Virus record (IMG/VR): IMGVR_UViG_3300032285_003860
Source of the DNA: a virus
DNA length: 64,000 bases
Reading direction: 5' to 3' (one strand)
Position 1 is the first letter of the stretch. Each line of letters begins with the position of its first letter. Below the pieces are notes generated by a model. That model did no database searches. It was not told the origin of the DNA and was given only the letters and a program-made list of their open reading frames with translations. Below, piece after piece: positions 1-64,000 of this stretch. Both the position numbers and the translations under genes were made by a program.

Positions 1-630
1 TTGAGAAAACTCAAATATTTTTATTCTAGGATTGGAATATTTTAATGTTTTTACTAGCTCTTTCCATGATTCTAGCCCTTTCATACCATTAAATCTAAAC
101 CCTTTTCCATCGCAATGGGGGTGAGGCGTTGTTTTGCCTGAAAGTTTTGTGGTGGGAACAATTCCTATGTTAATAAAATTAGTATTATTTTCGTATTTTG
201 GCACATTTATTTCTGATAAAAAGCTTTGTTTTTTATCAAAAAGTAGGTTTTCTAGCCCTAATTGAAGTAGGTAATTCAATGTGATTATATTTGCTGTTGG
301 ATGGTTTTCTAAAAGTTCAGCATTATCTTTCCAGAATGTAAACGTCTTTGGGTGCCAATCTGGATAAATTACCTTTATATTTTCTATTTTCTCATCCGAA
401 AGGGCGTATTGATGATAATTAACGTATATTTCTTGCTGATTTGGTTCTCTAACCAAGTCTACGTTTTTATCCAATTTAAATATATCTATAAGAAATCCAT
501 AAGTGATTACTTCTAGGGTGCAATCTGGATATACTGATTTTAAAATCTTGGGAACAAAAGTAAAAATTAAACTATCCCCAAGGTTTTTTGGAAATATCCA
601 TCTTGGAAAATATAATCGAATATTTTTCAT
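1..630 (-). CDS. Glycosyltransferase, GT9 (heptosyltransferase-like) family; runs off the window start
   Basis: Manual translation from ATG at 630: MKNIRLYFPRWIFPKNLGDSLIFTFVPKILKSVYPD...; the LGD...P...K..YPD N-terminus is typical of GT9; open to position 1. Confidence 0.6.
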   Translation of the reverse strand, partial: MKNIRLYFPRWIFPKNLGDSLIFTFVPKILKSVYPDCTLEVITYGFLIDIFKLDKNVDLVREPNQQEIYVNYHQYALSDEKIENIKVIYPDWHPKTFTFWKDNAELLENHPTANIITLNYLLQLGLENLLFDKKQSFLSEINVPKYENNTNFINIGIVPTTKLSGKTTPHPHCDGKGFRFNGMKGLESWKELVKTLKYSNPRIKIFEFSQ

Positions 631-1445
631 TCTATTAACTCTTTTATTCCATTTTTTATATCTATTTTTTGCACAAAACCCATCTTTTTTATCTTTTCGC
701 AATCTAAAACCATATCTTTTGTCTGTACTATTTTATGGAAATTTGACGCTTCTATAGGAGTAATTTTACTCGTAGACCCTGTTTCTTTTATTATAAAGTC
801 AATAATTTCTCTAAAGTTTTGTGGAATTCCGCTCCCTATATTTATTATCTGATTGTGGTCTGAATTATTAATACATAAATTGATTGCATTGCATACATCA
901 GAGACATGCATATAATCTCTTACAAATTGGCCATCATTATATAATTCTATATCTTCTTTATTTTTTATTTTTTTGACAAGATACTGTAACGCATTTTTTT
1001 GTTTAGATATTCCTTTGTCATTCTTACCGTAAACATTACATAGTCGAAGTATTCTATATTTTATATTAAACGTTGCGCAATAGCTTATAATTAAATCTTC
1101 TGCGCATTTTTTTGTTATACTATAAAAACCTTTTGGATTACAGCAAAAATCTTCCTTCGCTGGTAAATCAACATTTCCATAAACAAACCAGCTGCTTATA
1201 AAATTAAAAGTAATATCTTTGTCTTTGCAGTGACTTAATACTTTTAATAATTTAATTAAATTTGTATTTACATCTTTGTAGATATCATCGAATACATGAT
1301 AATTATGAGTGGTGCTAATCATGTATAGCACATCTTTAAATAAGGGAATATCGCCTGCCCTGTTGTGTATATGGGTAGACTCAGGGTACAGATTATAATA
1401 ATTGCTACCTATAAATCCTGTGCCGCCAAACAAGTCAACTTTCAT
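627..1445 (-). CDS. NAD-dependent epimerase/dehydratase (extended SDR)
   Basis: GGTGFIG Rossmann motif, YSITK catalytic YxxxK, LRLCNVYG, RDYMHVSD. Confidence 0.92.
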   Translation of the reverse strand: MKVDLFGGTGFIGSNYYNLYPESTHIHNRAGDIPLFKDVLYMISTTHNYHVFDDIYKDVNTNLIKLLKVLSHCKDKDITFNFISSWFVYGNVDLPAKEDFCCNPKGFYSITKKCAEDLIISYCATFNIKYRILRLCNVYGKNDKGISKQKNALQYLVKKIKNKEDIELYNDGQFVRDYMHVSDVCNAINLCINNSDHNQIINIGSGIPQNFREIIDFIIKETGSTSKITPIEASNFHKIVQTKDMVLDCEKIKKMGFVQKIDIKNGIKELIE

Positions 1446-2736
1446 ATTTCGACAAAACTTCTTGAATATATTCTATATTTTCTTTTGATATTGTTGGGGA
1501 GCATCCGACAAAGAATACTAAATCCAGAACTTTATTCGATTCTGGATATTTTTTATAATCATCAAGGTGTTTATAGCCTTTATGCATTAGGAGATTGCCT
1601 GCAAAATAATTACGGGTCTGTATACCATTTTTCTCTAAATAATTAACTAGATTGAGCTTTTGAGTCTTATTGTTGCAAATGATAGGTACTCCAAATGGAA
1701 CCCAATCTGTATCACTCAAGCATTTTGGAAATCTTATGTCTTTGACGTTGTCTTTGAACACTTTCCATATTTCTAATAAATTATCTGCTCTTTTTTCGCA
1801 AATAAAGTCAAGCTTCTTTAACTGTTCTATTCCTATTGCCCCTTGCAAGTCTAAAGGTTTTAGATTGTATCCAATTCTATTGAATACATATTTATGGTCA
1901 ATTATTGTGTCTGGAAAGTCACTTAGCCAGTTTGAAAATCTCTTTCCACAAGAGCCATTGGCTAAAAGATTACATGTTCCTACGCACCAGCAATCTCTTC
2001 CCCAAGTTCCATAGCTTCTGGCTAATTGAACAATTTGCTCTATGTCAGAAGATACCATTCCGCCTTCTAAAGTGGTTATTTCATGCGCTGGATAGAAAGA
2101 ACATGATGAAGCTATAGCATATTCATTTAAATATTTGCCTTTCCATTTTGACCCAAGAGAATCGCAATTATCTAGCAAAAGAGTGATGTCTCCCATTTCG
2201 CATATATTTAATAAAACATCCATGTCTGGTGGATTACCCAATACAGGACTTAAAAATATTGCTTTTGTATTTTTGGTAATTTTGTTTTTTAATTTGTCAA
2301 GATCAAAGTTTAAAGTATCCCATTCAATATCTATAAATACTGGTTTCAGTCCATTTTGAACTATTGAAGATACTGTCGTTGGGAATCCCACCGCAGAAAC
2401 AATAATTTCATCTCCGTCTTGCCATTTAAAATATTCTTTGCAAGCGGCAATTAAAAGTAAATTTGCTGAACTCCCGCTATTGGTAAAAAATGAGAACTTT
2501 TGATTTGTCTTTTTTCCAAATTCTTTTTCAAATTGGGCGCATGTTTCTCCAGAGCTTGACCATTTTCCAAATAACAAAGCTTCGATTGCTGCCGCCATTT
2601 CATTCTCATCAAAAAATGCTCCTGAATAATAAACTTTATTCTTTGGAGCATTCAGATTATGGCAAAACTTTGGAAGATTTCCATGTTCTTCCTGTAGTTT
2701 TAATATGAAATTTTTTATGACTTCTCTTTTATCCAT
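1435..2736 (-). CDS. rfbH: CDP-4-keto-6-deoxyglucose 3-dehydrase (RfbH/DdhC-type, DegT/DnrJ fold)
   Basis: NSGSSANLL; SFYPAHEITTLEGG (His where aminotransferases have Lys); GRDCWC...C [2Fe-2S] motif; DHKYVF..IGYNLKP; TRNYFAGNL. Confidence 0.88.
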   Translation of the reverse strand: MDKREVIKNFILKLQEEHGNLPKFCHNLNAPKNKVYYSGAFFDENEMAAAIEALLFGKWSSSGETCAQFEKEFGKKTNQKFSFFTNSGSSANLLLIAACKEYFKWQDGDEIIVSAVGFPTTVSSIVQNGLKPVFIDIEWDTLNFDLDKLKNKITKNTKAIFLSPVLGNPPDMDVLLNICEMGDITLLLDNCDSLGSKWKGKYLNEYAIASSCSFYPAHEITTLEGGMVSSDIEQIVQLARSYGTWGRDCWCVGTCNLLANGSCGKRFSNWLSDFPDTIIDHKYVFNRIGYNLKPLDLQGAIGIEQLKKLDFICEKRADNLLEIWKVFKDNVKDIRFPKCLSDTDWVPFGVPIICNNKTQKLNLVNYLEKNGIQTRNYFAGNLLMHKGYKHLDDYKKYPESNKVLDLVFFVGCSPTISKENIEYIQEVLSKYES

Positions 2737-2750
2737 AATTTATTATTGTT

Positions 2751-3476
2751 TTATCTATTAAATCCAATTTTATCGTGATTAACAAGGAATTTTAGATATA
2801 TTTTTTCTGCCCCTTTGTTTATTTTCTCTGAATATTCTGGACTTCTGTTCTCATAATCATAAGTATAATTAACCAAAAGCTTTGGAATATTATAAAATTG
2901 ATAATGTTTCACTGCTCTGCTAAATAAATCATAATCTTCGCTAACACAAGAATCGTCATATCCCCCGCATTTAGTCAATATTCTTTTGTTAAAAATTAAA
3001 GATGGGTGAGCCATTGGGTTGTTTCCAATATGATAACTGTGAAGAATTTGTTCGTGTGTTTCTGGATAAAAAACTTCTTTGACCCCATCTTTTGTATGAA
3101 AGAACATGCCTGTTCCGCAAACATCAATTTTATTTTCAATGACGAATGGCAGTTGAATTTCTATCTTATTTAATAGCCATTCATCATCACAGTCAAGAAT
3201 TGAAAAATAATCACAATCAGTGATTTTCATTGCTGTAAAAAGACTAGTATTTCTTCCTGCCACTAATCCTTTTTCTGGGCTTTTTGCATAAATTATATTT
3301 TCATACTCCGATACAACTTCTAAAAGGTTGTCTGTCGAGGCGAGATCATTTACTATAACTATTTTATAATCAAACATACCCTTTTTAAAGGCTGTTTGAT
3401 TAACTATAGAATCAAGAGCTTTTTTTATTATTCCTGCTCCGTTTTTCACCGTCATTAAGATTGCAATTGTTTCCAT
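2751..3476 (-). CDS. Glycosyltransferase family 2
   Basis: VNDLASTD, GLVAGRN, LDCDD (DxD), SEDYDL motifs. Confidence 0.88.
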   Translation of the reverse strand: METIAILMTVKNGAGIIKKALDSIVNQTAFKKGMFDYKIVIVNDLASTDNLLEVVSEYENIIYAKSPEKGLVAGRNTSLFTAMKITDCDYFSILDCDDEWLLNKIEIQLPFVIENKIDVCGTGMFFHTKDGVKEVFYPETHEQILHSYHIGNNPMAHPSLIFNKRILTKCGGYDDSCVSEDYDLFSRAVKHYQFYNIPKLLVNYTYDYENRSPEYSEKINKGAEKIYLKFLVNHDKIGFNR

Positions 3477-3479
3477 TTT

Positions 3480-4088
3480 TTATAATAGTTCGTCTAATTT
3501 AAAGTCTTTTCTTTTAAAAATCGCGCAAAACACTCCTTCGCTATCGTAAATGTTATGAAGATTTAAATAACAAAAAAAGTCAAAATTGTTCTTGGAAAAA
3601 GTCTTTACCCACGTTTTTTTACATTTCCTATTTATGTGCGTTGGATCTTTTTCTGAGATTTCCAATACAAATTTTGCGTTATCTTCAAGCGGGACAGGTA
3701 TTCTTACGAGAACAAAATTAGATTTTAAATTGGTTAAAATTTCATCGACTTCCTTCTCTGGAATATGCTCTAAAACATCTAAAAAGAAAACAAGATTTTG
3801 CTGAGGTATATTTTTTGGGTCAAAAACAGTAAAACCCTTTGATTCTGTGACTGACCTTGCCCAATTTGATATTTCTACTCCATGGATTTTATTATAACCA
3901 ATCTGTTTAAATCCCTGCATTAAAAAACCGACGGCACAACCATAATCAAGAATTGGTTGATTTTTAAAATCAAGACCCATGCTATCAAAAAAAGAATCTA
4001 TTTCTCTTGCAAGCTTGGCATATCTTTGGCCTCTAGAAAGATAATTTTTATAATTATTTGTCTCGTAGTATTCTTTTTCAAAGTTCAT
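3480..4088 (-). CDS. Class I SAM-dependent methyltransferase
   Basis: ILDYGCAVG motif I, GVEIS, DVLEHI. Confidence 0.88.
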   Translation of the reverse strand: MNFEKEYYETNNYKNYLSRGQRYAKLAREIDSFFDSMGLDFKNQPILDYGCAVGFLMQGFKQIGYNKIHGVEISNWARSVTESKGFTVFDPKNIPQQNLVFFLDVLEHIPEKEVDEILTNLKSNFVLVRIPVPLEDNAKFVLEISEKDPTHINRKCKKTWVKTFSKNNFDFFCYLNLHNIYDSEGVFCAIFKRKDFKLDELL

Positions 4089-5191
4089 GGGAAGTTTTTG
4101 TCTGGCATATCATTACATACGGTATGCAATAGTTTATTATTAAATTTATAATAGCAGTATTTACAAGTACTTTCCCAATTTTCGCCATTATTATTTTTTA
4201 TTTCGTATGGGAAACCTTTTTCTTTAAAGTTTTCGTTTATTTTATTCCATGTGACAATAATGTCTTCAACCTTGCATAAAGAATAGTCTAAATCATAATT
4301 TCTTTTATTCAAAACATGACTTGTGCATGTATAGACATGGTATTCATTTTTGCCATGTGGGTCTGGGGCAACATAGGGGCGAATCATTCCTACATAGCAT
4401 CCATCATTAAATGGAGAGTCATCATATCCAATGTCTTTGATAAAGATTTTATTAAATTTGTCTACTTCATCAATCGTTTCTTGAAATTCCTGTCTTACAC
4501 TTGCGTTGTTTCCTTTTATTAAGCAATTTCCTGCTATTCTAACGAATTTAATTTCTGGATTCAATTCAAGGACTTTTGCAATTCTTCTAATTGTCTCTGC
4601 GTTCGTGGGCGTATATTTCTTTCCAATTCTTGTTCCTGTTCCAGATTCTTCATCATAAATAATGTAAGAAAGACCCATTTTATTGGCTGGAAAAGAACAA
4701 AAGTCATAGTCTTCTGGATTAAATCCTTCGTCTAGCTTAATTAAACTTATTCTTATCCAAGAAATTTTATCAAAGTTTTCTTTTTTAATTTTGTTTAGTT
4801 TTAGGGTATTAGTAATTATTCCAATAAAATAACCAAGTTCATTTGCATATTCTATGATTGAATTAATATCATCACCTGTGTCTTTGTCTCTATAAATCAA
4901 AGGCTCTCCTCCGCCGGTTATTTCTACGCTTTTTGCACCCAGCAACTTGAAATCTCTTAGAGTTTGCTTTATTTTTTCAAATGGCATATAGCTCTTAAGT
5001 GGTCTTTCTGCAACCGAGCAAAATGGGCAACCGCTTGAGCAAGCCTCAATTGGCGCGAGTTGAATAGTTATAGGTTTAAAAGTTCTATCTTTTTGAATTG
5101 AATGCAGAACGTCTGTATGTTGAAGAAGCTTATCTCCCCAAGTGCTGTATTTTTGGGTAAGGTCTTGATGTTTTTTTGTTTTGTTTTCCAT
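4085..5191 (-). CDS. Radical SAM protein with C-terminal SPASM/twitch-like cysteines
   Basis: CSSGCPFC (CxxxCxxC), ITGGGEP, C-terminal CY...C...CKYC. Confidence 0.9.
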   Translation of the reverse strand: MENKTKKHQDLTQKYSTWGDKLLQHTDVLHSIQKDRTFKPITIQLAPIEACSSGCPFCSVAERPLKSYMPFEKIKQTLRDFKLLGAKSVEITGGGEPLIYRDKDTGDDINSIIEYANELGYFIGIITNTLKLNKIKKENFDKISWIRISLIKLDEGFNPEDYDFCSFPANKMGLSYIIYDEESGTGTRIGKKYTPTNAETIRRIAKVLELNPEIKFVRIAGNCLIKGNNASVRQEFQETIDEVDKFNKIFIKDIGYDDSPFNDGCYVGMIRPYVAPDPHGKNEYHVYTCTSHVLNKRNYDLDYSLCKVEDIIVTWNKINENFKEKGFPYEIKNNNGENWESTCKYCYYKFNNKLLHTVCNDMPDKNFP

Positions 5192-5194
5192 ATT

Positions 5195-5989
5195 CTATTT
5201 TATTAGATAAGCAAATTTATCTCTATTTTTCATTACATAACTCGGTAGGCCAATTGAATCGTCTTTAACGATATGAAATCCATTTCTATCATAAGGGTCT
5301 CTCAATGAGTCTCTTCTTTCTTTTATTTTCTCGACAGACAGGTATTCTGGAGAATGATACTCGCTATGAGAGCTTGCGAGCATTTTATAAGCAATTTGAT
5401 TTTCATCTCCTAAATGAGAAAAATGCCAGCCAGAATTGTAAATTCTATTAAGATGGTCTTTTGATTGCCTTACGTCATTAAAGTTTTTATTTTTTAAATT
5501 TTTATATCTATCGCAAACAACAGAAGGAAACCAATAATGATTATCTGGAGACAATATCGGAGTATTCATATACCAGAAAAATCCTCTTAGAGTTAAAACG
5601 CATGGGAAAGTTTTAAGTTCTGATACGGATTTTGCCGTAGGAATTTCATCTAAATCAGAAAACATAATGATATCTTCGTCATCGCAATGAGCCAAGGCAT
5701 TTTTTACCGCATCTCTTTGAAGAAACATTAATGAATGCCTATGTTCGTCACCTTTGTTATAAAATTCTGAAGAAGGGTTCTGCAAACCTTTCTCAAGTTT
5801 TAAATAAATAATCTTATCTTTGTATTTTTGATATATTTCTGAATTTTCAAGATAGAATGGCTTTTTTACATTAGAAACAGTAATATCTGATTCGCAAATA
5901 ACAAATTTATCAACTACATCTTTTAGTTCTTCAATTCTTATTTCTAAAATGTGGGTTTCGTTTAAAAAGTTAAAACAATCGTAAATCAT
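5195..5989 (-). CDS. Glycosyltransferase family 17 (beta-1,4-GlcNAc transferase-like)
   Basis: IYDCFNFLNE..ILEIR, VDKFVICES, SDLDEIP, GWHFS motifs. Confidence 0.88.
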   Translation of the reverse strand: MIYDCFNFLNETHILEIRIEELKDVVDKFVICESDITVSNVKKPFYLENSEIYQKYKDKIIYLKLEKGLQNPSSEFYNKGDEHRHSLMFLQRDAVKNALAHCDDEDIIMFSDLDEIPTAKSVSELKTFPCVLTLRGFFWYMNTPILSPDNHYWFPSVVCDRYKNLKNKNFNDVRQSKDHLNRIYNSGWHFSHLGDENQIAYKMLASSHSEYHSPEYLSVEKIKERRDSLRDPYDRNGFHIVKDDSIGLPSYVMKNRDKFAYLIK

Positions 5990-5993
5990 ATTT

Positions 5994-6836
5994 TTATTCA
6001 GTTATGATGTTCCAAAAATCAAATGATGCAGTATTGCATTTATTTAAAAACTCTTTCATTCCGAGTCTTTTCATTTCATGGATACATCCTATCTTATCAT
6101 TAATCATCATTTCCATTCCTGATAAAGCTGCCTCTCCTGCGGCTCTACAAAAGGGTTCATCTATTCTAGGGAAATATATAAAAGTTTTATATTTATTATA
6201 TAGTTCGGGCATCTTTTCGTGAGATACTTTTCCAAGGAATTCTATATTTGGAATGCTTGTGGCTAAATGTTCAAAAATCTTTTCTCCCCATCCAGCGACG
6301 ACAAATTGTATTTGCGGATTATCTATAGCGTATCTAAAAAAGTCAAAAGTGCCTTTGAATTCGTGCATGAATCCAACGTAAAGGACTTTATCTTCCCTAT
6401 TATTCTTATTATCAAAAAAGATAGATGAATCTATTGGGTCTGGAACTATTCTAACGTTAATAAAATAATCTCCGTAATGATTTTTAAATAAATTATAATG
6501 ATATTCAGTTAGGAAGAATGCATTTTTGCAGCTTGTGTAAAGCTGATGTCTTTTAGACTGAGAAAGATATCTATTCATATCATGCTCGACTCTTGAATGA
6601 GCTTTTGCAGAAGATAAATAATCAATTATAAATGGATATTTCTGGTTTAAAAATTCAAGATTTGCAGAAATCACATGGTCGTAAGAGTTTTTAAGCAATT
6701 CTGGGTCTGAATCACAAGTAAAATGAGTTATATTTAAACCCATCTGCCTTCCCTTTTTAATAATAATATCATCGCTTCTTTGAGCGCCTCCAGGACTATG
6801 CAAGATTGAAAAATCAGAAACCCAAAGAATGTTCAT
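5994..6836 (-). CDS. Glycosyltransferase family 4
   Basis: GGAQ N-terminal motif, VLYVG....KG, FLGKV, EPFCRAAGEAALSG. Confidence 0.82.
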   Translation of the reverse strand: MNILWVSDFSILHSPGGAQRSDDIIIKKGRQMGLNITHFTCDSDPELLKNSYDHVISANLEFLNQKYPFIIDYLSSAKAHSRVEHDMNRYLSQSKRHQLYTSCKNAFFLTEYHYNLFKNHYGDYFINVRIVPDPIDSSIFFDNKNNREDKVLYVGFMHEFKGTFDFFRYAIDNPQIQFVVAGWGEKIFEHLATSIPNIEFLGKVSHEKMPELYNKYKTFIYFPRIDEPFCRAAGEAALSGMEMMINDKIGCIHEMKRLGMKEFLNKCNTASFDFWNIITE

Positions 6837-6846
6837 ATTTTATATA

Positions 6847-7692
6847 TTATCTATTCCACGAAATAGCGTGGTTTTTAATTAGACCATCATTCTTGTCTAT
6901 ATATTCAAAAATAAATTCTATTTGTGGTATATTGGTACTCTTTGCTTCCCTGAGTTTTCCAAAAAGATCTTTTAATGATACTGTTTTGGGTATATTTATT
7001 TCTGCGAGTTGCTGTTTTAAGGCAGAGTATCCTGTAACTTTCTTAATATAAATATGTGACTTAGATTGTTTTAATAATTTAAATATTTGAGTAAAAAATA
7101 TATCATTCTGACTCTTTGTATAAGAAGTTAGATTTCCAAATCTAACAGATTTAAATGCCACTGCGCCATCAAAATAATCTAATCCAAAATTAAAAACATC
7201 ATCGCATTCAAATTTTATTCCATCTTCATCTAAGAAATACCCATAAAAAGTAAAAATTTCTTCATTAGCTTTTATATCTTTTGAGGCAGTAAATATAAAT
7301 GTTTTATCTTTTATTTTCCACTCAGCATTGTTTCCGCTGTTTGAAGTATTGTAGATTGGTCCAAATCCCAATGGTAAAACTGTATAAACTACTTCTTCTC
7401 CATCTGGATGATATTTTGGCATCCATTTAAAATAATAATCTTCCGCATCTTTAAAACCAAGATTCTTTCGAAGATTTTCTATGAATTTTTCTTTTGGATG
7501 AAGAAGGTTTTGAGATTTTAATGTATCAATAATTGGCTTTAAAGATAATACTTGCTGTGGGAGAACAATAAATGGCGACTCTTCTAGCGTCTCTCCATTT
7601 TGAATATCCTCTTTTGCAAATACCCCAAATCCTTCTATTGGAGAATTTCTTACTTCTATTTTAGATGAGAAAATCAGTTTGTTTTTTTGCAT
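6847..7692 (-). CDS. SET-domain protein (putative lysine methyltransferase) with C-terminal extension
   Basis: SPIEGFGVFAKEDI..GE (motif I), LGFGPIYNTS (NHS equivalent), ASKDIKANEEIFTFYG. Confidence 0.82.
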   Translation of the reverse strand: MQKNKLIFSSKIEVRNSPIEGFGVFAKEDIQNGETLEESPFIVLPQQVLSLKPIIDTLKSQNLLHPKEKFIENLRKNLGFKDAEDYYFKWMPKYHPDGEEVVYTVLPLGFGPIYNTSNSGNNAEWKIKDKTFIFTASKDIKANEEIFTFYGYFLDEDGIKFECDDVFNFGLDYFDGAVAFKSVRFGNLTSYTKSQNDIFFTQIFKLLKQSKSHIYIKKVTGYSALKQQLAEINIPKTVSLKDLFGKLREAKSTNIPQIEFIFEYIDKNDGLIKNHAISWNR

Positions 7693-8020
7693 GAGGATGT
7701 TTCTTTCCAGTTCTCTGTTCGTATTTCAATTCTGCATTTCTACGCATTTCATCTTGACCAGAGTTGCCTCCTCTTTTTTCAGAAAGCTCTGCGCTTTTAT
7801 CCCACAATTGTCCTAAAGAATAATTTTTTTGCCTAGTCTTTCTTACAAAGTCATTTGGGTCGGTTAAACTTAACTGTGTATCTATTGAAGCCTGTGGTTT
7901 ACAAAATTCTCTTTGCCATTTTACACCTTTTTCGTCTATATAAATATGTTCATCGCTCATAGCTTGAACGACTTCTATGATTTTTCCATTTTCTGGATGA
8001 GAGAATGTATAAATAGGCAT
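7661..8020 (-). CDS. FmdB-like small protein (Cys-less zinc-ribbon variant)
   Basis: MPIYTF...G..IEV.Q.MSD N-terminus characteristic of the FmdB family. Confidence 0.55.
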   Translation of the reverse strand: MPIYTFSHPENGKIIEVVQAMSDEHIYIDEKGVKWQREFCKPQASIDTQLSLTDPNDFVRKTRQKNYSLGQLWDKSAELSEKRGGNSGQDEMRRNAELKYEQRTGKKHPHAKKQTDFLI

Positions 8021-8023
8021 ATC

Positions 8024-8719
8024 TTAAATAGTTATATCAAAATTATCTGAAATTGGTACGCGAGACGCAATGAATAAAGCCCTTGATTTTTCCTTTATTG
8101 GAATAGAAAAACAATTTACAAAACCTTTTATACCCATAGCTTTTTTAAAGTCAATAAATTCTTCTTCATTACACGAGACTTCTCCACAAATAGATTTAAC
8201 ATTCTTTTCTATTAGCTTAGAATTTGTAAGGATTTCTCTTTCGGCATATCCTATATTTAATTTCATTATATCAATTTCTTCTCCATAGCAGTATTCTGTT
8301 AAAATAGTATCTAAGTTATGGCATTGACATGGATAATAATTTTCCTGTTCTTCTTTAATTAAACCAATGGAAGACAAGTCGAAATAGATATTATCAACAA
8401 ATTCTGGAGTAGAAAATCTACCAATTATTGACTCTGTATATATTCCCAGTTGAAAGGGAGTAACTCTCCCAACAAAATCTAATTTATAACAATTTTGAAG
8501 CAATGACTTAAAATTATCTAAAAATGGCTCGATTGCATATACTTTTCTTGCTCCAAGCGTGAGGGCAGTAAATGAGAAAAAACCAGCGTGCGCGCCAATA
8601 TCCAAGAATACTTTTGAATTGTCTTTGTTTGCTTTTAATTTGTAATAATTATTAAAAAAGACATTGTCAAAAATACCTTGGTCATTGGTAAAGCTTCTGG
8701 TTATAATTTCTGGGGTCAT
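8024..8719 (-). CDS. FkbM-family methyltransferase
   Basis: FLDIGAHAGFFS, VYAIEP, IDIMKLNIGYAE (variant of KIDIEGAE). Confidence 0.82.
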   Translation of the reverse strand: MTPEIITRSFTNDQGIFDNVFFNNYYKLKANKDNSKVFLDIGAHAGFFSFTALTLGARKVYAIEPFLDNFKSLLQNCYKLDFVGRVTPFQLGIYTESIIGRFSTPEFVDNIYFDLSSIGLIKEEQENYYPCQCHNLDTILTEYCYGEEIDIMKLNIGYAEREILTNSKLIEKNVKSICGEVSCNEEEFIDFKKAMGIKGFVNCFSIPIKEKSRALFIASRVPISDNFDITI

Positions 8720-8721
8720 AT

Positions 8722-9816
8722 TTATGATACCGAGGCAATAACATTTTCAACAAACTTTTCTTTAGAGAATGTGGTTTGAAGGGTTTTACCTGCTTCGTTT
8801 TGCCTATTAGATAAAACTTTTCTACAGGCTAATTCACAGGCAGAGATAAAATCTGCTTCATTAAAGTCATAAATATTACCTTGATTGAAAGGCTGGCCCT
8901 TTTGAAAAAACATTCCATCATACGCTGGAATTTTTTCAGAAGGATTTACCCAAGTTACCATTTCGTCCGTTGCCCAGTCTTTATAGGTATGAGCATTAAG
9001 CAATACAGCGTGTTTACCTATTGCAACACTTTGGAATTCTGGAAGCGCCCATCCTTCTCCACCAGAAAGACCAAGAACAACATCTCCACTATTAAGGAAA
9101 TCATTGTACATTGAATTTTCATTCATTGATGGATAGAAACTGACATTGAAAGGTTTTTCTCCGCCAAGGATTCCACCAATAATCTGCTGATTCTGTTGCT
9201 CAGATAAAAATCCATTATAAATTGCGCACTGAAGTGAATAATTAGGTTTGTTTCCAAATTTTTTTATCCAAGACTGAATAACCTTGGCATGATTTTTCCT
9301 TTTCTCAAATTTACCGCAAAGATTAAAAACAACTCTTTCATCATTAAAGAACTTCTTTTTGACGGAAAAAAAGTTAAAAGAATCAAAAGCTAAAGGCAAA
9401 TATCCTGTTTCTACTCCAGCATTTTTAAATGCTTCGCAGCTATATTTTGAAGAAAAATACGTTTTATTATTTTTTGCAATATTGACTTCTACTTTTGTTG
9501 GCTCGTCCAATTCATGAAAAGACAACAAGCTCTGGCTTTTTGAAAAAGACTCTAAAGAACCATTTAAATGCCAAAGCTTGAAAATTGGGATATCTCTCGT
9601 ATAATTTTCAAGGCCATTTATGATTTTAGAATTAATCCAGTCGCTAAATTCTTTTGTTACTGATTGACTAGATAAATCCACTGGACCAATAGGAAATAAA
9701 TAAATATCATGCTTTATTCCGGTTGACTTTTCTTGTTCAAAGATTGTGCGGATTAAAAGTGATGATACTTGACCAAAACTAACTCTATTGAGTGGTAAAT
9801 TTAATGCTAATTTCAT
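8722..9816 (-). CDS. Glycosyltransferase family 4 (phage type)
   Basis: GKFEKRKN, SGGEGWALPEFQSVAIG. Confidence 0.8.
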   Translation of the reverse strand: MKLALNLPLNRVSFGQVSSLLIRTIFEQEKSTGIKHDIYLFPIGPVDLSSQSVTKEFSDWINSKIINGLENYTRDIPIFKLWHLNGSLESFSKSQSLLSFHELDEPTKVEVNIAKNNKTYFSSKYSCEAFKNAGVETGYLPLAFDSFNFFSVKKKFFNDERVVFNLCGKFEKRKNHAKVIQSWIKKFGNKPNYSLQCAIYNGFLSEQQNQQIIGGILGGEKPFNVSFYPSMNENSMYNDFLNSGDVVLGLSGGEGWALPEFQSVAIGKHAVLLNAHTYKDWATDEMVTWVNPSEKIPAYDGMFFQKGQPFNQGNIYDFNEADFISACELACRKVLSNRQNEAGKTLQTTFSKEKFVENVIASVS

Positions 9817-9825
9817 ATTTAAATT

Positions 9826-9856
9826 AAAAAAAAGGAGGAGCGGTTGCTCCTCCTTT
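9826..9856 (-). terminator. Intrinsic terminator after SSB-like gene
   Basis: AAAGGAGGAGC-GGTT-GCTCCTCCTTT stem with U-tract on the minus strand. Confidence 0.8.
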
Positions 9857-9866
9857 ATTGGACAGC

Positions 9867-10172
9867 TTAGATAAGCTCTTCTGCTTCTTCCTGCTGAACT
9901 GGAGCGGCGACAGTCTTTACAACCTTTTTAATTGGTGCTTGCGCTGCCACAGGGGCGGCACTGGCTCTAGGCTTAGACAAATACATTCTCAAATCAGGAT
10001 GATTGTCTGCCTTCTTAAATTTATTAGAGAAGATGACGACCTGAATGTCTTCATTGCCTTCTGGGAGAGCGGAACGCTTAATTGTGCCAGACAAGAACTT
10101 CTGTCCCTTGCCTTCCTTCTTCCACAATGCGCCAAGCTCAATTTGCTCCGACTTAGTATTAGTTTGTTCCAT
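9867..10172 (-). CDS. DUF736-like single-stranded DNA-binding protein
   Basis: IELGALWKK..G.KFLSG, N..K..DNHPD.R.Y motifs; acidic C-terminal tail EEAEELI. Confidence 0.6.
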   Translation of the reverse strand: MEQTNTKSEQIELGALWKKEGKGQKFLSGTIKRSALPEGNEDIQVVIFSNKFKKADNHPDLRMYLSKPRASAAPVAAQAPIKKVVKTVAAPVQQEEAEELI

Positions 10173-18467: not shown

Positions 18468-19457
18468 TTACAGGGCTTTTTCTTTTACCTTCTTTTCGAT
18501 GATTTCTCCCAAGTTTATCAAGGGTTTTGTCTTTTCCGTTGATTGGAAGCTGTCTTGAAATCCGCCATCATCAAATTTTTGAGCATCCCAACCGCTAGAA
18601 ATCTGCTTGTTTGGAGGAGTAAAGCCAGAATCAAATGAGTCTTTTGGCAAATAATTGTCTCCAATAGGAGTAACTTGATTTTGTCCTTTTATTTCTAATT
18701 GTAAAGAATCAACTACTCCGCCTTCATAAGGGTAACCGCCTTTATGGTCGTCTCCAGAAATTTGTTTTTTAATATCTTTTGATTTGGGTTTTTCGCCTTT
18801 ATAGTCAAGATGACCATCCTCATTGCGGTATGTTTTTAAAATCCACAAATTTTTAACATAAGAGTTTTTCTCTCCAAATTTATGATTGGCTCTCTGTTTA
18901 ATACGAGATAGCTTCTCTTGATCTTTGTAAGTCACAGAAGCAAAATCAATTTCTTGTTTATGAATATCAGATATTGGTTTCATAGCAGCACTTTGAGGGT
19001 TTTGATTTCCATAGGGATAAATTTCCATAAAAGCATCTTGTGGCGTAGGTTTCATCTTGTCCAATTCTTTTGGAGTTAAAAAGTCAGCTGGGCGGTGATG
19101 TTGTTGTTCAAATAAAGTCGTTTTATCACTTTTGTCTATTTTTTCTTGTTCGGCTAGAGTTTGAGCAGGCAAGACATCTTTAGTTAAATCAAGCTGTGCA
19201 TCAAAAAAGACTTTGCTATCTTCAGTATAATCTCTCTTTTTTAATACAGTATCAACAGAACCTTTGAAAAAATCTATCTCATCATCAATAAAAGGATTTT
19301 TATCGTTTCCAATGGGATTTTTTGAAGCAGTATTAATTTCTTCTGAAATTTCTTGGACTGCGTCTTTATTTTTATTTTTTTCTATCCAATATTTTTCTCT
19401 CCAAGAATCATAAGGTTCGTCATGGAAAAGGTCAATATTCTTAAATATATTAGCCAT
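18468..19457 (-). CDS. Hypothetical low-complexity protein (possible virion-internal protein)
   Basis: 329-aa ORF; GTGTAA motif 17 nt upstream. Confidence 0.65.
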   Translation of the reverse strand: MANIFKNIDLFHDEPYDSWREKYWIEKNKNKDAVQEISEEINTASKNPIGNDKNPFIDDEIDFFKGSVDTVLKKRDYTEDSKVFFDAQLDLTKDVLPAQTLAEQEKIDKSDKTTLFEQQHHRPADFLTPKELDKMKPTPQDAFMEIYPYGNQNPQSAAMKPISDIHKQEIDFASVTYKDQEKLSRIKQRANHKFGEKNSYVKNLWILKTYRNEDGHLDYKGEKPKSKDIKKQISGDDHKGGYPYEGGVVDSLQLEIKGQNQVTPIGDNYLPKDSFDSGFTPPNKQISSGWDAQKFDDGGFQDSFQSTEKTKPLINLGEIIEKKVKEKAL

Positions 19458-19517
19458 ATCTAATTATATTACACAAAAAATGACATTCTATTATTTTATT
19501 TGTGTGTAAGTATTTTT

Positions 19518-19751
19518 ATGAACGAACAAGATAAACCAAAATTGAATGACCCAGAGCCAAATAAAGAAAATCCTCAAACAAATGATAATTCTTCTATTCT
19601 TGGAGTATCAATTAGGGGATGGATTGCAATGGTTGTGGTTGCAACAATCTGCTTAATGTCTGGATTAAAGATAGACATTAAAGAACCTTTATATACATTA
19701 GCTGGATTGATTGTTGGGTTCTACTTTGGGCAGAATCCTAAAAAGTCATAA
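19518..19751 (+). CDS. Holin-like two-TM membrane protein
   Basis: Two hydrophobic helices ending in IVGFYFG; ATG 14 nt after GTGTAA. Confidence 0.55.
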   Translation: MNEQDKPKLNDPEPNKENPQTNDNSSILGVSIRGWIAMVVVATICLMSGLKIDIKEPLYTLAGLIVGFYFGQNPKKS

Positions 19752-19754
19752 GTC

Positions 19755-20273
19755 ATGCCTTACAAAAATCCAGAGCAAAAAGCTGCCTATGCCGCGAGGT
19801 ATAGAGAGACAAATAGAAAAAAAGCAAATACTTATGCCAAGCAGTATCGCATAGAAAATAAGGAGATAGTTGTTTCTAAAGTCAAAGCATGGAGGCAACA
19901 TAATCCTAATTGGGAAAGAGTTTCAGGTTACAATATAAAAAGGAACGCCAGTAGAAAAAAACGCTATAATACCAATATTCTGTATCGTTTGAAAGCTATT
20001 TACCGCGCCAATTTGACTCGTTATGTTTATCTAAAAAATGGCAAACACACCGATGAATTACTAGGATGCTCGATTGAGGAATTAAAAAATTATTTGACTT
20101 CAAAATTTCAAAAAGGAATGACTTGGGGGAATTATGGCAAGGGATGGCACATTGACCATATTGAACCATTATGCAGAGCAAAAACTTATAAAGAATTTGA
20201 GACTCTTTCTCATTTCACCAATTTACAACCACTATGGGCAGAGGATAATTTATCTAAAGGAAATAAGTTTTGA
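19755..20273 (+). CDS. HNH homing endonuclease (GMTWxNYG type)
   Basis: LLGCSIEEL, GMTWGNYG, WHIDHIEP, NLQPLWAEDNLSKG. Confidence 0.88.
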   Translation: MPYKNPEQKAAYAARYRETNRKKANTYAKQYRIENKEIVVSKVKAWRQHNPNWERVSGYNIKRNASRKKRYNTNILYRLKAIYRANLTRYVYLKNGKHTDELLGCSIEELKNYLTSKFQKGMTWGNYGKGWHIDHIEPLCRAKTYKEFETLSHFTNLQPLWAEDNLSKGNKF

Positions 20274-20288
20274 TTCTATAATAAGTAT

Positions 20289-20804
20289 ATGAAAAAGTTT
20301 TTAACTATTATTGGTATTGGATTAGTTAGTTTTGGCCTTTTAACTGGCTGTGTGACTGCATCAAACCCAAGCGGTCAAGTTGCTGTTGGTGGAGTTCATA
20401 TTGACCCCGCTGCAACAGGCAATGCTGTTCGCATTGCTGCTAAATTGGGCGCAATGGCAGAAATTAGACATGACCCTAAAACTAGAGAATACTTTCAGCT
20501 TTCGGCGGCAGGAGTGGGAGCAATTATTGCGGCAGGAAACTATAATCCAACCAATATTCAAGCATCTCTTGATGGTTTAACTGGTAATTCTACAGTTTCA
20601 ATGAGTATTGCAGATGCCCTTTCTCTTTATCAAGACTTTTTTGGTAAATTAGTTTCCGAAAAGCTTGATGCACAAAGCCCATATACAATTCCTGTGCTTA
20701 CTGGTCTTGCCTTGGGATTACAAGATGCTGTAAATTTGACTGCTCCAGCATCAAATAATACAGATGCCACGACCCCTAATACGATACCATCTCCAACAAA
20801 ATAA
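20289..20804 (+). CDS. Lipoprotein
   Basis: Signal peptide with LLTGC lipobox. Confidence 0.7.
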   Translation: MKKFLTIIGIGLVSFGLLTGCVTASNPSGQVAVGGVHIDPAATGNAVRIAAKLGAMAEIRHDPKTREYFQLSAAGVGAIIAAGNYNPTNIQASLDGLTGNSTVSMSIADALSLYQDFFGKLVSEKLDAQSPYTIPVLTGLALGLQDAVNLTAPASNNTDATTPNTIPSPTK

Positions 20805-20810
20805 ATTATT

Positions 20811-21005
20811 ATGGGTTTTTTATCTGGAATCTTTACTGCAATAACTGGAGTCTTTAACTATATTGTTGGGCGTTCTAATGCAAATAACGCTGCGGATGTA
20901 AAAGCTGCCCAAAAAGGTAAAGATGAAGCCATGCAAGTAGATAAAACAAATAAAGCCATTGAAAAAAGAGACACCAAGGAAATGCAAAATGAACTTAGTG
21001 AATAA
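20811..21005 (+). CDS. Putative inner-membrane spanin-like protein
   Basis: N-terminal hydrophobic helix plus charged helical tail; overlaps downstream lipoprotein gene. Confidence 0.45.
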   Translation: MGFLSGIFTAITGVFNYIVGRSNANNAADVKAAQKGKDEAMQVDKTNKAIEKRDTKEMQNELSE

Positions 21006-21342
21006 ATATATTTTATTATTATCTGTGGCTTTATTTTTAAGCGTGGGATGTGTTAGTACAATCACACCTGTTCAAGTTGTTTCAAATGGAGCCTCGTTTG
21101 ATAATGGAGAAAGAAATAGCGGATTCATTGGATGGACAACAAATAATTCAATTACTTATGCTATTATTTCTGAACACGCAAGAGATAGATACAATGCTTT
21201 AATTGATATTTACGGCAATAAAATTATACCACCAATTAAAAAAGATTATGGTGTAACAGATAATAAAACAAATTGCTTTATTACTCTTGAGGCGCTCTCT
21301 AATTTTGCCAAAATGAATCGTTGGCGCAAAAACGGGCAATAA
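20989..21342 (+). CDS. Lipoprotein, putative o-spanin-like
   Basis: LLLSVALFLSVGC lipobox; overlaps preceding TM gene. Confidence 0.55.
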   Translation: MNLVNKYILLLSVALFLSVGCVSTITPVQVVSNGASFDNGERNSGFIGWTTNNSITYAIISEHARDRYNALIDIYGNKIIPPIKKDYGVTDNKTNCFITLEALSNFAKMNRWRKNGQ

Positions 21343-21383
21343 ATTAACATATTCCCCTTTGTTTTGTGTAATAAAGGAGGAAT

Positions 21384-22010
21384 ATGGAACAATTTTTTTT
21401 AGACAATTCCAATAAAATTTATTATTTAATTTCTGTTTTTACGGCAGTTGTCACTTTTGTAGGTTTTTTATCTAAATATTTAAGAAAGATAATAATTAAA
21501 ATTAGAGAAAGAAACGCTAGAGTGGAGGAAATCCACAATAAAGTAGAAAAAATCTTTGAAGAAATTACCCCAAACCACGGCTCCTCAATAAAAGATAAGA
21601 TAAATTCATTAGATAAACGAATGGATAAAGTAGACGAAAATCTTGTTCTAAATAACAAATTAACTGAAAAAATATTTTACAGACAAAGATGGATATTAGA
21701 TAATCAAGCCGCAGCAGTTTTTGAAAGTGATGTTAATGGAAAATGTATCTGGGCAAATGTTCATTATTTAAAATTAGTTCAAAGAGACATGGCTTTTATA
21801 CTTGGCAATGGATGGAAAAATATTATTCATCCAGATGATAGAGAAAGAGTCATAATTAATTGGGATCGTTGCGTAGAAGATGGGATTGACGCAGAAGATA
21901 CATACAGAATCATTGATATTGAAGGAAGAGTTTATAGGGTTTTCTGTTCTGCTACCAAAACAGAAGGTAATGGATACATTGGCTCAATAAAAGTGCTTGA
22001 TAACGAGTAA
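21384..22010 (+). CDS. Membrane-anchored PAS-domain protein
   Basis: N-terminal TM, coiled coil with PNHGSSIKD, then PAS: VFESDVNGKCIWAN...ILGNGWKNIIHPDDRERV...YRI. Confidence 0.85.
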   Translation: MEQFFLDNSNKIYYLISVFTAVVTFVGFLSKYLRKIIIKIRERNARVEEIHNKVEKIFEEITPNHGSSIKDKINSLDKRMDKVDENLVLNNKLTEKIFYRQRWILDNQAAAVFESDVNGKCIWANVHYLKLVQRDMAFILGNGWKNIIHPDDRERVIINWDRCVEDGIDAEDTYRIIDIEGRVYRVFCSATKTEGNGYIGSIKVLDNE

Positions 22011-22057
22011 TATTTATTTTTTATAAAAGAATCATTTTTTGCCCTATAATAAACATT

Positions 22058-22615
22058 ATGGAGCAGGAAAATAGAAGCCGCACTTATAAAAGGCGCACCA
22101 ATATAACAATAAATTGTTCTGGGTGCGGTAAATCTTTCGAAAGAATAGAATACGAATTTGAAAGAAAATCTGCGCAAGGACAAACAAAATTCTTTTGTAC
22201 TGAAAGCTGCGCTAAAAAATCAATTGGATTGGCAAGGATAAACGAATTTAGTCCATTTAAAATAATTTTTGCGGCATCAAAAAGTGGTGCAAAAAAGAAA
22301 AAACTAGAATTTAATTTGACCCTAATTGAATTGAAAAAGAAATGGGACGAACAAAAAGGAATTTGCCCCTATTCTAAAAAGAAAATGGTTTTACCCACAA
22401 GTGCTTCCAAAAAAACTGTTATACCTTCACTAAAATCTGCCTCTTTAGACAGAATAGATTCTTCAAAGGGTTATACATTGGATAATATAGAATTTGTTAC
22501 CAGATTTGTAAATTTAGGAAAAAATACATATTCAGGAGAAGATGTTCATAGTTTTTTAAAAGAAATGGTTGAAGAGTGGAATCGTAACAAAATTGACTCA
22601 CTGCCAAACATATAA
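22058..22615 (+). CDS. HNH/endonuclease VII-like homing endonuclease
   Basis: CSGCGK..FC..SC zinc finger; QKGICPYS; SLDRIDSSKGYTLDNIEFV...VN..K. Confidence 0.82.
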   Translation: MEQENRSRTYKRRTNITINCSGCGKSFERIEYEFERKSAQGQTKFFCTESCAKKSIGLARINEFSPFKIIFAASKSGAKKKKLEFNLTLIELKKKWDEQKGICPYSKKKMVLPTSASKKTVIPSLKSASLDRIDSSKGYTLDNIEFVTRFVNLGKNTYSGEDVHSFLKEMVEEWNRNKIDSLPNI

Positions 22616-22635
22616 AGCGTGTAAGTTAAGATAGA

Positions 22636-23358
22636 ATGAAATATCTTAGCGTATTTATATCAGACACCCACATTGGAAGCAAAAATACTAATATAAAGAA
22701 GCTTTTGTCTTTTTTAAAAGAAGTAGAATGCGAAAACTTATTTATCGTTGGAGATTTTATTGATGGATGGGAATTAAAATCCAAATGGCGTTGGAAAAAT
22801 GACTATAACACGCTCTTGCAAAAACTCTTAAGAAAGAGTCGCAAAGGAACAAAAATATACCTATTGATTGGAAATCACGATGATTTCCTTTTTCCTTTTA
22901 AAGATACAGAATTTGGCAATATATCCATACTGCGCGATTATGTTCATGTTACCGCAAATAAGAAAAAATGTTTAGTTATTCATGGCGACCAGTTTGATGG
23001 CATAATTAAATATGCAAAATGGTTGCAACACATTGGCTCTCACCTCTATAATTTAATCATTGACCTAAATACCCTAATCAATAGATTAGCTAGAAAATTT
23101 GGCAAAACATATAGCTTTGCAAAAGCAATAAAACAAAACACAAAAGCCGCATTAAGTTTTATAAACAAATTTGAGCAATGCGTAATTGATGATGCAAAAA
23201 AGCATAACGCAGAAATTGTGATTTGCGGTCATGTTCATACCCCTTGTCATAAAAAAATAGAAGGCATTGAATATTTTAATTGTGGTTCTTGGCAGGAAGA
23301 TGAATTTCATGCTGTGGTAGAGACTCAAGATGGAAAATTAAAACTAATTGATTTATGA
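22636..23358 (+). CDS. plcP: PlcP/LpxH2-like metallophosphoesterase (phospholipase C)
   Basis: FISDTHIGS, VGDFIDGW, QKLLRKSRKGT, GNHDDFL, HGDQFD, ICGHVH, NCGSW: the PlcP/LpxH2 signature rather than canonical LpxH. Confidence 0.8.
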   Translation: MKYLSVFISDTHIGSKNTNIKKLLSFLKEVECENLFIVGDFIDGWELKSKWRWKNDYNTLLQKLLRKSRKGTKIYLLIGNHDDFLFPFKDTEFGNISILRDYVHVTANKKKCLVIHGDQFDGIIKYAKWLQHIGSHLYNLIIDLNTLINRLARKFGKTYSFAKAIKQNTKAALSFINKFEQCVIDDAKKHNAEIVICGHVHTPCHKKIEGIEYFNCGSWQEDEFHAVVETQDGKLKLIDL

Positions 23359-24395
23359 AATGCGTATTTATTATTCAAGGAGAAGGCAGAGGGCATTCGA
23401 CCCAAGCAATAGCGTTAGCGCAAATGCTAAAAGAACTTGGGGTAGAAGTTATTGCAGCATATATTGGTAAAAATCATATTGGACGTAACCATGATTGGGT
23501 ATTTAAAGAAATTGGAGTTGATGAGAATTATTTTTATAGCCCCAATTTTGTTTACAAAAACAACGAAGTGTCATTAAAAAGAACTGCTTTTAAATTCATT
23601 AAAAATATTTTTCAAATAAGAAAATCAATAAAACATCTCAAAAATGAACTTAAACAAATCAATCCAGATTTTGTGGTCAATTTTTATGAGCCACTTGCCC
23701 CTTTTGCTAAATCTGGCTTACAGATTCCTACTGTAACCATAGGGCATCAATTTTTAATTGACCATCCAAGTTATCCGCAGCAATTACCAATGCAAAGGAA
23801 ATTAATCAGCCTTTTTAACAAATTAGTATCCTACCATAGCACTAAAGTAATAGCCCTTAGCTTTTATCCTTTAGTTGGTCAATACAAACACTATATCGCT
23901 CCTCCTCTTTTAAGAGAAGAAGTATTAAAAGCAAAACCAAAAACTATTTTCAATAAAGTTGTTGCGTATGTAATTAATCCAATTTTTGTTCATAGTATCA
24001 CTCAACAAGCATTTTGTTATTTAAAATATAAATTCACAATTTATAACGAATTATACGAACACAAAGGATTTAATTTTCAATCTAAGAAAATTTCCCCAGC
24101 TTTTGTTGATGATTTATTATCTGCCGAATATATTGTAACATCGGGGGGTTTTGAAACAATTTCAGAAGCTCATTATCACGAAAAAAAGATTTTAGCCGTG
24201 CCTGTTAAAAATCATGCAGAACAAACCCTCAATACTATAGATGCATCAGAGAGAGGAATCATATTAACAAATAATGATTATGATTTAAGTAAACTGCTTT
24301 TAAAAAATAATAGATTTCAAAAATCGCAATTTTCAAAAGAAGAATATAAAGAATGGTATATTAGATTCTTTAAAAACTTTATCAAAAATATTTGA
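23355..24395 (+). CDS. GT-B glycosyltransferase (MJ1255/VC2487-like, GT28-related)
   Basis: QGEGRGHSTQA, PDFVVNFYEPL, IGHQ, PPLLR, SGGFETISEA, PVKNHAEQ..N; ATGA-coupled to plcP. Confidence 0.82.
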   Translation: MKCVFIIQGEGRGHSTQAIALAQMLKELGVEVIAAYIGKNHIGRNHDWVFKEIGVDENYFYSPNFVYKNNEVSLKRTAFKFIKNIFQIRKSIKHLKNELKQINPDFVVNFYEPLAPFAKSGLQIPTVTIGHQFLIDHPSYPQQLPMQRKLISLFNKLVSYHSTKVIALSFYPLVGQYKHYIAPPLLREEVLKAKPKTIFNKVVAYVINPIFVHSITQQAFCYLKYKFTIYNELYEHKGFNFQSKKISPAFVDDLLSAEYIVTSGGFETISEAHYHEKKILAVPVKNHAEQTLNTIDASERGIILTNNDYDLSKLLLKNNRFQKSQFSKEEYKEWYIRFFKNFIKNI

Positions 24396-24443
24396 GATTT
24401 AATAAAAAATAAGCGTATTATACATTAAATAGAGTTTTAAGAG

Positions 24444-24472
24444 TTGACAAAATTTTAACGAGTTGATATACT
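24444..24472 (+). promoter_or_regulatory. Sigma70-type promoter of tRNA cluster 1
   Basis: TTGACA-N17-TATACT. Confidence 0.8.
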
Positions 24473-24551
24473 GATTTAGGCTTAGACCAGTAGGTGTGCC
24501 ATAACACCATGCTGCGTTCTGCGGGGTTAAAAACCGCGTGAGCGGCTGAAT

Positions 24552-24637
24552 GCATGGTTATTCCGTAGGAGTAGCGGGGCAGACTGTAAATCTGCTGCTT
24601 AATTGCTCGGGGAGTGCGACTCTCTCACCATGCACCA
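24552..24637 (+). tRNA. tRNA-Tyr(GTA), A18/G55 variant
   Basis: GCATGGT/ACCATGC-ACCA; GCAGA-CTGTAAA-TCTGC; T-loop TGCGACT. Confidence 0.88.
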
Positions 24638-24641
24638 TTTA

Positions 24642-24717
24642 CGAAGCGTAGGATAATGGCTATTCCGCCAGTTTTGGGTACTGGATATTGTGGATTCGAG
24701 TTCCACCGCTTCGACCA
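24642..24717 (+). tRNA. tRNA-Pro(TGG)
   Basis: CGAAGCG/CGCTTCG-ACCA; CCAGT-TTTGGGT-ACTGG; TTCGAGT loop. Confidence 0.92.
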
Positions 24718-24718
24718 T

Positions 24719-25090
24719 TTAATCAGCGTGAAGTTCTGCGTGGCAATTAGCGCAAATTAACTCGCATTTTTCGGCTTCTTTATAAGCAGCAGCTTTTCCT
24801 TTTAAAGCAAATAATTTACTAACTAAAGCTTCTTTTTTTAAAGGGTCTTTATGGTGAAAATGTAAAGCATCAAAACACTTATCATAAGAACACCTAGAGC
24901 ATTTTCCCCCGTAAAGATTTTTTAATTCAAATAATTGAATTTTTCTATTTTTTCGGCGATATGCTAAAAATTTTTCTTTTGCTCCTTCGGCGCAATGATA
25001 ATTAATTGTAGCTTTTGAGCAGTTTAGTATTTTGGAAATTTCACTATAAGATTTCCCTTTTTTTCTTAATTTGAGTATTTTTTCTTTCAT
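24719..25090 (-). CDS. HTH-HNH homing endonuclease inserted in tRNA cluster
   Basis: GKSYSEISKILNCSKATI HTH; GGKCSRCSY...LHFHH...CELICANCHAELH. Confidence 0.88.
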   Translation of the reverse strand: MKEKILKLRKKGKSYSEISKILNCSKATINYHCAEGAKEKFLAYRRKNRKIQLFELKNLYGGKCSRCSYDKCFDALHFHHKDPLKKEALVSKLFALKGKAAAYKEAEKCELICANCHAELHAD

Positions 25091-25190
25091 AAAAGAACTT
25101 ACACAAGTTTAAATCATTTGAGAAGACTCGAACTATTTATGCGACAATAATCATAATTTAATTTTATGCGTTATATAGCAGATAATTTAT

Positions 25191-25264
25191 GCGGTAGTGT
25201 TGTAGTAGTAGCAAACGAGTTTTCCAAACTTGGAGTGACGGGGCAGAACCGTCTTACCGCACCA
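25191..25264 (+). tRNA. tRNA-Gly(TCC), A18/G55 variant
   Basis: GCGGTAG/TTACCGC-ACCA; CGAGT-TTTCCAA-ACTTG; T-loop GGCAGAA. Confidence 0.85.
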
Positions 25265-25271
25265 TCTTTAT

Positions 25272-25364
25272 ACCCCCCGCAAACGCTATGCTATTGCAAA
25301 ATAGCATCGACGCAGCATGAGACTAGGACACATGATGGTCTAGTGGACGCACTAGAATGGGGGT
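25272..25364 (+). ncRNA. Unassigned multi-arm structured RNA between tRNAs
   Basis: ACCCCC/GGGGGT closing stem; ATGCTATT-GCAA-AATAGCAT; TCTAGTG-GACG-CACTAGA. Confidence 0.55.
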
Positions 25365-25377
25365 TTGTTAATTTCAT

Positions 25378-25452
25378 TCCAAAATAGCTCAATGGTGGAG
25401 CAAGATGCTGTTAACATCAAGGTTCTAGGTTCAAGTCCTAGTTTTGGAGCCA
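25378..25452 (+). tRNA. tRNA-Asn(GTT)
   Basis: TCCAAAA/TTTTGGA-GCCA; CTGTTAA loop; TTCAAGT. Confidence 0.92.
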
Positions 25453-25538
25453 ATTCTAATTATATGAAAAATATCTTTTTAGAGGTTTTTGAGCGTCTAA
25501 TTATATGAAAATCTTTTCGCAGGTGCGAGAATGGTGGA

Positions 25539-25563
25539 GGCGCAGGGAAACCTGCGCCCTTTT
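25539..25563 (+). terminator. Intrinsic terminator
   Basis: GGCGCAGG-GAAA-CCTGCGCC-CTTTT. Confidence 0.7.
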
Positions 25564-25568
25564 AATTT

Positions 25569-25697
25569 ATGTTTAAATATTTAATAATAATTTCTTTGTT
25601 TTTGGCAGGTGGATGTAGCTCAATGCAGCAAAATCAAAATTCTGATTCTCCAAATATTATGATAATTGGTGGTTATGTGTTAGTAATGCCAGAATAG
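25569..25697 (+). CDS. Small lipoprotein (42 aa)
   Basis: MFKYLIIISLFLAGGC lipobox. Confidence 0.5.
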   Translation: MFKYLIIISLFLAGGCSSMQQNQNSDSPNIMIIGGYVLVMPE

Positions 25698-25778
25698 AGT
25701 GTAAGCCATTATGAGTGATTATTTTTTGGATAATGTTAGGAATTTGTTTTTTATATTTATGTAAAAATAAAGATTAAC

Positions 25779-25852
25779 TCCCGCTTAGTATAAAAGTATT
25801 ACAAGAGACTTTGAATCTCAAGAAATTGGAGCATTACCAGTAGCGGGAACCA
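25779..25852 (+). tRNA. tRNA-Gln(TTG), A18/G55 variant
   Basis: TCCCGCT/AGCGGGA-ACCA; CTTTGAA loop; T-loop AGCATTA. Confidence 0.85.
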
Positions 25853-25873
25853 TAAAGCCGTGTATTATAAATT

Positions 25874-26164
25874 ATGAGTAATAAATATTATTTAGAAATC
25901 AATTTGTTAAGCAATGCAGACATAGAATCTGATGCAAGAGACATTTCCTATAAATCTCGCAAGGAAATGAAAGATAGTGATTTTCTTGACCCAGAAAATC
26001 GCAGTTTTCCAGTCACAACCTGTGAAGATGTAATGGCAGCAGTTCACGCATGGGGAAGATATAAAGGCTCAATGAGCTTTGAAACTTTTAAAGCTAAACT
26101 CACTCGCAAAGCGCATCAACTTGGATGCAAACTTCCAGAAAGCTGGACAGAAAAAAAGGATTAA
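25874..26164 (+). CDS. Conserved phage protein (DUF6582-like)
   Basis: RKEMKDSDF..PE.RSFPV....V.AA....GR motif. Confidence 0.65.
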   Translation: MSNKYYLEINLLSNADIESDARDISYKSRKEMKDSDFLDPENRSFPVTTCEDVMAAVHAWGRYKGSMSFETFKAKLTRKAHQLGCKLPESWTEKKD

Positions 26165-26165
26165 T

Positions 26166-26459
26166 ATGCCCTCAGTAAAAAAAGGTGAGAAACAATCTCA
26201 CTATATGCACCGCTGCGTACCTATGCTCATCAAAGAAGGCAAGAAGCAAGACCAAGCTGTAGCTCAATGCCTTTCCATGTTTAAACAAAAATGGAAAGCA
26301 AAAGGCGAAGAAGTACCAGATGAATCATCCGCTGAATTTCAAAATGCCCTTGCCAACTTTGATTGGGATAATTGCCCCGAATGTCTTGCTAGAGAATCAG
26401 AAGCAAATCATAAAATCGGCATATTTAATATTGACTTTCCAAATAAAAAACTTTCTTAA
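26166..26459 (+). CDS. Conserved phage protein
   Basis: MP...GE...YM.RCV.....EG...DQAVA.C motif common in phage head-associated genes. Confidence 0.65.
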   Translation: MPSVKKGEKQSHYMHRCVPMLIKEGKKQDQAVAQCLSMFKQKWKAKGEEVPDESSAEFQNALANFDWDNCPECLARESEANHKIGIFNIDFPNKKLS

Positions 26460-26462
26460 ATT

Positions 26463-27209
26463 GTGCAAAATATAATTGAAATAGATTTTAGCGAACTTAA
26501 CAGTTTTAGTTCTTTAGGTTTTAATAAAGAATCATTAACAAATACAATTAATTATTTATCAAATAAAAATAAAGTTTTAGTTTTGGCTACTTCCAATCGC
26601 TGGGAAGGCGGCGATTATGAACCAGCAAAATCAACGCAACTTGCCCAATTTGTTACTAAAAAGTTAGGTTCTAAAGCCTCTTTTATTGATGTTAGCAAAT
26701 TACATATTGAAATTTGCGAAGGAAATGTTTCAACTAATTTAGGCAATCGTTGCGGATTAAAAGATGCTTCATTAAAAGACAAAGACAAAAATCCAAGTGG
26801 ATACCATCGTTGTTGGGCAAGCATAAACAATCAAGACGATGAATTATGGAAGATTAGCAAAGAGCTTTTTCAAAGCGATGCAGTATTATTTTTTACTTCT
26901 ATCCGATGGGGGCAAACAAATAGCATTTATCAAAAATTAATAGAAAGATTAGACTGGATTGAAAATCGCCACACCACTTTGGGCGAAGATAATATAGTTA
27001 AAAACATAGACGCAGGAATTATTGCCATTGGTCAAAATTGGAATGGGAAAAACGTAATAAATACAGAATCTCAAGTTTTAAAGTATTTTGGTTTCAAAAC
27101 CCCCAGCGAATTAGCTTGGAATTGGCAATATACAAGCAATGACTTGGATGAATCTCAAGAAAGTTATAAGGCGGCAGTCAAATCTTTTGATAAAACTTTT
27201 TTAACTTGA
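26463..27209 (+). CDS. Flavodoxin-like NAD(P)H-dependent FMN reductase family protein
   Basis: KVLVLATSNR, IDVSKLHIEICEG, SDAVLFFTSIRWG, LIERL. Confidence 0.75.
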   Translation: MQNIIEIDFSELNSFSSLGFNKESLTNTINYLSNKNKVLVLATSNRWEGGDYEPAKSTQLAQFVTKKLGSKASFIDVSKLHIEICEGNVSTNLGNRCGLKDASLKDKDKNPSGYHRCWASINNQDDELWKISKELFQSDAVLFFTSIRWGQTNSIYQKLIERLDWIENRHTTLGEDNIVKNIDAGIIAIGQNWNGKNVINTESQVLKYFGFKTPSELAWNWQYTSNDLDESQESYKAAVKSFDKTFLT

Positions 27210-27238
27210 CATTTTTAGCCGTAAGAGTTAATATAATT

Positions 27239-27321
27239 ATACAGAGTCACCCTTAATTTTGCTGTTTCTTGGGGGCTTATATTTGCTGAAGCACAACAGC
27301 GCCAAGCAAATAACTTTGTAT
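27239..27321 (+). ncRNA. Putative three-way-junction RNA with kissing loops
   Basis: Begins at the predicted TSS of a TTGACA(27206)-N17-TAATAT promoter; ATACAGAGT/ACTTTGTAT, CCCTTAA/TTGGGGG, TATTTGCT/AGCAAATA; loops contain GCTGTT and AACAGC. Confidence 0.5.
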
Positions 27322-27371
27322 TTTGTGTCGCATCCCGATAGGAGGATTCCATAAGGGTCGGCACATTTTTT

Positions 27372-27446
27372 GCCGGATAAGCATAGATAGCGATGCAGGG
27401 GTTTTGTAAACCTCAGAGGAGAGCGCAAGTCTCTCATTTGGCTCCA
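27372..27446 (+). tRNA. tRNA-Thr(TGT), A18/G55 variant
   Basis: GCCGGAT/ATTTGGC-TCCA; GGGGT-TTTGTAA-ACCTC; T-loop CGCAAGT. Confidence 0.85.
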
Positions 27447-27506
27447 TTTTGTCAGCAGACCCCCGCCGCCTCTTAATAATGCGTAATCGTGGGGGTGTTT
27501 AATTTT

Positions 27507-27582
27507 GGGAGATTAGCTCAGTTAGTAGAGTAGCTCGCTTACACCGAGAAGGTCACAGGAGCAAAGCCTGTATCTCCCACCA
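27507..27582 (+). tRNA. tRNA-Val(TAC), A18/G55 variant
   Basis: GGGAGAT/ATCTCCC-ACCA; CTTACAC loop; T-loop AGCAAAG. Confidence 0.88.
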
Positions 27583-27591
27583 TTTTAAATT

Positions 27592-27680
27592 GGATGAGTA
27601 ACCAGACAGGCGAACTGGAACCGACTTGAAATCGGCTTGTTCCTTACGGGAATGGGTTTCGACTACTCACTCATCCGCCA
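27592..27680 (+). tRNA. tRNA-Ser(TGA)
   Basis: GGATGAG/CTCATCC-GCCA; CTTGAAA loop; long variable arm; TTCGACT. Confidence 0.9.
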
Positions 27681-27722
27681 TTTTTTTAGACACTTTATCT
27701 TTTTTTGTGTAATATAAAGTAT

Positions 27723-28226
27723 ATGGCAAACCCTTTTACAAGAGATTACGTTGATATTTTAAATTTCCGCATTGAACAAGAAGAAATTGCTTCTCGTTTA
27801 TATGAAGCTATGTCGCTTTGGCTTGACAATAGTGGATATGTAAACGCTGCAAAAAGATGGAAAAAAGATTCTTTGGATGAACTCGTCCATGCAGGATGGG
27901 CAAAAGAATATCTTTTAGACATGGGAATCACTCCAAAACTTTCTACTCTCCCAGAATGCCCAACGAGTTTCAAAGGATTACCAGATGTTATCAGACAAAC
28001 TTATGCTTTAGAAATTAAAGTTACCCAGCAATGCAATGATTTGTCCGAATTCGCTATGAAAATAGGCAATCATTTGCTTCACCAACTTGCGTTAAAGTTT
28101 TTAGCTGAACAACAAAAAGGAATGGGCGAAATTCAAACTCTCATGGATAAACTTGCCACTTTTGGCGAAGACAAAATTGCCATGCGTTTGTTTGACCACG
28201 ACTTCCAAGAAGAGCAAGAAGGTTAA
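27723..28226 (+). CDS. Ferritin-like protein
   Basis: LN..I.QE..ASRLY.AMS.W, DELVHA, E..VT, FL.EQ...: FtnA-like four-helix bundle. Confidence 0.85.
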   Translation: MANPFTRDYVDILNFRIEQEEIASRLYEAMSLWLDNSGYVNAAKRWKKDSLDELVHAGWAKEYLLDMGITPKLSTLPECPTSFKGLPDVIRQTYALEIKVTQQCNDLSEFAMKIGNHLLHQLALKFLAEQQKGMGEIQTLMDKLATFGEDKIAMRLFDHDFQEEQEG

Positions 28227-28249
28227 TGAAGTAAAACAAAACAAATAAT

Positions 28250-28284
28250 CCCGCACTCTCAATCTGGAGGGTGCGGGTTTTTTC
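28250..28284 (+). terminator. Intrinsic terminator
   Basis: CCCGCACTCTC/GAGGGTGCGGG stem plus T-tract. Confidence 0.85.
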
Positions 28285-28329
28285 TTGACATATATCAAAA
28301 ATATGTAAACATTTATTATAAAATAAAAT

Positions 28330-28515
28330 ATGGGCAATACCGAAGAGCATTTTGCAATAATAGAAAATTCAATTAATTGGCTCACTAAAGAAATTGAAAT
28401 GATTCATCAAAGCAGGTCCCCAAATAAACCTCTTAGTAAAGAAAAAATGCTCCATGCCATTAATTTGCAAAACAAACTGAATTGGGAGCGAAAGCAAATA
28501 GAAAAGTATGAATAA
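28330..28515 (+). CDS. Hypothetical protein
   Basis: ORF after a TTGACA promoter. Confidence 0.5.
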   Translation: MGNTEEHFAIIENSINWLTKEIEMIHQSRSPNKPLSKEKMLHAINLQNKLNWERKQIEKYE

Positions 28516-28756
28516 ATTAATTATTGATAGGCAAAAATTATTTAAATTTTATTTAGAAAAAGTTAATCACCTTTGCGATAGCTGTGATTGGATTACATCA
28601 GTATCTCCAGAATTGATAATTGATATTATTGCAGAAGCAATAGAACAAAATCCTTCGATAGTAATTGAAGATACAACAATGCAAATAATAGAAGAAGGAA
28701 TAGAAAATTTAAAAAAAGAAAAAGTTTTAAAGCTAATAAATAACCAACTTAATTAA
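28508..28756 (+). CDS. Hypothetical protein
   Basis: Coupled ORF. Confidence 0.5.
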   Translation: MNKLIIDRQKLFKFYLEKVNHLCDSCDWITSVSPELIIDIIAEAIEQNPSIVIEDTTMQIIEEGIENLKKEKVLKLINNQLN

Positions 28757-28941
28757 TGAACAAAAAAGTCAACAAAATCATCTCAAGTCACATCACAAAA
28801 ATAGAAAAAATTGACACCACTCAGCCATTAGCAAAAGTCGTTAAAGAAATTGACTCTATAACACAAGATACTTATAGAGAACTTTATAATTACAGAGAAA
28901 AGAAAGAGACCCCAGACAAGAAGAAAGGCCATTGCTGTTAA
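28756..28941 (+). CDS. Hypothetical protein
   Basis: TAATG-coupled ORF. Confidence 0.5.
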   Translation: MNKKVNKIISSHITKIEKIDTTQPLAKVVKEIDSITQDTYRELYNYREKKETPDKKKGHCC

Positions 28942-28993
28942 AAAATAGCATTAATGTTTGACATATAAAGCAGTGTCTGATATAGTATTTTAT

Positions 28994-29629
28994 ATGTCGG
29001 AATTTATGAATCGGAATAGCGTATTGGTTCTAAATGCTTTATATCAACCAATAGGAACAGTTTCTCCAAAGAAAGCCCTTGTCGCCCTCAATTCAACAAT
29101 TGATGGAAATCAATATTCTTCTAAAGCCATTGACATTATCTATGCCAAAAATCCAGATGGCACTTTCGATTTAGAAAATGTTATAACTTTTCAAAATTAT
29201 AATTTTGAAGAATGGTTGATGGTTGATTTTCGAGAAGGTCTTGACCAAATAGTTCATACATCAAGACTACAAATAAGATGCCCCACTATCATAATGACTA
29301 ACTATAGCAAAATGCCTATGCGCAAATTTAGAGCAACAAAAACGCTGCTTTATGAAATGCAAAAAGGCATCTGCGGTTATTCAGGCAAGAAAATGCCAAT
29401 GAAAGCGATGAGTATAGAGCATAAACGCCCCAAAAGTAAGGGCGGCGGCGAAACTTTTCAAAACTTGATGGTAGTTGACAAAGATATAAATAGCAGGAGA
29501 GGAAATAAACCCTTGAAGGAGGTCGGTTTAAAAGCTCTTTTTAATCACAGAGAGCCGCAACCATTGCCTGTCGCTTACGCAATAAAAAGCGCAGTTCATC
29601 CAGATTGGAATTATTTTATTGCAAAATAA
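28994..29629 (+). CDS. HNH endonuclease (McrA/HNH_5-like)
   Basis: VLVLNALYQPIG, QKGICGYSG, SIEHKRPKSKGG..TFQNL.....N..RGNK; the TTG 'start' at 28958 is the -35 box. Confidence 0.85.
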   Translation: MSEFMNRNSVLVLNALYQPIGTVSPKKALVALNSTIDGNQYSSKAIDIIYAKNPDGTFDLENVITFQNYNFEEWLMVDFREGLDQIVHTSRLQIRCPTIIMTNYSKMPMRKFRATKTLLYEMQKGICGYSGKKMPMKAMSIEHKRPKSKGGGETFQNLMVVDKDINSRRGNKPLKEVGLKALFNHREPQPLPVAYAIKSAVHPDWNYFIAK

Positions 29630-29632
29630 ATT

Positions 29633-30229
29633 ATGAAAAAAATATTTAACATTAAAATCTCAGAAGACGGCTTAAACTCTATTATGAAGGCGCTTGAGTG
29701 CTATTCTCGCCTTGGCTTGAATCAGTTCGCATATTGCTTAGAGCATAATCCCAAATTTGATAGGCTAGATTGGGACGATAAGCGCGAAATAGAAGAATAT
29801 TTACGCCATAAGATTGATGCCCGCAATTTCGGCATCTATCACCCAGAAGTCGCTAAGTTTAATCAGGCTTTTCAAATAAAGAAAGAAATTGAAAAACATA
29901 TTTCTATTGCCAGAGAACCAATTATGCAACATATTACGAATAATTATGATGGAGCATTAGAAGAAGAAGCTTATTTGCCTTTTTTCTTTGACGACTCTGG
30001 CAATAAAATTGAACACAAAATCTCAATCAAGATTGATAAAAAACATCATTCCAAATTAAAAAAATTAAAAGAAAGTAAAAAATACGAAGAGCTTTGGCAA
30101 TATGTTGATAAAAACATCAAAAATAATGATATTAAAGGCTTATCTAGTGAAATCAGCAGTGATTTTAATGAATTAATTATTTATAAACCTTATAAATTAA
30201 TTAAAACTGAGGAGCCTAAAAATGCTTGA
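29633..30229 (+). CDS. Hypothetical protein
   Basis: 198-aa ORF; ALECYSRLGLNQF motif. Confidence 0.6.
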   Translation: MKKIFNIKISEDGLNSIMKALECYSRLGLNQFAYCLEHNPKFDRLDWDDKREIEEYLRHKIDARNFGIYHPEVAKFNQAFQIKKEIEKHISIAREPIMQHITNNYDGALEEEAYLPFFFDDSGNKIEHKISIKIDKKHHSKLKKLKESKKYEELWQYVDKNIKNNDIKGLSSEISSDFNELIIYKPYKLIKTEEPKNA

Positions 30230-30262
30230 CAGTTAGCCAAATAACACTTATTATAAGATAGT

Positions 30263-30469
30263 ATGAGAGAACAAAGACATTCTGGACAAGTTTGGGCAAT
30301 GAAGATGGGTATCCCCATTGTTGACCCAAAAGGCTGGGAATCATACGATGATTACAATCATGTTTTAATTACAAAAGAAGAATTCATTAATCGTGCCACC
30401 AGCAGCAAACTACTTGCGCCCAAAAAGGCTACCCGCAGAAATGCAAGCAAAATGTTTAAAAAGATTTAA
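30263..30469 (+). CDS. Hypothetical protein
   Basis: IVDPKGW...ITKEEFINR motif common in small phage proteins. Confidence 0.6.
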   Translation: MREQRHSGQVWAMKMGIPIVDPKGWESYDDYNHVLITKEEFINRATSSKLLAPKKATRRNASKMFKKI

Positions 30470-30532
30470 ATAATTTACGAAAAATACTAAATGGTTTAGT
30501 ATTTCTTGTATATCGGAAAAAAAATAAAAAAT

Positions 30533-31015
30533 ATGAAGAAACTATTCACACTAACTATCGGAGCTATTCTTGCTTTGACATTGACTGCGTCGGCAGTTGA
30601 TTTCTCTTCGCAAGCATTATATAACCACAACTTCAAGAGCAGCGAAAATGTTGTTGGCGCAGAAATTTCTGCTTCAACAAATCTTTTTTCTGATGTAGTC
30701 GGTCAGACATCTCTTGGCATTAGTCAAGCCTATGGTTTGACAACTGATGGCGCAGACAGCACAGGCATCACAAGTCTTGCTTTCCGTCAGAATGTTGACA
30801 AGTTGGAGTTCGGTGGCTTCGCGCCGTTTGTTGCTGGAGAAACATCTCTTAGCTATGGCGAAAACCAAAAGGAAAACTGGTCGCTCTCCCCCGTTGTCGG
30901 AGAATCCTTCTCCTACAAGGGAGTAAATTTGTTCGCTTCTGTCGCTTATGACTTTAGCCTTCAAAACAGAGGCGATGGTTTGACTGCTCGCGCTGGTCTA
31001 AATTGGAAGTTCTAA
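30533..31015 (+). CDS. Outer-membrane beta-barrel protein
   Basis: Sec signal peptide (TASA|V), amphipathic strands, C-terminal beta-signal RAGLNWKF; own terminator. Confidence 0.75.
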   Translation: MKKLFTLTIGAILALTLTASAVDFSSQALYNHNFKSSENVVGAEISASTNLFSDVVGQTSLGISQAYGLTTDGADSTGITSLAFRQNVDKLEFGGFAPFVAGETSLSYGENQKENWSLSPVVGESFSYKGVNLFASVAYDFSLQNRGDGLTARAGLNWKF

Positions 31016-31035
31016 AAAAACTAAAACAAAACACA

Positions 31036-31066
31036 AACCCGCTAGTGAATAACTGGCGGGTTTTTT
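31036..31066 (+). terminator. Intrinsic terminator
   Basis: AACCCGCTAGT/ACTGGCGGGTT plus T-tract. Confidence 0.85.
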
Positions 31067-31101
31067 GTTGACATTTAAATAAATAAAATATAATATTTGA
31101 T

Positions 31102-31680
31102 ATGGTCATTCAAAAACAACAAGACATTAAAGAAACATTTGGCTATTTTATTTCTTTAATTAAAAATAAACAATTATTAAAAACTTGCCAAGAGCTATAT
31201 AATTATCCAGATTTTTGGACTCATGCGGCTTCTCTTGAGCATCACCATAATTTTAAAGGTGGATTAATAATTCATACATTAGAAGTTGCTGATAATGCAA
31301 ATTATTTGAGTCAAAGATTTCAAAACTGCAATAAAGATATTTTAATCTCTGCGGCTCTGTGGCATGACTTGGCAAAGATTTGGGAATATGAATGGAAAGA
31401 AAATAAAGGTCTTTCTTCTTATTATATGCCAAAATTTCATAAAACAGATTATGTCAAAAAAATCCATCATATTTCTGGCTCAAATGCGGAATTTACCGCA
31501 ATGGCAATCAAAAACGAAGTGGATAGAAAATATATAACAATGGTGCAGCATTGCATTATCTCGCATCATGGAATAAAAGATTGGGGTTCTCCAGTCCTTC
31601 CAGAGTCTTTGGAGGCAATCATTTTACATCAATCCGATATGTTGAGCGCGATGTATCCGAAATATAACCAACAATTTTAA
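31102..31680 (+). CDS. HD-domain hydrolase (YhaM-like)
   Basis: AAS..HH...GGL..HTLEV, ALWHDLAK, HCIISHHG..WGSP..P...EA.ILH..D. Confidence 0.88.
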   Translation: MVIQKQQDIKETFGYFISLIKNKQLLKTCQELYNYPDFWTHAASLEHHHNFKGGLIIHTLEVADNANYLSQRFQNCNKDILISAALWHDLAKIWEYEWKENKGLSSYYMPKFHKTDYVKKIHHISGSNAEFTAMAIKNEVDRKYITMVQHCIISHHGIKDWGSPVLPESLEAIILHQSDMLSAMYPKYNQQF

Positions 31681-31681
31681 T

Positions 31682-31870
31682 ATGAAAAAAGAATTAGAAG
31701 AAACAGTTATTCGTCTTCGTAAATTTAATCAATGGCGCAGGGGCGCAGAATTAACTGAATTTAATACATTAGATTACTCTCCAAGACAAATAGGGCTTGA
31801 CCTCGACTATGTTTTAGATTATTGTGAAGGGAGATATGAAAACAGAATTACAAAACAAATTAATAAATAA
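31682..31870 (+). CDS. Hypothetical protein
   Basis: L..FN.WRRG....P..IG..LD motif. Confidence 0.55.
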   Translation: MKKELEETVIRLRKFNQWRRGAELTEFNTLDYSPRQIGLDLDYVLDYCEGRYENRITKQINK

Positions 31871-32390
31871 ATATCCAGAGCTATTTAATCTGGAAGAAAA
31901 GTCTCCGTTACGCCATAGAGGTATTGGATGCGGAGATGGCTGGTATAATCTATTAGACAAAACATTATATTTAATTGATTATCATGCCAAAAATCCAGAA
32001 TGGCATCAGGAACGCTTTTATCAAGTCAAAATTTGGTATAATAAAATATTTTGGAATAATTTGTTTTTTCGCATTGCAAAGTTATTTCCCGAAAAAACCT
32101 ATCGAATACTCTTTAAATATTTGAGCGCAGACCCTAGATACATTAATCCAAAAATTTCTTTAAAAGTAAAAGTAATGCAGATTAAAGAAAAATTTGCAGG
32201 ATTGCGTTTGCGTGTAGATGGGAGAGATGCTTACATAGATGGCATAATTTGTTTGGCAGAATCATTGTCTTATGGCCTTTGTGAACAATGCGGCACAAAC
32301 GAAGGAGTATCGCAAAATAAAGAAGGATGGAACAAAACCCTTTGTAAAAAATGCAGAAAAATAATTGACAAAAAAATAAATAAACACTAA
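31836..32390 (+). CDS. Conserved phage protein (QIKEKFxxLR family)
   Basis: CGDGWYNL, QIKEKFAGLR, CEQCG...GW.KTLC..C. Confidence 0.75.
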   Translation: MKTELQNKLINKYPELFNLEEKSPLRHRGIGCGDGWYNLLDKTLYLIDYHAKNPEWHQERFYQVKIWYNKIFWNNLFFRIAKLFPEKTYRILFKYLSADPRYINPKISLKVKVMQIKEKFAGLRLRVDGRDAYIDGIICLAESLSYGLCEQCGTNEGVSQNKEGWNKTLCKKCRKIIDKKINKH

Positions 32391-32399
32391 TATTAAAAT

Positions 32400-32600
32400 A
32401 TGTTAAAACATAATCATAAATTCATCTACGAAGTTCAAGAATCAGACATTGAAGATGTTCCTCGTCAAACAGTTGTCGTTGGCATTGATGGAGATGTCAC
32501 TCTGCACCACATGATTGAGGCATTTGAGAAATATCTTGTTGCCGCAGGATTTGTCCCTCCAGAAAATTCTTATCTTGACTTTGTATCAAAGCACGAATGA
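32400..32600 (+). CDS. Hypothetical protein
   Basis: Leaderless-type promoter; FEKYLVAAGF. Confidence 0.6.
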   Translation: MLKHNHKFIYEVQESDIEDVPRQTVVVGIDGDVTLHHMIEAFEKYLVAAGFVPPENSYLDFVSKHE

Positions 32601-32734
32601 AACATAAGCCCCTGAGTAGAGAGTTTCTCCTGAAAAGGGGTTTTTGTTGCCACAATGGGTGCAAAAATTGCCCATATAAAAAAACCAAGCCAAATGAACT
32701 TAAACAGCCAAAACAAAAGAATACTGGTCTTTAG
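32597..32734 (+). CDS. Small Cys-rich protein (DUF5522-like)
   Basis: FLLKRGFCCHNGCKNCPY. Confidence 0.65.
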   Translation: MKHKPLSREFLLKRGFCCHNGCKNCPYKKTKPNELKQPKQKNTGL

Positions 32735-33461
32735 TGACCCGCATCAAAATATTGCGTATGTCGAACATCTTCTTGAGAAAGAGAAGCATGATACTGCCGT
32801 CTGTCTTGGAGACTGGTTTGACAGTTTCAATCTAAATTCAGAGAGGGATTTGGAACTGACCTGCAACTTTTTAAAGAAATGGCTTTTTAAAGATAACTTC
32901 TATACTTGCATTGGCAACCACGATATACAGTATCTTTTTGATAACAACTCCACTATATGTAGTGGCTATAGCAGAGATAAAGACTTGTTTATAACTGATT
33001 ACTTGGGTAGTTTTTTACCTCCCATCAGGGATAAATTCTTATGGTATTTGTGGATTGACGACTTCCTTTGTTCTCATGCAGGAATTAACAGTCGTTCGTT
33101 TCCTTTTAATCAAGAAATAAATAAATCAACAATAACAACTTGGCTTGAAGGGCAATTAAATCAAGCAATCCCGCAATTAATTAATGGAGGTCACCATTGG
33201 CTCTATGGTGCAGGCGAAGGCAGGGGCGGCAGACAAAAGATTGGCGGTATTACTTGGCAGGACTTTGATACAGAGTTTGAGCCGATTGATGGTTTAAAGC
33301 AACTGGTTGGACACAGCAGCCATAAAAGGATTTTAAATCACTATACTGATGGCAATTTAGATTTGACAAGTTGTGAAAACCTTGATATAGATTGTCACCT
33401 AAATGAATACTTAATAATCTCTAACGGAAAATTAGAAATAAAAAAACTAAAAGATTTATGA
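32694..33461 (+). CDS. Calcineurin-like metallophosphoesterase
   Basis: SDPH, LGDWFD, GNHD, SHAG, GRGG...GGITW.D, QLVGHS. Confidence 0.88.
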   Translation: MNLNSQNKRILVFSDPHQNIAYVEHLLEKEKHDTAVCLGDWFDSFNLNSERDLELTCNFLKKWLFKDNFYTCIGNHDIQYLFDNNSTICSGYSRDKDLFITDYLGSFLPPIRDKFLWYLWIDDFLCSHAGINSRSFPFNQEINKSTITTWLEGQLNQAIPQLINGGHHWLYGAGEGRGGRQKIGGITWQDFDTEFEPIDGLKQLVGHSSHKRILNHYTDGNLDLTSCENLDIDCHLNEYLIISNGKLEIKKLKDL

Positions 33462-33679
33462 CAAAAAAAGAAATATTAAAAGAAATAAATAATTCTGTGG
33501 CTCATATTCAAAGTGTTCAAAAAATGGCTATTGAACCACACGAAGAAAAAGTCGTTGAATTGCTTATGGAGCTTTATCCAAAAGCTACCAAAACTAATGC
33601 CCAAGATTGGATGTTGGATGTTGTATATAATAACCCCAAAGGTGCTTTAAAAACAATGGACAAAGTCTATGGCGGATAA
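33458..33679 (+). CDS. Hypothetical protein
   Basis: ATGA-coupled ORF. Confidence 0.5.
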   Translation: MTKKEILKEINNSVAHIQSVQKMAIEPHEEKVVELLMELYPKATKTNAQDWMLDVVYNNPKGALKTMDKVYGG

Positions 33680-33842
33680 ACCACAACCAGCATCAGGCAA
33701 AGGCGATAAGCCCCGAAACTGTTTTTCTTCAAAATTTAAAAATAATTATGACGAGATTGATTGGGGTAAATCAAAAACTCCAAAATTGAACACTAAAGAG
33801 CCAAATAAGAAGAATCCTTATGAAGCCCATCACCAAGTATAA
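33669..33842 (+). CDS. Small conserved phage protein (GKGDKPR motif)
   Basis: MADKPQPASGKGDKPRNCFSSKFKNNYDEIDW... Confidence 0.55.
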   Translation: MADKPQPASGKGDKPRNCFSSKFKNNYDEIDWGKSKTPKLNTKEPNKKNPYEAHHQV

Positions 33843-33877
33843 CTTGATAATTGCCCAAAAGTGTAATTATCTTCTAT

Positions 33878-35443
33878 ATGGGCTACAATAAAAATATTGA
33901 GTTAAAAAGCGAGGATTTTGATTTCGGTGGTAATCTTTTGCATCCAGTAGATTTAAGTGATGTCGGAGGCAGTTTAACGATTGAGCATAGTGGAACCTAT
34001 GATGGAATAATTTTTTTTTGGCTCCCAGTTTCTTTGCCTAGTGCTGTAAAAGTATCAGGAAATATTAGTATTAACGCTGGAGAAGTTTCTTGTGGTGATT
34101 TTATTTCTGGTGGAGGGCAAATTAACTCAATAAATAGTATCTATGCTTTAAATGATATAAAAGGAAGTTATGGTCTTAATTGCGGTGGAGAAATAGTTTC
34201 TTCAAGTGGAAATATCCTTTTTAGCGGTCAAGTTACTGCGGCAAGGGATATTAAGGCGGTAGGAGTCACCTCAAGCGGTAATATTAGTGCTAATTTTTTG
34301 ACTGCTGGTGGAGATGTAATTAGTTTTTTTGCTAATGCAAATAAAATAGAAATTGGTGGAGATTTGAATGTTGCAGATGGTTGGTTTGGTTCGGCTTATA
34401 TAGGAAGAAATGCTTATGGAACATTAGATTCACTCGGTGACTTTACTGTTAGAGGTAATGTATTTCCTGGAATTCAATCTGGATTCGGTGGCGGAGGAGG
34501 AATAGTGTCATCGTCAGGAAATTTAAATATCGGAAAAAACTGCTATACTGCTCCTTGGGCACCAAATGGAAACATAAATATTGGTGGAATATTAAATTTT
34601 TATTCTGGATATCAAGTAACAAATTCTGCTTATTGCAAAGGAATATTTTCTGCTTCAGGAATAGCGGGTAATAATGCAGACATTACTGCTGCCTCAATTA
34701 TTATTGATGGCTATGCAAATTGCGGAGCATTACACGCTACTGGCGGAGCAATATATTGCATCGGAAATATTAATGGAAGCGGATTAGATAGTGACACTTC
34801 ATCAATTTCAGCAGGGAACATCAACGCCTCTTATATTTCAGCAAAGAGCTTCATAGAAACTACGGGAAATCTTTATAGTGAAAGAGATGTTATTTCTCGC
34901 AATTCTTGGATAAGAAGCAAGGGAAATATAACTTCTCATGTGGGCAAAGTGATTGCTTGTTTAGACATTACTGCGGCGGGGTATATCCTTGCAACAGGAG
35001 GAATTTACGCAGGAGTATGCGAAAAAACTGCCCCAGAACCAACGAAAATTATTTGCCAAAATATATCTGGATTAAATATAGTTTATGGGACCCCCGTAGA
35101 AAAACCATTTTCAACATCTGTAAATTCTCCTTATTATGGACTTGTATTTGGATATGTAACGGCTTATGATGGTAAAAATAAAAAAGTCATCCCAATTAAA
35201 GAATTAACGAATTCTTCTTCATTGTTTGTCTTTTCTATAGATAAGTTGGCTGTTCCAAATACTCTTTTAATTGATTTTGTTAATTTGGAATATTTTGGTT
35301 CAAATAATTTTTTAGTGAAATCTTGCGAAACTCAATTTGGAACATTTAATACTGAAAAAACCGCCTCCCCAATGGGAGGAAATCATTATTTTGTTAATTT
35401 TCAATATACAGGAGCTAATTATTTTCAAATATATTTACCTTGA
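33878..35443 (+). CDS. Gly/Ile-rich beta-helical repeat protein (fibre/adhesin-like)
   Basis: Repeating (S/G)G(N/D)Ix(A/S) hexads; GTGTAA motif 17 nt upstream of ATG 33878. Confidence 0.6.
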   Translation: MGYNKNIELKSEDFDFGGNLLHPVDLSDVGGSLTIEHSGTYDGIIFFWLPVSLPSAVKVSGNISINAGEVSCGDFISGGGQINSINSIYALNDIKGSYGLNCGGEIVSSSGNILFSGQVTAARDIKAVGVTSSGNISANFLTAGGDVISFFANANKIEIGGDLNVADGWFGSAYIGRNAYGTLDSLGDFTVRGNVFPGIQSGFGGGGGIVSSSGNLNIGKNCYTAPWAPNGNINIGGILNFYSGYQVTNSAYCKGIFSASGIAGNNADITAASIIIDGYANCGALHATGGAIYCIGNINGSGLDSDTSSISAGNINASYISAKSFIETTGNLYSERDVISRNSWIRSKGNITSHVGKVIACLDITAAGYILATGGIYAGVCEKTAPEPTKIICQNISGLNIVYGTPVEKPFSTSVNSPYYGLVFGYVTAYDGKNKKVIPIKELTNSSSLFVFSIDKLAVPNTLLIDFVNLEYFGSNNFLVKSCETQFGTFNTEKTASPMGGNHYFVNFQYTGANYFQIYLP

Positions 35444-35636
35444 TTTTTCTTTAAAAGAGTGTTAGTATTTTTCATAATCGTTTAGAAAGACAGTATAATA
35501 ATCTGGACAAATATACAAATAACTTGTATATTCGTGAAAGGAAAAAAAATTGCGAGCAATGCAAAGAATTAATGATTGAAAGTTATACTGTATGCCCTGC
35601 TTGCGGTTATGTTTTTTTAAAAAATTATAAAATACC

Positions 35637-36281
35637 ATGAATGTAAAACTTGTTTCTCTTACCAAGCCCCTTATTGAAGGACTAAACAATACAGAAGATA
35701 TTGTTGCTTATTGTGCCAGAGTTAGCAATCCTGCCAATCAGATGAATACTGAAACTGCTCCGAAATTGTTGCGTTATCTTATTAAGCACAATCATTGGAG
35801 TCCAATGGAGATGGTTAGTTGTTGTTTTGAGATTCAAACAAGCAGAGCAATTGCTGCACAAATACTTCGCCATCGCAGTTTTTCTTTTCAAGAGTTTAGC
35901 CAAAGATATTCTACTGCCACAAGTCTTGAGTCTATTGAAATAAGAAAACAGGGAAAGACCAATCGCCAAGTTGGTGATGAGCCAGTTGAATTGGATGCCA
36001 ATACAAAAATTCGCATTGAAGCAGCGCAGGAAATGTGCGTGGAATTATATAATGATTTAATTAAAGATGGAGTTGCAAAGGAATGTGCTAGAATGGTATT
36101 GCCGCTCAATACATCCACAACTCTTTACATGAATGGCACTCTCCGTAGCTGGATTCACTATCTTGAACTCCGCACCAAACAAGATACGCAAAAAGAACAT
36201 CGTGATATTGCATTAGCTATTCAAGAAATCTTATTTAAAGAATTCCCCAATATTGCTGAAGCATTGAAAGAAACTGCGTAA
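35637..36281 (+). CDS. thyX: Flavin-dependent thymidylate synthase
   Basis: AYCARVSN, HWSPME, QILRHRSFSFQEFSQRY, KECARMVLP, TQKEHR. Confidence 0.96.
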   Translation: MNVKLVSLTKPLIEGLNNTEDIVAYCARVSNPANQMNTETAPKLLRYLIKHNHWSPMEMVSCCFEIQTSRAIAAQILRHRSFSFQEFSQRYSTATSLESIEIRKQGKTNRQVGDEPVELDANTKIRIEAAQEMCVELYNDLIKDGVAKECARMVLPLNTSTTLYMNGTLRSWIHYLELRTKQDTQKEHRDIALAIQEILFKEFPNIAEALKETA

Positions 36282-36487
36282 TGGACATCTTTTCTTGGTC
36301 AGCATTTGTTATAAATGTTTGGGCGGTCTATTTAAATATCCATAAAAATAAATGGTGTTGGATGTTGGGTTTTGCTTGTTCATCAATGTGGACAATATAT
36401 GGCGTGATGACAAATCAACCTCCCCTATATCTAATGAATGGAATTTTCATTGTTATGAACCTCTATGGGGTTTTTAAATGGAAATAA
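36281..36487 (+). CDS. Small 3-TM membrane protein (PnuC/SemiSWEET-like half transporter)
   Basis: Three hydrophobic helices, KNKWCW, NLYG..KW ending. Confidence 0.5.
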   Translation: MDIFSWSAFVINVWAVYLNIHKNKWCWMLGFACSSMWTIYGVMTNQPPLYLMNGIFIVMNLYGVFKWK

Positions 36488-36529
36488 TCTATTCTTGACA
36501 CATCTCCAAATTTCATGTATCTTTAAAAC

Positions 36530-37075
36530 ATGGAATACAAAAAATTACAAGATTCGTTTAATAAGAATGGCTTCACCTTTGAGCAGGTATGGCGCGAAGG
36601 AGACTTTGCAATCTATAAGCAAACCAAGGAAAATGTAAATAAACAATGGTATGAAGCCATTAAAATCACTCGCCATAATGGATATAAGATTGGTGGCAAT
36701 GTAATTGAGCCTAGCGAAATCTATCCATCTAATGAAAAGTGGGGAATTCTTGGTTTTACCTGTGTTGATTTGGTATCTGCCCACAAAAAAATTGGCTATA
36801 TGAAAGACCATCTTGACGAAATAATTAACAAAACCAAAGAAGTGGATGAAGGTGGCAAAGTCGTTGTTCGTGGTCAAAATAAATTGACTTATCCCCAAGA
36901 TAAAGAATTCTCTATTAAGGATTTGGAATTTTTAAATAAAAATATTAAAAAACACAACATTTACCCTGCAATCCAAAAATTAATCGAAAAGGGCGAAATA
37001 AATGAATCCAAAAGGGAAAAGGTAGGCAAGGGCAAACCAACAGTATTCTATAAGTCGTCATCTTTGACGCTTTAA
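36530..37075 (+). CDS. Hypothetical protein with C-terminal winged-helix-like region
   Basis: EIYPSNEKWG..GFT motif; FSIKDL...IQKLIEKG.I......GKGKPTVFY. Confidence 0.6.
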   Translation: MEYKKLQDSFNKNGFTFEQVWREGDFAIYKQTKENVNKQWYEAIKITRHNGYKIGGNVIEPSEIYPSNEKWGILGFTCVDLVSAHKKIGYMKDHLDEIINKTKEVDEGGKVVVRGQNKLTYPQDKEFSIKDLEFLNKNIKKHNIYPAIQKLIEKGEINESKREKVGKGKPTVFYKSSSLTL

Positions 37076-37110
37076 GAGCCAAATAATAAGATAAAGCGTC
37101 ATTTATGACG
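37056..37110. promoter_or_regulatory. Tandem palindromic operator-like sites CGTCA-N4-TGACG
   Basis: 37056-37069 and 37097-37110, upstream of the uvsE promoter. Confidence 0.45.
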
Positions 37111-37200
37111 CATTAAACATGGACTATAAATTAAATAATAATGTAAAAAAATAATTAAAATACTTTTGACTTTTCCTAAAAAGTCTAGTATATTTTAAAC

Positions 37201-38112
37201 ATGAATTTATCCCTCTGCTGCATCTCCCTGCGTCTCCAAGAACAAGGTTATAAGTTTCAGACAATGACTTATACCCGATTTGCCTCCCTACCCCGCAAAG
37301 AAGCACTAGAAATTCTTTCCGCACGAATCCTCAATAATTTTGAGGTAACAGGAGAAATAATCCAATACTGTCATAATTCTGGCATCAAAGGCTATCGCCT
37401 TTCTTCTGGGCTAACTCCCGTTATCAATCATCCAAGTGTAAATATAAGTCTATCAGACTTACCTAATTCTGATAAGATTTTTAAGGAAATCACTAATGTC
37501 AAAAAAATTATCAAAGATACTGGAATCCGCATATCTGCTCATCCTAGTGAGTATATTTCTCTTACCAATACTAACAGCAATGTTATTAGCAACTCTATTC
37601 GTGACTTGGAGCAACACGGCGAGATTTTTGACCTCCTTGACCTGCCGCAATCGCATTGGTCGCCACTAAATATCCATTGCCGCCAAGATGGTGAACCAGA
37701 TAAAGTTTTTCAAGAGTTTGCAAAAAACTATGCTAAACTGTCTGATAGTGTTAAAAAGCGTCTTGTTATAGAAGTAAATGATAACAAAGATGGCACATGG
37801 CATATCCCTAACCTTATCGAATATTTTTACGATAAACTTGGTTTGCCAATTACCTTCGACTCTTTGCATCAAAAATTTTGCCACGGCTCCTTGACAGAAG
37901 AACAAGCATTTAAAAAAGCATACAGCACTTGGAGCGAGACCCCTTTGTTTCATTATAGCGAAGGCGTTGACGGCACACGCAAACACGCTGATTATGCTAT
38001 TGGAGTGCCAAATAATTATGGTATGGAAGTTTATTGGGACTGCGAACTAAAGCAGAAAGACCTTGCCATTGAAAAGATTTTAGCCAAAAATGCTTCGCAT
38101 CAATCCATTTAA
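37201..38112 (+). CDS. uvsE: UV-damage endonuclease
   Basis: YRLSS, RISAHPSEYISL, NIH, RLVIE, PITFDSLH, PLFHYSE, KHADY, ELKQKD. Confidence 0.93.
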   Translation: MNLSLCCISLRLQEQGYKFQTMTYTRFASLPRKEALEILSARILNNFEVTGEIIQYCHNSGIKGYRLSSGLTPVINHPSVNISLSDLPNSDKIFKEITNVKKIIKDTGIRISAHPSEYISLTNTNSNVISNSIRDLEQHGEIFDLLDLPQSHWSPLNIHCRQDGEPDKVFQEFAKNYAKLSDSVKKRLVIEVNDNKDGTWHIPNLIEYFYDKLGLPITFDSLHQKFCHGSLTEEQAFKKAYSTWSETPLFHYSEGVDGTRKHADYAIGVPNNYGMEVYWDCELKQKDLAIEKILAKNASHQSI

Positions 38113-38261
38113 GAAGAAGATGACTTTTGAAAATCTGCCTCTCAATAAAGAGTTGCCTAAACATTTTAAATTAAAATAAAATTGCTTAAATTTAGTCACC
38201 AAAAGATATTACACTTTTGCTTGACTTTTAGAAAGATGCTGATAATATAGATATAGAGTTT

Positions 38262-38338
38262 GCGCTTGTAACTCAGTTGGATAGAGTAACTGCCTTCTAA
38301 GCAGTTTGTCGTGGGTTCGACTCCCGCCAAGCGCACCA
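38262..38338 (+). tRNA. tRNA-Arg(TCT)
   Basis: GCGCTTG/CAAGCGC-ACCA; CTTCTAA loop; canonical GG and TTC. Confidence 0.95.
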
Positions 38339-38350
38339 CTTTAATAAATT

Positions 38351-38436
38351 GGCGATATGGTGAAATGGCAGACACAAGGGACTTAAAATCCCTCGACTTT
38401 AAAATCGTGCGGGTTCAAGTCCCGCTATCGCCACCA
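38351..38436 (+). tRNA. tRNA-Leu(TAA)
   Basis: GGCGATA/TATCGCC-ACCA; CTTAAAA loop; long variable arm. Confidence 0.95.
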
Positions 38437-38442
38437 ATTTAT

Positions 38443-38518
38443 TCTCCTATAACTCAATGGTTAGAGTAATCTCTTTATAAGGGAAAGGTTGCTGGTTCGA
38501 GTCCAGCTAGGAGAACCA
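38443..38518 (+). tRNA. tRNA with TAT anticodon (Ile, reads AUA)
   Basis: TCTCCTA/TAGGAGA-ACCA; ATCTC-TTTATAA-GGGAA; GCTGG-TTCGAGT-CCAGC. Confidence 0.85.
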
Positions 38519-38555
38519 ATTTGACAAACAATGAAAAACTGTTAGAATTAAATAT

Positions 38556-38897
38556 ATGAAACTTTATTGGTATCTTTATGGCAAATACAATCTAATGCTA
38601 GATTGGCTTGCTTGCAAATTTCAAAATCCTTATCAAATAAAAGTAGGGGGAAATTGCCCAGTTCAAGCCGAAGGCTATCTTCCAACAGGAGAATTCTATT
38701 ATTTTAGAGCTAGGGGTTCTCATTGGCGTTTGGAAATTTCTAAAAACGAACAAGAGTGGTCTAATGATAAAATTATATTTTATTATGGTGAAAAATACTG
38801 CTATGACCAATTTGGTGCAGGTTGGATGAGTCGCAGAGAAGCAATTAAATTTACGAATATGGCAATCAAATTTTATTACCAAAAGAGGGAACTATGA
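38556..38897 (+). CDS. Conserved hypothetical protein
   Basis: GGNCPVQAEG...FYYFRARG..W...AGWM motif. Confidence 0.7.
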   Translation: MKLYWYLYGKYNLMLDWLACKFQNPYQIKVGGNCPVQAEGYLPTGEFYYFRARGSHWRLEISKNEQEWSNDKIIFYYGEKYCYDQFGAGWMSRREAIKFTNMAIKFYYQKREL

Positions 38898-39325
38898 ATA
38901 GAGAAATTAAGTTTAGAGTTTGGTGCAATACCACCAAACATTTTACGGATATTCCATTTTATTCCTGTAGTGGTGGACAATTACTATGGCATCACACAGG
39001 CAATCAAATAACAATATCCAATATTGATGATGGCGATTATGTGATTCAACAATACACAGGACTCAAAGATAAAAATGGTAAAGAAATTTATGAGGGGGAT
39101 GTTTTAAAAGAACATCACTTTGAAGATTGGGGTGACAAAGAAGGTTTTGACTATTTTGGAGTTGTTCGTTATAAAACATATCCTAACGATAGCATGGGAC
39201 TCCAACTTGCAGGGTATGTTACTTATCCAAATGCAGAAGAAAATAAAAACTATGGCGGTAATAGAATCTCGCTAGATTGCGAAGTGGTTGGTAATATATT
39301 TGAAAACCGCGAATTGTTGTCTTGA
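38894..39325 (+). CDS. YopX-family protein
   Basis: MNREIKFRVW, QYTGLKDKNGKEIYEGD, EVVGNIFEN.ELL. Confidence 0.92.
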   Translation: MNREIKFRVWCNTTKHFTDIPFYSCSGGQLLWHHTGNQITISNIDDGDYVIQQYTGLKDKNGKEIYEGDVLKEHHFEDWGDKEGFDYFGVVRYKTYPNDSMGLQLAGYVTYPNAEENKNYGGNRISLDCEVVGNIFENRELLS

Positions 39326-39340
39326 CTTTACCGCCAAAAT

Positions 39341-39607
39341 ATGAAAATACTATTATTATTCCTTTTCGTCACTTGTCAAGGTTGTGCCAAAGATGCCCAA
39401 TTAGTTTGGACTAATGAACCCTACCTCAAATCAACAAACATTGTTGTGGAAATTTGGTCATCCCCAGATTTAAATAATTGGTCATTAAAAGATACAGTTT
39501 CTGTATCACAAACCAATTATACAATCAGTCTCAATTCGCCCCAAGAATTTTTTAAAATCAGAAATAAAGACACAAATAATAACATTACAAGCCGCTGGTC
39601 TAATTAA
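39341..39607 (+). CDS. Secreted/lipoprotein
   Basis: Signal peptide with QGC; SPDLNNW....QEFFKIR. Confidence 0.55.
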   Translation: MKILLLFLFVTCQGCAKDAQLVWTNEPYLKSTNIVVEIWSSPDLNNWSLKDTVSVSQTNYTISLNSPQEFFKIRNKDTNNNITSRWSN

Positions 39608-39608
39608 T

Positions 39609-39836
39609 ATGCAAAATGTATCATTTACCGAATTGTTGCCCTGTCCATATTGTGAAGGCAAAGGGAAAGTTATCACTCACATGAGCAAAGTTCAAGGAAT
39701 TAAACTCTATACAGGAGTCTGTAAAAAAGAATGTGACCCAAGAGCAAGGACTTTTGCTGTCAAACATAAGGAATGTTGCGTTGAATTATGGAACGCCGCA
39801 AATATAAATGTTAAAAGAAAAACAAAAGGCGATTAA
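39609..39836 (+). CDS. Lar-like (restriction alleviation) zinc-finger protein
   Basis: ELLPCPYC...C..C......WN pattern. Confidence 0.55.
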   Translation: MQNVSFTELLPCPYCEGKGKVITHMSKVQGIKLYTGVCKKECDPRARTFAVKHKECCVELWNAANINVKRKTKGD

Positions 39837-39874
39837 CCCTTGACAAAAAAATAAACATATCTTATCTTTAACCT

Positions 39875-40639
39875 ATGCCTAATCATACTTCAATCAATCT
39901 AAAAATAAGTGGCGAAATAGCCGATGTCAAAAAGTTCGTCGAAACTGTGAATCATGGAAAAGTGGACGAGAATAAAGAAGGTAAATTTGATTTCTCTACC
40001 ATTGTTCCCATCCCCAAAGACCTTGTTGGAACACAAGCCCCAGCTTCTATTTTGACCCAAGAAGAACTTGATAAGGAATGGGACAAATACAATAAATCTT
40101 CCAAAAAAGACAAAGAGGAACGAGACAAGATTTGGGGAAAGCCTACCAAATATAGCTTTGGCATGACCAAAGAGCAGAGTGATAAATTAACCAAAAAATA
40201 TGGATTTAATGATTGGTATAGTTGGCAAGTCCATAATTGGGGAACAAAGTGGAACGCCTATGAGATTGGAGCTTGGAGTGTTGGCTTTGAAGGGGCAGAG
40301 ATTAATTTCTGCACAGCTTGGAGTCCTCCCATTGCTTTTCTTGTAAATGCAAGTAAAAAGTTTCCAGATTTGACTTTTGAAATAAAGTATAGCGATGAAG
40401 GCGGAGCATTTGTTGGCAAAACAATTCTTACAGAAGGAGAAACTCAAGAGGAGCTTGAACCTGATTGGTATAGTCTTGAGGGGATGGCTTTGAGAGAAGA
40501 TTTAGGTTCTTATAGCGAAGGTTGTGACTATGAGATTGAAGGTCGCCTAGAATATCTGAAGCAAAATCCGCAAGATGCCAGAGAAAACGAAGTGAAAAAT
40601 TTAAAGAAAGAATTAAAAAACTTTAAAAATAATAAATAA
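39875..40639 (+). CDS. DUF1281/YubB ferredoxin-like family protein
   Basis: MPNH, FDFSTIVPIP, DWYSWQVHNWGTKWNA, F.TAWSPP, Y.DEG. Confidence 0.85.
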   Translation: MPNHTSINLKISGEIADVKKFVETVNHGKVDENKEGKFDFSTIVPIPKDLVGTQAPASILTQEELDKEWDKYNKSSKKDKEERDKIWGKPTKYSFGMTKEQSDKLTKKYGFNDWYSWQVHNWGTKWNAYEIGAWSVGFEGAEINFCTAWSPPIAFLVNASKKFPDLTFEIKYSDEGGAFVGKTILTEGETQEELEPDWYSLEGMALREDLGSYSEGCDYEIEGRLEYLKQNPQDARENEVKNLKKELKNFKNNK

Positions 40640-40643
40640 AATT

Positions 40644-41027
40644 ATGAAAATAGAACTTGATGCAGCACAAAAAGAGAATAAGTCTGCCCATATTGCAGTA
40701 GATTTTGATGGCACTCTTGCTCATTATGAAGGCTGGAGCAAACAGGGAAACGGAGTGGGTAAGCCAATCAAAAAAATGGTTGACAATATCAAATCTTGGT
40801 TGCAAAAAGGTTATCATGTTTCTATTTTTACGGCTCGACTGGCTCATTCCCCAACAGAGGCAGACCACAATGTTCACCTCATTAGAGGTTTTCTTGAAGA
40901 AAATGGACTACCAAAGGATATGCAAATAACCTGCATGAAGATGCCTTATTTCACACATTTTATTGATGACAAAGCATATCATGTAAAGATGAACTCTGGA
41001 ATCATTGAAAGTAATCCTGACCTCTAA
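40644..41027 (+). CDS. HAD-superfamily phosphatase-like protein
   Basis: IAVDFDGTL, IFTAR, FIDDKA. Confidence 0.85.
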   Translation: MKIELDAAQKENKSAHIAVDFDGTLAHYEGWSKQGNGVGKPIKKMVDNIKSWLQKGYHVSIFTARLAHSPTEADHNVHLIRGFLEENGLPKDMQITCMKMPYFTHFIDDKAYHVKMNSGIIESNPDL

Positions 41028-41048
41028 TTAAAATTAAATAAATTAAAT

Positions 41049-41237
41049 ATGAATAGCAAAAATGCAAAACTAATCCGTAAAAAAGTTGCCGATTCTCACG
41101 GCATTGAACAAAATATCGAAATTGATGGCAAGTTGCAACGCAATCCTCAATTTAAAAAAATTGTTAATATGGTAAAGAAAGAACTCCTTTCTACCCCATC
41201 AAACCAACGCCAAGAATTTAAAAAGTCAGGAATTTAA
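41049..41237 (+). CDS. Small basic hypothetical protein
   Basis: MNSKNAKLIRK. Confidence 0.55.
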   Translation: MNSKNAKLIRKKVADSHGIEQNIEIDGKLQRNPQFKKIVNMVKKELLSTPSNQRQEFKKSGI

Positions 41238-41275
41238 TCCTTGACATTTTTAGAAATAAATAATAATATACAAAT

Positions 41276-41548
41276 ATGAAATATCATAATGTTCGTAATT
41301 CAAAAGGTCAGTTCACACGCAAGCTCAAGGTTGCTCGCGCAAAGGATGGTAAGTTCTCTAGCCCATACAATATCGTTGCAGGACGATTGTATGATTATAA
41401 GGGAGCGGTTGTTCGCGCTGGTCAGAAAGGCAACGGCAGTTATCGTCGCGTTTCATTTCACAAGACTTTAACAGGTATTGTTAAGGATTGTGAACTAAAA
41501 AAAGTAAATAAATCTGCTGTTGAAGCATATTTGTCTAACGCCCAGTAG
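41276..41548 (+). CDS. Basic protein with two RxxxGxF motifs
   Basis: RNSKGQF, RAKDGKF; leaderless-type promoter. Confidence 0.65.
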   Translation: MKYHNVRNSKGQFTRKLKVARAKDGKFSSPYNIVAGRLYDYKGAVVRAGQKGNGSYRRVSFHKTLTGIVKDCELKKVNKSAVEAYLSNAQ

Positions 41549-41561
41549 TGTAATATATGAT

Positions 41562-41640
41562 AAGAGCAGTATTTGGCAACAAGCTAGTGGGGCTTTCCCA
41601 CATTGATAGTTTAATCGCCATTACTGCTCTTTTCTTTTTT
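41562..41640 (+). ncRNA. Long irregular hairpin: terminator and/or small RNA
   Basis: AAGAGCAGTA/TACTGCTCTT, TGGC/GCCA, AAGCTA/TAGTTT, GTGGG/CCCAC, then T-tract; starts 14 nt after GTGTAA. Confidence 0.45.
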
Positions 41641-41641
41641 T

Positions 41642-42064
41642 ATGTCACAAATAATTCGACCAACTTGGGAACAATACGCCCTTGCTCTTGCTAAAACTGC
41701 TTCCACACGCTCACAAGACCCATTTGTTAAGGTTGGTGCGTGTGCAATCAGGTTTGATAAATCTGTTGCTGCCCTTGGCTACAATGGTTCTCCAAAGGGA
41801 GTAGAAATTGATTGGTCAGATAGGGATGAGCGCAGAAAGCGAGTCATTCATGCCGAAATAAACTGCCTTGCTCATTGTAAGCCTAATGAGGTCGAGTTTA
41901 TTGCCACAACTCTTTTGCCTTGTCGTTCTTGTATGCAGACTATTGCAGCGTATTCTATTAAAAAAGTTATTTTTAATGAAATATATAAACAAGATGATTT
42001 TGCAATCGAACTTGCAAAAGAATTTGGCATTGAATTAGTTCAAATAAACATTGACTCAAAGTAA
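41642..42064 (+). CDS. dCMP deaminase
   Basis: RPTW..Y, RS.DP..KVGA, GYNG, HAEIN, PCRSC. Confidence 0.93.
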   Translation: MSQIIRPTWEQYALALAKTASTRSQDPFVKVGACAIRFDKSVAALGYNGSPKGVEIDWSDRDERRKRVIHAEINCLAHCKPNEVEFIATTLLPCRSCMQTIAAYSIKKVIFNEIYKQDDFAIELAKEFGIELVQINIDSK

Positions 42065-42098
42065 AAGTTGAGTTATAGTAGGTAAGTAATAATATCTT

Positions 42099-42254
42099 AT
42101 GGCAACACCAAAGAAAACCACAGCAAAGGCAGCTTCTACAAAGAAGGCTTCGCCAAAGAAGGTCAAGGCGACCACTTCCAAGAAGGAAGTAGGAGAAACC
42201 GCTGAAAACCCGACCAAGACAAGCTCACAGAGTTTGCCTTCTTGCAGTCGTTAA
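42099..42254 (+). CDS. Small Lys/Ala-rich histone H1-like protein (51 aa)
   Basis: MATPKKTTAKAASTKKASPKKVKATTSKK...; own TTGACT promoter and terminator. Confidence 0.6.
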   Translation: MATPKKTTAKAASTKKASPKKVKATTSKKEVGETAENPTKTSSQSLPSCSR

Positions 42255-42260
42255 ATCAAA

Positions 42261-42293
42261 CTCGCTGCCGAATTATCGGCGGCGAGCCTTTTT
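42261..42293 (+). terminator. Intrinsic terminator
   Basis: CTCGCTGCCGA/TCGGCGGCGAG plus T-tract. Confidence 0.8.
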
Positions 42294-42749
42294 ATGAAAA
42301 ATGGAACCTATAATCGTAAAATAAGTTGGGAAAATCTTAAAGTTAAAAGATTTCCAATTCATATATTTGATGTAATTGAAAATTCATTAATGGGATGCGG
42401 AGCAAATGCTCTGGCAACGATTTTAGGAGAATTCCCCGAAACTTTAAAGACAAAAAATAATCATTATCCTGATTCTTTTATGCTAAAGCATTTAAGAAAA
42501 AATGGAATAAAGTGTTATGAAATAACTAAAAGTAATTTAACAAATAACAAAAAAGCAACAGCAAGTTTAGATGATAGGAATGTAATTTTATCCAGTCATT
42601 TAATGGCAAAGGGAGATGCGTCATGGCTAGTTAGTTTTGGCGGTAACATAATACATAATCACGAAATAACAAAATGTAATTATTGGCAGTTATTAAACTT
42701 TCCAATCATTTCTGCTTATTGCTTGGTTCATCCTAGTTGGAAAAAATAA
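42294..42749 (+). CDS. Hypothetical protein
   Basis: 151-aa ORF; GCGANALA resembles a papain-like Cys helix (weak). Confidence 0.55.
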   Translation: MKNGTYNRKISWENLKVKRFPIHIFDVIENSLMGCGANALATILGEFPETLKTKNNHYPDSFMLKHLRKNGIKCYEITKSNLTNNKKATASLDDRNVILSSHLMAKGDASWLVSFGGNIIHNHEITKCNYWQLLNFPIISAYCLVHPSWKK

Positions 42750-42765
42750 TTTAATAAATAAAAAT

Positions 42766-43317
42766 ATGCAAATCTTAATTAAAAAAAATCCTAATTTAGT
42801 TGTTCCTTTTCGAGCAACCCCTGATGATGCGGCGTATGATGTTATTGCAACAAGTGACCCTATCATTGTTGGTCAAAAATTTGAGAGATACCTTGATGGC
42901 ATTTTGAACGCATGGTCAAAGATTGATTATATTGCTTATAAAACTAATCTTTTCATTTCTCCCCAAAGTTTAACCAAGTCGAAGCAAATAACGAAATTTC
43001 ATACTCTCTTGTTTCCTCGCTCAAGTATTTCAAAAAAGAACTTGATTTTGGCAAATAGTATTGGTTTGGTTGACAATGGTTATCGTGGCGAAATTGAGTT
43101 TCGATTCAAGTATGTTGTGCAGCCAGAAGATATGCTTATTGTGCCAGAGCAGGGAAGAACAAAGGTTTATTGCCAACTTTCCCCACATAATGTCTATGCA
43201 AAAGGAGATAAAATTGGTCAAATAATGGCTCAACCCAATATAGACATTGACTTTCATTTGGTTGAACAATTAGATACAACCGCAAGAGGAGAGCATGGTT
43301 TTGGTAGCACCAATTAA
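42766..43317 (+). CDS. dut: Trimeric dUTPase
   Basis: AAYDV, PRSSISK, NSIGLVDNGYRGEI, GDKIGQ, RGEHGFGST. Confidence 0.94.
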   Translation: MQILIKKNPNLVVPFRATPDDAAYDVIATSDPIIVGQKFERYLDGILNAWSKIDYIAYKTNLFISPQSLTKSKQITKFHTLLFPRSSISKKNLILANSIGLVDNGYRGEIEFRFKYVVQPEDMLIVPEQGRTKVYCQLSPHNVYAKGDKIGQIMAQPNIDIDFHLVEQLDTTARGEHGFGSTN

Positions 43318-43338
43318 ATAATTTGTGTATATTCACTT

Positions 43339-43533
43339 ATGAAAGCTGACAAAATACATAATCAAATAGATAAATTAATTGAAAAGATTCAGGGCGTTGA
43401 TTTTAAGTTTCAAGATGAAAGTATGCAGAGTGATTTTGATGAAATAAAGAATGATGCAGCCTCACTTTTGGAGGAATTGAATGATATGATTAGCGCAGAA
43501 GTAGAAAATAGCAACGAAGAAGGTGATGAATAA
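43339..43533 (+). CDS. Small acidic hypothetical protein
   Basis: GTGTAT motif 14 nt upstream. Confidence 0.55.
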   Translation: MKADKIHNQIDKLIEKIQGVDFKFQDESMQSDFDEIKNDAASLLEELNDMISAEVENSNEEGDE

Positions 43534-43686
43534 TTCAGAACTACTAAAGAAAACATTAATTATATTAAAAAATAAAAAGGCGGGTAAAAAAATAACCAAA
43601 GACTTTACTCGCTTTCTTATTGAATATGAGGATTTACGCAAATCTTATCACTTGACATTTCCCGAAAAGTCCCCTAATATAGAGGC

Positions 43687-44820
43687 ATGATTAAAACCTA
43701 TCCCACGCTTTATTCCAAAGACACTACTGGTAAAATCCGCATCTGGCTCCAAGAACAAAAAGGTGCAAATTATCGCACAGTTGCAGGTGTAAAAGATAGC
43801 GAAAATCTCGTTTATTCAGATTGGTCTGTTGCTGAACCCAAAAATACAGGCAAGAAAAATGCCACCACCGCCGAAGAACAGGCAGTTGCAGAAATTGAAG
43901 CTAAATACAAAAAGCAACGCAAGACTGGTTACTTTGATTCTATTCAAGATGTAGATACAGTCCAATATGTTGAACCTATGTTGGCAAAAAATTACAATGA
44001 CTATTCTAGTAAGATTGATTTTTCAAAAGAACTCTGGGGAATTCAATGCAAGTTTAATGGCAATCGTTGTATTGCAACCAAAGACGGCTTGTTCACTCGC
44101 AAAGGTGAAAAGTATGTGAATGTTAAACACATTGAAGAATCCCTTAAATCTTTTTTTGAAAAACAGCCCCATGCAGTTTTGGATGGCGAACTTGCCAATT
44201 ACGAACTCCGCCAAGAGCTTAATGAATTAAATAAACTCATTCGCAGAACTGTGAACATCACTCCAGAAGATGTTGAAAAGAGTAGGGAAATGGTTAAATA
44301 CTATATTTATGATGGATATAATTTTGATAGCTGTGGACAAACAATTCCTTATAAGACTCGCAAACATTGGATTGATAACAATGTAATTAATAAATATAAA
44401 TATATTGAAGAAGTTAAAACTTATCCAGTTAAGAGCAAGGCAGATTTAGATAAACAGTATAATATCTTTGTCCAAGATGGCGAAGAAGGCGGTATGCTCC
44501 GAAAATTGGACGAAGGTTATGAAAATAAGCGCAGCAAATATCTTTTGAAAATCAAGCCAGAAGATGATGCAGAAGCAATTTTGACTAACATTCAAGATGG
44601 AGATGGCAACTGGAAAGGTGCTGCCACAATCGCAACTTTACTATGGAAAGGTCAAAAGTTTGATGCTATGTTCAAAGGCACTTATGAGAAACGAGCAGTT
44701 ATTTTAAAAAATAAAAAAGACTGGATTGACAAGGAAGTAACCTTTCTCTACAATGGGTTGACTGGCTTGGGAACGCCAAACTTTGCCAGAATTGATATTA
44801 GCAACTGTTTCAAGAAATAA
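43687..44820 (+). CDS. ATP-dependent DNA ligase
   Basis: PMLA, KFNGNRC (motif I), LDGEL, YYIYD, GEEGGMLR, KRSKYLLKIK. Confidence 0.92.
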   Translation: MIKTYPTLYSKDTTGKIRIWLQEQKGANYRTVAGVKDSENLVYSDWSVAEPKNTGKKNATTAEEQAVAEIEAKYKKQRKTGYFDSIQDVDTVQYVEPMLAKNYNDYSSKIDFSKELWGIQCKFNGNRCIATKDGLFTRKGEKYVNVKHIEESLKSFFEKQPHAVLDGELANYELRQELNELNKLIRRTVNITPEDVEKSREMVKYYIYDGYNFDSCGQTIPYKTRKHWIDNNVINKYKYIEEVKTYPVKSKADLDKQYNIFVQDGEEGGMLRKLDEGYENKRSKYLLKIKPEDDAEAILTNIQDGDGNWKGAATIATLLWKGQKFDAMFKGTYEKRAVILKNKKDWIDKEVTFLYNGLTGLGTPNFARIDISNCFKK

Positions 44821-44823
44821 ATT

Positions 44824-45009
44824 ATGAAAATTTATCTAAAGAAAAACATTAAGGTTGAAGGTAAAGAATTTTACAAAGATTCTTCTGGTTATACTCGCGC
44901 CGTTACTTGGGGCGACAAAACAAATGGTAGCTTTGTTTATCTTGTTGACTTTGAAAATTCGCCAATGACCCCTGTTAATTTAAATGATTTGTCTTTTTCA
45001 GCAAGTTAA
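44824..45009 (+). CDS. Hypothetical protein
   Basis: ORF directly after ligase. Confidence 0.5.
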   Translation: MKIYLKKNIKVEGKEFYKDSSGYTRAVTWGDKTNGSFVYLVDFENSPMTPVNLNDLSFSAS

Positions 45010-45440
45010 TTATGAAAATTAGCCTTAAAGATTTAAATCTAAATGAGGAACACCTCGAAAAGAGGGAAGATACATGGAAATGCCCCCATTGTGGTAGCGA
45101 TGAAGGCACTTGGTTTTCTCGCACATTACCAATGTCCAATGTTTGCTATGCCTGTAATGAAGATGTAGATTAATATGAAAACCCAATTAACAGAAAATCT
45201 TGACCAGTATTTACAATCTTATTTAAATATCTATTTAGATGATTCCCGAAAGTGGACAATAGAAGAAATTGTTCAAGAAGTCCACCAATGGGGTATTAAA
45301 AGAGGCAAAATTATAAAAGAAGATGAAATTAAAGATATTTTAAATATAAAATAAAAAATTCAAAAAAACATTTGACAAAAAAATAAACCCCTGATAGGAT
45401 ATGATTGTTCGTTAAACCAAACTAAAAAATAAAAATTATT

Positions 45441-46538
45441 ATGAATACACCTGCATATATTGTCACAAGTGAGTCCATCACCATTGTGGTTGGTGGCAAA
45501 CCCTACACCGCCTCTGTTTCCAATGCCAACTTCCCCCAGATTAAGGAGCGCATTGTTAATGAGGATTTTGACGGCATTGAAGAACTGTTTGATACTGGAG
45601 CAGCAGTTGGTCAGTTCACCAACGGAAACATTGTTGTCCAGAATAACGCCGTCCTTTACAAAGGCGAGAATGTTGACAACCATGTTGTTGACCGCATCCT
45701 CGACTTTATGCGTCAGGGATTGCCCTACAAGCCTCTTTGCAACTTCCTTGACAAGTTGATGCAGAATCCTTCTCGTCGAGCCGTTCAGGAATTGTATCGT
45801 TTCCTTGAGCATAAGAAGATGCCCCTCACTCCTGATGGGAACTTCCTTGCTTACAAGAGTGTGCGTTCTGATTGGACTGACCACCATACTGGCAAGTTTT
45901 CTAATACTGTTGGTTCTGTATTGGAAATGACTCGTCAGGCAGTTTGCGATGACGCAAATATCGGTTGTTCTTATGGTTTTCATGCTGGTAGCTTGGATTA
46001 CGCCAAGAGTTTTGGCGGCGGTGATAGCCGTTTGCTGATTGTGGAAATTAACCCTGCTGATGTTGTTTCCATCCCGCACGATTGCAACTGCCAAAAGCTC
46101 CGCACCGCAAAGTATAAGGTTGTTGGCACTTTTGAGCGTCCCCTTGAGGAAGCACTCAATACGCAATACTCCCCCTGTGAAGATGATGGCGTTGAGTATG
46201 AGTGTGAAGATGAGAGCCTTTCTGTTGAAGATTCTTTTGAAGAAGGATATTCATTTGGTTGGGCAGATGCAGAGCATGGCTTTGACCAAGATGCAGATAC
46301 AACTCTTGAGGAAGTTCAGGATGGCAGGTTCAATGATGACGCTTTCATTGAAGGATATAACTCTGGCTACGAAGAATATCAGGGCGAGCATTTAACTCAA
46401 CCCTCTTGCGAAAAGAATAGCTGTTCTTGCAAGACCCCTGTTGCAAAGTCGAAGCCTAGTGTTAGTGAAACAACTCGCGCCAAACTTCGCGCTGCTGCAC
46501 TTCGCCAACGCCGTGACGACAATGGCAAATTTATCTAA
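45441..46538 (+). CDS. rIIB: rIIB-like protein
   Basis: FLDKLMQNPS..AV.ELY.FL, TPDG.FLAYK.V, EM.R..V.DD....CS.G.H, V.INPADVVSIP.D....K.R..KY.V. Confidence 0.9.
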   Translation: MNTPAYIVTSESITIVVGGKPYTASVSNANFPQIKERIVNEDFDGIEELFDTGAAVGQFTNGNIVVQNNAVLYKGENVDNHVVDRILDFMRQGLPYKPLCNFLDKLMQNPSRRAVQELYRFLEHKKMPLTPDGNFLAYKSVRSDWTDHHTGKFSNTVGSVLEMTRQAVCDDANIGCSYGFHAGSLDYAKSFGGGDSRLLIVEINPADVVSIPHDCNCQKLRTAKYKVVGTFERPLEEALNTQYSPCEDDGVEYECEDESLSVEDSFEEGYSFGWADAEHGFDQDADTTLEEVQDGRFNDDAFIEGYNSGYEEYQGEHLTQPSCEKNSCSCKTPVAKSKPSVSETTRAKLRAAALRQRRDDNGKFI

Positions 46539-46559
46539 AGCTAGGTAAAAACGAACACG

Positions 46560-46591
46560 ATGCCGCCGACTTAATTGTTGGCGGCATTTTT
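46560..46591 (+). terminator. Intrinsic terminator between rIIB and rIIA
   Basis: ATGCCGCCGAC/GTTGGCGGCAT plus T-tract. Confidence 0.85.
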
Positions 46592-46705
46592 ATTTAATTT
46601 TAATTACGCAAAAACATTTTATCTTTTTTCTAAAACCCCTTGACAAAAGATGAAAGGTCTGGCATATTGGTCATGTCAGTTAAACCTATTTAAACAAAAC
46701 CTATT

Positions 46706-48787
46706 ATGATTACTATCGAAAAACCTAACAATGTAGTTTCCTCTGGAATTAAAAACGCCGTTTCTTTTGGCATCAAACAGGAAGGTCTTGCACACATCTT
46801 CTCTGTTCTTCGCAACCAACTTTATTCTGATAAGATTCTTGCCGTTATCCGCGAGTATTCGACCAATGCTGTTGACGCTCATGTTGAAGCTGGTAAGGCA
46901 TCGTTGCCCATTCATGTGACTCTCCCCTCGCGTTTCAACTCTGTTTTCAAGGTGCGCGATTTTGGTTTGGGTCTTTCCGAACAGGACATTCAAGACATTT
47001 ATGCGTTCTATGGTGAATCTACCAAACGCAAGAGCAACCAGATGATTGGGCAGCTTGGTCTGGGCAGCAAATCTGCCTTTGCCTATGGTGATAACTTTGT
47101 TATTACTGCTTTTGTGGATGGCGTAAAGACCACTTACAACGCCTTTATTGACCCCTCGCAGATTGGTCAGATTGCTAAACTCACCTCTGAAAAGACCACG
47201 GAAGAAAACGGAGTAGAAATTTCTATTGCCGTCAAGGATTATGATGTTCAATCTTTCCATGACAAGGCTAATAATTTATTTCGTTATTTTAAAGTGAAGC
47301 CTGTGGTTAATGGTTCCCAAGTTAAGTATGATGAATCTGAACCCATCATGCAAGGAGCAGATTGGAAAATTACTGGCAAGTCCAATACTTCCATTGCCAT
47401 CATGGGCAACATTGGATACCCGATTGACAATCACTTTACTGGCGATGAAAACATTACCAATGCGTTGACTTGTGGGATTGAAGTTGACTTTGCGATTGGC
47501 GACTTGGAAATTTCCGCTTCACGCGAAAAGCTCCAATTTACTGACCGCACCAAGAAAGCTATCAAAGACAAGATGACTCGCATCATTGGTGAAGTGTCCA
47601 CCGAATTGAATAACAGGTTCAAGTCTTGCCAAACGATGTTTGACGCTCACAAACTGTATGGCGAAGTGATGGACTATGGCAGCAACCTGTATATGCTTCG
47701 CAACCTTGTCAAGAGCAATCTTGTTTTCAATGGCGTGAAGATTAACTCTGCGAACATTGGCTTTAATCCTCCTACGGATGGTAGCTATGCAGTCAAGACC
47801 TATGAAAAGACTTGGCGTGGCAACAAAGTTCGCTCTTATGAATCGCATGGTATTCAATGCAACGCAAACACTTTGCTGATTGACAATGACTTGAATATCA
47901 GTTCTGCAATCGTAAATCGTGTTCACACGCCCATTTCTAATGGTAAAAAAGTTTGGCTGTTGACTTATCGCACTCCTGCTGATAAAGCCAAGTTCCTCTC
48001 TGATACTGGTTTGATTGAAGCAAACTTTGTCAAATTGAGTTCGTTGCCCAAAATTAGTTTGTCAACTGGCAGCACAAATACAGTCAAGAATACCAAACAT
48101 TCTAGCAAAGAGTTTGCTTATGACTTTGATTTTGCTGCCAATGCAAACAACTGGCATCGTAAGCAGAGTGACTTTTGGAAATCGGAAGATGTTGATGTTG
48201 CAAATGATTCGGGACTGTATGTTATCATTGACAAGTTTGAATTCAAGAATCAGGAAGGCAAGTTCACTTCTCCTTCAGACTTGAAAAGCATCATTAATTC
48301 CTTGAAACATTTTGGGATTGACATTACCAAAGTCTATGGCTTCAAGCAGAAGCATAAGGTTGAATTAAAAGACAATAAAAACATGGTCAACCTGTTTGAC
48401 TATATCTCTAGCGAGTTGACTATTTATTTTAATAAAAATAAAATCGCGCAGAAAGTTGCTGACCGCATTAACTATGATGCCAATGTGACTGATTGGACAA
48501 GGTTCATCCAGAAGAATAGTGGCAAGGCAAATGCTAATACCCTGTTCCGTAAGACTGCCCTGATTGCCGACAAGATGCAGCACAAGAGCGATAAGGTTGT
48601 CTTGGATGCGGCGGTTCAATGGAAAGCATACTACAAGCCTGTTGCCGCTTCTAATGACATGGGAAAGCTCATGGAGGCACTTATGGAAACTTATCCCTTG
48701 TTCAATAGCATCTCCATCTGGCGCGATGAGTCTGATAAGAGCAAGACTGAAGCAATCATGCAGTATGTCAACTTGATTGATGGCTAA
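46706..48787 (+). CDS. rIIA: rIIA-like protein (GHKL ATPase N-terminus)
   Basis: LYSDKILAVIREYSTNAVDAH, VRDFGLGL, STK..SN..IG.LGLGSKSAFAY, SASRE.L. Confidence 0.92.
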   Translation: MITIEKPNNVVSSGIKNAVSFGIKQEGLAHIFSVLRNQLYSDKILAVIREYSTNAVDAHVEAGKASLPIHVTLPSRFNSVFKVRDFGLGLSEQDIQDIYAFYGESTKRKSNQMIGQLGLGSKSAFAYGDNFVITAFVDGVKTTYNAFIDPSQIGQIAKLTSEKTTEENGVEISIAVKDYDVQSFHDKANNLFRYFKVKPVVNGSQVKYDESEPIMQGADWKITGKSNTSIAIMGNIGYPIDNHFTGDENITNALTCGIEVDFAIGDLEISASREKLQFTDRTKKAIKDKMTRIIGEVSTELNNRFKSCQTMFDAHKLYGEVMDYGSNLYMLRNLVKSNLVFNGVKINSANIGFNPPTDGSYAVKTYEKTWRGNKVRSYESHGIQCNANTLLIDNDLNISSAIVNRVHTPISNGKKVWLLTYRTPADKAKFLSDTGLIEANFVKLSSLPKISLSTGSTNTVKNTKHSSKEFAYDFDFAANANNWHRKQSDFWKSEDVDVANDSGLYVIIDKFEFKNQEGKFTSPSDLKSIINSLKHFGIDITKVYGFKQKHKVELKDNKNMVNLFDYISSELTIYFNKNKIAQKVADRINYDANVTDWTRFIQKNSGKANANTLFRKTALIADKMQHKSDKVVLDAAVQWKAYYKPVAASNDMGKLMEALMETYPLFNSISIWRDESDKSKTEAIMQYVNLIDG

Positions 48788-48794
48788 AGAATCT

Positions 48795-48875
48795 GCTGGT
48801 GATTCGTTAGTAGGTCATCGAATCACCAGCTTTAAAATGGGGGAGAGTGAATTAGTAGGTTTTTTCACTCTCCCC
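48795..48875. repeat. Twin 12-bp hairpins sharing loop TTAGTAGGT
   Basis: GCTGGTGATTCG-TTAGTAGGTCAT-CGAATCACCAGC and GGGGAGAGTGAA-TTAGTAGGTTTT-TTCACTCTCCCC. Confidence 0.9.
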
Positions 48876-48910
48876 TTGACTTTCATAAAAAATTATATTA
48901 TATTTTAATT

Positions 48911-49663
48911 ATGCAACAACTTGATTTCATTTCAATCGCTCCCTCCATTTCACCTGTTAGCGAACAGTTTGACCTCTGGAATCTCAAGATGGATTCCAAG
49001 AACAAAATTCGCGCCAACATTAGCTATAACAAAGTTGAGAAATTCTTCAACTCATTAGATTCAGAAGTAATTAAAAATTATAAAAATTATTGGCAGTCAG
49101 TTGCACCTGTTACTGATTCAGAAAAATTTCAGCGTTGGTTGTTTGCGTTTATGTCTGTGCATACAAGTTGGGAATCGAATCTGCGCGGCTATCAGGCAAT
49201 CAAAGACTGGACTATGTGGTTCAATCACCCTGACAAGCTAAAAGCTCTCCTAGAGGAGAGCAGGGTTGGTTTGCACAATAACCGCACTCGCTTTGTTGAT
49301 ACCTTCTCCAAACAATTTTGGAGCAATTCATTAAAATTTAATAAATTATCTTCTGAATCTTGGGCAACTTATCGCAATCGTCTTGAGAAAATGATTCTTG
49401 GTTTGGGAATGGCTAAAACAAGTTTTGGATTGGAGATGATTTATCCTAATGAGTGCGAAGTGACTTGCATGGATACTCACCTATTTCAACTGTATGGGCT
49501 TGACCAAACACGCGACTCCGCGCACTATGAGGCTATTGAGCAGCATTGGATTAGTATGTGCAAAGCATGGAATGTGCCAAGCTATGTTGCGCGTTGCATC
49601 TGGTGGGATAAAAATCAAAACAAGACTGACTCAAGATACTGGAGTTATGTGCTGGAAAATTAA
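48911..49663 (+). CDS. HhH-superfamily DNA N-glycosylase/AP lyase (Ogg-like)
   Basis: HhH motif ILGLGMAKTSF followed by catalytic Asp in CMDTH. Confidence 0.7.
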   Translation: MQQLDFISIAPSISPVSEQFDLWNLKMDSKNKIRANISYNKVEKFFNSLDSEVIKNYKNYWQSVAPVTDSEKFQRWLFAFMSVHTSWESNLRGYQAIKDWTMWFNHPDKLKALLEESRVGLHNNRTRFVDTFSKQFWSNSLKFNKLSSESWATYRNRLEKMILGLGMAKTSFGLEMIYPNECEVTCMDTHLFQLYGLDQTRDSAHYEAIEQHWISMCKAWNVPSYVARCIWWDKNQNKTDSRYWSYVLEN

Positions 49664-50008
49664 AAATTAAAATATATATGATTAACAAAATTATCAAATT
49701 CCTAAAAGAACTATTCTGTTGCCCTGTTGGGTATGAAGATGAGACTGGTTTCCATTATGGCGAACCTCCTGTCACGAAAAAAGAGAAAACTGTCTTGACA
49801 AAAAAGAAAATTCATCCATACTAGAGATATGAAATATAAAATTCCCTGCACTTGGTCAGTTTGTGGAGTATTGGAGATTGAAGCTGCCTCACTTGATGAA
49901 GCAGTTATAGAAGCCGAAATTGCTCCATTGCCTACTGAATTTGATTATATTGATGGTAGTTTTGAAGTGAATGAACCAATGTTAAAATTTTATAACAAAG
50001 AATAATTT

Positions 50009-50305
50009 ATGGATTACACCGACAAACAGTTGAAAGAAGCATTATCAAAGATGCTGCCAGAGAAAACTGTTCAATTAGTTCCTTATGGTAGAGAAGATAA
50101 TTTGATTTTGTGTTGGGATTTCAACAAACAGCCAATTTTGAATAATGAACTGCTAGACCTCTGCAATCAGGTTGAATTGACTCTTTCTTGGTCAGAGTAT
50201 TCAGTTTTCAGAAAAGGATTAATGAATCAACTAATGAGGATTGAATCAGCATCATGGCAGCAGCGTGTAAAGTCACTCGCAATAACAAAAGGGATTAAGA
50301 TATGA
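50009..50305 (+). CDS. Hypothetical protein
   Basis: ASWQQR..L C-terminal motif. Confidence 0.55.
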   Translation: MDYTDKQLKEALSKMLPEKTVQLVPYGREDNLILCWDFNKQPILNNELLDLCNQVELTLSWSEYSVFRKGLMNQLMRIESASWQQRVKSLAITKGIKI

Positions 50306-50694
50306 ACTACACCGAACTGGAACAGAAAATTGGCAAACAAACCGAATCAGACTGGCATCAGGCATCTGGTGGCGGATGGATTCATAAAGATGCCAAAGTC
50401 AAAAACGAATTAAACATCCGTGACAATGCAATCGTGATGGGCAATGCGCAGGTCTATGGCGATGCGCGGGTCTATGGCGATGCGTGGGTCTATGACGATG
50501 CGCGGGTCTATGACGATGCGCGGGTCTATGGCAATGCGTTGGTCTATGGCGATGCGTGTGTCTATGACAATGCGCAGGTCTATGGCAATGCGCAGGTCTA
50601 TGACGATGCGCGGGTCTATGGCAATGCGCAGGTCTATGGCGATGCGTTGGTCTATAGCCATGCGTGGGTCTATGGCAAAAGTGAAAGGGATTGA
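50302..50694 (+). CDS. Hexapeptide-repeat (left-handed beta-helix) protein
   Basis: 13 x VY(G/D)(D/N)Ax repeats. Confidence 0.85.
   Translation: MNYTELEQKIGKQTESDWHQASGGGWIHKDAKVKNELNIRDNAIVMGNAQVYGDARVYGDAWVYDDARVYDDARVYGNALVYGDACVYDNAQVYGNAQVYDDARVYGNAQVYGDALVYSHAWVYGKSERD
50440..50676 (+). repeat. 18-bp coding tandem repeat (~13 copies)
   Basis: Unit GTCTATG(G/A)C(G/A)ATGCGNNN. Confidence 0.9.
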
Positions 50695-50697
50695 GAT

Positions 50698-51123
50698 ATG
50701 AGATATACTCCTGATAACATTACTAGTTTGGCTAAAAATGAAGTGTTCGTATTTGGCAGCAATGAATCTGGAATTCATGGTGCTGGTGCTGCTCGCCTTG
50801 CCAATGAAAAGTTTGAAGCAAGGATGGGGCAGGGATTTGGTTTTCAGGGAAAGTGTTTTGCTATTCCCACAAAGGATTGGATTATCCGTCCTCTGCCCAT
50901 TAATATAATTAATTTTTATGTTGAGCGTTTTCTTCACTTTGCAACAAAATGTCCTGACTCCATTTTTCTAGTGACGAAAATTGGTTGTGGATTGGCGGGG
51001 CATAGTGTTAGAGATATTGCACCATTGTTTTTCCAGTATGGCAAACCTAAAGACAACATCATTATGCCAGAAGATTTTTGGATAGCCATGCAGGAGGAAG
51101 CAAATTATGATTGTATCTCTTGA
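50698..51123 (+). CDS. Conserved phage protein (A1S_2505-like, macrodomain-related)
   Basis: EVFVFGSNESGIHGAGAA, YAIPT-like FAIPTK, FLVTKIGCGLAG. Confidence 0.85.
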   Translation: MRYTPDNITSLAKNEVFVFGSNESGIHGAGAARLANEKFEARMGQGFGFQGKCFAIPTKDWIIRPLPINIINFYVERFLHFATKCPDSIFLVTKIGCGLAGHSVRDIAPLFFQYGKPKDNIIMPEDFWIAMQEEANYDCIS

Positions 51124-51301
51124 AACATTCAATGGGGACAAAGATGAATTTACTAATTTTAAATTTCATTTGGAAAATGCCAAGTCCCACCTGAATACTT
51201 GCATATTGTTTGGGGCAAGGGATAACAAACTACTAGAGGAACTGGATGATATTAATTATTATTTGAGAGACATTGTGGTAAAAGACCTTGACAAAGAATG
51301 A
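51107..51301 (+). CDS. Hypothetical protein
   Basis: Overlapping ORF. Confidence 0.45.
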   Translation: MIVSLETFNGDKDEFTNFKFHLENAKSHLNTCILFGARDNKLLEELDDINYYLRDIVVKDLDKE

Positions 51302-51604
51302 GAAGCTGGTATATTTGATTATATGAATAAAAGATTTATTGTTGAACATGGTTTGCCTAAAACTGTTTTAAATGGTGAGACTGTTGGAGATTTGTCTCGT
51401 TATTTAGAAAAAGACCCACATCCAGAATATCGTTTAGTTAATTGTCAATGGATTAGTGGAACATATCAATTAGTTTGGGAATTAATTTAATTTTTAATTA
51501 TATGAGTGACAATTTAAATTTTTGGCTATATGAATTGATGGTTACTTTGTTTATCTCTAGCGTATTAACATTAATTGGTTTAGGAATTTATTTTATTTAA
51601 TTAT

Positions 51605-51859
51605 ATGAACTGTGGATGCGGAAATTCTATTCACCCAGAGAGATTATCTCTTGGATTTAAAGTGTGCGTCATTTGCGGCGAGAAGTTTGCCCAAGCAAAG
51701 AAAAAGTTTGGCTATGTGTCCTATGGGCATAAGACTGCTGGAGCAATCGTGATTACCTCCAAAGCAGCATTTGACAATTACAAAACAGTATCCTCGCGCA
51801 TGGCAAAGGGGAGCAACATGGGATTTGCTTCCAGAGTGGGAACATTAATTGCAGCTTAA
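51605..51859 (+). CDS. DksA/TraR-like C4 zinc-finger protein
   Basis: CGCG..I.PERL.....CV.C. Confidence 0.6.
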   Translation: MNCGCGNSIHPERLSLGFKVCVICGEKFAQAKKKFGYVSYGHKTAGAIVITSKAAFDNYKTVSSRMAKGSNMGFASRVGTLIAA

Positions 51860-51863
51860 TTTT

Positions 51864-52535
51864 ATGGACTGTAATCACCAACCAGAAGAAAAACTTGACA
51901 ATCTTCCCAAGTTTGAGAAGTTCCAAGATGATGATTACTTTGACAATTATTGGGGCAAAAAATTGCCATACACTAGACTGAAAAGATGGGTTGAAAGTCA
52001 AGAAGGAAATCACATTGATGGAGTATTTCATAAGTTTGTCAATTTGAAATGGCTATTGCCCGAATACCGCACCAAACAGCATTTTCGTAATCATGTAGAA
52101 GTTGATACTTTCATTGGTGAAGATAATAAAATTTATTATAATTCAAAGTATTGTTGGAGAACAAAAAGTGCAATGCCAGTTGAAGGCAACACAAAAACTA
52201 TTTATGTTCATCCCAAAACTCGCCTAATTTGCATTTATCGCCCCCAAACTCGTAAAAGTTACAAGAGTAAATGGTTGGAGGAACGCAACAAAAAAGTTCG
52301 CATCTTGGGAGCATTTGACCAATTATACAAAGATAATGGCATTTGGTATCATGTTCAAGCTGAACCTGTAATTGACTTTACCAAAACATCTTTGCATGAT
52401 GCGCGACTTGGCAGGAAAAAATCAGATTCAATCTTGCTTGAAACAACAAACTCTGATGGTAGCTTTGTTAAAATTACCTTGAAACGCCAACTAAATGGCA
52501 AAGAATTAAAAAAATTTAATTTAATTAACGATTAG
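51864..52535 (+). CDS. Hypothetical protein
   Basis: YVHPKT; KRQLNGKELKK C-terminal motif. Confidence 0.65.
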   Translation: MDCNHQPEEKLDNLPKFEKFQDDDYFDNYWGKKLPYTRLKRWVESQEGNHIDGVFHKFVNLKWLLPEYRTKQHFRNHVEVDTFIGEDNKIYYNSKYCWRTKSAMPVEGNTKTIYVHPKTRLICIYRPQTRKSYKSKWLEERNKKVRILGAFDQLYKDNGIWYHVQAEPVIDFTKTSLHDARLGRKKSDSILLETTNSDGSFVKITLKRQLNGKELKKFNLIND

Positions 52536-52707
52536 CATGGGTAATATAGATGATGAAGATATTAATAGGTTTGTGTGCAATTTTGTCTGTGGTTTTTTTA
52601 TTTAGCTGTGCTTGGGCTTTTTTTGTGCGTTGGTGGGATGGTGATGCCAATGATGATGACTATACTTAACTCTTGACAAAAGAAAAAAAGTCTTATATAG
52701 TTAAGGT

Positions 52708-52893
52708 ATGGAAAACAAAAGTTTATATGAAATTCACTATGAAATTTCAGCTAGGCTGTTAGAAAACCTTGAAACTGATATGGAAGGTTATGCTGGTCGA
52801 AACTGGCAGGATGAGTATAAAGGCTACAACAACTTGTCAACAATGGAAAAGATAAATGTCGTTTCGGTGGCATTGGAGCAATACAAAGATTAA
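52708..52893 (+). CDS. Hypothetical protein
   Basis: Leaderless-type promoter. Confidence 0.55.
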   Translation: MENKSLYEIHYEISARLLENLETDMEGYAGRNWQDEYKGYNNLSTMEKINVVSVALEQYKD

Positions 52894-52896
52894 CCT

Positions 52897-53226
52897 ATGA
52901 ATACTCTTAAAGAAGAATACTCTGAATACTTGAGTGAAGTTAGGAAACTTAACAAACTATATTTAAAAAAATGGCAGGAGTATTTTGAATCTTATGGATT
53001 TAAAATTTTTAATGTTTGCCTTCTTGAATATGGAAACAGTTTTGAGATGGAATATGCAGGAAAAAAGTTTTATGTGTCTGCCCAACCTAACAGGTATCAG
53101 GGAGTTACTGTAACATGGTTAGTTACAGTTGGTCAATATGGAGACGAATACGATTATAAAAAATTAATGTCTGAATCTGGGGCAATTAAATGGATGAAAC
53201 AACATAATGTTGGCAACCTTAATTAA
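52897..53226 (+). CDS. Hypothetical protein
   Basis: ORF. Confidence 0.55.
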   Translation: MNTLKEEYSEYLSEVRKLNKLYLKKWQEYFESYGFKIFNVCLLEYGNSFEMEYAGKKFYVSAQPNRYQGVTVTWLVTVGQYGDEYDYKKLMSESGAIKWMKQHNVGNLN

Positions 53227-53240
53227 AATTAATTATATTT

Positions 53241-53441
53241 ATGTTAGATTTATCAAAAGTTTGCGACCTCAAGATAGAGGATATTGACCACAGAGACTCT
53301 CCTGATTATTGCAACGCCTATATTAGCGAAGCATGGTTAGATGATGAAGGAAAATTGCGCGAGTTGACACAAGAAGAACTGAACTGGCTCAATGACCAAG
53401 ATGAATACAGGTATCAGCAAATTATGAAGTGGATTTATTAA
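53241..53441 (+). CDS. Conserved small phage protein
   Basis: ID.RD.PDYC.AYI..A....RELT.EEL..LN motif. Confidence 0.7.
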   Translation: MLDLSKVCDLKIEDIDHRDSPDYCNAYISEAWLDDEGKLRELTQEELNWLNDQDEYRYQQIMKWIY

Positions 53442-53445
53442 AATT

Positions 53446-53649
53446 ATGCACATTTCTGAACAATTCACCTTTCCTTTTGAAAAAGAATACCTTGTTGGTG
53501 ACAAAATTGTTATTAACGGCGATTCCGAACCCCTGTTAGTGGAAGAAGTGTTGGATGATAGGTTAATGGTCAGAGATTGGCGAACAGAAGAAGTCTATTC
53601 TGTAATGTTGAATGATTGCCGCCGCGCAAATGAGCTTGACTATCTTTAA
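53446..53649 (+). CDS. Hypothetical SH3-like protein
   Basis: QFTFPF, VGDKIVI. Confidence 0.5.
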   Translation: MHISEQFTFPFEKEYLVGDKIVINGDSEPLLVEEVLDDRLMVRDWRTEEVYSVMLNDCRRANELDYL

Positions 53650-53669
53650 AATTCCCGTAATATATTTAT

Positions 53670-54167
53670 ATGACTGCTGAACCAAAAGAATTGCCAATTT
53701 ATGTAATCACCAGTTCCAACTGGACAATGGAAGTGCAGATGGACGAATACAACTCAAAATTTGACATTGAATCACAAATCATGGAAGCAGGGACGATTGC
53801 GGTAGAAGTTTTTAAAGGAATCAAAGATAAACCTTTTTTACAAATGAACCCTGATTCTATCAATGATGAGCCTTATATGGGGACAACTATGCTCATTCAT
53901 CCCAAAGGTGCAGACCCCGATGATGCAGCAGTAGTTTTTACCCATGTGTGCTATGCCAATGTGGGACTCTACAAAGAGTCTTGGGAGCTTCAAAAGACCC
54001 TTGAAAAACAAATTGAGGACATTCAAAAAGACCAATTAGAAAAAGAGTTGCAGCGCAAAAAAGAACAAGAGGATTCTCTCAAGATGTTTGATGAATTAAA
54101 GAAGGAACTGGCAGCAAAGAAAAAGATTAAGAAAAAGAAGAAAACTGATGAAGATGACTCAATTTAA
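53670..54167 (+). CDS. Hypothetical protein with charged C-terminal coiled coil
   Basis: Own promoter; 165 aa. Confidence 0.6.
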   Translation: MTAEPKELPIYVITSSNWTMEVQMDEYNSKFDIESQIMEAGTIAVEVFKGIKDKPFLQMNPDSINDEPYMGTTMLIHPKGADPDDAAVVFTHVCYANVGLYKESWELQKTLEKQIEDIQKDQLEKELQRKKEQEDSLKMFDELKKELAAKKKIKKKKKTDEDDSI

Positions 54168-54185
54168 TTAAAATTTAATATAATT

Positions 54186-54470
54186 ATGAAATCTACCAAA
54201 AAGATATTAGAGAAGTTCACAGTTAATCAACTCAATAAATTAATTGAAAAAAATGTCCCTTGCATGGTCTATGAAAATTATCATGGTTGGATAATGGTAG
54301 AAAATTGGCAATGGTTGGAGCCTAATGAAAATTTTGCTGACCCTGAAAATGAAGATTACCAATACAGCGATGGGTCTTTTTGTGGGCTTGTTGCGGAAGC
54401 TGGTGGGCATCATTATCCATACATGACTCTTGGCAAAGTTATGGTGGGAAAAGAGATTAAAATTAAGTAA
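54186..54470 (+). CDS. Hypothetical protein
   Basis: ORF. Confidence 0.55.
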   Translation: MKSTKKILEKFTVNQLNKLIEKNVPCMVYENYHGWIMVENWQWLEPNENFADPENEDYQYSDGSFCGLVAEAGGHHYPYMTLGKVMVGKEIKIK

Positions 54471-54518
54471 CAAATTTACCAAGTGCAATGCTTGGCAATG
54501 AGGTGGGTTGGGAGAACT

Positions 54519-54553
54519 GGAGTGCTGACCTTTAAAAGTTGGCACTCCTTTTT
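54519..54553 (+). terminator. Intrinsic terminator
   Basis: GGAGTGCTGAC/GTTGGCACTCC plus TTTTT. Confidence 0.8.
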
Positions 54554-54593
54554 GTAATTAAAATTTAATATAATTAGATTTTGTATCTGAAAA

Positions 54594-54618
54594 GGGGCAA
54601 AGTGGGGCGGGATGGGGG
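54594..54618 (+). other. G-quadruplex-forming motif in long non-coding region
   Basis: GGGG-CAAAGT-GGGG-C-GGG-AT-GGGGG. Confidence 0.6.
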
Positions 54619-55282
54619 TATATGAGTATCTTTTGATATATATAGATAGGCTTTATAGATATATAAAACTCTTTTGTTATTAATTTATCCTATGTATTGA
54701 CCAATTACAGGAAGTAATTTTAAAATGTCAAGGGCGGGGCAACAAAGGGCTGGAAGTATTGATTAAGGATTAGATGGGGTAAGATACAAAAAAGGATAAT
54801 TTTATAGGTTTATTTTTTTAATTATAAATGCCCCCAAAAAACCCAAAATTTGAACAAAATTCTTCTTAAATAACCAACCTTAAACACATATAAATCAACG
54901 ATTTATACTGTTTCTCTTGACAAAGAATGAAATACAGCGTATATTTATCTCAAGGAAGGAAAAAAGCCAAAGACCAGAGTATAGTATAAGATGCCATAAT
55001 ATAAAGAAACAATTAATAAGTAGATACAGATACATAAAGGAATGTATATAGATATTTATTAATGATTATAAAATTGGGTCGTATGCGAAATTTATTTAAT
55101 TTATTATAATTTAATATAATTACATTCTTGTCAAACCTACTTTTGTTCATTCCCTACCTATGAAAACTATAAAGAAACATAATGTTTATCGTGTTATTAA
55201 TGGCAATATGGGCGTTTGGCATTTACCTAAAATCTGAAAAAAACTATTGACAAAAAATTAAAATTCTTATATATTTACTCCT

Positions 55283-55717
55283 ATGAATAATGTTATCCCT
55301 AGCTACAATCCTGAACAACATCAAATTCCTATCAAATGGTTTAATACTAATAAAATTAAACACATTAAGTTTGGAAAAAATGAAGAAATTATTAAAAACT
55401 GCATTACATCCAAATACCCCCAAAACTCAATAGTAATTAAGTTTCATACTGAAAAATTGGTTGAGGTGAACTTTATGGGCGTTCCCAAAGACCAAAATGG
55501 AGACTGGTGGAGCAAAAGAGTGCCGCGCCACAATGTGCTGGTCTATAAGAGTTCCACCAGAGTGCCTGATACCAATGGTGGATATACTTTTGTTCACTCA
55601 AAACACTTTGATGAATTGCAGTTTAAGACTGGAGTAAAAGTTAATAGAGATGAGGATTCCCTCCCATTAAATGAAATGATGACTTATATTAACTATATAA
55701 TTAAACAACTTGCATAA
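55283..55717 (+). CDS. Hypothetical protein
   Basis: Own promoter; 144 aa. Confidence 0.6.
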   Translation: MNNVIPSYNPEQHQIPIKWFNTNKIKHIKFGKNEEIIKNCITSKYPQNSIVIKFHTEKLVEVNFMGVPKDQNGDWWSKRVPRHNVLVYKSSTRVPDTNGGYTFVHSKHFDELQFKTGVKVNRDEDSLPLNEMMTYINYIIKQLA

Positions 55718-55773
55718 AATTTGAACAAAATAATTTTCAAATATGCTTGACTGTGATGTAATCTTATGGTAAG

Positions 55774-56058
55774 ATGCCATCATCAAGAGTAAAAATCAAA
55801 AAACCAACAATTAGGCACAAAGATTTATCAGGTGATAATGTGTATGGCTATGCCATGCAAGAAGATTTTGAAATTGAGATTGACCCAAAACAAAGTAGCA
55901 AAGAATATTTAAATACTTTAATACATGAGATGTTGCATTGTTTCTTGCCAGATTTGCAAGAAAGGTTTATAGTAAGGATGGCAGACATTATGGCTGATGA
56001 AGTGTGGAAAAGAGGCTATAAGAAGTTGCCAAAATTGAATAAGAAAATTCGTAAATAA
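55774..56058 (+). CDS. Small HExxH zincin-like metalloprotein
   Basis: IEID......LNTLIHEMLH. Confidence 0.7.
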   Translation: MPSSRVKIKKPTIRHKDLSGDNVYGYAMQEDFEIEIDPKQSSKEYLNTLIHEMLHCFLPDLQERFIVRMADIMADEVWKRGYKKLPKLNKKIRK

Positions 56059-56146
56059 TGAGGAATTTGAACAGTTTTTTTGCTAAATAATAATAAAATA
56101 GCAACTTTTAACAGAAATTAATAATATTTAATATAATTACATAAAC

Positions 56147-56446
56147 ATGAGCGAAAATCCAAAATTGAATGAAAATGGCGTAAATAACGCTACCGCAACA
56201 ACCCCCACCCCCGCAAAAGAGACCAAAAGTTTAACAGATTTATATTCAAAGACTTACACAGAAGTTTTTAATAAATTAACAAAAGCAGAGCAAGATAGGA
56301 TTTTAAAAGATTTGCAAAAGCCAGCAGAGGTTATCAGAGGCGAGGAAGTGCAATACCCCGAAGTTAGCAGGTTTCTTAAAGAAGTGTGCCGCAAAGCAGA
56401 AGGTGAGTATGATAAGCAGTTTGTTAAACAAGAACCCAAAAAGTAA
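56147..56446 (+). CDS. Hypothetical protein
   Basis: ORF. Confidence 0.55.
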   Translation: MSENPKLNENGVNNATATTPTPAKETKSLTDLYSKTYTEVFNKLTKAEQDRILKDLQKPAEVIRGEEVQYPEVSRFLKEVCRKAEGEYDKQFVKQEPKK

Positions 56447-56525
56447 TTATATTAAATAAAAATTACTTTAAAATTATTCTTTTTATTGTTGACCCCAACT
56501 GAAGTCTCTGGTAGATTACTTGCCT

Positions 56526-57509
56526 ATGGAAAACCTATTCCCTGATGTTATCGGTCAAGATGCAGCCAAGAAAAAATTGGCTTTCTACTTGAATTCTTAT
56601 CACTCCACTCGCATTATGCCCAATTTGATGCTCTGCGCTCCCAAAGGTCAGGGCAAAAGTATGTTGGCAAGGGAGGCGGCAAAGCAACTGTATCTCTATG
56701 AAGATGGCAAGCCTGTTCTCAAAGAGAATGGCAAAGTCAAGAAGAAAACCTTTCTTGAAATCAATGCCAGCACCATCAAAGGCGTTCGCCAGTTTGTGAA
56801 CAATGTGCTTGTGCCTCATGTGGTTGACAAAGATGTCACAATCTTTATTGACGAGGCATCTGAAATCAAGAAGGATGTTACCATGAGTCTCCTGACCATG
56901 CTCAATCCCAATGCCACCAACAAAAATACATTTGTCTATGATGACTATGCTTGTGACATTGACTTCTCGCGCCAGACCTTCATCTTTGCAACTTCAGAGT
57001 CTCACTCTGTATTTGCTCCCCTGATGGATAGGTTGACTCGCGTTGACTTGGAAGATTATTCTTACAGTCACTTGGGTCAAATCGTTCAGAAAGCTGCACC
57101 AGAAGTCAAGTTCAAAGATGATGTTCTTTTGGAGATTGCTACTGTCTTGCGCGGCAATGCTCGTCAGGCAGTCAAAACAGCAGGGGACATTAGGACATAC
57201 CTGTGCGGCGGCAAAGAGTTTGGCAAACAAGATTGGCAGAAGTTGGTCAGCTTGTTGAGCATCCTGCCTCTGGGATTGTCGCCCATTGAACTGAACCTGC
57301 TGCGCTTTATGCGTCAGAATAGTGATGGCAGTTCCCTCACTAACCTTGCTGCCAAGACTGGTTTGAGCCGCGAGGCAGTTCAGAAAGATTATGAGACCTA
57401 CCTCCAGAAGCACTCTCTCATGGAGATTACTGCTGGCAAGGGACGCACAATTACTGGCAAAGGTCTTGACTATCTCAAGGCGTTCGACTCCCTACCCCAA
57501 ACGGCATAA
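56526..57509 (+). CDS. ruvB: RuvB-like AAA+ ATPase (Holliday junction motor family)
   Basis: DVIGQ, APKGQGKS Walker A, FIDE Walker B, FAPLMDR, RGNAR sensor II, C-terminal winged helix (LAAKTG...YETYL...GR.IT.KG). Confidence 0.82.
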   Translation: MENLFPDVIGQDAAKKKLAFYLNSYHSTRIMPNLMLCAPKGQGKSMLAREAAKQLYLYEDGKPVLKENGKVKKKTFLEINASTIKGVRQFVNNVLVPHVVDKDVTIFIDEASEIKKDVTMSLLTMLNPNATNKNTFVYDDYACDIDFSRQTFIFATSESHSVFAPLMDRLTRVDLEDYSYSHLGQIVQKAAPEVKFKDDVLLEIATVLRGNARQAVKTAGDIRTYLCGGKEFGKQDWQKLVSLLSILPLGLSPIELNLLRFMRQNSDGSSLTNLAAKTGLSREAVQKDYETYLQKHSLMEITAGKGRTITGKGLDYLKAFDSLPQTA

Positions 57510-57565
57510 AAAAATAAATTAAAAAAATAGTTGCATATAAATTAAACATCTAGTATATTTTGTAT

Positions 57566-57826
57566 ATGGAAATTGTTAAAAAGAAAGTAACTCGTAAGGG
57601 GGCAGGTCGCACCAAAGGCAGTTTTAGCTTTGTGCCTGTTACCCTTGAAACCCTCAACAAAAAATTTGCAGGATTGCCTGACTTGAAGCTCCTCGTCTCG
57701 CGCAAGCAGATGGAAGCATTTGGTTTAGATAATCTTGTAACAGGAGCAGCAACCGATTTGGTCTCCAGCATCTCTGGTCAGACTGAACAAACCCAAGTCA
57801 AAGTTAATCTGATTGACCTTGACTAA
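57566..57826 (+). CDS. Small DNA-binding-like protein (AT-hook-like GAGRTKGS)
   Basis: RKGAGRTKGS. Confidence 0.6.
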   Translation: MEIVKKKVTRKGAGRTKGSFSFVPVTLETLNKKFAGLPDLKLLVSRKQMEAFGLDNLVTGAATDLVSSISGQTEQTQVKVNLIDLD

Positions 57827-57856
57827 CAAACAAAAACAAAGTAGTATTAAATAGTA

Positions 57857-58090
57857 ATGAACAAAACATATCATTGGTATCGTATTAACAAAGATTCGTT
57901 CCTTGATGCTTGGGACAATCTTTCAAACACAGACCGCCGACTCTTGGCAGAAGATGCAGAACAAAAGAGTTGGGGTTTTAAAAACTTCATTAACAAAGTG
58001 AATGCTGATACAGAAGGTCGCTACAATAGCCCGACCTATTATCTGAACGACCCTTATTCATTCAAGTATCCTTATTACAATGAAAACTAA
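57857..58090 (+). CDS. Hypothetical protein
   Basis: ORF after TTGACT promoter. Confidence 0.55.
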   Translation: MNKTYHWYRINKDSFLDAWDNLSNTDRRLLAEDAEQKSWGFKNFINKVNADTEGRYNSPTYYLNDPYSFKYPYYNEN

Positions 58091-58265
58091 AAATCCTAGC
58101 GACAGCCCAATCAAAGACCAGATAACTGTTTGCGGCACTCTGGTAACATTCCACCAAGACGGCTCATTCTTGATTCATGCCAAGTCTATGGAGCAAGCAC
58201 AGAAAGTTCAAAGATACTTGATTGATGAGGGGGTCTTTGAAATGGAAGAGGGAAGCCCAGAATAA
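58080..58265 (+). CDS. Hypothetical protein
   Basis: YLIDEG.F motif. Confidence 0.55.
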   Translation: MKTKNPSDSPIKDQITVCGTLVTFHQDGSFLIHAKSMEQAQKVQRYLIDEGVFEMEEGSPE

Positions 58266-58350
58266 CGGGAGCCCTACCCCCAAAAAATATGGTTTGCGGT
58301 CATCCACAAAACCGCTTGACTTTTTTATAAAATTATAATATATTATACCC

Positions 58351-58710
58351 ATGAATGATAACTCTGTAATGGTATTGAATCCTTATTTCAAAGATAACAC
58401 TTGGGTCTTTGATGATGTTGCAACTGGCTTAAAGGCTGAAGCCTTTGTCTTTGGTATCCCAGAGATGATTGATTATGCCATTGCCAAAAAGAAAATCCCC
58501 AATGCAAATAAAGGATTCAAATTGGTATTCTCTAAAAATGCTTTGCCAAAGTATGACTTGAAACTAGATTGGAGTCACGAAGATTGCGGCGGCAACTGGT
58601 ATAAGTGTAATGAGACCAAGAGTGTTGGATGGCTTTGCCCTGCTTTGTTTAAATACTTTAGCATTGCACCAAAAGAACTCTATGCCTTTGTTGAACCACT
58701 AAAAATATGA
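58351..58710 (+). CDS. DUF6717-like protein
   Basis: PY....WVFDD...GL..EAFV.G..EMID, GNWY, GWLCPALFKYF..APK.LY. Confidence 0.8.
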   Translation: MNDNSVMVLNPYFKDNTWVFDDVATGLKAEAFVFGIPEMIDYAIAKKKIPNANKGFKLVFSKNALPKYDLKLDWSHEDCGGNWYKCNETKSVGWLCPALFKYFSIAPKELYAFVEPLKI

Positions 58711-58851
58711 AAAAGAAACCAAATAAAAAGAAAGTCAAATCAAATAATAATAAAGTTATTATATTTTCGGCAGTTGCAGCCGCAATCATTATTGCAATCC
58801 TAATAAAGAAATATCATTGACAAATAAATAAATAATTGATATATTACAAAT

Positions 58852-59013
58852 ATGAATAACAATAAGAAAAATTGGTATCCTGCTGTGGCAAAGGCAAACA
58901 TTGGTGCAAAGCGCAAGAGCGAAAAGGCAAAGGTTGCTGCAAAAGACCACGGCGAAAATAAAGGGATGAGCATCTCTGAACAATTAAAATTTTTGGGTTA
59001 CATCCCGAAATAA
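58852..59013 (+). CDS. Small basic protein (53 aa)
   Basis: MNNNKKNWYPAVAKANIGAKRKSEKAKVAAK...; TTGACA 35 nt upstream. Confidence 0.6.
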   Translation: MNNNKKNWYPAVAKANIGAKRKSEKAKVAAKDHGENKGMSISEQLKFLGYIPK

Positions 59014-59020
59014 CTAATTT

Positions 59021-59190
59021 ATCCCGTTCATATGCCTGACGATCCTGACAGGGAAAGTGCAGGCGGGCAGACTGCTGGATTCTGGCGGACGCTTGCAGCG
59101 GGATTTTACTTTGGCAGGTTAGGGGAAAAAGGAAGCTCAAGTCTCTGTGATTCCAAGTGCGTAGCATGAGGCAATCCACCCTTAACTTGC
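59021..59190 (+). ncRNA. GC-rich two-domain structured RNA candidate
   Basis: ATCCCG/CGGGAT domain (59021-59104) and GCAGGTTAGGGG/CCCTTAACTTGC domain (59114-59190) with G.U pairs; no ORF. Confidence 0.5.
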
Positions 59191-59225
59191 TTGACATTTA
59201 AATAATAATTTGTTATCTTCTTCAT

Positions 59226-59441
59226 ATGATTAATTCAAGACCATTAACGACTTCTGAGTATAATGAACTTTTGAAATTGAGGAACGAAATTGACGAGTGC
59301 CGATTGGTTGGACACTTCAATTCTGATTACGAATTTCAGGTTGCTCGGCGCGACGAGTTAATTGCAATAGAAACTGCAAATCGTGAAGCTGAAAGCCTTG
59401 CAGCTTGGGGAATTGATGCTAATGGAAAAAAGATTAAATAA
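59226..59441 (+). CDS. Hypothetical protein
   Basis: Leaderless-type promoter. Confidence 0.55.
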   Translation: MINSRPLTTSEYNELLKLRNEIDECRLVGHFNSDYEFQVARRDELIAIETANREAESLAAWGIDANGKKIK

Positions 59442-59483
59442 ATCCATTGACTTTTAAACGAAAACTGATACATTATCACCACT

Positions 59484-59663
59484 ATGTATTACCACCAAGA
59501 AGAAGATAGAATGGCAACGCCAATGGATGCTTGTAGAGAATATGCTCGTAATGTTGGATATGAGCATCCTGAACACGCATGGATTTTAACAGATTATGAT
59601 ACTTGGGAACCCAATCCATATTATCATGGTCCTCCCCAACAGCATCCTGAATTTGATTGCTAA
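59484..59663 (+). CDS. Conserved small phage protein (59 aa)
   Basis: AWILTDYDTWEPNPYYHGPPQQHPE. Confidence 0.65.
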   Translation: MYYHQEEDRMATPMDACREYARNVGYEHPEHAWILTDYDTWEPNPYYHGPPQQHPEFDC

Positions 59664-59705
59664 TAATTAATTGACATTTTATAAAAAATCTGGCATCCTA
59701 CTTAT

Positions 59706-59975
59706 ATGATTAATGCATTCCATGTTGGCGACAGAGTAACATTCAATGGCTACAAGGGCACAATCTGCTCCCCTGCCATATATGCCCAAACCACAGAATA
59801 TCACAAGTTTTATTGCTACCTTGTCTGGTTTGATGAGGTAAATGATAAACAGGTCAGATTTGAAAATGTAGAGTTGAATTATAGCTCAAACATTGCACCA
59901 ATCAATGAAGCATTTCTCTCCCTTGTAATTGAAGAAAATGTAAAAAAGACTGTTGACATTGAAGGCTACTGCTGA
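59706..59975 (+). CDS. Hypothetical SH3-like protein
   Basis: FHVGDRV...GTI....YLVWFD. Confidence 0.6.
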   Translation: MINAFHVGDRVTFNGYKGTICSPAIYAQTTEYHKFYCYLVWFDEVNDKQVRFENVELNYSSNIAPINEAFLSLVIEENVKKTVDIEGYC

Positions 59976-59989
59976 TACCTTATCCCCGT

Positions 59990-60406
59990 ATGAAACTTAC
60001 ATATCAAAACTACGGCTCATCAATCCTGTTGTTCGTCAATGCAGAATCAGATGAGATAGCGCACGGCAAATACTTGTCCCTCTGGAATTGGAATTGCACC
60101 TCTAGCGAGGCAAGCTATGTGAAGGAGGGAGTGATTGCTTGTTGGTCAACTGTGGCGCGTTTAAAAGATTACTTATTCAATCGTCGAGTGATTGAGTTGA
60201 GTGATTCTGCCCCCAACAAGGGAGTCAAAGGCGGGGTCGCAACAGAGGCTCGCAAGTTGGCGGAGAAAGATTTCCTCGCCATTGAACAAGAGCAGTATCG
60301 CTCCATTAACAACTCTGGCACAGAATATGAGCTTGGTCTCATTGAAGCTGAAAAGCCTGACGACGATTTCAAAGATTCAGTTTTGAAATACGCCTTTGCA
60401 AATTAA
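59990..60406 (+). CDS. Hypothetical protein
   Basis: Own promoter; followed by terminator. Confidence 0.6.
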   Translation: MKLTYQNYGSSILLFVNAESDEIAHGKYLSLWNWNCTSSEASYVKEGVIACWSTVARLKDYLFNRRVIELSDSAPNKGVKGGVATEARKLAEKDFLAIEQEQYRSINNSGTEYELGLIEAEKPDDDFKDSVLKYAFAN

Positions 60407-60432
60407 ACAAACCAGACACGAAATAAGAAAAG

Positions 60433-60462
60433 GAGCAGGGAGAAATCCCTGTTCTTTTTTTT
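60433..60462 (+). terminator. Intrinsic terminator
   Basis: GAGCAGGGA/TCCCTGTTC plus T-tract. Confidence 0.85.
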
Positions 60463-60557
60463 GTTTTTCAAATATTAGAAAATCTAATTTAAATAATAAG
60501 CTGTGCAAATATAAGAAGGGATAATAGAGAAGATGGGTATAAATAATATATTAAAAA

Positions 60558-60587
60558 GGGGGGGTAGGGGGGCTACCCCCCACCCCC
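60558..60587. repeat. G/C-tract palindrome copy 1
   Basis: G7-TA-G6-CTA-C6-A-C5. Confidence 0.85.
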
Positions 60588-60727
60588 AGAGAGTGCGCCC
60601 AAGATTTGTCAAGCTTTTTCTGCAACAATCTTTTTAAAAAAACTATCAAAAAAAGGTTGCGCGGGAATGAATAGTTTGATAATCTTTGTTCGTTAGTTAA
60701 ACAAACAATAAACAAAAAGATAAAATT

Positions 60728-61606
60728 ATGGCTCAACTCGCAAAACAATCCTCCTCGTTCAATTACTCTGTGGAAGCTGCTCCCTCATTCATGCAGCTTG
60801 CAGACGGCTCATTCGTCAAGGATGGGTTCACTGTTAACCGCCGCACTGACACTCTTGAAGTGTTGGGCAAGGTGACTGACCGCTACGGCATCGTGCAGAA
60901 CGCTGACCTGATTCAGGTTGCGGAAGATGCATTCGCTGCAAAAGGCATGACCGATTATGCTCGCAAGGTTGTGGTGACTGGTGCTGGTGAAAAGATCTAT
61001 GCCGTTTATGACTTCAAAAACCATACCAAAAAACTCAAGGTTGGCGACGAAGTTGGTTTGCGTCTCACCTTGCAGAATTCGTTTGACGGCTCCCTCCGCG
61101 CCTCATTTGGTTTGGGAATGTTGCGTCTGCTCTGCTTGAATGGCATGACCACCATGGAACGCGAAGTTGGCATGACCAAAAAGCATTCGTCTGGCATCAA
61201 TGTGCAGTTTGTTTCTGATGCACTTGAAAAGGCGATTGCGTCTTGGAACAGTGCCACTGCTGTTTTTGACCGCCTGTCTGATGTTAAGGTGACTCAAATT
61301 CAGGGGGCGAACATCCTTGCCAATCTGGAAAAGCAGTCTGTCATCTCTGGCAAGTTGCGCGAAGGCATCGGTGGCATTTGGGCAAACCCCACGCATCGTG
61401 AGGATGCTGGTCGCAATTTGTTCAACCTCTACAATGCTGTGACCCAACATCTGACCCACGATGTTGCTGGTGACCGCTTTGAATTGGCAAACCGCGTTTC
61501 TGCAAATGTCCTTGCGGCGTTTGACCGCGCCTCGCAAAAGTCTGACCGCTTTGCGCGATTGGTGACCCCTGTCAAGGATGAACTGGCAGCAGTTAGCTTG
61601 AACTAA
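60728..61606 (+). CDS. DUF932/DUF945 family protein
   Basis: R.DT..VLG.VT.RY.IVQN, NSFDGS, RL.CLNG, HS, N...LYNAVT...TH. Confidence 0.88.
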   Translation: MAQLAKQSSSFNYSVEAAPSFMQLADGSFVKDGFTVNRRTDTLEVLGKVTDRYGIVQNADLIQVAEDAFAAKGMTDYARKVVVTGAGEKIYAVYDFKNHTKKLKVGDEVGLRLTLQNSFDGSLRASFGLGMLRLLCLNGMTTMEREVGMTKKHSSGINVQFVSDALEKAIASWNSATAVFDRLSDVKVTQIQGANILANLEKQSVISGKLREGIGGIWANPTHREDAGRNLFNLYNAVTQHLTHDVAGDRFELANRVSANVLAAFDRASQKSDRFARLVTPVKDELAAVSLN

Positions 61607-61626
61607 AAGTCAAGCAAATAAATCAC

Positions 61627-61655
61627 AGCCCGCTTCGAAAGAGGCGGGCTTTTTT
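61627..61655 (+). terminator. Intrinsic terminator
   Basis: AGCCCGCTTC-GAAA-GAGGCGGGCT plus T-tract. Confidence 0.88.
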
Positions 61656-61679
61656 GTTTTCTAGCAAATAAGCAAATAA

Positions 61680-61722
61680 GGGGGTAGGGGGTGGATTTTG
61701 GGGTAGGGCTTACCCCTACCCC
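61680..61722. repeat. G/C-tract palindrome copy 2
   Basis: G5-TA-G5...G4-TA-G3-CTTA-C4-TA-C4. Confidence 0.8.
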
Positions 61723-61788
61723 TAAATTATATAAAAAAATAATTAAAAAGCTCCTTGACCTTTTTGCCAGAACTGATATCTTCCTTAT

Positions 61789-62271
61789 ATGGTTAATAAC
61801 AAATCACACTTGACAGCAATCAAACGCAACAAACTTTCTGCACCTGCCACTTGGCTCTTGACCAATGGCTTTTTCAAGGATGCAAAACAAATCCTTGACT
61901 ATGGGTGTGGGCGTGGTAGCGACACAACATTTTTGACCCGCACAGGTTTCAAGGTTTATCCTTATGACCCGCACTACCAGCCTCTCCCTGCCCCGCCAAA
62001 CTTTTTTGATAAAGCCATGTGCAACTTTGTTTTGAATGTGGTGAATGAAACTGTGGCAGATGTTATCATCAAAAAGATCCAGGCACATTTGACCCCAACT
62101 GGCGTGGCTTATCTGGCAGTTCGCCGCGATGTCAAACAAGATGGTTTCACCAAGAAAGGAACTTACCAGCGCAATGTAGCGTTGAGTCTCCCAGTCCTGC
62201 GCGAAACAAACGGATTTTGCATTTACAAACTTGACAAATACTCTCATGTAGTCCAAACTCATTGTGTATGA
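61789..62271 (+). CDS. SAM-dependent methyltransferase resembling the dnd-associated putative DNA methyltransferase domain
   Basis: HLTAIKR..LSAP, ILDYGCGRGSD, YDPHY, FVLNVV, YLAVR, T.KGTYQR. Confidence 0.8.
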   Translation: MVNNKSHLTAIKRNKLSAPATWLLTNGFFKDAKQILDYGCGRGSDTTFLTRTGFKVYPYDPHYQPLPAPPNFFDKAMCNFVLNVVNETVADVIIKKIQAHLTPTGVAYLAVRRDVKQDGFTKKGTYQRNVALSLPVLRETNGFCIYKLDKYSHVVQTHCV

Positions 62272-62618
62272 AATACAACGTGTTCGTAAATTACCTCGGT
62301 GATGGTGGTTGCTCCTTCCATTACGAATCTGATAGCATCGTTGAACAGGTGCTGGAAGATGTGTTTGCAATGTTCAACTATGGCAGCGGCAAGGAAAGCC
62401 CCTTGTTCATGGCTCGCAAACTGCGCTCACTCTCTGTTCACGATTGTGTTCGTGTTGGTGAAGAGTGGTATCAATGTGCTTCTGTTGGTTGGCAAAAAGT
62501 CACGGCAGAGTATGTTGACGAGTTGGAAAAGAAAGTGGTGATGCATCCTTTGTTTAAATTGCATGGTAGCTGGTTCGCCCTAAATGATGTAATGTGGACA
62601 GAATACAAAAAAATATGA
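62268..62618 (+). CDS. YodL-like domain protein
   Basis: LE.VF..FN, RSLSVHDCV, Y.C.SVGW. Confidence 0.7.
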   Translation: MKYNVFVNYLGDGGCSFHYESDSIVEQVLEDVFAMFNYGSGKESPLFMARKLRSLSVHDCVRVGEEWYQCASVGWQKVTAEYVDELEKKVVMHPLFKLHGSWFALNDVMWTEYKKI

Positions 62619-62752
62619 AAACCTTATCCTTCGACTTCCGTTCTGGTGCAGACATGGCAAATTTTGTTGACCTGATACTTGCCCTTCAATCCAAAGGGGT
62701 TGAATACGAACTGACCCAAGACAATAAATGGGTCATGGTTAATTTCAAATAA
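62615..62752 (+). CDS. Small hypothetical protein (45 aa)
   Basis: ATGA-coupled; MKTLSFDFRSGADMANF... Confidence 0.45.
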   Translation: MKTLSFDFRSGADMANFVDLILALQSKGVEYELTQDNKWVMVNFK

Positions 62753-62784
62753 AATAACAAACTCCTCAAATAGAGGAGTCCTTA

Positions 62785-62815
62785 GGGGGGGTAGGGGGGC
62801 TACCCCCCCTACCCC
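62785..62815. repeat. G/C-tract palindrome copy 3 at convergence point
   Basis: G7-TA-G6-CTA-C7-TA-C4, preceded by ACTCCTC/GAGGAGT hairpin. Confidence 0.85.
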
Positions 62816-62904
62816 TATAAAAAAGCGAGCCACCAGTTGAATCTTATCAGAATTTAAACTGAAAAGATTACGGGGCATGGAGCCCCTTAAAGGTGGCCGC
62901 TAAA

Positions 62905-63288
62905 TTATTTTAAGAACTTATGGATGTTAGTTTTCCAATTTTTGTTGCCAACAGGGTCGGCGGATTTTGGGCAATAGACATTTGCAAGGTAGTCCAGATA
63001 GTCACCATTACTCCCTGCATCTTTCCAGCGCACTTCGTTGTGGTAGATTGTCACAAGGCAAACTTTGCGCGGGTTGCTAGTCTTGACGCTCAAGATTCCG
63101 TAAGGGTGTTTTGTTTTCGCGCCGCCTTCAACTTTGTAAATGGCATCCGCGATTTTTCCATACTTGCTTTCCAGTTGCGCATCACTCATTGGGGCAAAGC
63201 GACTTTTCTTTGCGGGTTGTGCTTCGGATGATTTAACCAAAACAAGGATTGCAACGAACACACACAGGGCAGTAGTTAAGTTTTTCAT
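62905..63288 (-). CDS. Secreted lysozyme/lytic-transglycosylase-like protein
   Basis: Signal peptide; IADAIYKVEGG (catalytic Glu at helix end); LANVYCP......N.NW..N. Confidence 0.6.
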   Translation of the reverse strand: MKNLTTALCVFVAILVLVKSSEAQPAKKSRFAPMSDAQLESKYGKIADAIYKVEGGAKTKHPYGILSVKTSNPRKVCLVTIYHNEVRWKDAGSNGDYLDYLANVYCPKSADPVGNKNWKTNIHKFLK

Positions 63289-63319
63289 AAAGTTATATTA
63301 TTAAATTTACACTATTTTG

Positions 63320-63511
63320 TCAAGGGGCAATTACTTGTTCAAAGGAAACTATTCCCGCCGTCAGGTCACGCAACAGTTCCCTAGTTTTGCTGTCAATGGT
63401 TTTCTTGCCAGTTAATTGCTGAATGATTGCGGCATCACCCTTGTCCACAATGTAGGACAATTTGTTGCCGTAAACTTCGCGGGTGTAGTATTGGATCGTT
63501 TTCTTATTCAT
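63320..63511 (-). CDS. Hypothetical protein
   Basis: REVYGN...Y......LTGKKT motif common in phages. Confidence 0.65.
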   Translation of the reverse strand: MNKKTIQYYTREVYGNKLSYIVDKGDAAIIQQLTGKKTIDSKTRELLRDLTAGIVSFEQVIAP

Positions 63512-63520
63512 TTGATGAGT

Positions 63521-63691
63521 TTAGCAGGTTGTCGCGGATTTAATGGCGCGTTTTGCTGCCGCCAAAGGTTTAACTCCATCTGTATACCATTGCATATAGC
63601 AACAGTCCTCTAGGTCGTCACTAGTCAAGCCGCAAATTGCGGAGATGTTTTTGTCAACTTGTTTCTTCCATTGTTCGAATGTCATTTTCAT
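63521..63691 (-). CDS. Small conserved phage protein (56 aa)
   Basis: MKMTFEQWKKQVD......GL.SDDL.D..Y..WY.DG..P..AA. Confidence 0.6.
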   Translation of the reverse strand: MKMTFEQWKKQVDKNISAICGLTSDDLEDCCYMQWYTDGVKPLAAAKRAIKSATTC

Positions 63692-63728
63692 TTAGAAAGT
63701 TTAGCAGTTTTGATTGAATTGTCAAGTA

Positions 63729-63935
63729 TTAATATAAATCAATTATTTCATCGCAAATTTTCCAATCAATTTCATATCCAGCACCAGTGCAATAGCCAAT
63801 ATAAAATCCTCTAATGTGAGCCAGTTGTTCGCGGCGAGAGATTGGCTCATCTGCCAAAGTCTTTGCCACATCTCTGGCATGGTTAAGAGTGTTAATTTCA
63901 TGCTGGCTTTTGTTGTCGTGACTGATTGTTTTCAT
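63729..63935 (-). CDS. Hypothetical protein
   Basis: TTGACA 35 nt upstream on the minus strand. Confidence 0.55.
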   Translation of the reverse strand: MKTISHDNKSQHEINTLNHARDVAKTLADEPISRREQLAHIRGFYIGYCTGAGYEIDWKICDEIIDLY

Positions 63936-64000
63936 GCAGATAAGATATTATATTTCGACTGCCATGTCAAGAGATTTTACAGGCGAGCCAAGAAATCTTC

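Follow-up and report, generated by a model that had tools for sequence, protein, structure and literature searches.

The 64-kb stretch of DNA called the window throughout is part of the 162,952-bp contig of a large uncultured phage and carries the gene run under study on its + strand. Read in order, it encodes a 77-aa two-helix membrane protein, an HNH endonuclease, a lipoprotein, an overlapping pair of a 64-aa protein and a second lipoprotein, and a 208-aa PAS protein. Every feature named in the original prediction, which had read this run as a lysis module with a membrane-anchored PAS sensor, was recovered at its coordinates, while the HNH endonuclease gene had been overlooked. The features are as follows.

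19504..19509, + strand: GTGTAA element, 8 nt ahead of the start codon (ATG) of the two-helix gene
19518..19751, + strand: two-helix gene (77 aa), two hydrophobic segments
19755..20273, + strand: HNH endonuclease gene (phrog_1035, 3.3e-9), an insertion outside the module
20289..20804, + strand: lipoprotein gene (171 aa), lipobox LLTG/C
20811..21005, + strand: gene for the 64-aa protein, with hydrophobic N-terminus and highly charged helical tail
20989..21342, + strand: lipoprotein gene (117 aa), lipobox SVG/C, overlapping the 64-aa gene by 17 nt
21366..21371 and 21374..21380, + strand: GTGTAA and Shine-Dalgarno sequence AAGGAGG, ahead of the ATG of the PAS gene
21384..22010, + strand: membrane PAS protein (208 aa), whole gene
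21420..21482, + strand: its membrane helix (residues about 13-33), oriented N-out/C-in according to the positive-inside rule
21561..21599, + strand: its HolA-type signature E-x-x-PNHGSSIKDK, where a helical hairpin turns
21702..21995, + strand: its PAS domain (residues 107-204; PF08447, 6.9e-9), cytoplasmic

Downstream of the gene run the window holds genes for a metallophosphoesterase and a GT28-type glycosyltransferase. At 4-5 kb upstream, the lineage of the window phage has a gene for an ECF-type sigma factor.

The first gene had been described as holin-like with two transmembrane segments, and its product does contain two hydrophobic segments. The 77-aa protein is likely oriented N-in/C-in and is similar in shape to a class II holin. 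PHROG profile searches yielded a weak match to phrog_13256 only and none to a holin family. R33, C45 and the sequence EPLYT are invariant in its family, which also has a GFYFGQN tail. The two-helix gene opens the cassette in five related lineages (L003, L004, L064, L065, L066). Of five phage records with a PAS gene, four lack the two-helix gene, and one of these four is 91% complete. The PAS family is thus distributed more widely than the two-helix family, and PAS genes exist without a two-helix gene. As the HNH gene has no counterpart at the same place in the 89%-identical relative L004, in which its two neighbours directly adjoin each other, we consider it an insertion.

The lipoproteins and the 64-aa protein were compared with those of the relatives. 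The 171-aa lipoprotein is 66% identical to a 187-aa protein of L065, and its slot is variable, with a C92 peptidase and an OmpA-like barrel (PF01389, 3e-4) taking its place in L003 and L064. The 64-aa protein shows 70% identity to a 63-aa protein of L065 and 34% to a 60-aa protein of L003. Best conserved among the periplasmic members of the cassette is the 117-aa lipoprotein (51-57% identity in L003, L064 and L065), for which no match was found in Pfam or PHROG profiles. The overlapping pair had been called spanin-like. The overlap and the lipoprotein nature of the second gene product hold, size and topology do not. An i-spanin is N-in/C-out with a long periplasmic coiled coil, and neither was seen on reading the sequence of the 64-aa protein, the tail of which is suggested to be cytoplasmic because basic residues come after the hydrophobic stretch. 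The pair was rejected as a two-component spanin (Rz/Rz1) on grounds of size and topology. As for the o-spanin, typically a small and proline-rich protein, the mature 117-aa lipoprotein comprises about 97 aa conserved in the manner of a folded domain.

The original prediction had also stated that no endolysin is adjacent, and Pfam and PHROG profiles indeed recognised none nearby. The same searches detected none in the whole 64-kb window, cassette included. The two-helix protein consequently differs from a holin defined as a small membrane protein next to an endolysin, since no endolysin family was found in or beside the cassette. Profiles PF01510, PF01464, PF13539 and that of the C92 peptidase gave zero matches in the five PAS-bearing virus records, and PF00959 was found in one of them (G004). 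In L003 and L064 a permuted NlpC/P60 (C92) peptidase gene, which is not present in the window, directly follows the two-helix gene. H26 and C103 are invariant in the encoded enzyme, with the histidine before the cysteine as in a permuted papain fold. PF05708 was matched by 9 of 25 relatives, and Foldseek returned 3kw0 and 2if6. The substrates of the nearest solved relatives of this fold, YiiX and BcPPNE, are not established, and we know of no C92 enzyme shown to be an endolysin.

A GTGTAA promoter with a strong Shine-Dalgarno sequence had been proposed for the PAS gene, and both elements are present. The hexamer is not over-represented overall (26 sites versus 23 expected). Ten of the 26 sites, however, are followed 8-31 nt downstream by an ATG that starts an open reading frame of at least 50 aa, and this ATG-proximal fraction is the highest of all 180 permutations (mean 12%). 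A PHROG search of the other genes preceded by GTGTAA revealed no temporal class.

The 208-aa protein is a bitopic inner-membrane protein, with about 12 residues outside, one membrane helix and a cytoplasmic remainder. This orientation was called by the positive-inside rule: in 82 of 84 family representatives lysine and arginine are more numerous behind the helix than ahead of it (on average 3.7 versus 0.4 residues). The PAS_3 domain scored 36.3 bits, compared to a Pfam cut-off of 25.6. Structure prediction, which the original prediction had proposed for the PAS domain, gave a confident PAS fold. In the AlphaFold2 model (pLDDT 93) a helix (residues 9-61), a loop containing PNHGSS (62-68) and a second helix (69-106) precede the PAS fold (107-204), whose strands (111-115, 121-124, 170-177, 183-193, 197-204) form a five-stranded antiparallel sheet. 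Of the predicted order of transmembrane segment, coiled coil and PAS domain, the first and the last stand, while the coiled coil is seen as no more than a long helix in the monomer model. Profile searches matched the PAS domain to MmoS (3ewk) and Aer (8dik). Foldseek matched the model to the PAS domains of RsLOV, MmoS and FixL at about 1e-6, these matches being generic with 13-19% identity. Kinase or other output domains (HisKA/HATPase, GGDEF, HTH and others) were detected by profile search neither in the 208-aa protein, as had been claimed, nor in its longer relatives, which are tandem motif-PAS repeats, nor in the 84 family representatives. The family, with members of about 200 aa in dozens of clusters, is restricted to phages: it was not found in 185,579 prokaryote genomes. 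A tblastn search of 50,697 cultured phage genomes with the PAS protein gave no match, and a search of the ESM Atlas with residues 1-100 returned nothing usable.

The region around the signature connects the PAS protein with small phage proteins. Its motif module matched phrog_9869 at 5.4e-6 and, more weakly, phrog_15431, annotated 'holin'. The small motif-only proteins matched the same two families at 1e-8 to 3e-20 and at up to 1e-11, respectively. Aligning the PAS family with the motif-only proteins by hhalign gave 98.5% probability (E 3.9e-15) over 37 columns. By these sequence comparisons, the motif module is homologous to small single-helix phage proteins including HolA of Actinomyces phage Av-1. 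HolA bears KPNHGGSSVD, its gene directly precedes holB and then lysA, and a remark in the database record reads 'appears to enhance holin activity of HolB'. The slenderness of this link, a short motif and a single record remark, counts against a lysis function; HolA is the one HolA-type protein with an experimental remark. Proteins with this motif had been said to recur near phage lysis genes. This applies to Av-1, to Arthrobacter phage Mufasa8, in which a metallo-endopeptidase, a hypothetical protein, a holin and a peptidase come after gp22, and to contig L027, where the motif gene precedes one whose product matches endolysin PHROGs at 1e-21. It does not apply to most motif-only loci, which have glycosyltransferase or tail-fibre-like genes instead of a recognisable lysis neighbour. 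The Arthrobacter phage members are named 'holin' in RefSeq and 'membrane protein' in GenBank records.

Taken as a lysis module, the locus gains from the motif homology and the C92 neighbour in relatives, and loses from a cassette kept by near relatives only, with replication and nucleotide metabolism genes around the PAS gene elsewhere. The order two-helix gene, 64-aa gene, lipoprotein gene, PAS gene is common to four lineages whose PAS proteins share 51-89% identity. The cassette is retained solely in the closest lineages, and its conservation there could be inherited synteny instead of functional linkage. In L064 the PAS gene has the opposite orientation and stands 2 kb away from the cassette, and in L064 and L066 the cassette adjoins a virion protein or terminase gene. 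A membrane-tethered PAS regulator unrelated to lysis, with the PNHGSSIKD hairpin as a generic oligomerisation or docking module, could instead control an early or middle function, or tie it to the membrane, with nucleotide metabolism, replication and transcription as examples, a possible reading that we nevertheless doubt. The neighbours in most of the divergent clades speak for it: in clade L007-L024 ribonucleotide reductase and Mom genes flank the PAS gene, which adjoins a DnaB helicase gene, in L001 and L026 it lies between pyrophosphatase and dCMP deaminase genes, and a MoxR-type AAA protein also occurs among these neighbours. One motif-only protein is encoded between ThyX-like and RNR-like genes (identified by eye from the sequences), and the wide distribution of the PAS family and the sigma factor upstream in the window lineage point the same way. 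However, since large phages scatter their lysis genes, the presence of a PAS gene among replication genes says little, and small members of the motif family do sit in lysis cassettes. An anti-sigma role of the PAS protein was rejected, as Sigma70_r2 was found in only two of the five PAS-bearing records (G001 and G002); its topology is, moreover, opposite to that of classical anti-sigma factors.

The secreted proteins and lipoproteins, together with lipid-acting enzymes, might also constitute a cassette for envelope remodelling or superinfection exclusion with the PAS protein as membrane regulator. Two lipoproteins, the OmpA-like barrel of the relatives, patatin phospholipase genes adjoining PAS genes in L006, L010 and one ENA contig, the metallophosphoesterase and glycosyltransferase genes that follow in the window, and the kinship of the C92 peptidase to enzymes like YiiX and BcPPNE would all fit. 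Yet no family of the cassette has a tested exclusion function, and the small two-helix protein at its head and the adjacency to virion or terminase genes suit late lysis genes better, which makes this reading rather improbable. Finally, the PAS domain might sense nothing and serve as a ligand-free dimerisation or partner-binding domain, the protein being a constitutive structural holin accessory or a membrane scaffold. On reading the family alignments, neither the flavin-cysteine motif of LOV domains nor the R-H pair of Aer is conserved, the matches to solved PAS domains are generic, and tandem motif-PAS repeats would suit a scaffold. Against this, the invariant core residues of alignment A1 (W123, N125, Y128, W144, D152, R153, R155, W160) exceed the needs of a bare fold, and we judge a non-sensing domain very unlikely.

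We tentatively favor, at somewhat less than even probability, the reading that the 208-aa protein is a HolA-type holin accessory bearing a cytoplasmic sensor. It would act as an accessory of the hole-forming protein of the phage, for which the 77-aa two-helix protein heading the same gene run is the candidate partner in the window lineage. Its membrane helix and hairpin may either stimulate holin triggering or hold it back. The PAS domain, possibly by binding a ligand, would shift this effect in response to a signal in the cytoplasm, for instance redox state, energy state or a metabolite. The protein carries the PAS domain in place of the short tail of HolA-type proteins. More loosely, we consider it possible that many large uncultured phage lineages carry a cytoplasmic lysis checkpoint of this kind, distinct from T4-type lysis inhibition, in which a PAS domain on a HolA-type anchor monitors the redox, energy or metabolite state of the infected cell and makes the holin trigger sooner or later accordingly.

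Lysis timing determines burst size and fitness of a phage, and its known controls are holin concentration, membrane potential and superinfection. A sensor domain within a lysis accessory would, if the favored reading is true, mean that phages sense conditions within the host cell as well. Aquatic and soil viromes commonly contain the PAS family, whose members, at about 200 aa, are small enough for direct tests. Their study would open a first route to the function of the uncharacterised PNHGSSIKD family (phrog_9869). HolA-type proteins are a barely studied kind, and the PAS-bearing form is new.

Among known systems, the HolA, phrog_9869 and phrog_15431 proteins (e.g., LiSara gp70 and Mufasa8 gp22, both from Arthrobacter phages) share with the window protein a single membrane helix at the N-terminus, a helical hairpin in the cytoplasm and the signature (K/R)PNHG(G/S/T)S(I/V)(K)D. 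They are 60-160 aa long and end in a short charged helix, a size rule broken by the 208-aa protein, in which a full PAS domain follows the motif. Some of them are encoded directly beside holin and endolysin, whereas the window protein has no recognisable endolysin nearby. The PAS core with flanking helices resembles short LOV proteins (RsLOV, PpSB1-LOV), which likewise have no output domain, and the FAD-PAS sensors Aer and MmoS. The phage protein differs from these by its low identity, the unconserved LOV cysteine and Aer R-H pair, and a phage-specific membrane anchor. Cluster F1 mycobacteriophages require both LysF1a and LysF1b (Girr gp34/gp35; Ms6 gp26/gp27) for normal lysis timing, the pair consisting of a two-helix N-in/C-in protein of about 80 aa and a single-helix N-out/C-in protein whose cytoplasmic tail is helical (PMC13056207). 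The 77-aa and PAS proteins are alike to this pair in membrane architecture, as compared by description only; LysF1b, however, has no PAS domain, and the LysF1 genes directly follow lysin A and lysin B. In T4 lysis inhibition the holin T is controlled by the antiholins RI (periplasmic) and RIII (cytoplasmic), and the signal is superinfection sensed in the periplasm (PMC11413866, PMC8385771). The concept of accessory proteins tying holin triggering to a signal is the same, and RIII also acts from the cytoplasmic side. The T4 antiholins have no kinship in sequence or fold with the PAS protein, and the sensor proposed here would be a membrane-tethered cytoplasmic PAS domain.

The PAS protein (208 aa) is encoded on a metagenome scaffold of 162,952 bp. 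The window has a G+C content of 30-45% and carries genes for a class II ribonucleotide reductase (RNR), a DNA ligase, UvdE, a GyrB-like ATPase and sugar-modifying enzymes, together with three HNH endonucleases, a tmRNA and six tRNAs. Scaffold size and gene content place the protein in a large uncultured phage. The gene run lies on the + strand, preceded by two divergent genes. It follows the order of the original prediction (two-helix gene, lipoprotein, overlapping membrane protein/lipoprotein pair, membrane-anchored motif-PAS protein), with an additional HNH gene not mentioned there.

Genes of the run in the window
19518-19751, + strand: two-helix membrane protein, 77 aa, two hydrophobic helices
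19755-20273, + strand: HNH endonuclease (phrog_1035, 3.3e-9)
20289-20804, + strand: lipoprotein, 171 aa
20811-21005, + strand: 64-aa protein with hydrophobic N-terminus
20989-21342, + strand: lipoprotein, 117 aa, overlapping the 64-aa gene by 17 nt
21384-22010, + strand: PAS protein, 208 aa

No intrinsic terminator was found within the run. In L004, a related locus with an 89% identical PAS protein, the genes flanking the HNH position abut and the HNH protein is unmatched; thus, the HNH gene at 19755-20273 is an insertion and looks like a recent homing-type one. Further HNH genes of the window are located at 22058-22615 and 24719-25090. The window (16071-17445) and the related loci L064, L065 and L010 share a block encoding a protein of 93-97 aa, a sigma factor of ECF type and a protein of 182-188 aa; it is conserved throughout this phage lineage and placed between the RNR and the cassette. 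The window's sigma factor (16401-16916) matched phrog_1740 (1.6e-21).

The PAS protein matched PAS_3 above the Pfam cut-off. Its AF2 model was confident (pLDDT 93) and shows a helix including the membrane segment (residues 9-61), a turn with PNHGSS (62-68), a second helix (69-106) and a PAS fold (107-204). A word-indexed search yielded 43 relatives that are full-length (188-215 aa), the largest contig being 260 kb. An exhaustive HMMER search gave dozens of 50%-identity clusters (~185-225 aa) aligned from the membrane helix to the C-terminus, along with many unrelated multi-PAS kinases matching the PAS part only. A clear N-terminal hydrophobic helix was found in 73 of 84 family representatives and the strict PN(H/G)GxS pattern in 65. 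Lysine and arginine were commoner after the helix than before it in 82 of the 84 (means 3.7 vs 0.4), which gives an N-out topology with a cytoplasmic PAS domain. The predicted lack of a kinase or output domain was borne out in all 84 representatives, and the longer members P0073 (385 aa) and P0162 (396 aa), with one membrane helix followed by two tandem motif-PAS units, likewise have no output domain. A tblastn search of 50,697 cultured phage genomes gave no member of the family, which was also essentially absent from 185,579 prokaryote genomes; its BFVD members carry only the label "PAS domain [uncultured Caudovirales phage]". Literature searches yielded no paper tying a PAS domain to phage lysis proteins.

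Residues 45-84 of the PAS protein matched phrog_9869 (5.4e-6) and, more weakly, phrog_4153, phrog_1009, phrog_404 and phrog_15431 ("holin"). Scanning IMG/VR, small proteins of 63-132 aa without PAS domain were found at 30 loci (one protein truncated at a contig end), consisting of a membrane helix, the signature E-x-x-PNHG(S/T)SIKD and a short helix. These motif-only proteins matched phrog_9869 (1e-8 to 3e-20) and phrog_15431 (up to 1e-11) and had no Pfam match. Profile-profile comparison aligned them with the PAS family over 37 columns (98.5% probability, E 3.9e-15). Cultured relatives are Arthrobacter phage proteins, named "membrane protein" in GenBank versus "holin" in RefSeq, an ORF of Streptomyces phage mu1/6, and HolA of Actinomyces phage Av-1 with KPNHGGSSVD (original paper Delisle 2006, cited in PMC11064738). 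The Av-1 record describes HolA as a protein with one membrane region that "appears to enhance holin activity of HolB". The architecture of the PAS protein is firmly established, and so is its homology with accessory proteins of the HolA type.

The motif had been expected to recur near phage lysis genes. This holds for Av-1, where HolA directly precedes holB and lysA, for Mufasa8, where genes for a metallo-endopeptidase, a hypothetical protein, a holin and a peptidase come after gp22, and for locus L027, where the motif gene lies after tail genes and before a protein matching three endolysin PHROGs (1e-16 to 1e-21). At other motif-only loci the neighbours are glycosyltransferase or tail-fibre-like genes, or ThyX-like and RNR-like genes (identified by eye); the link to lysis genes is thus genuine but by no means general.

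The 77-aa two-helix protein belongs to a well conserved family (55 clusters) marked by an R that is invariant ahead of helix 1, by EPLYT in the loop and by GFYFGQN..KK at the end. Judged from sequence, these features are compatible with the N-in/C-in topology of class II holins; no significant match to holin families was obtained. Its neighbours vary among related loci.

Gene orders in related loci
L065: two-helix gene, 187-aa lipoprotein, 63-aa gene, 126-aa lipoprotein, PAS gene (full-length when an ATG further upstream is taken as the start); arranged as in the window
L003: two-helix gene, 143-aa protein, OmpA-like barrel, 60-aa gene, lipoprotein, PAS gene
L064: virion protein (phrog_1645, 1e-82), 173-aa gene, two-helix gene, 146-aa protein, barrel, lipoprotein; PAS gene inverted, 2 kb upstream of the cassette
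L066: two-helix gene, lipoprotein, 146-aa protein, 41-aa lipoprotein, two further genes, terminase; no PAS gene within 7 kb

The overlapping pair 20811-21005 and 20989-21342 had been considered spanin-like. The small size of the first protein (64 aa) and its charge distribution, pointing to a cytoplasmic tail, do not fit spanins. The mature part of the 117-aa lipoprotein (~97 aa) is conserved.

The 143-146-aa protein is a permuted NlpC/P60 enzyme (Peptidase C92, YiiX/BcPPNE fold), encoded directly after the two-helix gene at L003:4367-4798 and L064:7216-7656. His26 and Cys103 (WFCSE) are invariant, 9 of 25 relatives matched PF05708, and the AF2 model (pLDDT 90) matched BcPPNE (3kw0) and YiiX (2if6). 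It is a reasonable but unproven candidate for cutting the cell wall, and this phage group may use it to cleave either wall or lipid; neither the window nor five related records contain it. Common endolysin families were missing from the five PAS-bearing virus records, save one Phage_lysozyme match in G004: G001, G002 (IMGVR_UViG_3300050821_001527, 202,882 bp, 91% complete), G003 and G005 lack Phage_lysozyme, Amidase_2, SLT, Peptidase_M15_4 and the C92 profile. Verrucomicrobiota MAGs contain distant homologues of the C92 protein, which hints at the host group. Another hint comes from the protein at L003:1657-2343, with a prepilin-type N-terminal methylation signal and SBP_bac_10 (DUF1559), a pairing typically seen in Planctomycetota and Verrucomicrobiota.

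Upstream of the PAS gene's ATG, the predicted GTGTAA and strong Shine-Dalgarno sequence (AAGGAGG) are both present. GTGTAA was not enriched over the window as a whole. Ten of the 26 sites precede a real-looking ATG start by 8-31 nt, the top fraction among all 180 letter permutations (mean 12%). In 9 genes the element, often as TTTGTGTAAT, lies 8-18 nt before the ATG. Examples are 19504-19509, 21366-21371, 22619-22624, 27707-27712 and 33861-33866, and on the minus strand 18448-18453, 19469-19474, 25099-25104 and 63307-63312. GTGTAA is plausibly a phage promoter-like element that the two-helix and PAS genes have in common with several unrelated genes; as a candidate promoter it would leave very short leaders. 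Possibly it is read by the phage's own sigma factor (16401-16916).

Regarding function, the PAS protein is most likely, if tentatively, a holin accessory with a cytoplasmic sensor. The originally predicted lysis module is supported in part by the HolA-type homology and by the C92 gene after the two-helix gene in L003 and L064; the overlapping pair does not look like spanins, and gene contexts diverge. Cassette synteny is confined to the closest lineages, where it could be no more than inheritance; the entire block from the RNR over the sigma factor to the cassette is collinear there. Among the five PAS-bearing records only G001 has the two-helix gene. The clade L007-L024 shows the order DnaB, RNR, PAS, Mom, unknown, MoxR-type AAA protein and 690-aa protein; in L001 and L026 pyrophosphatase and dCMP deaminase flank the PAS gene. 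These neighbourhoods and the limited synteny are evidence against a fixed lysis role, and a membrane regulator outside lysis is a possible though rather doubtful alternative.

In L006, L010 and one ENA contig the PAS gene adjoins a patatin phospholipase and secreted proteins, a context that likewise speaks against a fixed lysis role. An envelope-remodelling cassette is unlikely. The patatin-like genes (L006:3980-4921; L010:5573-6481, minus strand) are flanked by secreted proteins or lipoproteins, and on the same side of the PAS gene the window encodes a metallophosphoesterase and a GT28-type glycosyltransferase (22636-24395). Enzymes acting on lipids are recurrent neighbours of the PAS gene.

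For the PAS domain, the best profile and structure matches were MmoS, Aer, RsLOV and FixL, at only 13-19% identity, and neither the LOV cysteine motif nor the Aer R-H pair is conserved across the family. Because W123, N125, Y128, W144, D152, R153, R155 and W160 are strongly conserved, the core suggests a functional pocket or interface. A scaffold without sensing is improbable. The preferred reading, a sensing holin accessory, has a parallel in mycobacteriophage LysF1a/LysF1b, where lysis is set by a two-helix protein acting together with a single-helix protein of N-out/C-in topology (PMC13056207); by its architecture, the two-helix and PAS protein pair would resemble this system.

What the first reader, a model, noticed from the sequence alone, without database searches (positions are those of the whole stretch)
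22636..24395. Phage-encoded PlcP phospholipase plus glycosyltransferase: host membrane lipid-remodelling AMG pair
Seen: translationally coupled PlcP-signature phosphoesterase (GW...QKLLRK.RKGT...HGDQFD) and a GT-B glycosyltransferase behind a GTGTAA promoter. Known: bacterial PlcP cleaves phospholipids to diacylglycerol, and neighbouring glycosyltransferases make phosphorus-free glycolipids under P starvation. Inference: the phage mines membrane phosphate for DNA synthesis, or alters the membrane before lysis or against superinfection. I do not know of this as a described phage module.
Basis: partly seen in the sequence, partly recalled or inferred. Interest (0 to 1): 0.75.

Follow-up and report, generated by a model that had tools for sequence, protein, structure and literature searches.

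The report
Phage PlcP phospholipase plus lipid glycosyltransferase
A large uncultured lake phage carries a true relative of the bacterial enzyme PlcP, which cuts the phosphate head off membrane lipids. It is translationally coupled to a sugar-adding enzyme, so the phage probably turns host phospholipids into phosphorus-free glycolipids, a trait I found described in no paper.

Summary
Two ORFs, 22636-23358 (240 aa) and 23355-24395 (346 aa), overlap by ATGA in a phage that has rIIA/rIIB, ribonucleotide reductase, ligase and clamp loader.

ORF1 belongs to the PlcP family, not to LpxH:
- It scores 65 bits against an LpxH cut-off of 134.
- It has GNHD where LpxH has GNRD, and it lacks the LpxH insert.
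- It nests in a clade with Pelagibacteraceae and Rhizobium proteins, apart from LpxH (support 100).
- In that clade, 17-18 of 20 downstream neighbours are GT4 (Agt-like) glycosyltransferases.

ORF2 is a high-confidence GT-B enzyme (PF13528, GT1/GT28-like), not Agt. The same PlcP-then-GT pair, often with the same 4-nt overlap, lies adjacent in 45 of 201 sampled Bacteroidota genomes, in a Verrucomicrobiota MAG and in several phage lineages with different flanks.

IMG/VR holds at least 533 PlcP relatives. Of the best 80, 43 have Agt nearby. Viromics papers list such genes as "lpxH".

There is no Pho box. A GTGTAA motif lies 11 nt upstream of the start; its role is untested.

The chemistry (phospholipid to DAG to glycosyl-DAG) and the benefit (freeing phosphorus) are inferred, not shown.

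This scan has already noted phage PlcP+GT modules on other DNA (80 notes, at least 69 genomes). What is new here is the partner GT family.

The parts
22619..22624 (+). GTGTAA motif in the 20-nt gap before ORF1; candidate phage-specific promoter element. A TAAGAT (-10-like) follows it, 4 nt before the ATG.
   Evidence: locate it; 6 of 26 window copies lie 8-18 nt upstream of starts, against 0.63 expected; no sigma-70-type promoter directly upstream of ORF1. Function untested.
22636..23358 (+). PlcP-family metallophosphoesterase (predicted Mn-dependent phospholipase C), 240 aa, with an LpxH-like helical lid at about residues 117-189.
   Evidence: LpxH models below cut-off; all metal-binding motifs invariant; tree; GNHD versus GNRD and other discriminators; model pLDDT 84.5; top 25 fold matches are all LpxH.
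23355..23358 (+). ATGA stop/start overlap (translational coupling).
   Evidence: The same junction is in phage relatives L003, L100 and L101. 4-nt overlaps also occur in Bacteroidota loci L103, L107, L108, L111 and L112.
23355..24395 (+). GT-B glycosyltransferase, 346 aa, Pfam Glyco_trans_1_3 (TIGR00661-like, GT1/GT28 clan). Predicted inverting lipid glycosyltransferase with an invariant GxGH (H14) loop and a C-terminal E..EQ nucleotide-sugar motif.
   Evidence: invariant G11 G13 H14 E271 E289 Q290; pLDDT 93.8; YojK Z 25.0, sterol glucosyltransferase UGT51 Z 23.4, MurG Z 21.9, MGD1 Z 19.0.

Best explanation
The two genes form a phage-borne lipid-renovation cassette.

ORF1 is a PlcP-type, metal-dependent phospholipase C. 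It would cleave host glycerophospholipids (PE, PG or PC) into diacylglycerol plus a phospho-head group. ORF2 is made in fixed proportion through the ATGA overlap. It is a membrane-associated inverting GT-B enzyme that would transfer a sugar from a UDP-sugar to that diacylglycerol, giving a phosphorus-free glycosyl-diacylglycerol that keeps the bilayer intact.

The net effect during infection is release of membrane-bound phosphorus, after host phosphatases act on the head group, for phage nucleotide and DNA synthesis. The cell membrane composition also changes.

What is shown: family membership of ORF1, the fold and clan of ORF2, the conserved coupling of the two in bacteria and phages, and purifying selection.

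What is inferred: both substrates, the product, the timing, and the benefit.

The pair has no Pho box and no sigma-70-type promoter of its own, but it has a GTGTAA element. It is therefore probably driven by the phage programme rather than by the host's phosphate-starvation regulon.
For: 1. ORF1 is PlcP, not LpxH.
- LpxH equivalog models score 65.2 bits (cut-off 134) and 57.3 bits (cut-off 190).
- Betaproteobacterial genomes hold a true LpxH (250-260 bits) plus a separate paralogue (46-51 bits). That paralogue is the one ORF1 matches at 41-43% identity.
- Rhizobium, Hyphomicrobium and Pelagibacteraceae genomes hold only the paralogue.
- In the tree, LpxH is split off by a branch of length 4.79 with support 100. 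The phage protein nests among the Pelagibacteraceae, Rhizobium and Bradyrhizobium proteins.
- The phage protein shares GNHD, GDxIDGW, QK(L/I)LRK(S/A)RKGT and CGHxH with that family. The three LpxH sequences have GNRD, a 10-residue insert after HGD, and HGHTH.

2. That family is the published PlcP.
- 17-18 of 20 genes immediately downstream in GTDB genomes are GT4 (Agt-like) and 2 are MGDG-synthase type. This is the plcP-agt arrangement described in PMC4796936, PMC8528852 and PMC9239053.
- ORF1's identities to these proteins (38-48%) lie in the range between validated PlcPs (46-51%; 35% for the P-induced Dokdonia gene) given in those papers.
- A natural 713-aa PlcP-GT4 fusion exists (P0206).

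3. The ORF1-ORF2 coupling is ancient and selected.
- In a sample of 201 Bacteroidota genomes, 47 have both genes. In 45 of those the GT lies directly downstream on the same strand (my reading of the tables), often with a 4-nt overlap.
- The same pair is in a Limisphaerales MAG (L011), in Emticicia and in an Algoriphagus-type contig.
- PMC4796936 Supplementary Table S2 lists Bacteroidetes plcP loci with an 'Uncharacterised glycosyltransferase'.
- In phages the pair recurs with unrelated flanking genes (L099, L100, L101).
- The two gene trees agree within the phage clade.

4. ORF2 is plausibly a lipid glycosyltransferase. Its nearest folds all use hydrophobic or lipid acceptors: YojK, sterol glucosyltransferase, MurG and the galactolipid synthase MGD1. 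The catalytic His loop and the UDP-sugar motif are invariant.

5. Link to phosphorus.
- Bacterial plcP is induced by phosphate starvation.
- The homologue in Pelagibacter phage Mosig sits next to a phosphate-binding transporter gene.
- Arithmetic on published numbers: phospholipid P of 0.54-2.63 million atoms per cell equals about 1.6-7.7 genomes of a 170-kb phage (0.34 million P atoms each).
Against: - No enzyme activity, lipid product or expression datum exists for this protein, or for any member of the ORF2 family.
- The flavobacterium tested in PMC4796936 (Dokdonia MED134) was reported to accumulate aminolipids, with no glycolipid mentioned. The product of the Bacteroidota-type GT is therefore open.
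- I could not fetch an experimentally characterised PlcP sequence (SMc00171, PA3219, MED193_17359, PB7211_983). Membership rests on their synteny signature, on organisms of the same families, and on published identity ranges.
- No Pho box precedes the pair, and no pstS was found in the window. Nothing in this locus ties it directly to phosphate status.
- If GTGTAA marks late genes, as a first-stage note on the neighbouring window suggests, expression might come late for feeding DNA synthesis.
- Five of 14 close Bacteroidota GT homologues have no PlcP beside them, and their flanks show no phosphate context.
- The host is unknown.
Confidence: 0.6

Rival explanations
1. Same chemistry, different benefit. 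The cassette remodels the host membrane to change its surface or physical properties (superinfection exclusion, resistance to grazers or antimicrobial peptides, control of lysis timing or membrane stability late in infection). Phosphorus release is only a by-product.
For: No Pho box and no pstS accompany the pair here. The pair sits behind a phage-type motif shared with genes of unknown function. Papers report that lipid remodelling alters phage attachment, grazing and polymyxin sensitivity (titles and abstracts: PMC9938194, PMC9457565, PMC8528852).
Against: In bacteria the pathway is tied to phosphate starvation throughout. Another phage homologue lies beside a phosphate transporter gene. The module is common in phages from aquatic samples.
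Confidence: 0.2
2. ORF2 does not use diacylglycerol. The pair acts on another phosphorylated lipid or carrier, for example a polyprenyl-phosphate-linked sugar, a carotenoid or hopanoid-type acceptor, or a sphingo- or sulfonolipid precursor of Bacteroidota. ORF1 would supply or recycle that substrate.
For: The ORF2 family has no characterised member. It scores below the TIGR00661 cut-off (87.7 against 195.9). Its best fold matches are small-molecule and sterol UGTs (Z 23-25), slightly above MurG (21.9) and MGD1 (19.0). Dokdonia was not reported to make glycolipids. Some close homologues stand without PlcP.
Against: Every characterised partner of PlcP uses the diacylglycerol that PlcP releases: Agt, Pgt, the UgtP/MGDG-synthase type and BtaAB. 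There is 96% adjacency and translational coupling with PlcP. F. johnsoniae induces a GT28-C-type glycosyltransferase and PlcP together on phosphate depletion.
Confidence: 0.12
3. ORF1 is a divergent LpxH (UDP-2,3-diacylglucosamine diphosphatase), as databases label it. With ORF2 it alters lipid A or LPS synthesis, for example to change the phage receptor.
For: The nearest solved structures are all LpxH. Public records name the homologues LpxH. The phage also carries a block of sugar-modifying genes at 1-11,400.
Against: ORF1 scores far below both LpxH cut-offs. It has GNHD instead of the LpxH GNRD and lacks the LpxH insert. It is separated from LpxH with support 100. Genomes with a true LpxH keep this family as a second gene, and sampled alphaproteobacterial genomes with no true LpxH match still have it.
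Confidence: 0.05
4. The cassette is a recently captured host fragment with no role in infection.
For: It is flanked by homing-endonuclease-like ORFs and a tRNA block, a region of gene flux.
Against: Synonymous changes far outnumber non-synonymous ones (29:1 and 26:11). A 13-14 member phage clade keeps both genes down to 61% and 43% identity. All catalytic residues are intact.
Confidence: 0.03

Closest known systems
Bacterial PlcP-Agt lipid-renovation operon (S. meliloti SMc00171; Phaeobacter MED193_17359; SAR11 HTCC7211 PB7211_983/960; P. aeruginosa PA3219/PA3218; M. trichosporium OB3b)
   Same: ORF1 falls in this family by tree, motifs and identity range. The gene order is phospholipase first with the glycosyltransferase immediately downstream. 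The predicted logic is phospholipid to DAG to glycolipid.
   Different: It is encoded by a phage. The partner is not a GT4 retaining enzyme but a GT1/GT28-like (PF13528) enzyme predicted to be inverting. There is no Pho box. ORF1 is shorter (240 aa against about 270-330) because it lacks the N- and C-terminal tails.
Bacteroidetes plcP followed by an 'uncharacterised glycosyltransferase' (PMC4796936, Supplementary Table S2: Cytophaga hutchinsonii, Fulvivirga, Microscilla, Eudoraea and others)
   Same: The two families, the order and often the 4-nt overlap are the same. The pair is found adjacent in 45 of 201 sampled Bacteroidota genomes and in a Verrucomicrobiota MAG.
   Different: The phage GT is only 28-34% identical to the cellular ones and sits on a long branch of its own. 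The phage PlcP groups with the Verrucomicrobiota copy rather than with any Bacteroidota clade. The bacterial pair itself has never been characterised.
LpxH (UDP-2,3-diacylglucosamine diphosphatase)
   Same: Same superfamily and same architecture: a calcineurin-like core plus a helical lipid-binding lid. It is the nearest solved structure.
   Different: GNHD not GNRD, no insert after HGD, below both curated cut-offs, and a separate clade.
Phage phosphate-acquisition genes (pstS, phoH and the like) and the 'LpxH' gene of Pelagibacter phage Mosig
   Same: They are host-derived genes carried by aquatic phages that bear on phosphorus supply. The Mosig homologue (39% identity) lies beside a phosphate-binding transporter gene.
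   Different: Those genes import phosphate. This cassette would free phosphorus already in the cell. Mosig and S-SRM01 carry the phospholipase without an adjacent GT.
GT1/GT28 lipid and small-molecule glycosyltransferases (MurG, plant MGD1, yeast UGT51, B. subtilis YojK)
   Same: GT-B fold, N-terminal Gly-rich loop with a catalytic His, C-terminal nucleotide-sugar motif, hydrophobic acceptors.
   Different: 9-17% identity only. No match to the MGDG_synth Pfam domain. The acceptor is unknown.

Membership tests
PlcP (phosphate-starvation phospholipase C, metallophosphoesterase) | Complete calcineurin-like metal-binding motif set (DxH, GD, GNHD/E, H, GH, GHxH) | tested here: met
   D10, H12, D40, N80, H81, D82, H116, H199 and H201 are invariant in alignments of 11 and 35 family members.
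PlcP (phosphate-starvation phospholipase C, metallophosphoesterase) | Groups with PlcP proteins and apart from LpxH in a phylogeny | tested here: met
   LpxH is separated with support 100. The phage clade nests (98) with proteins of Pelagibacteraceae, Rhizobium, Bradyrhizobium, Variovorax and Bordetella. Caveat: no experimentally characterised PlcP sequence could be fetched, and the family was recognised by its plcP-agt synteny.
PlcP (phosphate-starvation phospholipase C, metallophosphoesterase) | Adjacent gene for synthesis of a phosphorus-free lipid from diacylglycerol | tested here: met
   A glycosyltransferase overlaps the stop codon. The same pairing is adjacent in 45 of the 47 sampled Bacteroidota genomes that hold both genes. 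That this GT uses diacylglycerol is not shown.
PlcP (phosphate-starvation phospholipase C, metallophosphoesterase) | Pho box / induction by phosphate starvation | tested here: not met
   No match to the CTGTCAT-N4-CTGTCAT consensus (up to 3 mismatches) near the pair. The only good match lies inside uvdE. Only the proteobacterial consensus was tried. Expression itself is not testable here.
PlcP (phosphate-starvation phospholipase C, metallophosphoesterase) | Mn-dependent hydrolysis of PE/PG/PC to diacylglycerol | not testable with these tools
   Needs an enzyme assay or complementation of a plcP mutant.
LpxH (UDP-2,3-diacylglucosamine diphosphatase) | Score above the curated equivalog cut-offs; GNRD motif; insert after HGD | tested here: not met
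   NF003743 scores 65.2 against 134 and TIGR01854 scores 57.3 against 190.35. ORF1 has GNHD and no insert.
Agt (GT4 diacylglycerol glucosyl/glucuronosyl-transferase) | GT4 family domains (Glycos_transf_1 / Glyco_transf_4) | tested here: not met
   Glyco_transf_4 scores 23.1 bits, below its cut-off of 28.5, and there is no Glycos_transf_1 match. tblastn with two Agt homologues finds nothing in the window.
Glyco_trans_1_3 (PF13528) / MJ1255-VC2487 family (TIGR00661) | Score above the curated cut-off | tested here: met
   PF13528 scores 118.8 bits against a cut-off of 25, over the full length. The narrower TIGR00661 model is not reached (87.7 against 195.9), as is also true of the cellular partners of PlcP (98-108 bits).
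GT28 (MurG / MGDG synthase clan) | GT28 N- and C-terminal domains; fold match to MurG/MGD1 | tested here: inconclusive
   PF03033 scores 28.8 bits (cut-off 26.2), but PF04101 scores 18.8 (cut-off 22). MurG gives Z 21.9 and MGD1 Z 19.0, while GT1 UGTs score a little higher (Z 23-25).
Phage auxiliary metabolic gene | Host-type metabolic gene inside a bona fide phage genome, conserved among related phages | tested here: met
   Phage genes lie on both sides. The pair is kept in a 13-14 member phage clade and in other phage lineages. It is under purifying selection.

The most novel reading that the evidence does not exclude
Aquatic phages widely carry a complete phospholipid-to-glycolipid conversion module that surveys have filed as the LPS gene lpxH. 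In this lineage the partner is an uncharacterised, inverting GT1/GT28-like family that also follows plcP in about a fifth of sampled Bacteroidota. That would make it a fourth, undescribed class of bacterial diacylglycerol glycosyltransferase, giving beta-linked glycolipids. The phage would run it from its own promoter, forcing membrane phosphorus release whatever the host's phosphate status.
Probability: 0.35. Interest if true: 0.75.

Novelty: new variant of a known kind. Interest (0 to 1): 0.63.

Why it matters
Phosphorus limits both bacteria and phage production in many lakes and oceans. Known phage responses are import genes such as pstS. A phage that dismantles its host's phospholipids would add an internal phosphorus source worth roughly one to eight phage genomes per cell, by arithmetic on the numbers in PMC4796936. 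It would also change the membrane lipids measured in P-poor waters.

Virus surveys that count 'lpxH' under LPS biosynthesis would probably be misreading a phosphorus gene. I did not examine the sequences behind those counts.

The finding also points to the uncharacterised glycosyltransferase that follows plcP in many Bacteroidota as a testable candidate for their missing glycolipid synthase.

Tried and rejected
- Fusion check. The long open frames at G011 and G016 (581 and 544 aa) are only stop-to-stop artefacts; the genes are separate with a 4-nt overlap. A search for longer proteins found a PlcP-GT4 fusion (P0206) but no PlcP-PF13528 fusion.
- Pho box. Nothing lies near the pair, and the one 17/18 match is inside uvdE.
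- pstS in the window: not found with the Mosig protein.
- Flanks of five Bacteroidota GT homologues that lack PlcP: no phosphate-regulon context.
- Whole-window enrichment of GTGTAA: absent. Only positional enrichment holds.
- Nucleotide search of 50,697 phage records with 7 kb around the pair: no match. The GT protein matched only one unverified faecal contig there.
- Wei et al. 2018 on PlcP residues (PMC6052262) is not held, so published essential residues could not be checked one by one.
- The window has no whole genome on hand and its metagenome record could not be read further. The claim that GTGTAA marks virion genes, and hence the temporal class of the pair, could not be tested.
- Host assignment failed. 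Shine-Dalgarno motifs are almost absent (1 of 80 genes), as in Bacteroidota. But promoters look like TTGACA-N17-TATAAT close to the start codons, and the PlcP tree points to Verrucomicrobiota.
Full report
**What is there.**
The window is AT-rich (30-45% GC) and is phage DNA. It encodes rIIA and rIIB, a ribonucleotide reductase, an ATP-dependent DNA ligase and a clamp loader. It also encodes ThyX, UvdE, a sigma-70-type factor, a ferritin-like protein, six tRNAs and a tmRNA. No whole genome is held for it. Nearly identical contigs of 96-168 kb occur in four public metagenome assemblies.

The two ORFs of the finding are exactly where stated: 22636-23358 (240 aa) and 23355-24395 (346 aa), overlapping as ATGA.

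**ORF1 is a PlcP, not an LpxH.**
Pfam sees only the calcineurin-like superfamily. The two curated LpxH models score 65 and 57 bits against cut-offs of 134 and 190.

The closest cellular proteins are 38-48% identical and are labelled LpxH by annotation pipelines. Three tests separate them from LpxH.

- Paralogy. Variovorax and Bordetella genomes hold a genuine LpxH (251 and 260 bits) and, elsewhere, a second gene scoring 46-51 bits. ORF1 matches that second gene. Rhizobium, Hyphomicrobium and Pelagibacteraceae genomes hold only the second kind.
- Phylogeny. In a maximum-likelihood tree of 63 proteins, LpxH is split off by a branch of 4.79 substitutions per site with support 100. ORF1 sits inside the other family.
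- Motifs. ORF1 and all family members have GNHD, GDxIDGW, QK(L/I)LRK(S/A)RKGT and CGHxH. E. coli, Bordetella and Variovorax LpxH have GNRD, a ten-residue insert after HGD, and HGHTH.

That this family is the published PlcP follows from its genomic signature. Of 20 genes lying directly downstream in GTDB genomes, 17-18 are GT4 enzymes and 2 are MGDG-synthase-type enzymes. These are the plcP-agt and plcP-DAG-glycosyltransferase arrangements described for marine bacteria, P. aeruginosa and methanotrophs (PMC4796936, PMC8528852, PMC9239053). The loci include a Pelagibacteraceae genome.

Identities between validated PlcPs in those papers are 46-51%. The phosphate-induced Dokdonia gene is 35% similar to the rhizobial one. 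ORF1 lies within that range.

A 713-aa natural fusion of a PlcP domain with a GT4 domain exists (P0206).

The predicted structure has a confident phosphoesterase core and a less confident helical lid at residues 117-189. Its 25 best matches in the PDB are all LpxH. This fits a lipid-binding relative of LpxH for which no structure has been solved.

I could not obtain the sequence of any experimentally characterised PlcP, so orthology is inferred through these proxies.

**ORF2 is a GT-B enzyme of another family than Agt.**
It matches Pfam Glyco_trans_1_3 over its whole length (118.8 bits) and the GT28 N-terminal domain just above threshold. It does not match GT4. It stays below the cut-off of the narrower TIGR00661 model, as do its cellular relatives.

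The AlphaFold model is very confident (pLDDT 93.8). An exhaustive structural comparison gives B. subtilis YojK (Z 25.0), yeast sterol glucosyltransferase UGT51 (Z 23.4), MurG (Z 21.9) and the plant galactolipid synthase MGD1 (Z 19.0). All of these are inverting GT1/GT28 enzymes with hydrophobic or lipid acceptors.

The N-terminal Gly-rich loop with His14, and the C-terminal E271 and E289-Q290, are invariant across 44 family members. The enzyme therefore looks active. The acceptor cannot be read from sequence.

**The pair is a conserved unit in bacteria.**
The closest cellular relatives of ORF2 (28-34% identity) are in Cytophagales and other Bacteroidota. In Emticicia and in an Algoriphagus-type contig the gene lies directly behind a PlcP-family gene.

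I searched 201 genomes spread over Bacteroidota with each protein. Reading the two tables together, 47 genomes have both genes. In 45 of those the GT follows the PlcP gene on the same strand within about 100-400 bases. This holds both for a closer GT subfamily and for a more distant one.

Extracted loci show that the two ORFs often overlap by 4 nt, as in the phage. The same pair is present in a Limisphaerales (Verrucomicrobiota) MAG.

This arrangement has been seen before but never studied. Supplementary Table S2 of PMC4796936 lists Cytophaga, Fulvivirga, Microscilla, Eudoraea and others with an 'Uncharacterised glycosyltransferase' near plcP. In Flavobacterium johnsoniae, a PlcP and a GT28-C-type glycosyltransferase at separate loci are both strongly induced by phosphate depletion.

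**The pair is a conserved unit in phages.**
- ORF1 has a clade of 240-aa relatives at 61-82% identity, and ORF2 a matching clade at 43-92%.
- Where contigs were fetched, the two genes are adjacent with the ATGA junction, but the flanking genes differ (L100, L101).
- A more distant 140-kb phage contig with a B-family DNA polymerase also has the pair (L099). So do three IMG/VR contigs, one a 296-kb record rated complete.
- The two gene trees agree within the phage clade, so the genes travel together.
- Against a near-identical contig, ORF1 shows 29 synonymous and 1 non-synonymous codon changes and ORF2 shows 26 and 11.

Of the best 80, 43 have an Agt-type GT4 gene within the fetched locus, mostly directly downstream. 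Two of four long records checked have a terminase match, and one of them has terminal repeats. Some IMG/VR records may still be host fragments.

Among 50,697 deposited phage genomes, only Pelagibacter phage Mosig (39%), Synechococcus phage S-SRM01 (32%), a 595-kb uncultured phage and one unverified faecal contig carry a homologue. In Mosig the gene is annotated as a diacylglucosamine hydrolase and lies next to a phosphate-binding transporter gene.

**Regulation.**
Only 20 nt separate ORF1 from the upstream ORF (HNH-like by eye; no Pfam match). No sigma-70-type promoter lies directly upstream and no Pho box lies near.

GTGTAA sits 11 nt before the ATG. It is not over-represented in the window, but six copies lie 8-18 nt before start codons against 0.63 expected. 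These include the PAS-domain gene two genes upstream.

A first-stage note on the neighbouring window proposes GTGTAAT as a late promoter read by the phage sigma factor. I could not reach that DNA to test it.

A strong sigma-70-type promoter at 24444-24472 starts the tRNA block and bounds the unit downstream.

**Most likely mechanism.**
ORF1 cleaves host phospholipids to diacylglycerol and a phospho-head group. ORF2 glycosylates the diacylglycerol. Phosphorus becomes available once host phosphatases act on the head group, and the bilayer is kept. Using the phospholipid phosphorus contents in PMC4796936 (0.54-2.63 million atoms per cell) and 0.34 million atoms per 170-kb genome, the membrane holds about 1.6-7.7 phage genomes' worth.

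I put 0.9 on PlcP-family membership, about 0.6 on the two-step phospholipid-to-glycolipid chemistry, and less on phosphorus supply as the selected benefit rather than a membrane property.

**Novelty.**
The bacterial pathway is known. Among the held papers (Creative Commons PubMed Central and bioRxiv), I found none joining PlcP with 'auxiliary metabolic' genes. The four that mention PlcP together with phage and lipid remodelling were judged from titles and abstracts only, and appear to concern how remodelled hosts affect phages. Virome papers list 'lpxH' among LPS genes, one of them noting it in surface waters of an oligotrophic sea. I did not check whether those calls are PlcP.

This scan's own notebook already holds 80 notes on phage PlcP-plus-glycosyltransferase modules in at least 69 genomes. 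Those are unreviewed AI notes. My IMG/VR count agrees with them independently.

What this locus adds is the partner. It is not Agt or a GT2 but the uncharacterised GT1/GT28-like family of the Bacteroidota/Verrucomicrobiota operon. The pair is driven without a Pho box.

Noticed in passing
window 15062-15436 (+), motif at 15031-15036: Phage-encoded tmRNA with an unusual predicted tag ending VAAVA rather than ALAA. A GTGTAA lies 25 nt upstream of it.
   Followed up: no
whole window: Shine-Dalgarno-like 5-mers precede only 1 of 80 genes, below the background rate. TTGACA occurs within 41 nt of the start in 17 of 104 genes; for example TTGACT-N17-TATATT ends 6 nt before the uvdE ATG. This suggests many leaderless or near-leaderless mRNAs. 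The host phylum stays unresolved.
   Followed up: partly
window 1-11437 (-): A long minus-strand block of sugar-modifying genes, including an aminotransferase and at least one further glycosyltransferase. It is separate from the PlcP pair.
   Followed up: no
window 19755-20273, 22058-22615, 24719-25090 (-), 28958-29629: Several homing-endonuclease-like or HNH/HTH ORFs surround the cassette. The near-identical contig L003 has about 500 nt less between the 329-aa and 171-aa genes, so the 19755-20273 ORF looks like an insertion polymorphism.
   Followed up: partly
window 37368-37385 (+): A 17/18 match to the E. coli-type Pho box consensus lies inside the UvdE coding sequence. It is taken as chance.
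   Followed up: yes
window 21384-22010 (+): A PAS-domain protein gene two genes upstream has the same GTGTAA motif 12 nt before its start and a strong AGGAGG just upstream of its start.
   Followed up: no
P0206 (713 aa, NCBI-sourced contig of 29.5 kb): A natural fusion of a PlcP-family domain (40% identical to ORF1) with a GT4 glycosyltransferase domain, which links the two activities in one polypeptide.
   Followed up: partly
window 24444-24472 (+): A near-consensus extended -10 promoter (TTGACA-17-TG-TATACT, 11 of 12) lies just ahead of the tRNA cluster.
   Followed up: no
L010 (contig CAYPSF010000070.1): A MAG titled 'uncultured Bifidobacteriaceae' carries a PlcP-GT pair that sits on very short branches next to the Limisphaerales (Verrucomicrobiota) copy in both trees. 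The contig is probably misbinned.
   Followed up: no

Follow-up and report, generated by a model that had tools for sequence, protein, structure and literature searches.

The contact between G18 and pseudouridine 55 is taught as one of the invariant contacts that lock the L shape of tRNA, and the enzymes TruB, TrmA and TrmH have their substrates defined by it. Some phage tRNAs evade anticodon nucleases via changes in the anticodon loop. Outside tRNA, generic T-loops follow the consensus YGNRA, with an intercalating adenosine bound through two hydrogen bonds to the position-2 G at its sugar edge, and the T-loops of the FMN and cobalamin riboswitches take this adenosine-intercalated form (10.1101/2022.12.26.521914). 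Within tRNA, the non-proteinogenic tRNA-Gly species of Staphylococcus aureus, which serve cell-wall (peptidoglycan) synthesis, lack G18, G19, U55 and C56 (PMC4574755). The T loop is also a target of immunity: CbCash, a CRISPR-associated Schlafen nuclease, cuts tRNA mainly in this loop, immediately 5' of U55, and a single mutation of U54 or U55 abolishes cleavage (PMC13462974).

Here we describe five phage tRNA genes with A18 and G55 at the inner elbow contact. They share with canonical phage and bacterial tRNAs (RF00005) the cloverleaf, the anticodon loop, G19-C56, the CCA end and identity-type features, and differ from them in having A for G18, G for U55 and a 54/58 pair that is no longer fixed as U-A. 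As with the phage tRNAs that escape anticodon nucleases, a departure from host sequence would be involved, but in the elbow rather than in the anticodon loop. The S. aureus tRNA-Gly species are natural bacterial tRNAs that likewise have no G18/U55 signature; unlike those species, which are diverted to peptidoglycan, A18/G55 tRNAs retain G19-C56 and span many amino acids. A literature search outside subscription journals located no published description of A18/G55 in tRNA, and no publication on the A18/G55 tRNAs of CPR and other small-genome lineages that we report below. We consider it probable, at roughly 80%, that the products of the five genes are functional elongator tRNAs in which the inner contact G18-pseudouridine 55 has been replaced by A18-G55.

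Two elbow types in one phage tRNA set

The window, meaning the whole stretch of 64,000 nucleotides that was analysed, belongs to a large uncultured phage genome, and rIIA/rIIB, RNR, ligase and a tmRNA are present in it. With its filters switched off, a covariance model found exactly 11 tRNA genes in the whole window and no further tRNA (Table 1). Each encodes CCA, with an NCCA 3' end (discriminator plus CCA) in all. Each of the 11 is for a different amino acid, and none is shared between the variant and canonical sets. Heavily used phage codons are matched by this set (CAA is 70% of Gln codons, GGA 38% of Gly codons). The range given in the earlier note, 24552-27582, holds seven of them; Ser (27592-27680) and the group of Arg, Leu and Ile (38262-38518) lie outside it.

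Table 1. tRNA genes of the window, with elbow type, loop sequences and detection
tRNA (anticodon)	Position	Strand	Elbow and loops	Detection
Tyr (GTA), class II	24552..24637	+	variant; D loop ..AGGAGTA.., T loop TGCGACT (U54 G55 C56 G57 A58)	ARAGORN 80% threshold; R1 13.1 bits
Pro (TGG)	24642..24717	+	canonical; GG / TTCGAGT	ARAGORN default; RF00005 57.8 bits
Gly (TCC)	25191..25264	+	variant; D loop AGTAGTA, T loop GGCAGAA (G54 G55 C56 A57 G58)	RF00005 42.2 bits, permissive filters; 21/21 stem pairs
Asn (GTT)	25378..25452	+	canonical; GG / TTCAAGT	ARAGORN default, RF00005, loop-blind scan
Gln (TTG)	25779..25852	+	variant; D loop AAAAGTA, T loop AGCATTA (A54 G55 C56 A57 U58)	RF00005 43.4 bits, permissive filters; ARAGORN 80% threshold
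Thr (TGT), A8	27372..27446	+	variant; D loop AGATAGCG, T loop CGCAAGT (C54 G55 C56 A57 A58)	21/21 stem pairs; R1 25.9 bits
Val (TAC)	27507..27582	+	variant; D loop AGTTAGTA, T loop AGCAAAG (A54 G55 C56 A57 A58)	ARAGORN default; RF00005 55.5 bits
Ser (TGA), class II	27592..27680	+	canonical; GG / TTCGACT	ARAGORN 80% threshold; R1 13.9 bits
Arg (TCT)	38262..38338	+	canonical	ARAGORN default; RF00005 69.1 bits
Leu (TAA), class II	38351..38436	+	canonical	ARAGORN default; RF00005 60.8 bits
Ile (TAT)	38443..38518	+	canonical	ARAGORN default; RF00005 64.8 bits

The tRNAs for Tyr, Gly, Gln, Thr and Val carry A18-G19 together with N54-G55-C56, and the other six (Pro, Asn, Ser, Arg, Leu and Ile) carry GG with TTC. 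A18 thus accompanies G55 in 5/5 variants and 0/6 canonical tRNAs (Fisher exact p = 0.0022), which bears out the 11-of-11 concordance reported in the earlier note; the D-loop and T-loop strings quoted there were all found at their positions. The G18-U55 tertiary pair is absent from every variant, with A18 and G55 in its place, and the G19-C56 tertiary pair is kept in all five. The U54-A58 reverse Hoogsteen pair is found in Tyr alone (Gly has G/G, Gln A/U, Thr C/A and Val A/A), so more than one elbow contact is altered in the Gly, Gln, Thr and Val variants.

Low RF00005 and ARAGORN scores could be taken to mean that these are decaying pseudogenes that share two substitutions by chance. We regard this as extremely improbable. 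In a loop-blind scan Gly, Gln, Thr and Val each form 19-21 of the 21 possible stem pairs, ARAGORN draws a cloverleaf for Tyr, and CCA is present in 11/11, in agreement with the intact stems and CCA described previously. U33, seven-nucleotide anticodon loops, full acceptor stems and CCA are all retained in the variants; the minimum-energy fold is a cloverleaf for tRNA-Gly and tRNA-Thr, and the fold of tRNA-Gln has a z-score of -3.2. The same two bases occur in every window variant, which is not the outcome of random decay, and stem pairing, CCA, this recurrence and the near-perfect covariation across lineages described below together effectively refute the pseudogene explanation.

The variants are poorly seen by standard tools. 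ARAGORN at its default setting and the Rfam gathering threshold each detect Val only and miss four of the five. Against the gathering threshold of 29 bits, RF00005 scores for Val, Gln and Gly are given in Table 1, those for Gln and Gly having been obtained with permissive filters only; Thr and Tyr gave no RF00005 report in permissive scans, even at E <= 10, and their scores come from R1, a covariance model derived from the window. ARAGORN overlooked tRNA-Gly even at the 80% threshold. With default filters, covariance-model search dropped the window's own Thr and Gly, and a cloverleaf scanner blind to loop sequence was used instead. At 19/21 pairs this scanner returns about two AT-rich false hits per 128 kb, and cut-offs of at least 20/21 stem pairs and at least 35% stem GC were applied.

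Covariation of positions 18 and 55 in viral and cellular tRNAs

Cultured phages supply canonical counterparts of the window tRNAs. When Val and the whole array were compared by BLAST with 50,697 phage records, the matches were canonical tRNAs (76-84% identity) with one exception, an unannotated variant tRNA(TGG) at about 427,989-428,065 of Sinorhizobium phage Phosso (PV764938.1), and an exact search of IMG/VR for the window Val T arm gave no match. An FMN-reductase-like gene inside the array has relatives at 80 IMG/VR loci (54-71% identity), almost without nearby tRNAs, so the position of the array is not conserved and orthologous arrays are not alignable. The window tRNA-Tyr is 81-83% identical to the tRNA-Tyr of Hafnia phage Zyzzx and Raoultella phage Ro1, both of which have GG and TTC at the columns where the window Tyr has the swap. 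The window tRNA-Thr aligns with a phage tRNA-Thr family marked by A8, a GCAT/ATGC D stem and a 4-nt variable loop, with canonical members in Salmonella phage PVP-SE1 and locus L178 and variant members in loci L135, L178 and L193. Elbow switches happen inside single tRNA families, here Tyr and Thr.

We then considered how the two positions behave in larger collections. An A18-seeded scan of IMG/VR yielded 114 loci, which were searched with the loop-blind scanner; the unique unseeded tRNAs at these loci comprise 257 GG/U55, 37 A18/G55, one A18/U55 and no G18/G55 (Fisher p = 2e-46). Related sequences are present in this and the following samples, each of which started from seeds in a given D-arm or T-arm context. 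The reciprocal G55-seeded scan returned 40 A18 and one G18, and its unseeded neighbours comprise 19 A18/G55 and no G18/G55. As a phylogenetic control, a tree was made from sequences stripped of the D, variable and T loops; its supported branches give 21 independent pairs, and in about 18 of these position 55 tracks position 18, with none opposed (sign test p ~8e-6). A18/G55 is found with at least 29 different anticodons, G55 is joined by R57 in 71/71 viral and 50/50 cellular variants, and UGCRA is the commonest variant T loop. The A18/G55 covariation is near-perfect over hundreds of sequences and many lineages; it appears in large independent samples, in both seed directions and under tree control.

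How the swap arises may be reflected in the exceptions. A18/U55 is present at low frequency (four in the viral set, seven in the genome set) and G18/G55 in one case, from the G55-seeded scan, which suggests an ordered two-step path. These counts fit a tentative and somewhat doubtful account in which A18/G55 is a near-neutral or modification-independent second solution, stable without pseudouridine 55, m5U54 and Gm18, that is reached via tolerated A18/U55 and spreads where TruB, TrmA or TrmH impose little constraint, for instance in phages and in reduced genomes. Mixed arrays are common, with both elbow types at 23 loci, as such an account would have it, but neutrality leaves unexplained the phage arrays that are almost wholly converted (9/10 tRNAs at locus L174, 7/8 at L193). 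Cellular genomes speak on both sides: there is no TruB_N match in a Zambryskibacteria genome with A18/G55 tRNA-Phe and tRNA-Met, a weak pointer since that genome is incomplete, whereas TruB is present in a Nanosynbacter genome with an A18/G55 tRNA-Thr.

That Zambryskibacteria genome (0.48 Mb, 43 tRNAs) carries A18/G55 in its sole tRNA-Phe, in both CAT-anticodon tRNAs (tRNA-Met) and in tRNA-Ala(GGC). Since the sole tRNA-Phe and both tRNA-Met are of this type, the design must function in translation. Chromosomal A18/G55 tRNAs occur in CPR bacteria, Omnitrophota, Planctomycetes and DPANN archaea, further examples being a Parcubacteria-type tRNA-Phe(GAA) and a Saccharibacteria tRNA-Thr(TGT). These cellular tRNAs have the same pair in the same D-arm context as the window variants, but they are chromosomal, usually number one to four per genome, mostly keep U54-A58 and often have no encoded CCA.

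If the variants had left translation, they might be tRNA-like decoys, processing signals or extra-ribosomal amino-acid donors like the Staphylococcus cell-wall tRNA-Gly, whose elbow shows that odd elbows can mark diverted tRNAs; low scores under standard tRNA models would fit this too. We judge such a role distinctly improbable, and we reject the decoy reading. The variants keep G19-C56, U33, seven-nucleotide anticodon loops, acceptor stems and CCA, their five distinct anticodons duplicate none of the canonical six, and sole-copy bacterial tRNA-Phe and tRNA-Met have the same elbow. The proposal of the earlier note, a compensated alternative elbow that was selected rather than decayed, is strongly supported by the covariation and by A18/G55 in essential single-copy CPR tRNAs. 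Its recurrence in hundreds of phage tRNAs and in essential tRNAs of ultra-small bacteria indicates that A18/G55 is a second, functioning layout of the tRNA corner, and we infer that the variants of the window phage are charged and used by the ribosome.

A generic T-loop as a model for the A18/G55 elbow

A structural reading of this second design can be drawn from T-loops outside tRNA. The variants retain the outer G19-C56 pair, all four stems, the CCA end and the anticodon loop. In such a model, the T loop would shift from the tRNA-specific U-U-C-R-A form with its intercalating G to the generic form (Y/N)-G-N-R-N. An adenosine would be placed between 57 and 58, with hydrogen bonds to the G of loop position 2 on its sugar edge. 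With generic T-loop geometry the L shape would persist, and so would the flat outer face that is read by RNase P and the ribosome.

The sequences are consistent with this model to differing degrees. A18 of the variants is placed where it could intercalate at 57/58, and G at loop position 2 and a purine at position 4 are present in 5/5; the position-2 G, the position-4 purine and an adenosine able to intercalate are what the variants have in common with the generic T-loop of the FMN and cobalamin riboswitches. A pyrimidine at position 1 with A at position 5 is found in Tyr (U, A) and Thr (C, A) but not in Gly (G, G), Gln (A, U) or Val (A, A), so the strict YGNRA analogy holds for Tyr and Thr only. 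The UGCRA loops of the larger collections conform to the riboswitch consensus. Unlike the riboswitch T-loops, the variant motif, known from sequence, lies within tRNA, its position 3 is a fixed C paired to G19, and instead of Y-A it often has G-G, A-A or A-U at positions 1 and 5.

The yeast tRNA T loop doubles as the Pol III B box. In the deep mutational scan of yeast SUP4oc (PMC4117946), G18A was rescued by U20G only and by no change at position 55, which counts against the A18-G55 reading; the result is confounded by this second role of the loop.

What the swap removes and what it may confer

By loss of U55 and G18 in 5/5 variants and of U54 in 4/5, the TruB and TrmH sites are gone by definition from all five tRNAs and the TrmA site from four, and the UUC motif is lost with them. 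It is plausible that the benefit is modification independence or escape from nucleases or elbow readers; for readers of the outer face (RNase P, L1 stalk, T-box), the retained G19-C56 argues against escape.

An anti-defence role is the more specific form of this idea. The swap would be kept for immunity to host T-loop nucleases that recognize UUC, so that translation continues after host tRNA cleavage; the phage tRNAs would be invisible to immune nucleases that cut the UUC U-turn (Cash-type Schlafen, perhaps others), and would need no host TruB, TrmA or TrmH. The bases that CbCash needs, U54 and U55 (PMC13462974), are those absent from four and five of the variants, and phage tRNA arrays often contain the variant, some of them almost throughout. 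We nevertheless regard this driver as unlikely. Since UUC is still present in six tRNAs of this phage, it would be protected in part only; among about 60 ORFs of the window no tRNA-modifying, tRNA-repair, CCA-adding or anti-nuclease gene was found; and phage escape is no explanation for A18/G55 on the chromosomes of CPR bacteria, Omnitrophota, Planctomycetes and DPANN archaea.

Whatever maintains it, a naturally widespread second elbow solution revises what is universal in tRNA, and it joins tRNA to the grammar of generic T-loops and adenosine receptors found in other structured RNAs. Real tRNAs of phages and CPR genomes are systematically overlooked by gene finders. With A18/G55 tRNAs, nature offers a system in which to probe what pseudouridine 55 and the chaperone function of TruB contribute, and a concrete candidate, open to testing, for how phages might escape immune nucleases with T-loop cleavage activity. 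If the counter-defence reading were true, a phage could hold a private, nuclease-proof translation supply for its most-used codons.

Elbow types of the eleven tRNAs

The elbow exchange described in the earlier note is real: every D-loop and T-loop string that it quoted is correct in the sequence, and its 11 of 11 concordance of D-loop and T-loop type was recovered, together with a CCA encoded in all eleven tRNAs. Tyr, Gly, Gln, Thr and Val combine A18-G19 with N54-G55-C56, and Pro, Asn, Ser, Arg, Leu and Ile combine G18-G19 with U54-U55-C56 (Fisher p = 0.0022 for perfect 18/55 concordance over this 5 versus 6 split). Decay would not substitute the identical two bases each time. ARAGORN at default and Rfam at its gathering threshold each report six tRNAs in the window, with Val alone among the five variants; permissive filters add Gln (43.4 bits) and Gly (42.2 bits) to the RF00005 matches, and ARAGORN gains Tyr, Gln, Ser and, in a different fold, Thr when its threshold is set to 80%. 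A covariance model made from five window tRNAs and scanned without filters across the whole 64 kb returned exactly eleven tRNAs and no other convincing match. Our own loop-blind cloverleaf scanner, with stem pairing and U33 as its sole criteria, found all eight class I window tRNAs, 19-21 of the 21 pairs being formed in each.

The window comes from a large uncultured phage and encodes rIIA, rIIB, ribonucleotide reductase, ATP-dependent DNA ligase, ThyX, dCMP deaminase, dUTPase, UvdE, sigma factors and glycosyltransferases. No close cultured phage was found for it, and the best rIIA match, from an uncultured 595-kb phage, is 27% identical across most of the rIIA length. Of the Ile codons used by the phage, 26% are ATA.

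Features of the window and of compared loci (L, loci or contigs; L316, Sinorhizobium phage Phosso; C2, contig of Zambryskibacteria genome G001)
Feature	Location	Strand	Remarks
tmRNA	15062-15436	+	Rfam 128 bits; tag peptide ANALKSLAFVPVVGREVAAVA; canonical T arm in tRNA-like part, GGTTCAACTCC
Gly-Asn tRNA spacer	about 25265-25377		C-rich/G-rich hairpins similar to the abiF motif match in the Thr-Val spacer
FMN-reductase-like gene	26463-27209		
CyVA-1 RNA motif match, sub-threshold	27241-27319	+	just 5' of tRNA-Thr; 33.7 bits, gathering score 41.4; E = 8.5e-6 (500-base search)
tRNA-Thr, A8 for U8 and G21 for A21	27372-27446; L135, L178, L193, L318:884-958		both elbow types
abiF RNA motif match, sub-threshold	27462-27494	+	tRNA-Thr/tRNA-Val spacer; 25.4 bits against 37
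tRNA-Ile	38443-38518	+	UAU anticodon; would read ATA without lysidine
Phosso A18/G55 tRNA(TGG)	L316:2634-2710 = PV764938.1 about 427,989-428,065		between two annotated tRNA-Leu genes; T loop GGCGGCG
A19-U56 elbows	L122, L135, L149 (IMG/VR); L316:3358-3431; L238, L256, L259 (Saccharibacteria)		D loop ..TGATA, T loop TTTGAnT
U54-C55-C56 elbows	L103, L112, L115, L165, L171 (IMG/VR); four G001 tRNAs, e.g. C2:104339-104410		G18-G19; T loop TCCGAnT
tRNA-5'-half-like element	L086, L092, L094, L110, L130, L155, L192; also L105, L129, L149		after the tRNA-like part: ..CAGAGTAAAA..ATCCTGTT..
A18-type tRNA genes with long insertions	L089, L111, L133, L144/L146, L154, L187		after anticodon stem or loop

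Covariation of positions 18 and 55

Almost no tRNAs lie nearby in 80 IMG/VR loci that share the FMN-reductase-like gene; the tRNA array is not syntenic in these relatives, and covariation was therefore tested directly. An IMG/VR scan seeded on the common D arm with A18 yielded 114 loci, in which most complete tRNAs had NGC T loops by eye. When these loci were rescanned loop-blind, with seeds dropped and unique tRNAs counted, 257 combined a GG D loop with UC at 55-56 and 37 combined AG with GC, against a single AG/UC tRNA and no GG/GC (Fisher p = 2e-46). The reciprocal scan, seeded on the G55 T arm, gave 40 tRNAs with A18 and one with true G18, and its unseeded neighbours comprised 19 A18/G55 and 0 G18/G55. 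As a phylogenetic control, a tree was built from the 53 positions that remain when the D, variable and T loops are left out; of its 21 independent pairs on supported branches, about 18 show position 55 tracking position 18 and none shows the opposite (p about 8e-6). The earlier note had read the elbow as compensated and selected, and the two seeded scans and the tree-controlled test support that reading.

At least 29 anticodons are represented among the variant tRNAs, which lie in mixed canonical and variant arrays (23 loci) and in near-pure variant arrays (9/10 on L174, 7/8 on L193). Since 11 A18/U55 intermediates were seen in the viral and genome sets together and G18/G55 is nearly absent, the sequences suggest that G18A came first and U55G second.

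Both elbow types also occur within tRNA families to which window genes belong. The window tRNA-Tyr is 81-83% identical to those of Hafnia phage Zyzzx and Raoultella phage Ro1, which have GG and TTC at the columns aligned to the variant positions. The window tRNA-Thr belongs to a phage tRNA-Thr family marked by A8, a D stem of the GCAT/ATGC type, GCG at the end of the D loop and a 4-nt variable loop; the family includes canonical tRNAs, in Salmonella phage PVP-SE1 and as one of two copies on contig L178, and A18/G55 tRNAs, in L135, in L193 and as the other L178 copy. The A8 and G21 of this family hint at a rewired 8-14-21 triple.

Proposed elbow structure and related elements

T-loops outside tRNA follow a YGNRA consensus, in which the base intercalated between positions 4 and 5 is almost exclusively adenosine, with two hydrogen bonds to the sugar edge of the position-2 G (10.1101/2022.12.26.521914, preprint). 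The tRNA T loop, in which the sequence is UUCRA and the intercalating base a G, is the exception to this generic pattern, and A18/G55 therefore looks like a tRNA elbow remade on the generic plan. In this inferred geometry C56 would still pair with G19, so that the outer face would be unchanged. Positions 54 and 58 are looser within the variant class and covary (U-A 34, G-G 21, U-G 5, with G54 always accompanied by G58), and G-G occurs in 0 of 253 canonical tRNAs; the window variants have U-A, G-G, A-U, C-A and A-A.

Other elbows and elements were met in the scans. In a second covariation, G19 becomes A with C56 becoming U, so that the outer pair is A19-U56; a third type, with U54-C55-C56, occurs in phages and CPR bacteria. 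A conserved element begins like the 5' half of a tRNA (acceptor strand and A18 D arm), but its continuation has no anticodon or T arm. The insertions in A18-type tRNA genes are possibly introns.

Function and possible benefit

The eleven window tRNAs cover as many amino acids, so that neither elbow type duplicates the other, and read codons heavily used by the phage. The stems are intact, and the minimum-energy fold is the cloverleaf for Gly, Gln and Thr. Together these observations are indirect evidence that the variants may function in this phage. Stronger evidence comes from cells. CPR bacteria, Omnitrophota, Planctomycetes and DPANN archaea also have the A18 D arm in their genomes, with G55 in 47 of 54 unique seeds. 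Among the 43 tRNAs listed for G001 (0.48 Mb), the sole tRNA-Phe, both CAT-anticodon tRNAs and tRNA-Ala(GGC) are A18/G55; these are indispensable to the cell, and the design must therefore work in translation. In yeast the T loop also serves as the Pol III B box, a confounder of the G18A result there. A yeast deep mutational scan with U20G as the sole rescuer of G18A (PMC4117946) is a reason for caution.

The earlier note proposed modification independence or nuclease escape as the benefit. Pseudouridine 55 and Gm18 are by definition impossible in all five window variants, and m5U54 in four of five. No TruB_N (PF01509) match was found in contigs C1 and C2 of G001, a genome that may be incomplete and in which 35 of 43 tRNAs keep U55; a Nanosynbacter genome whose tRNA-Thr is A18/G55 does encode TruB. 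Cleavage of tRNA by the CRISPR-associated Schlafen nuclease CbCash falls mainly in the T loop, on the 5' side of U55, and is abolished by mutation of U54 or U55 (PMC13462974, 2026), so that escape from T-loop nucleases is plausible. The six window tRNAs that keep UUC and the presence of A18/G55 in cellular lineages weigh against escape as the driver of the swap here.

Full-text searches, which did not extend to subscription journals, returned no account of A18/G55 tRNAs. Among published tRNAs that lack G18/U55, the nearest are the non-proteinogenic tRNA-Gly species of S. aureus, which differ in also lacking G19 and C56 and in leaving translation (PMC4574755). The A18/G55 tRNA(TGG) of Phosso, a cultured jumbo phage in which this gene is unannotated, may offer an experimental system.
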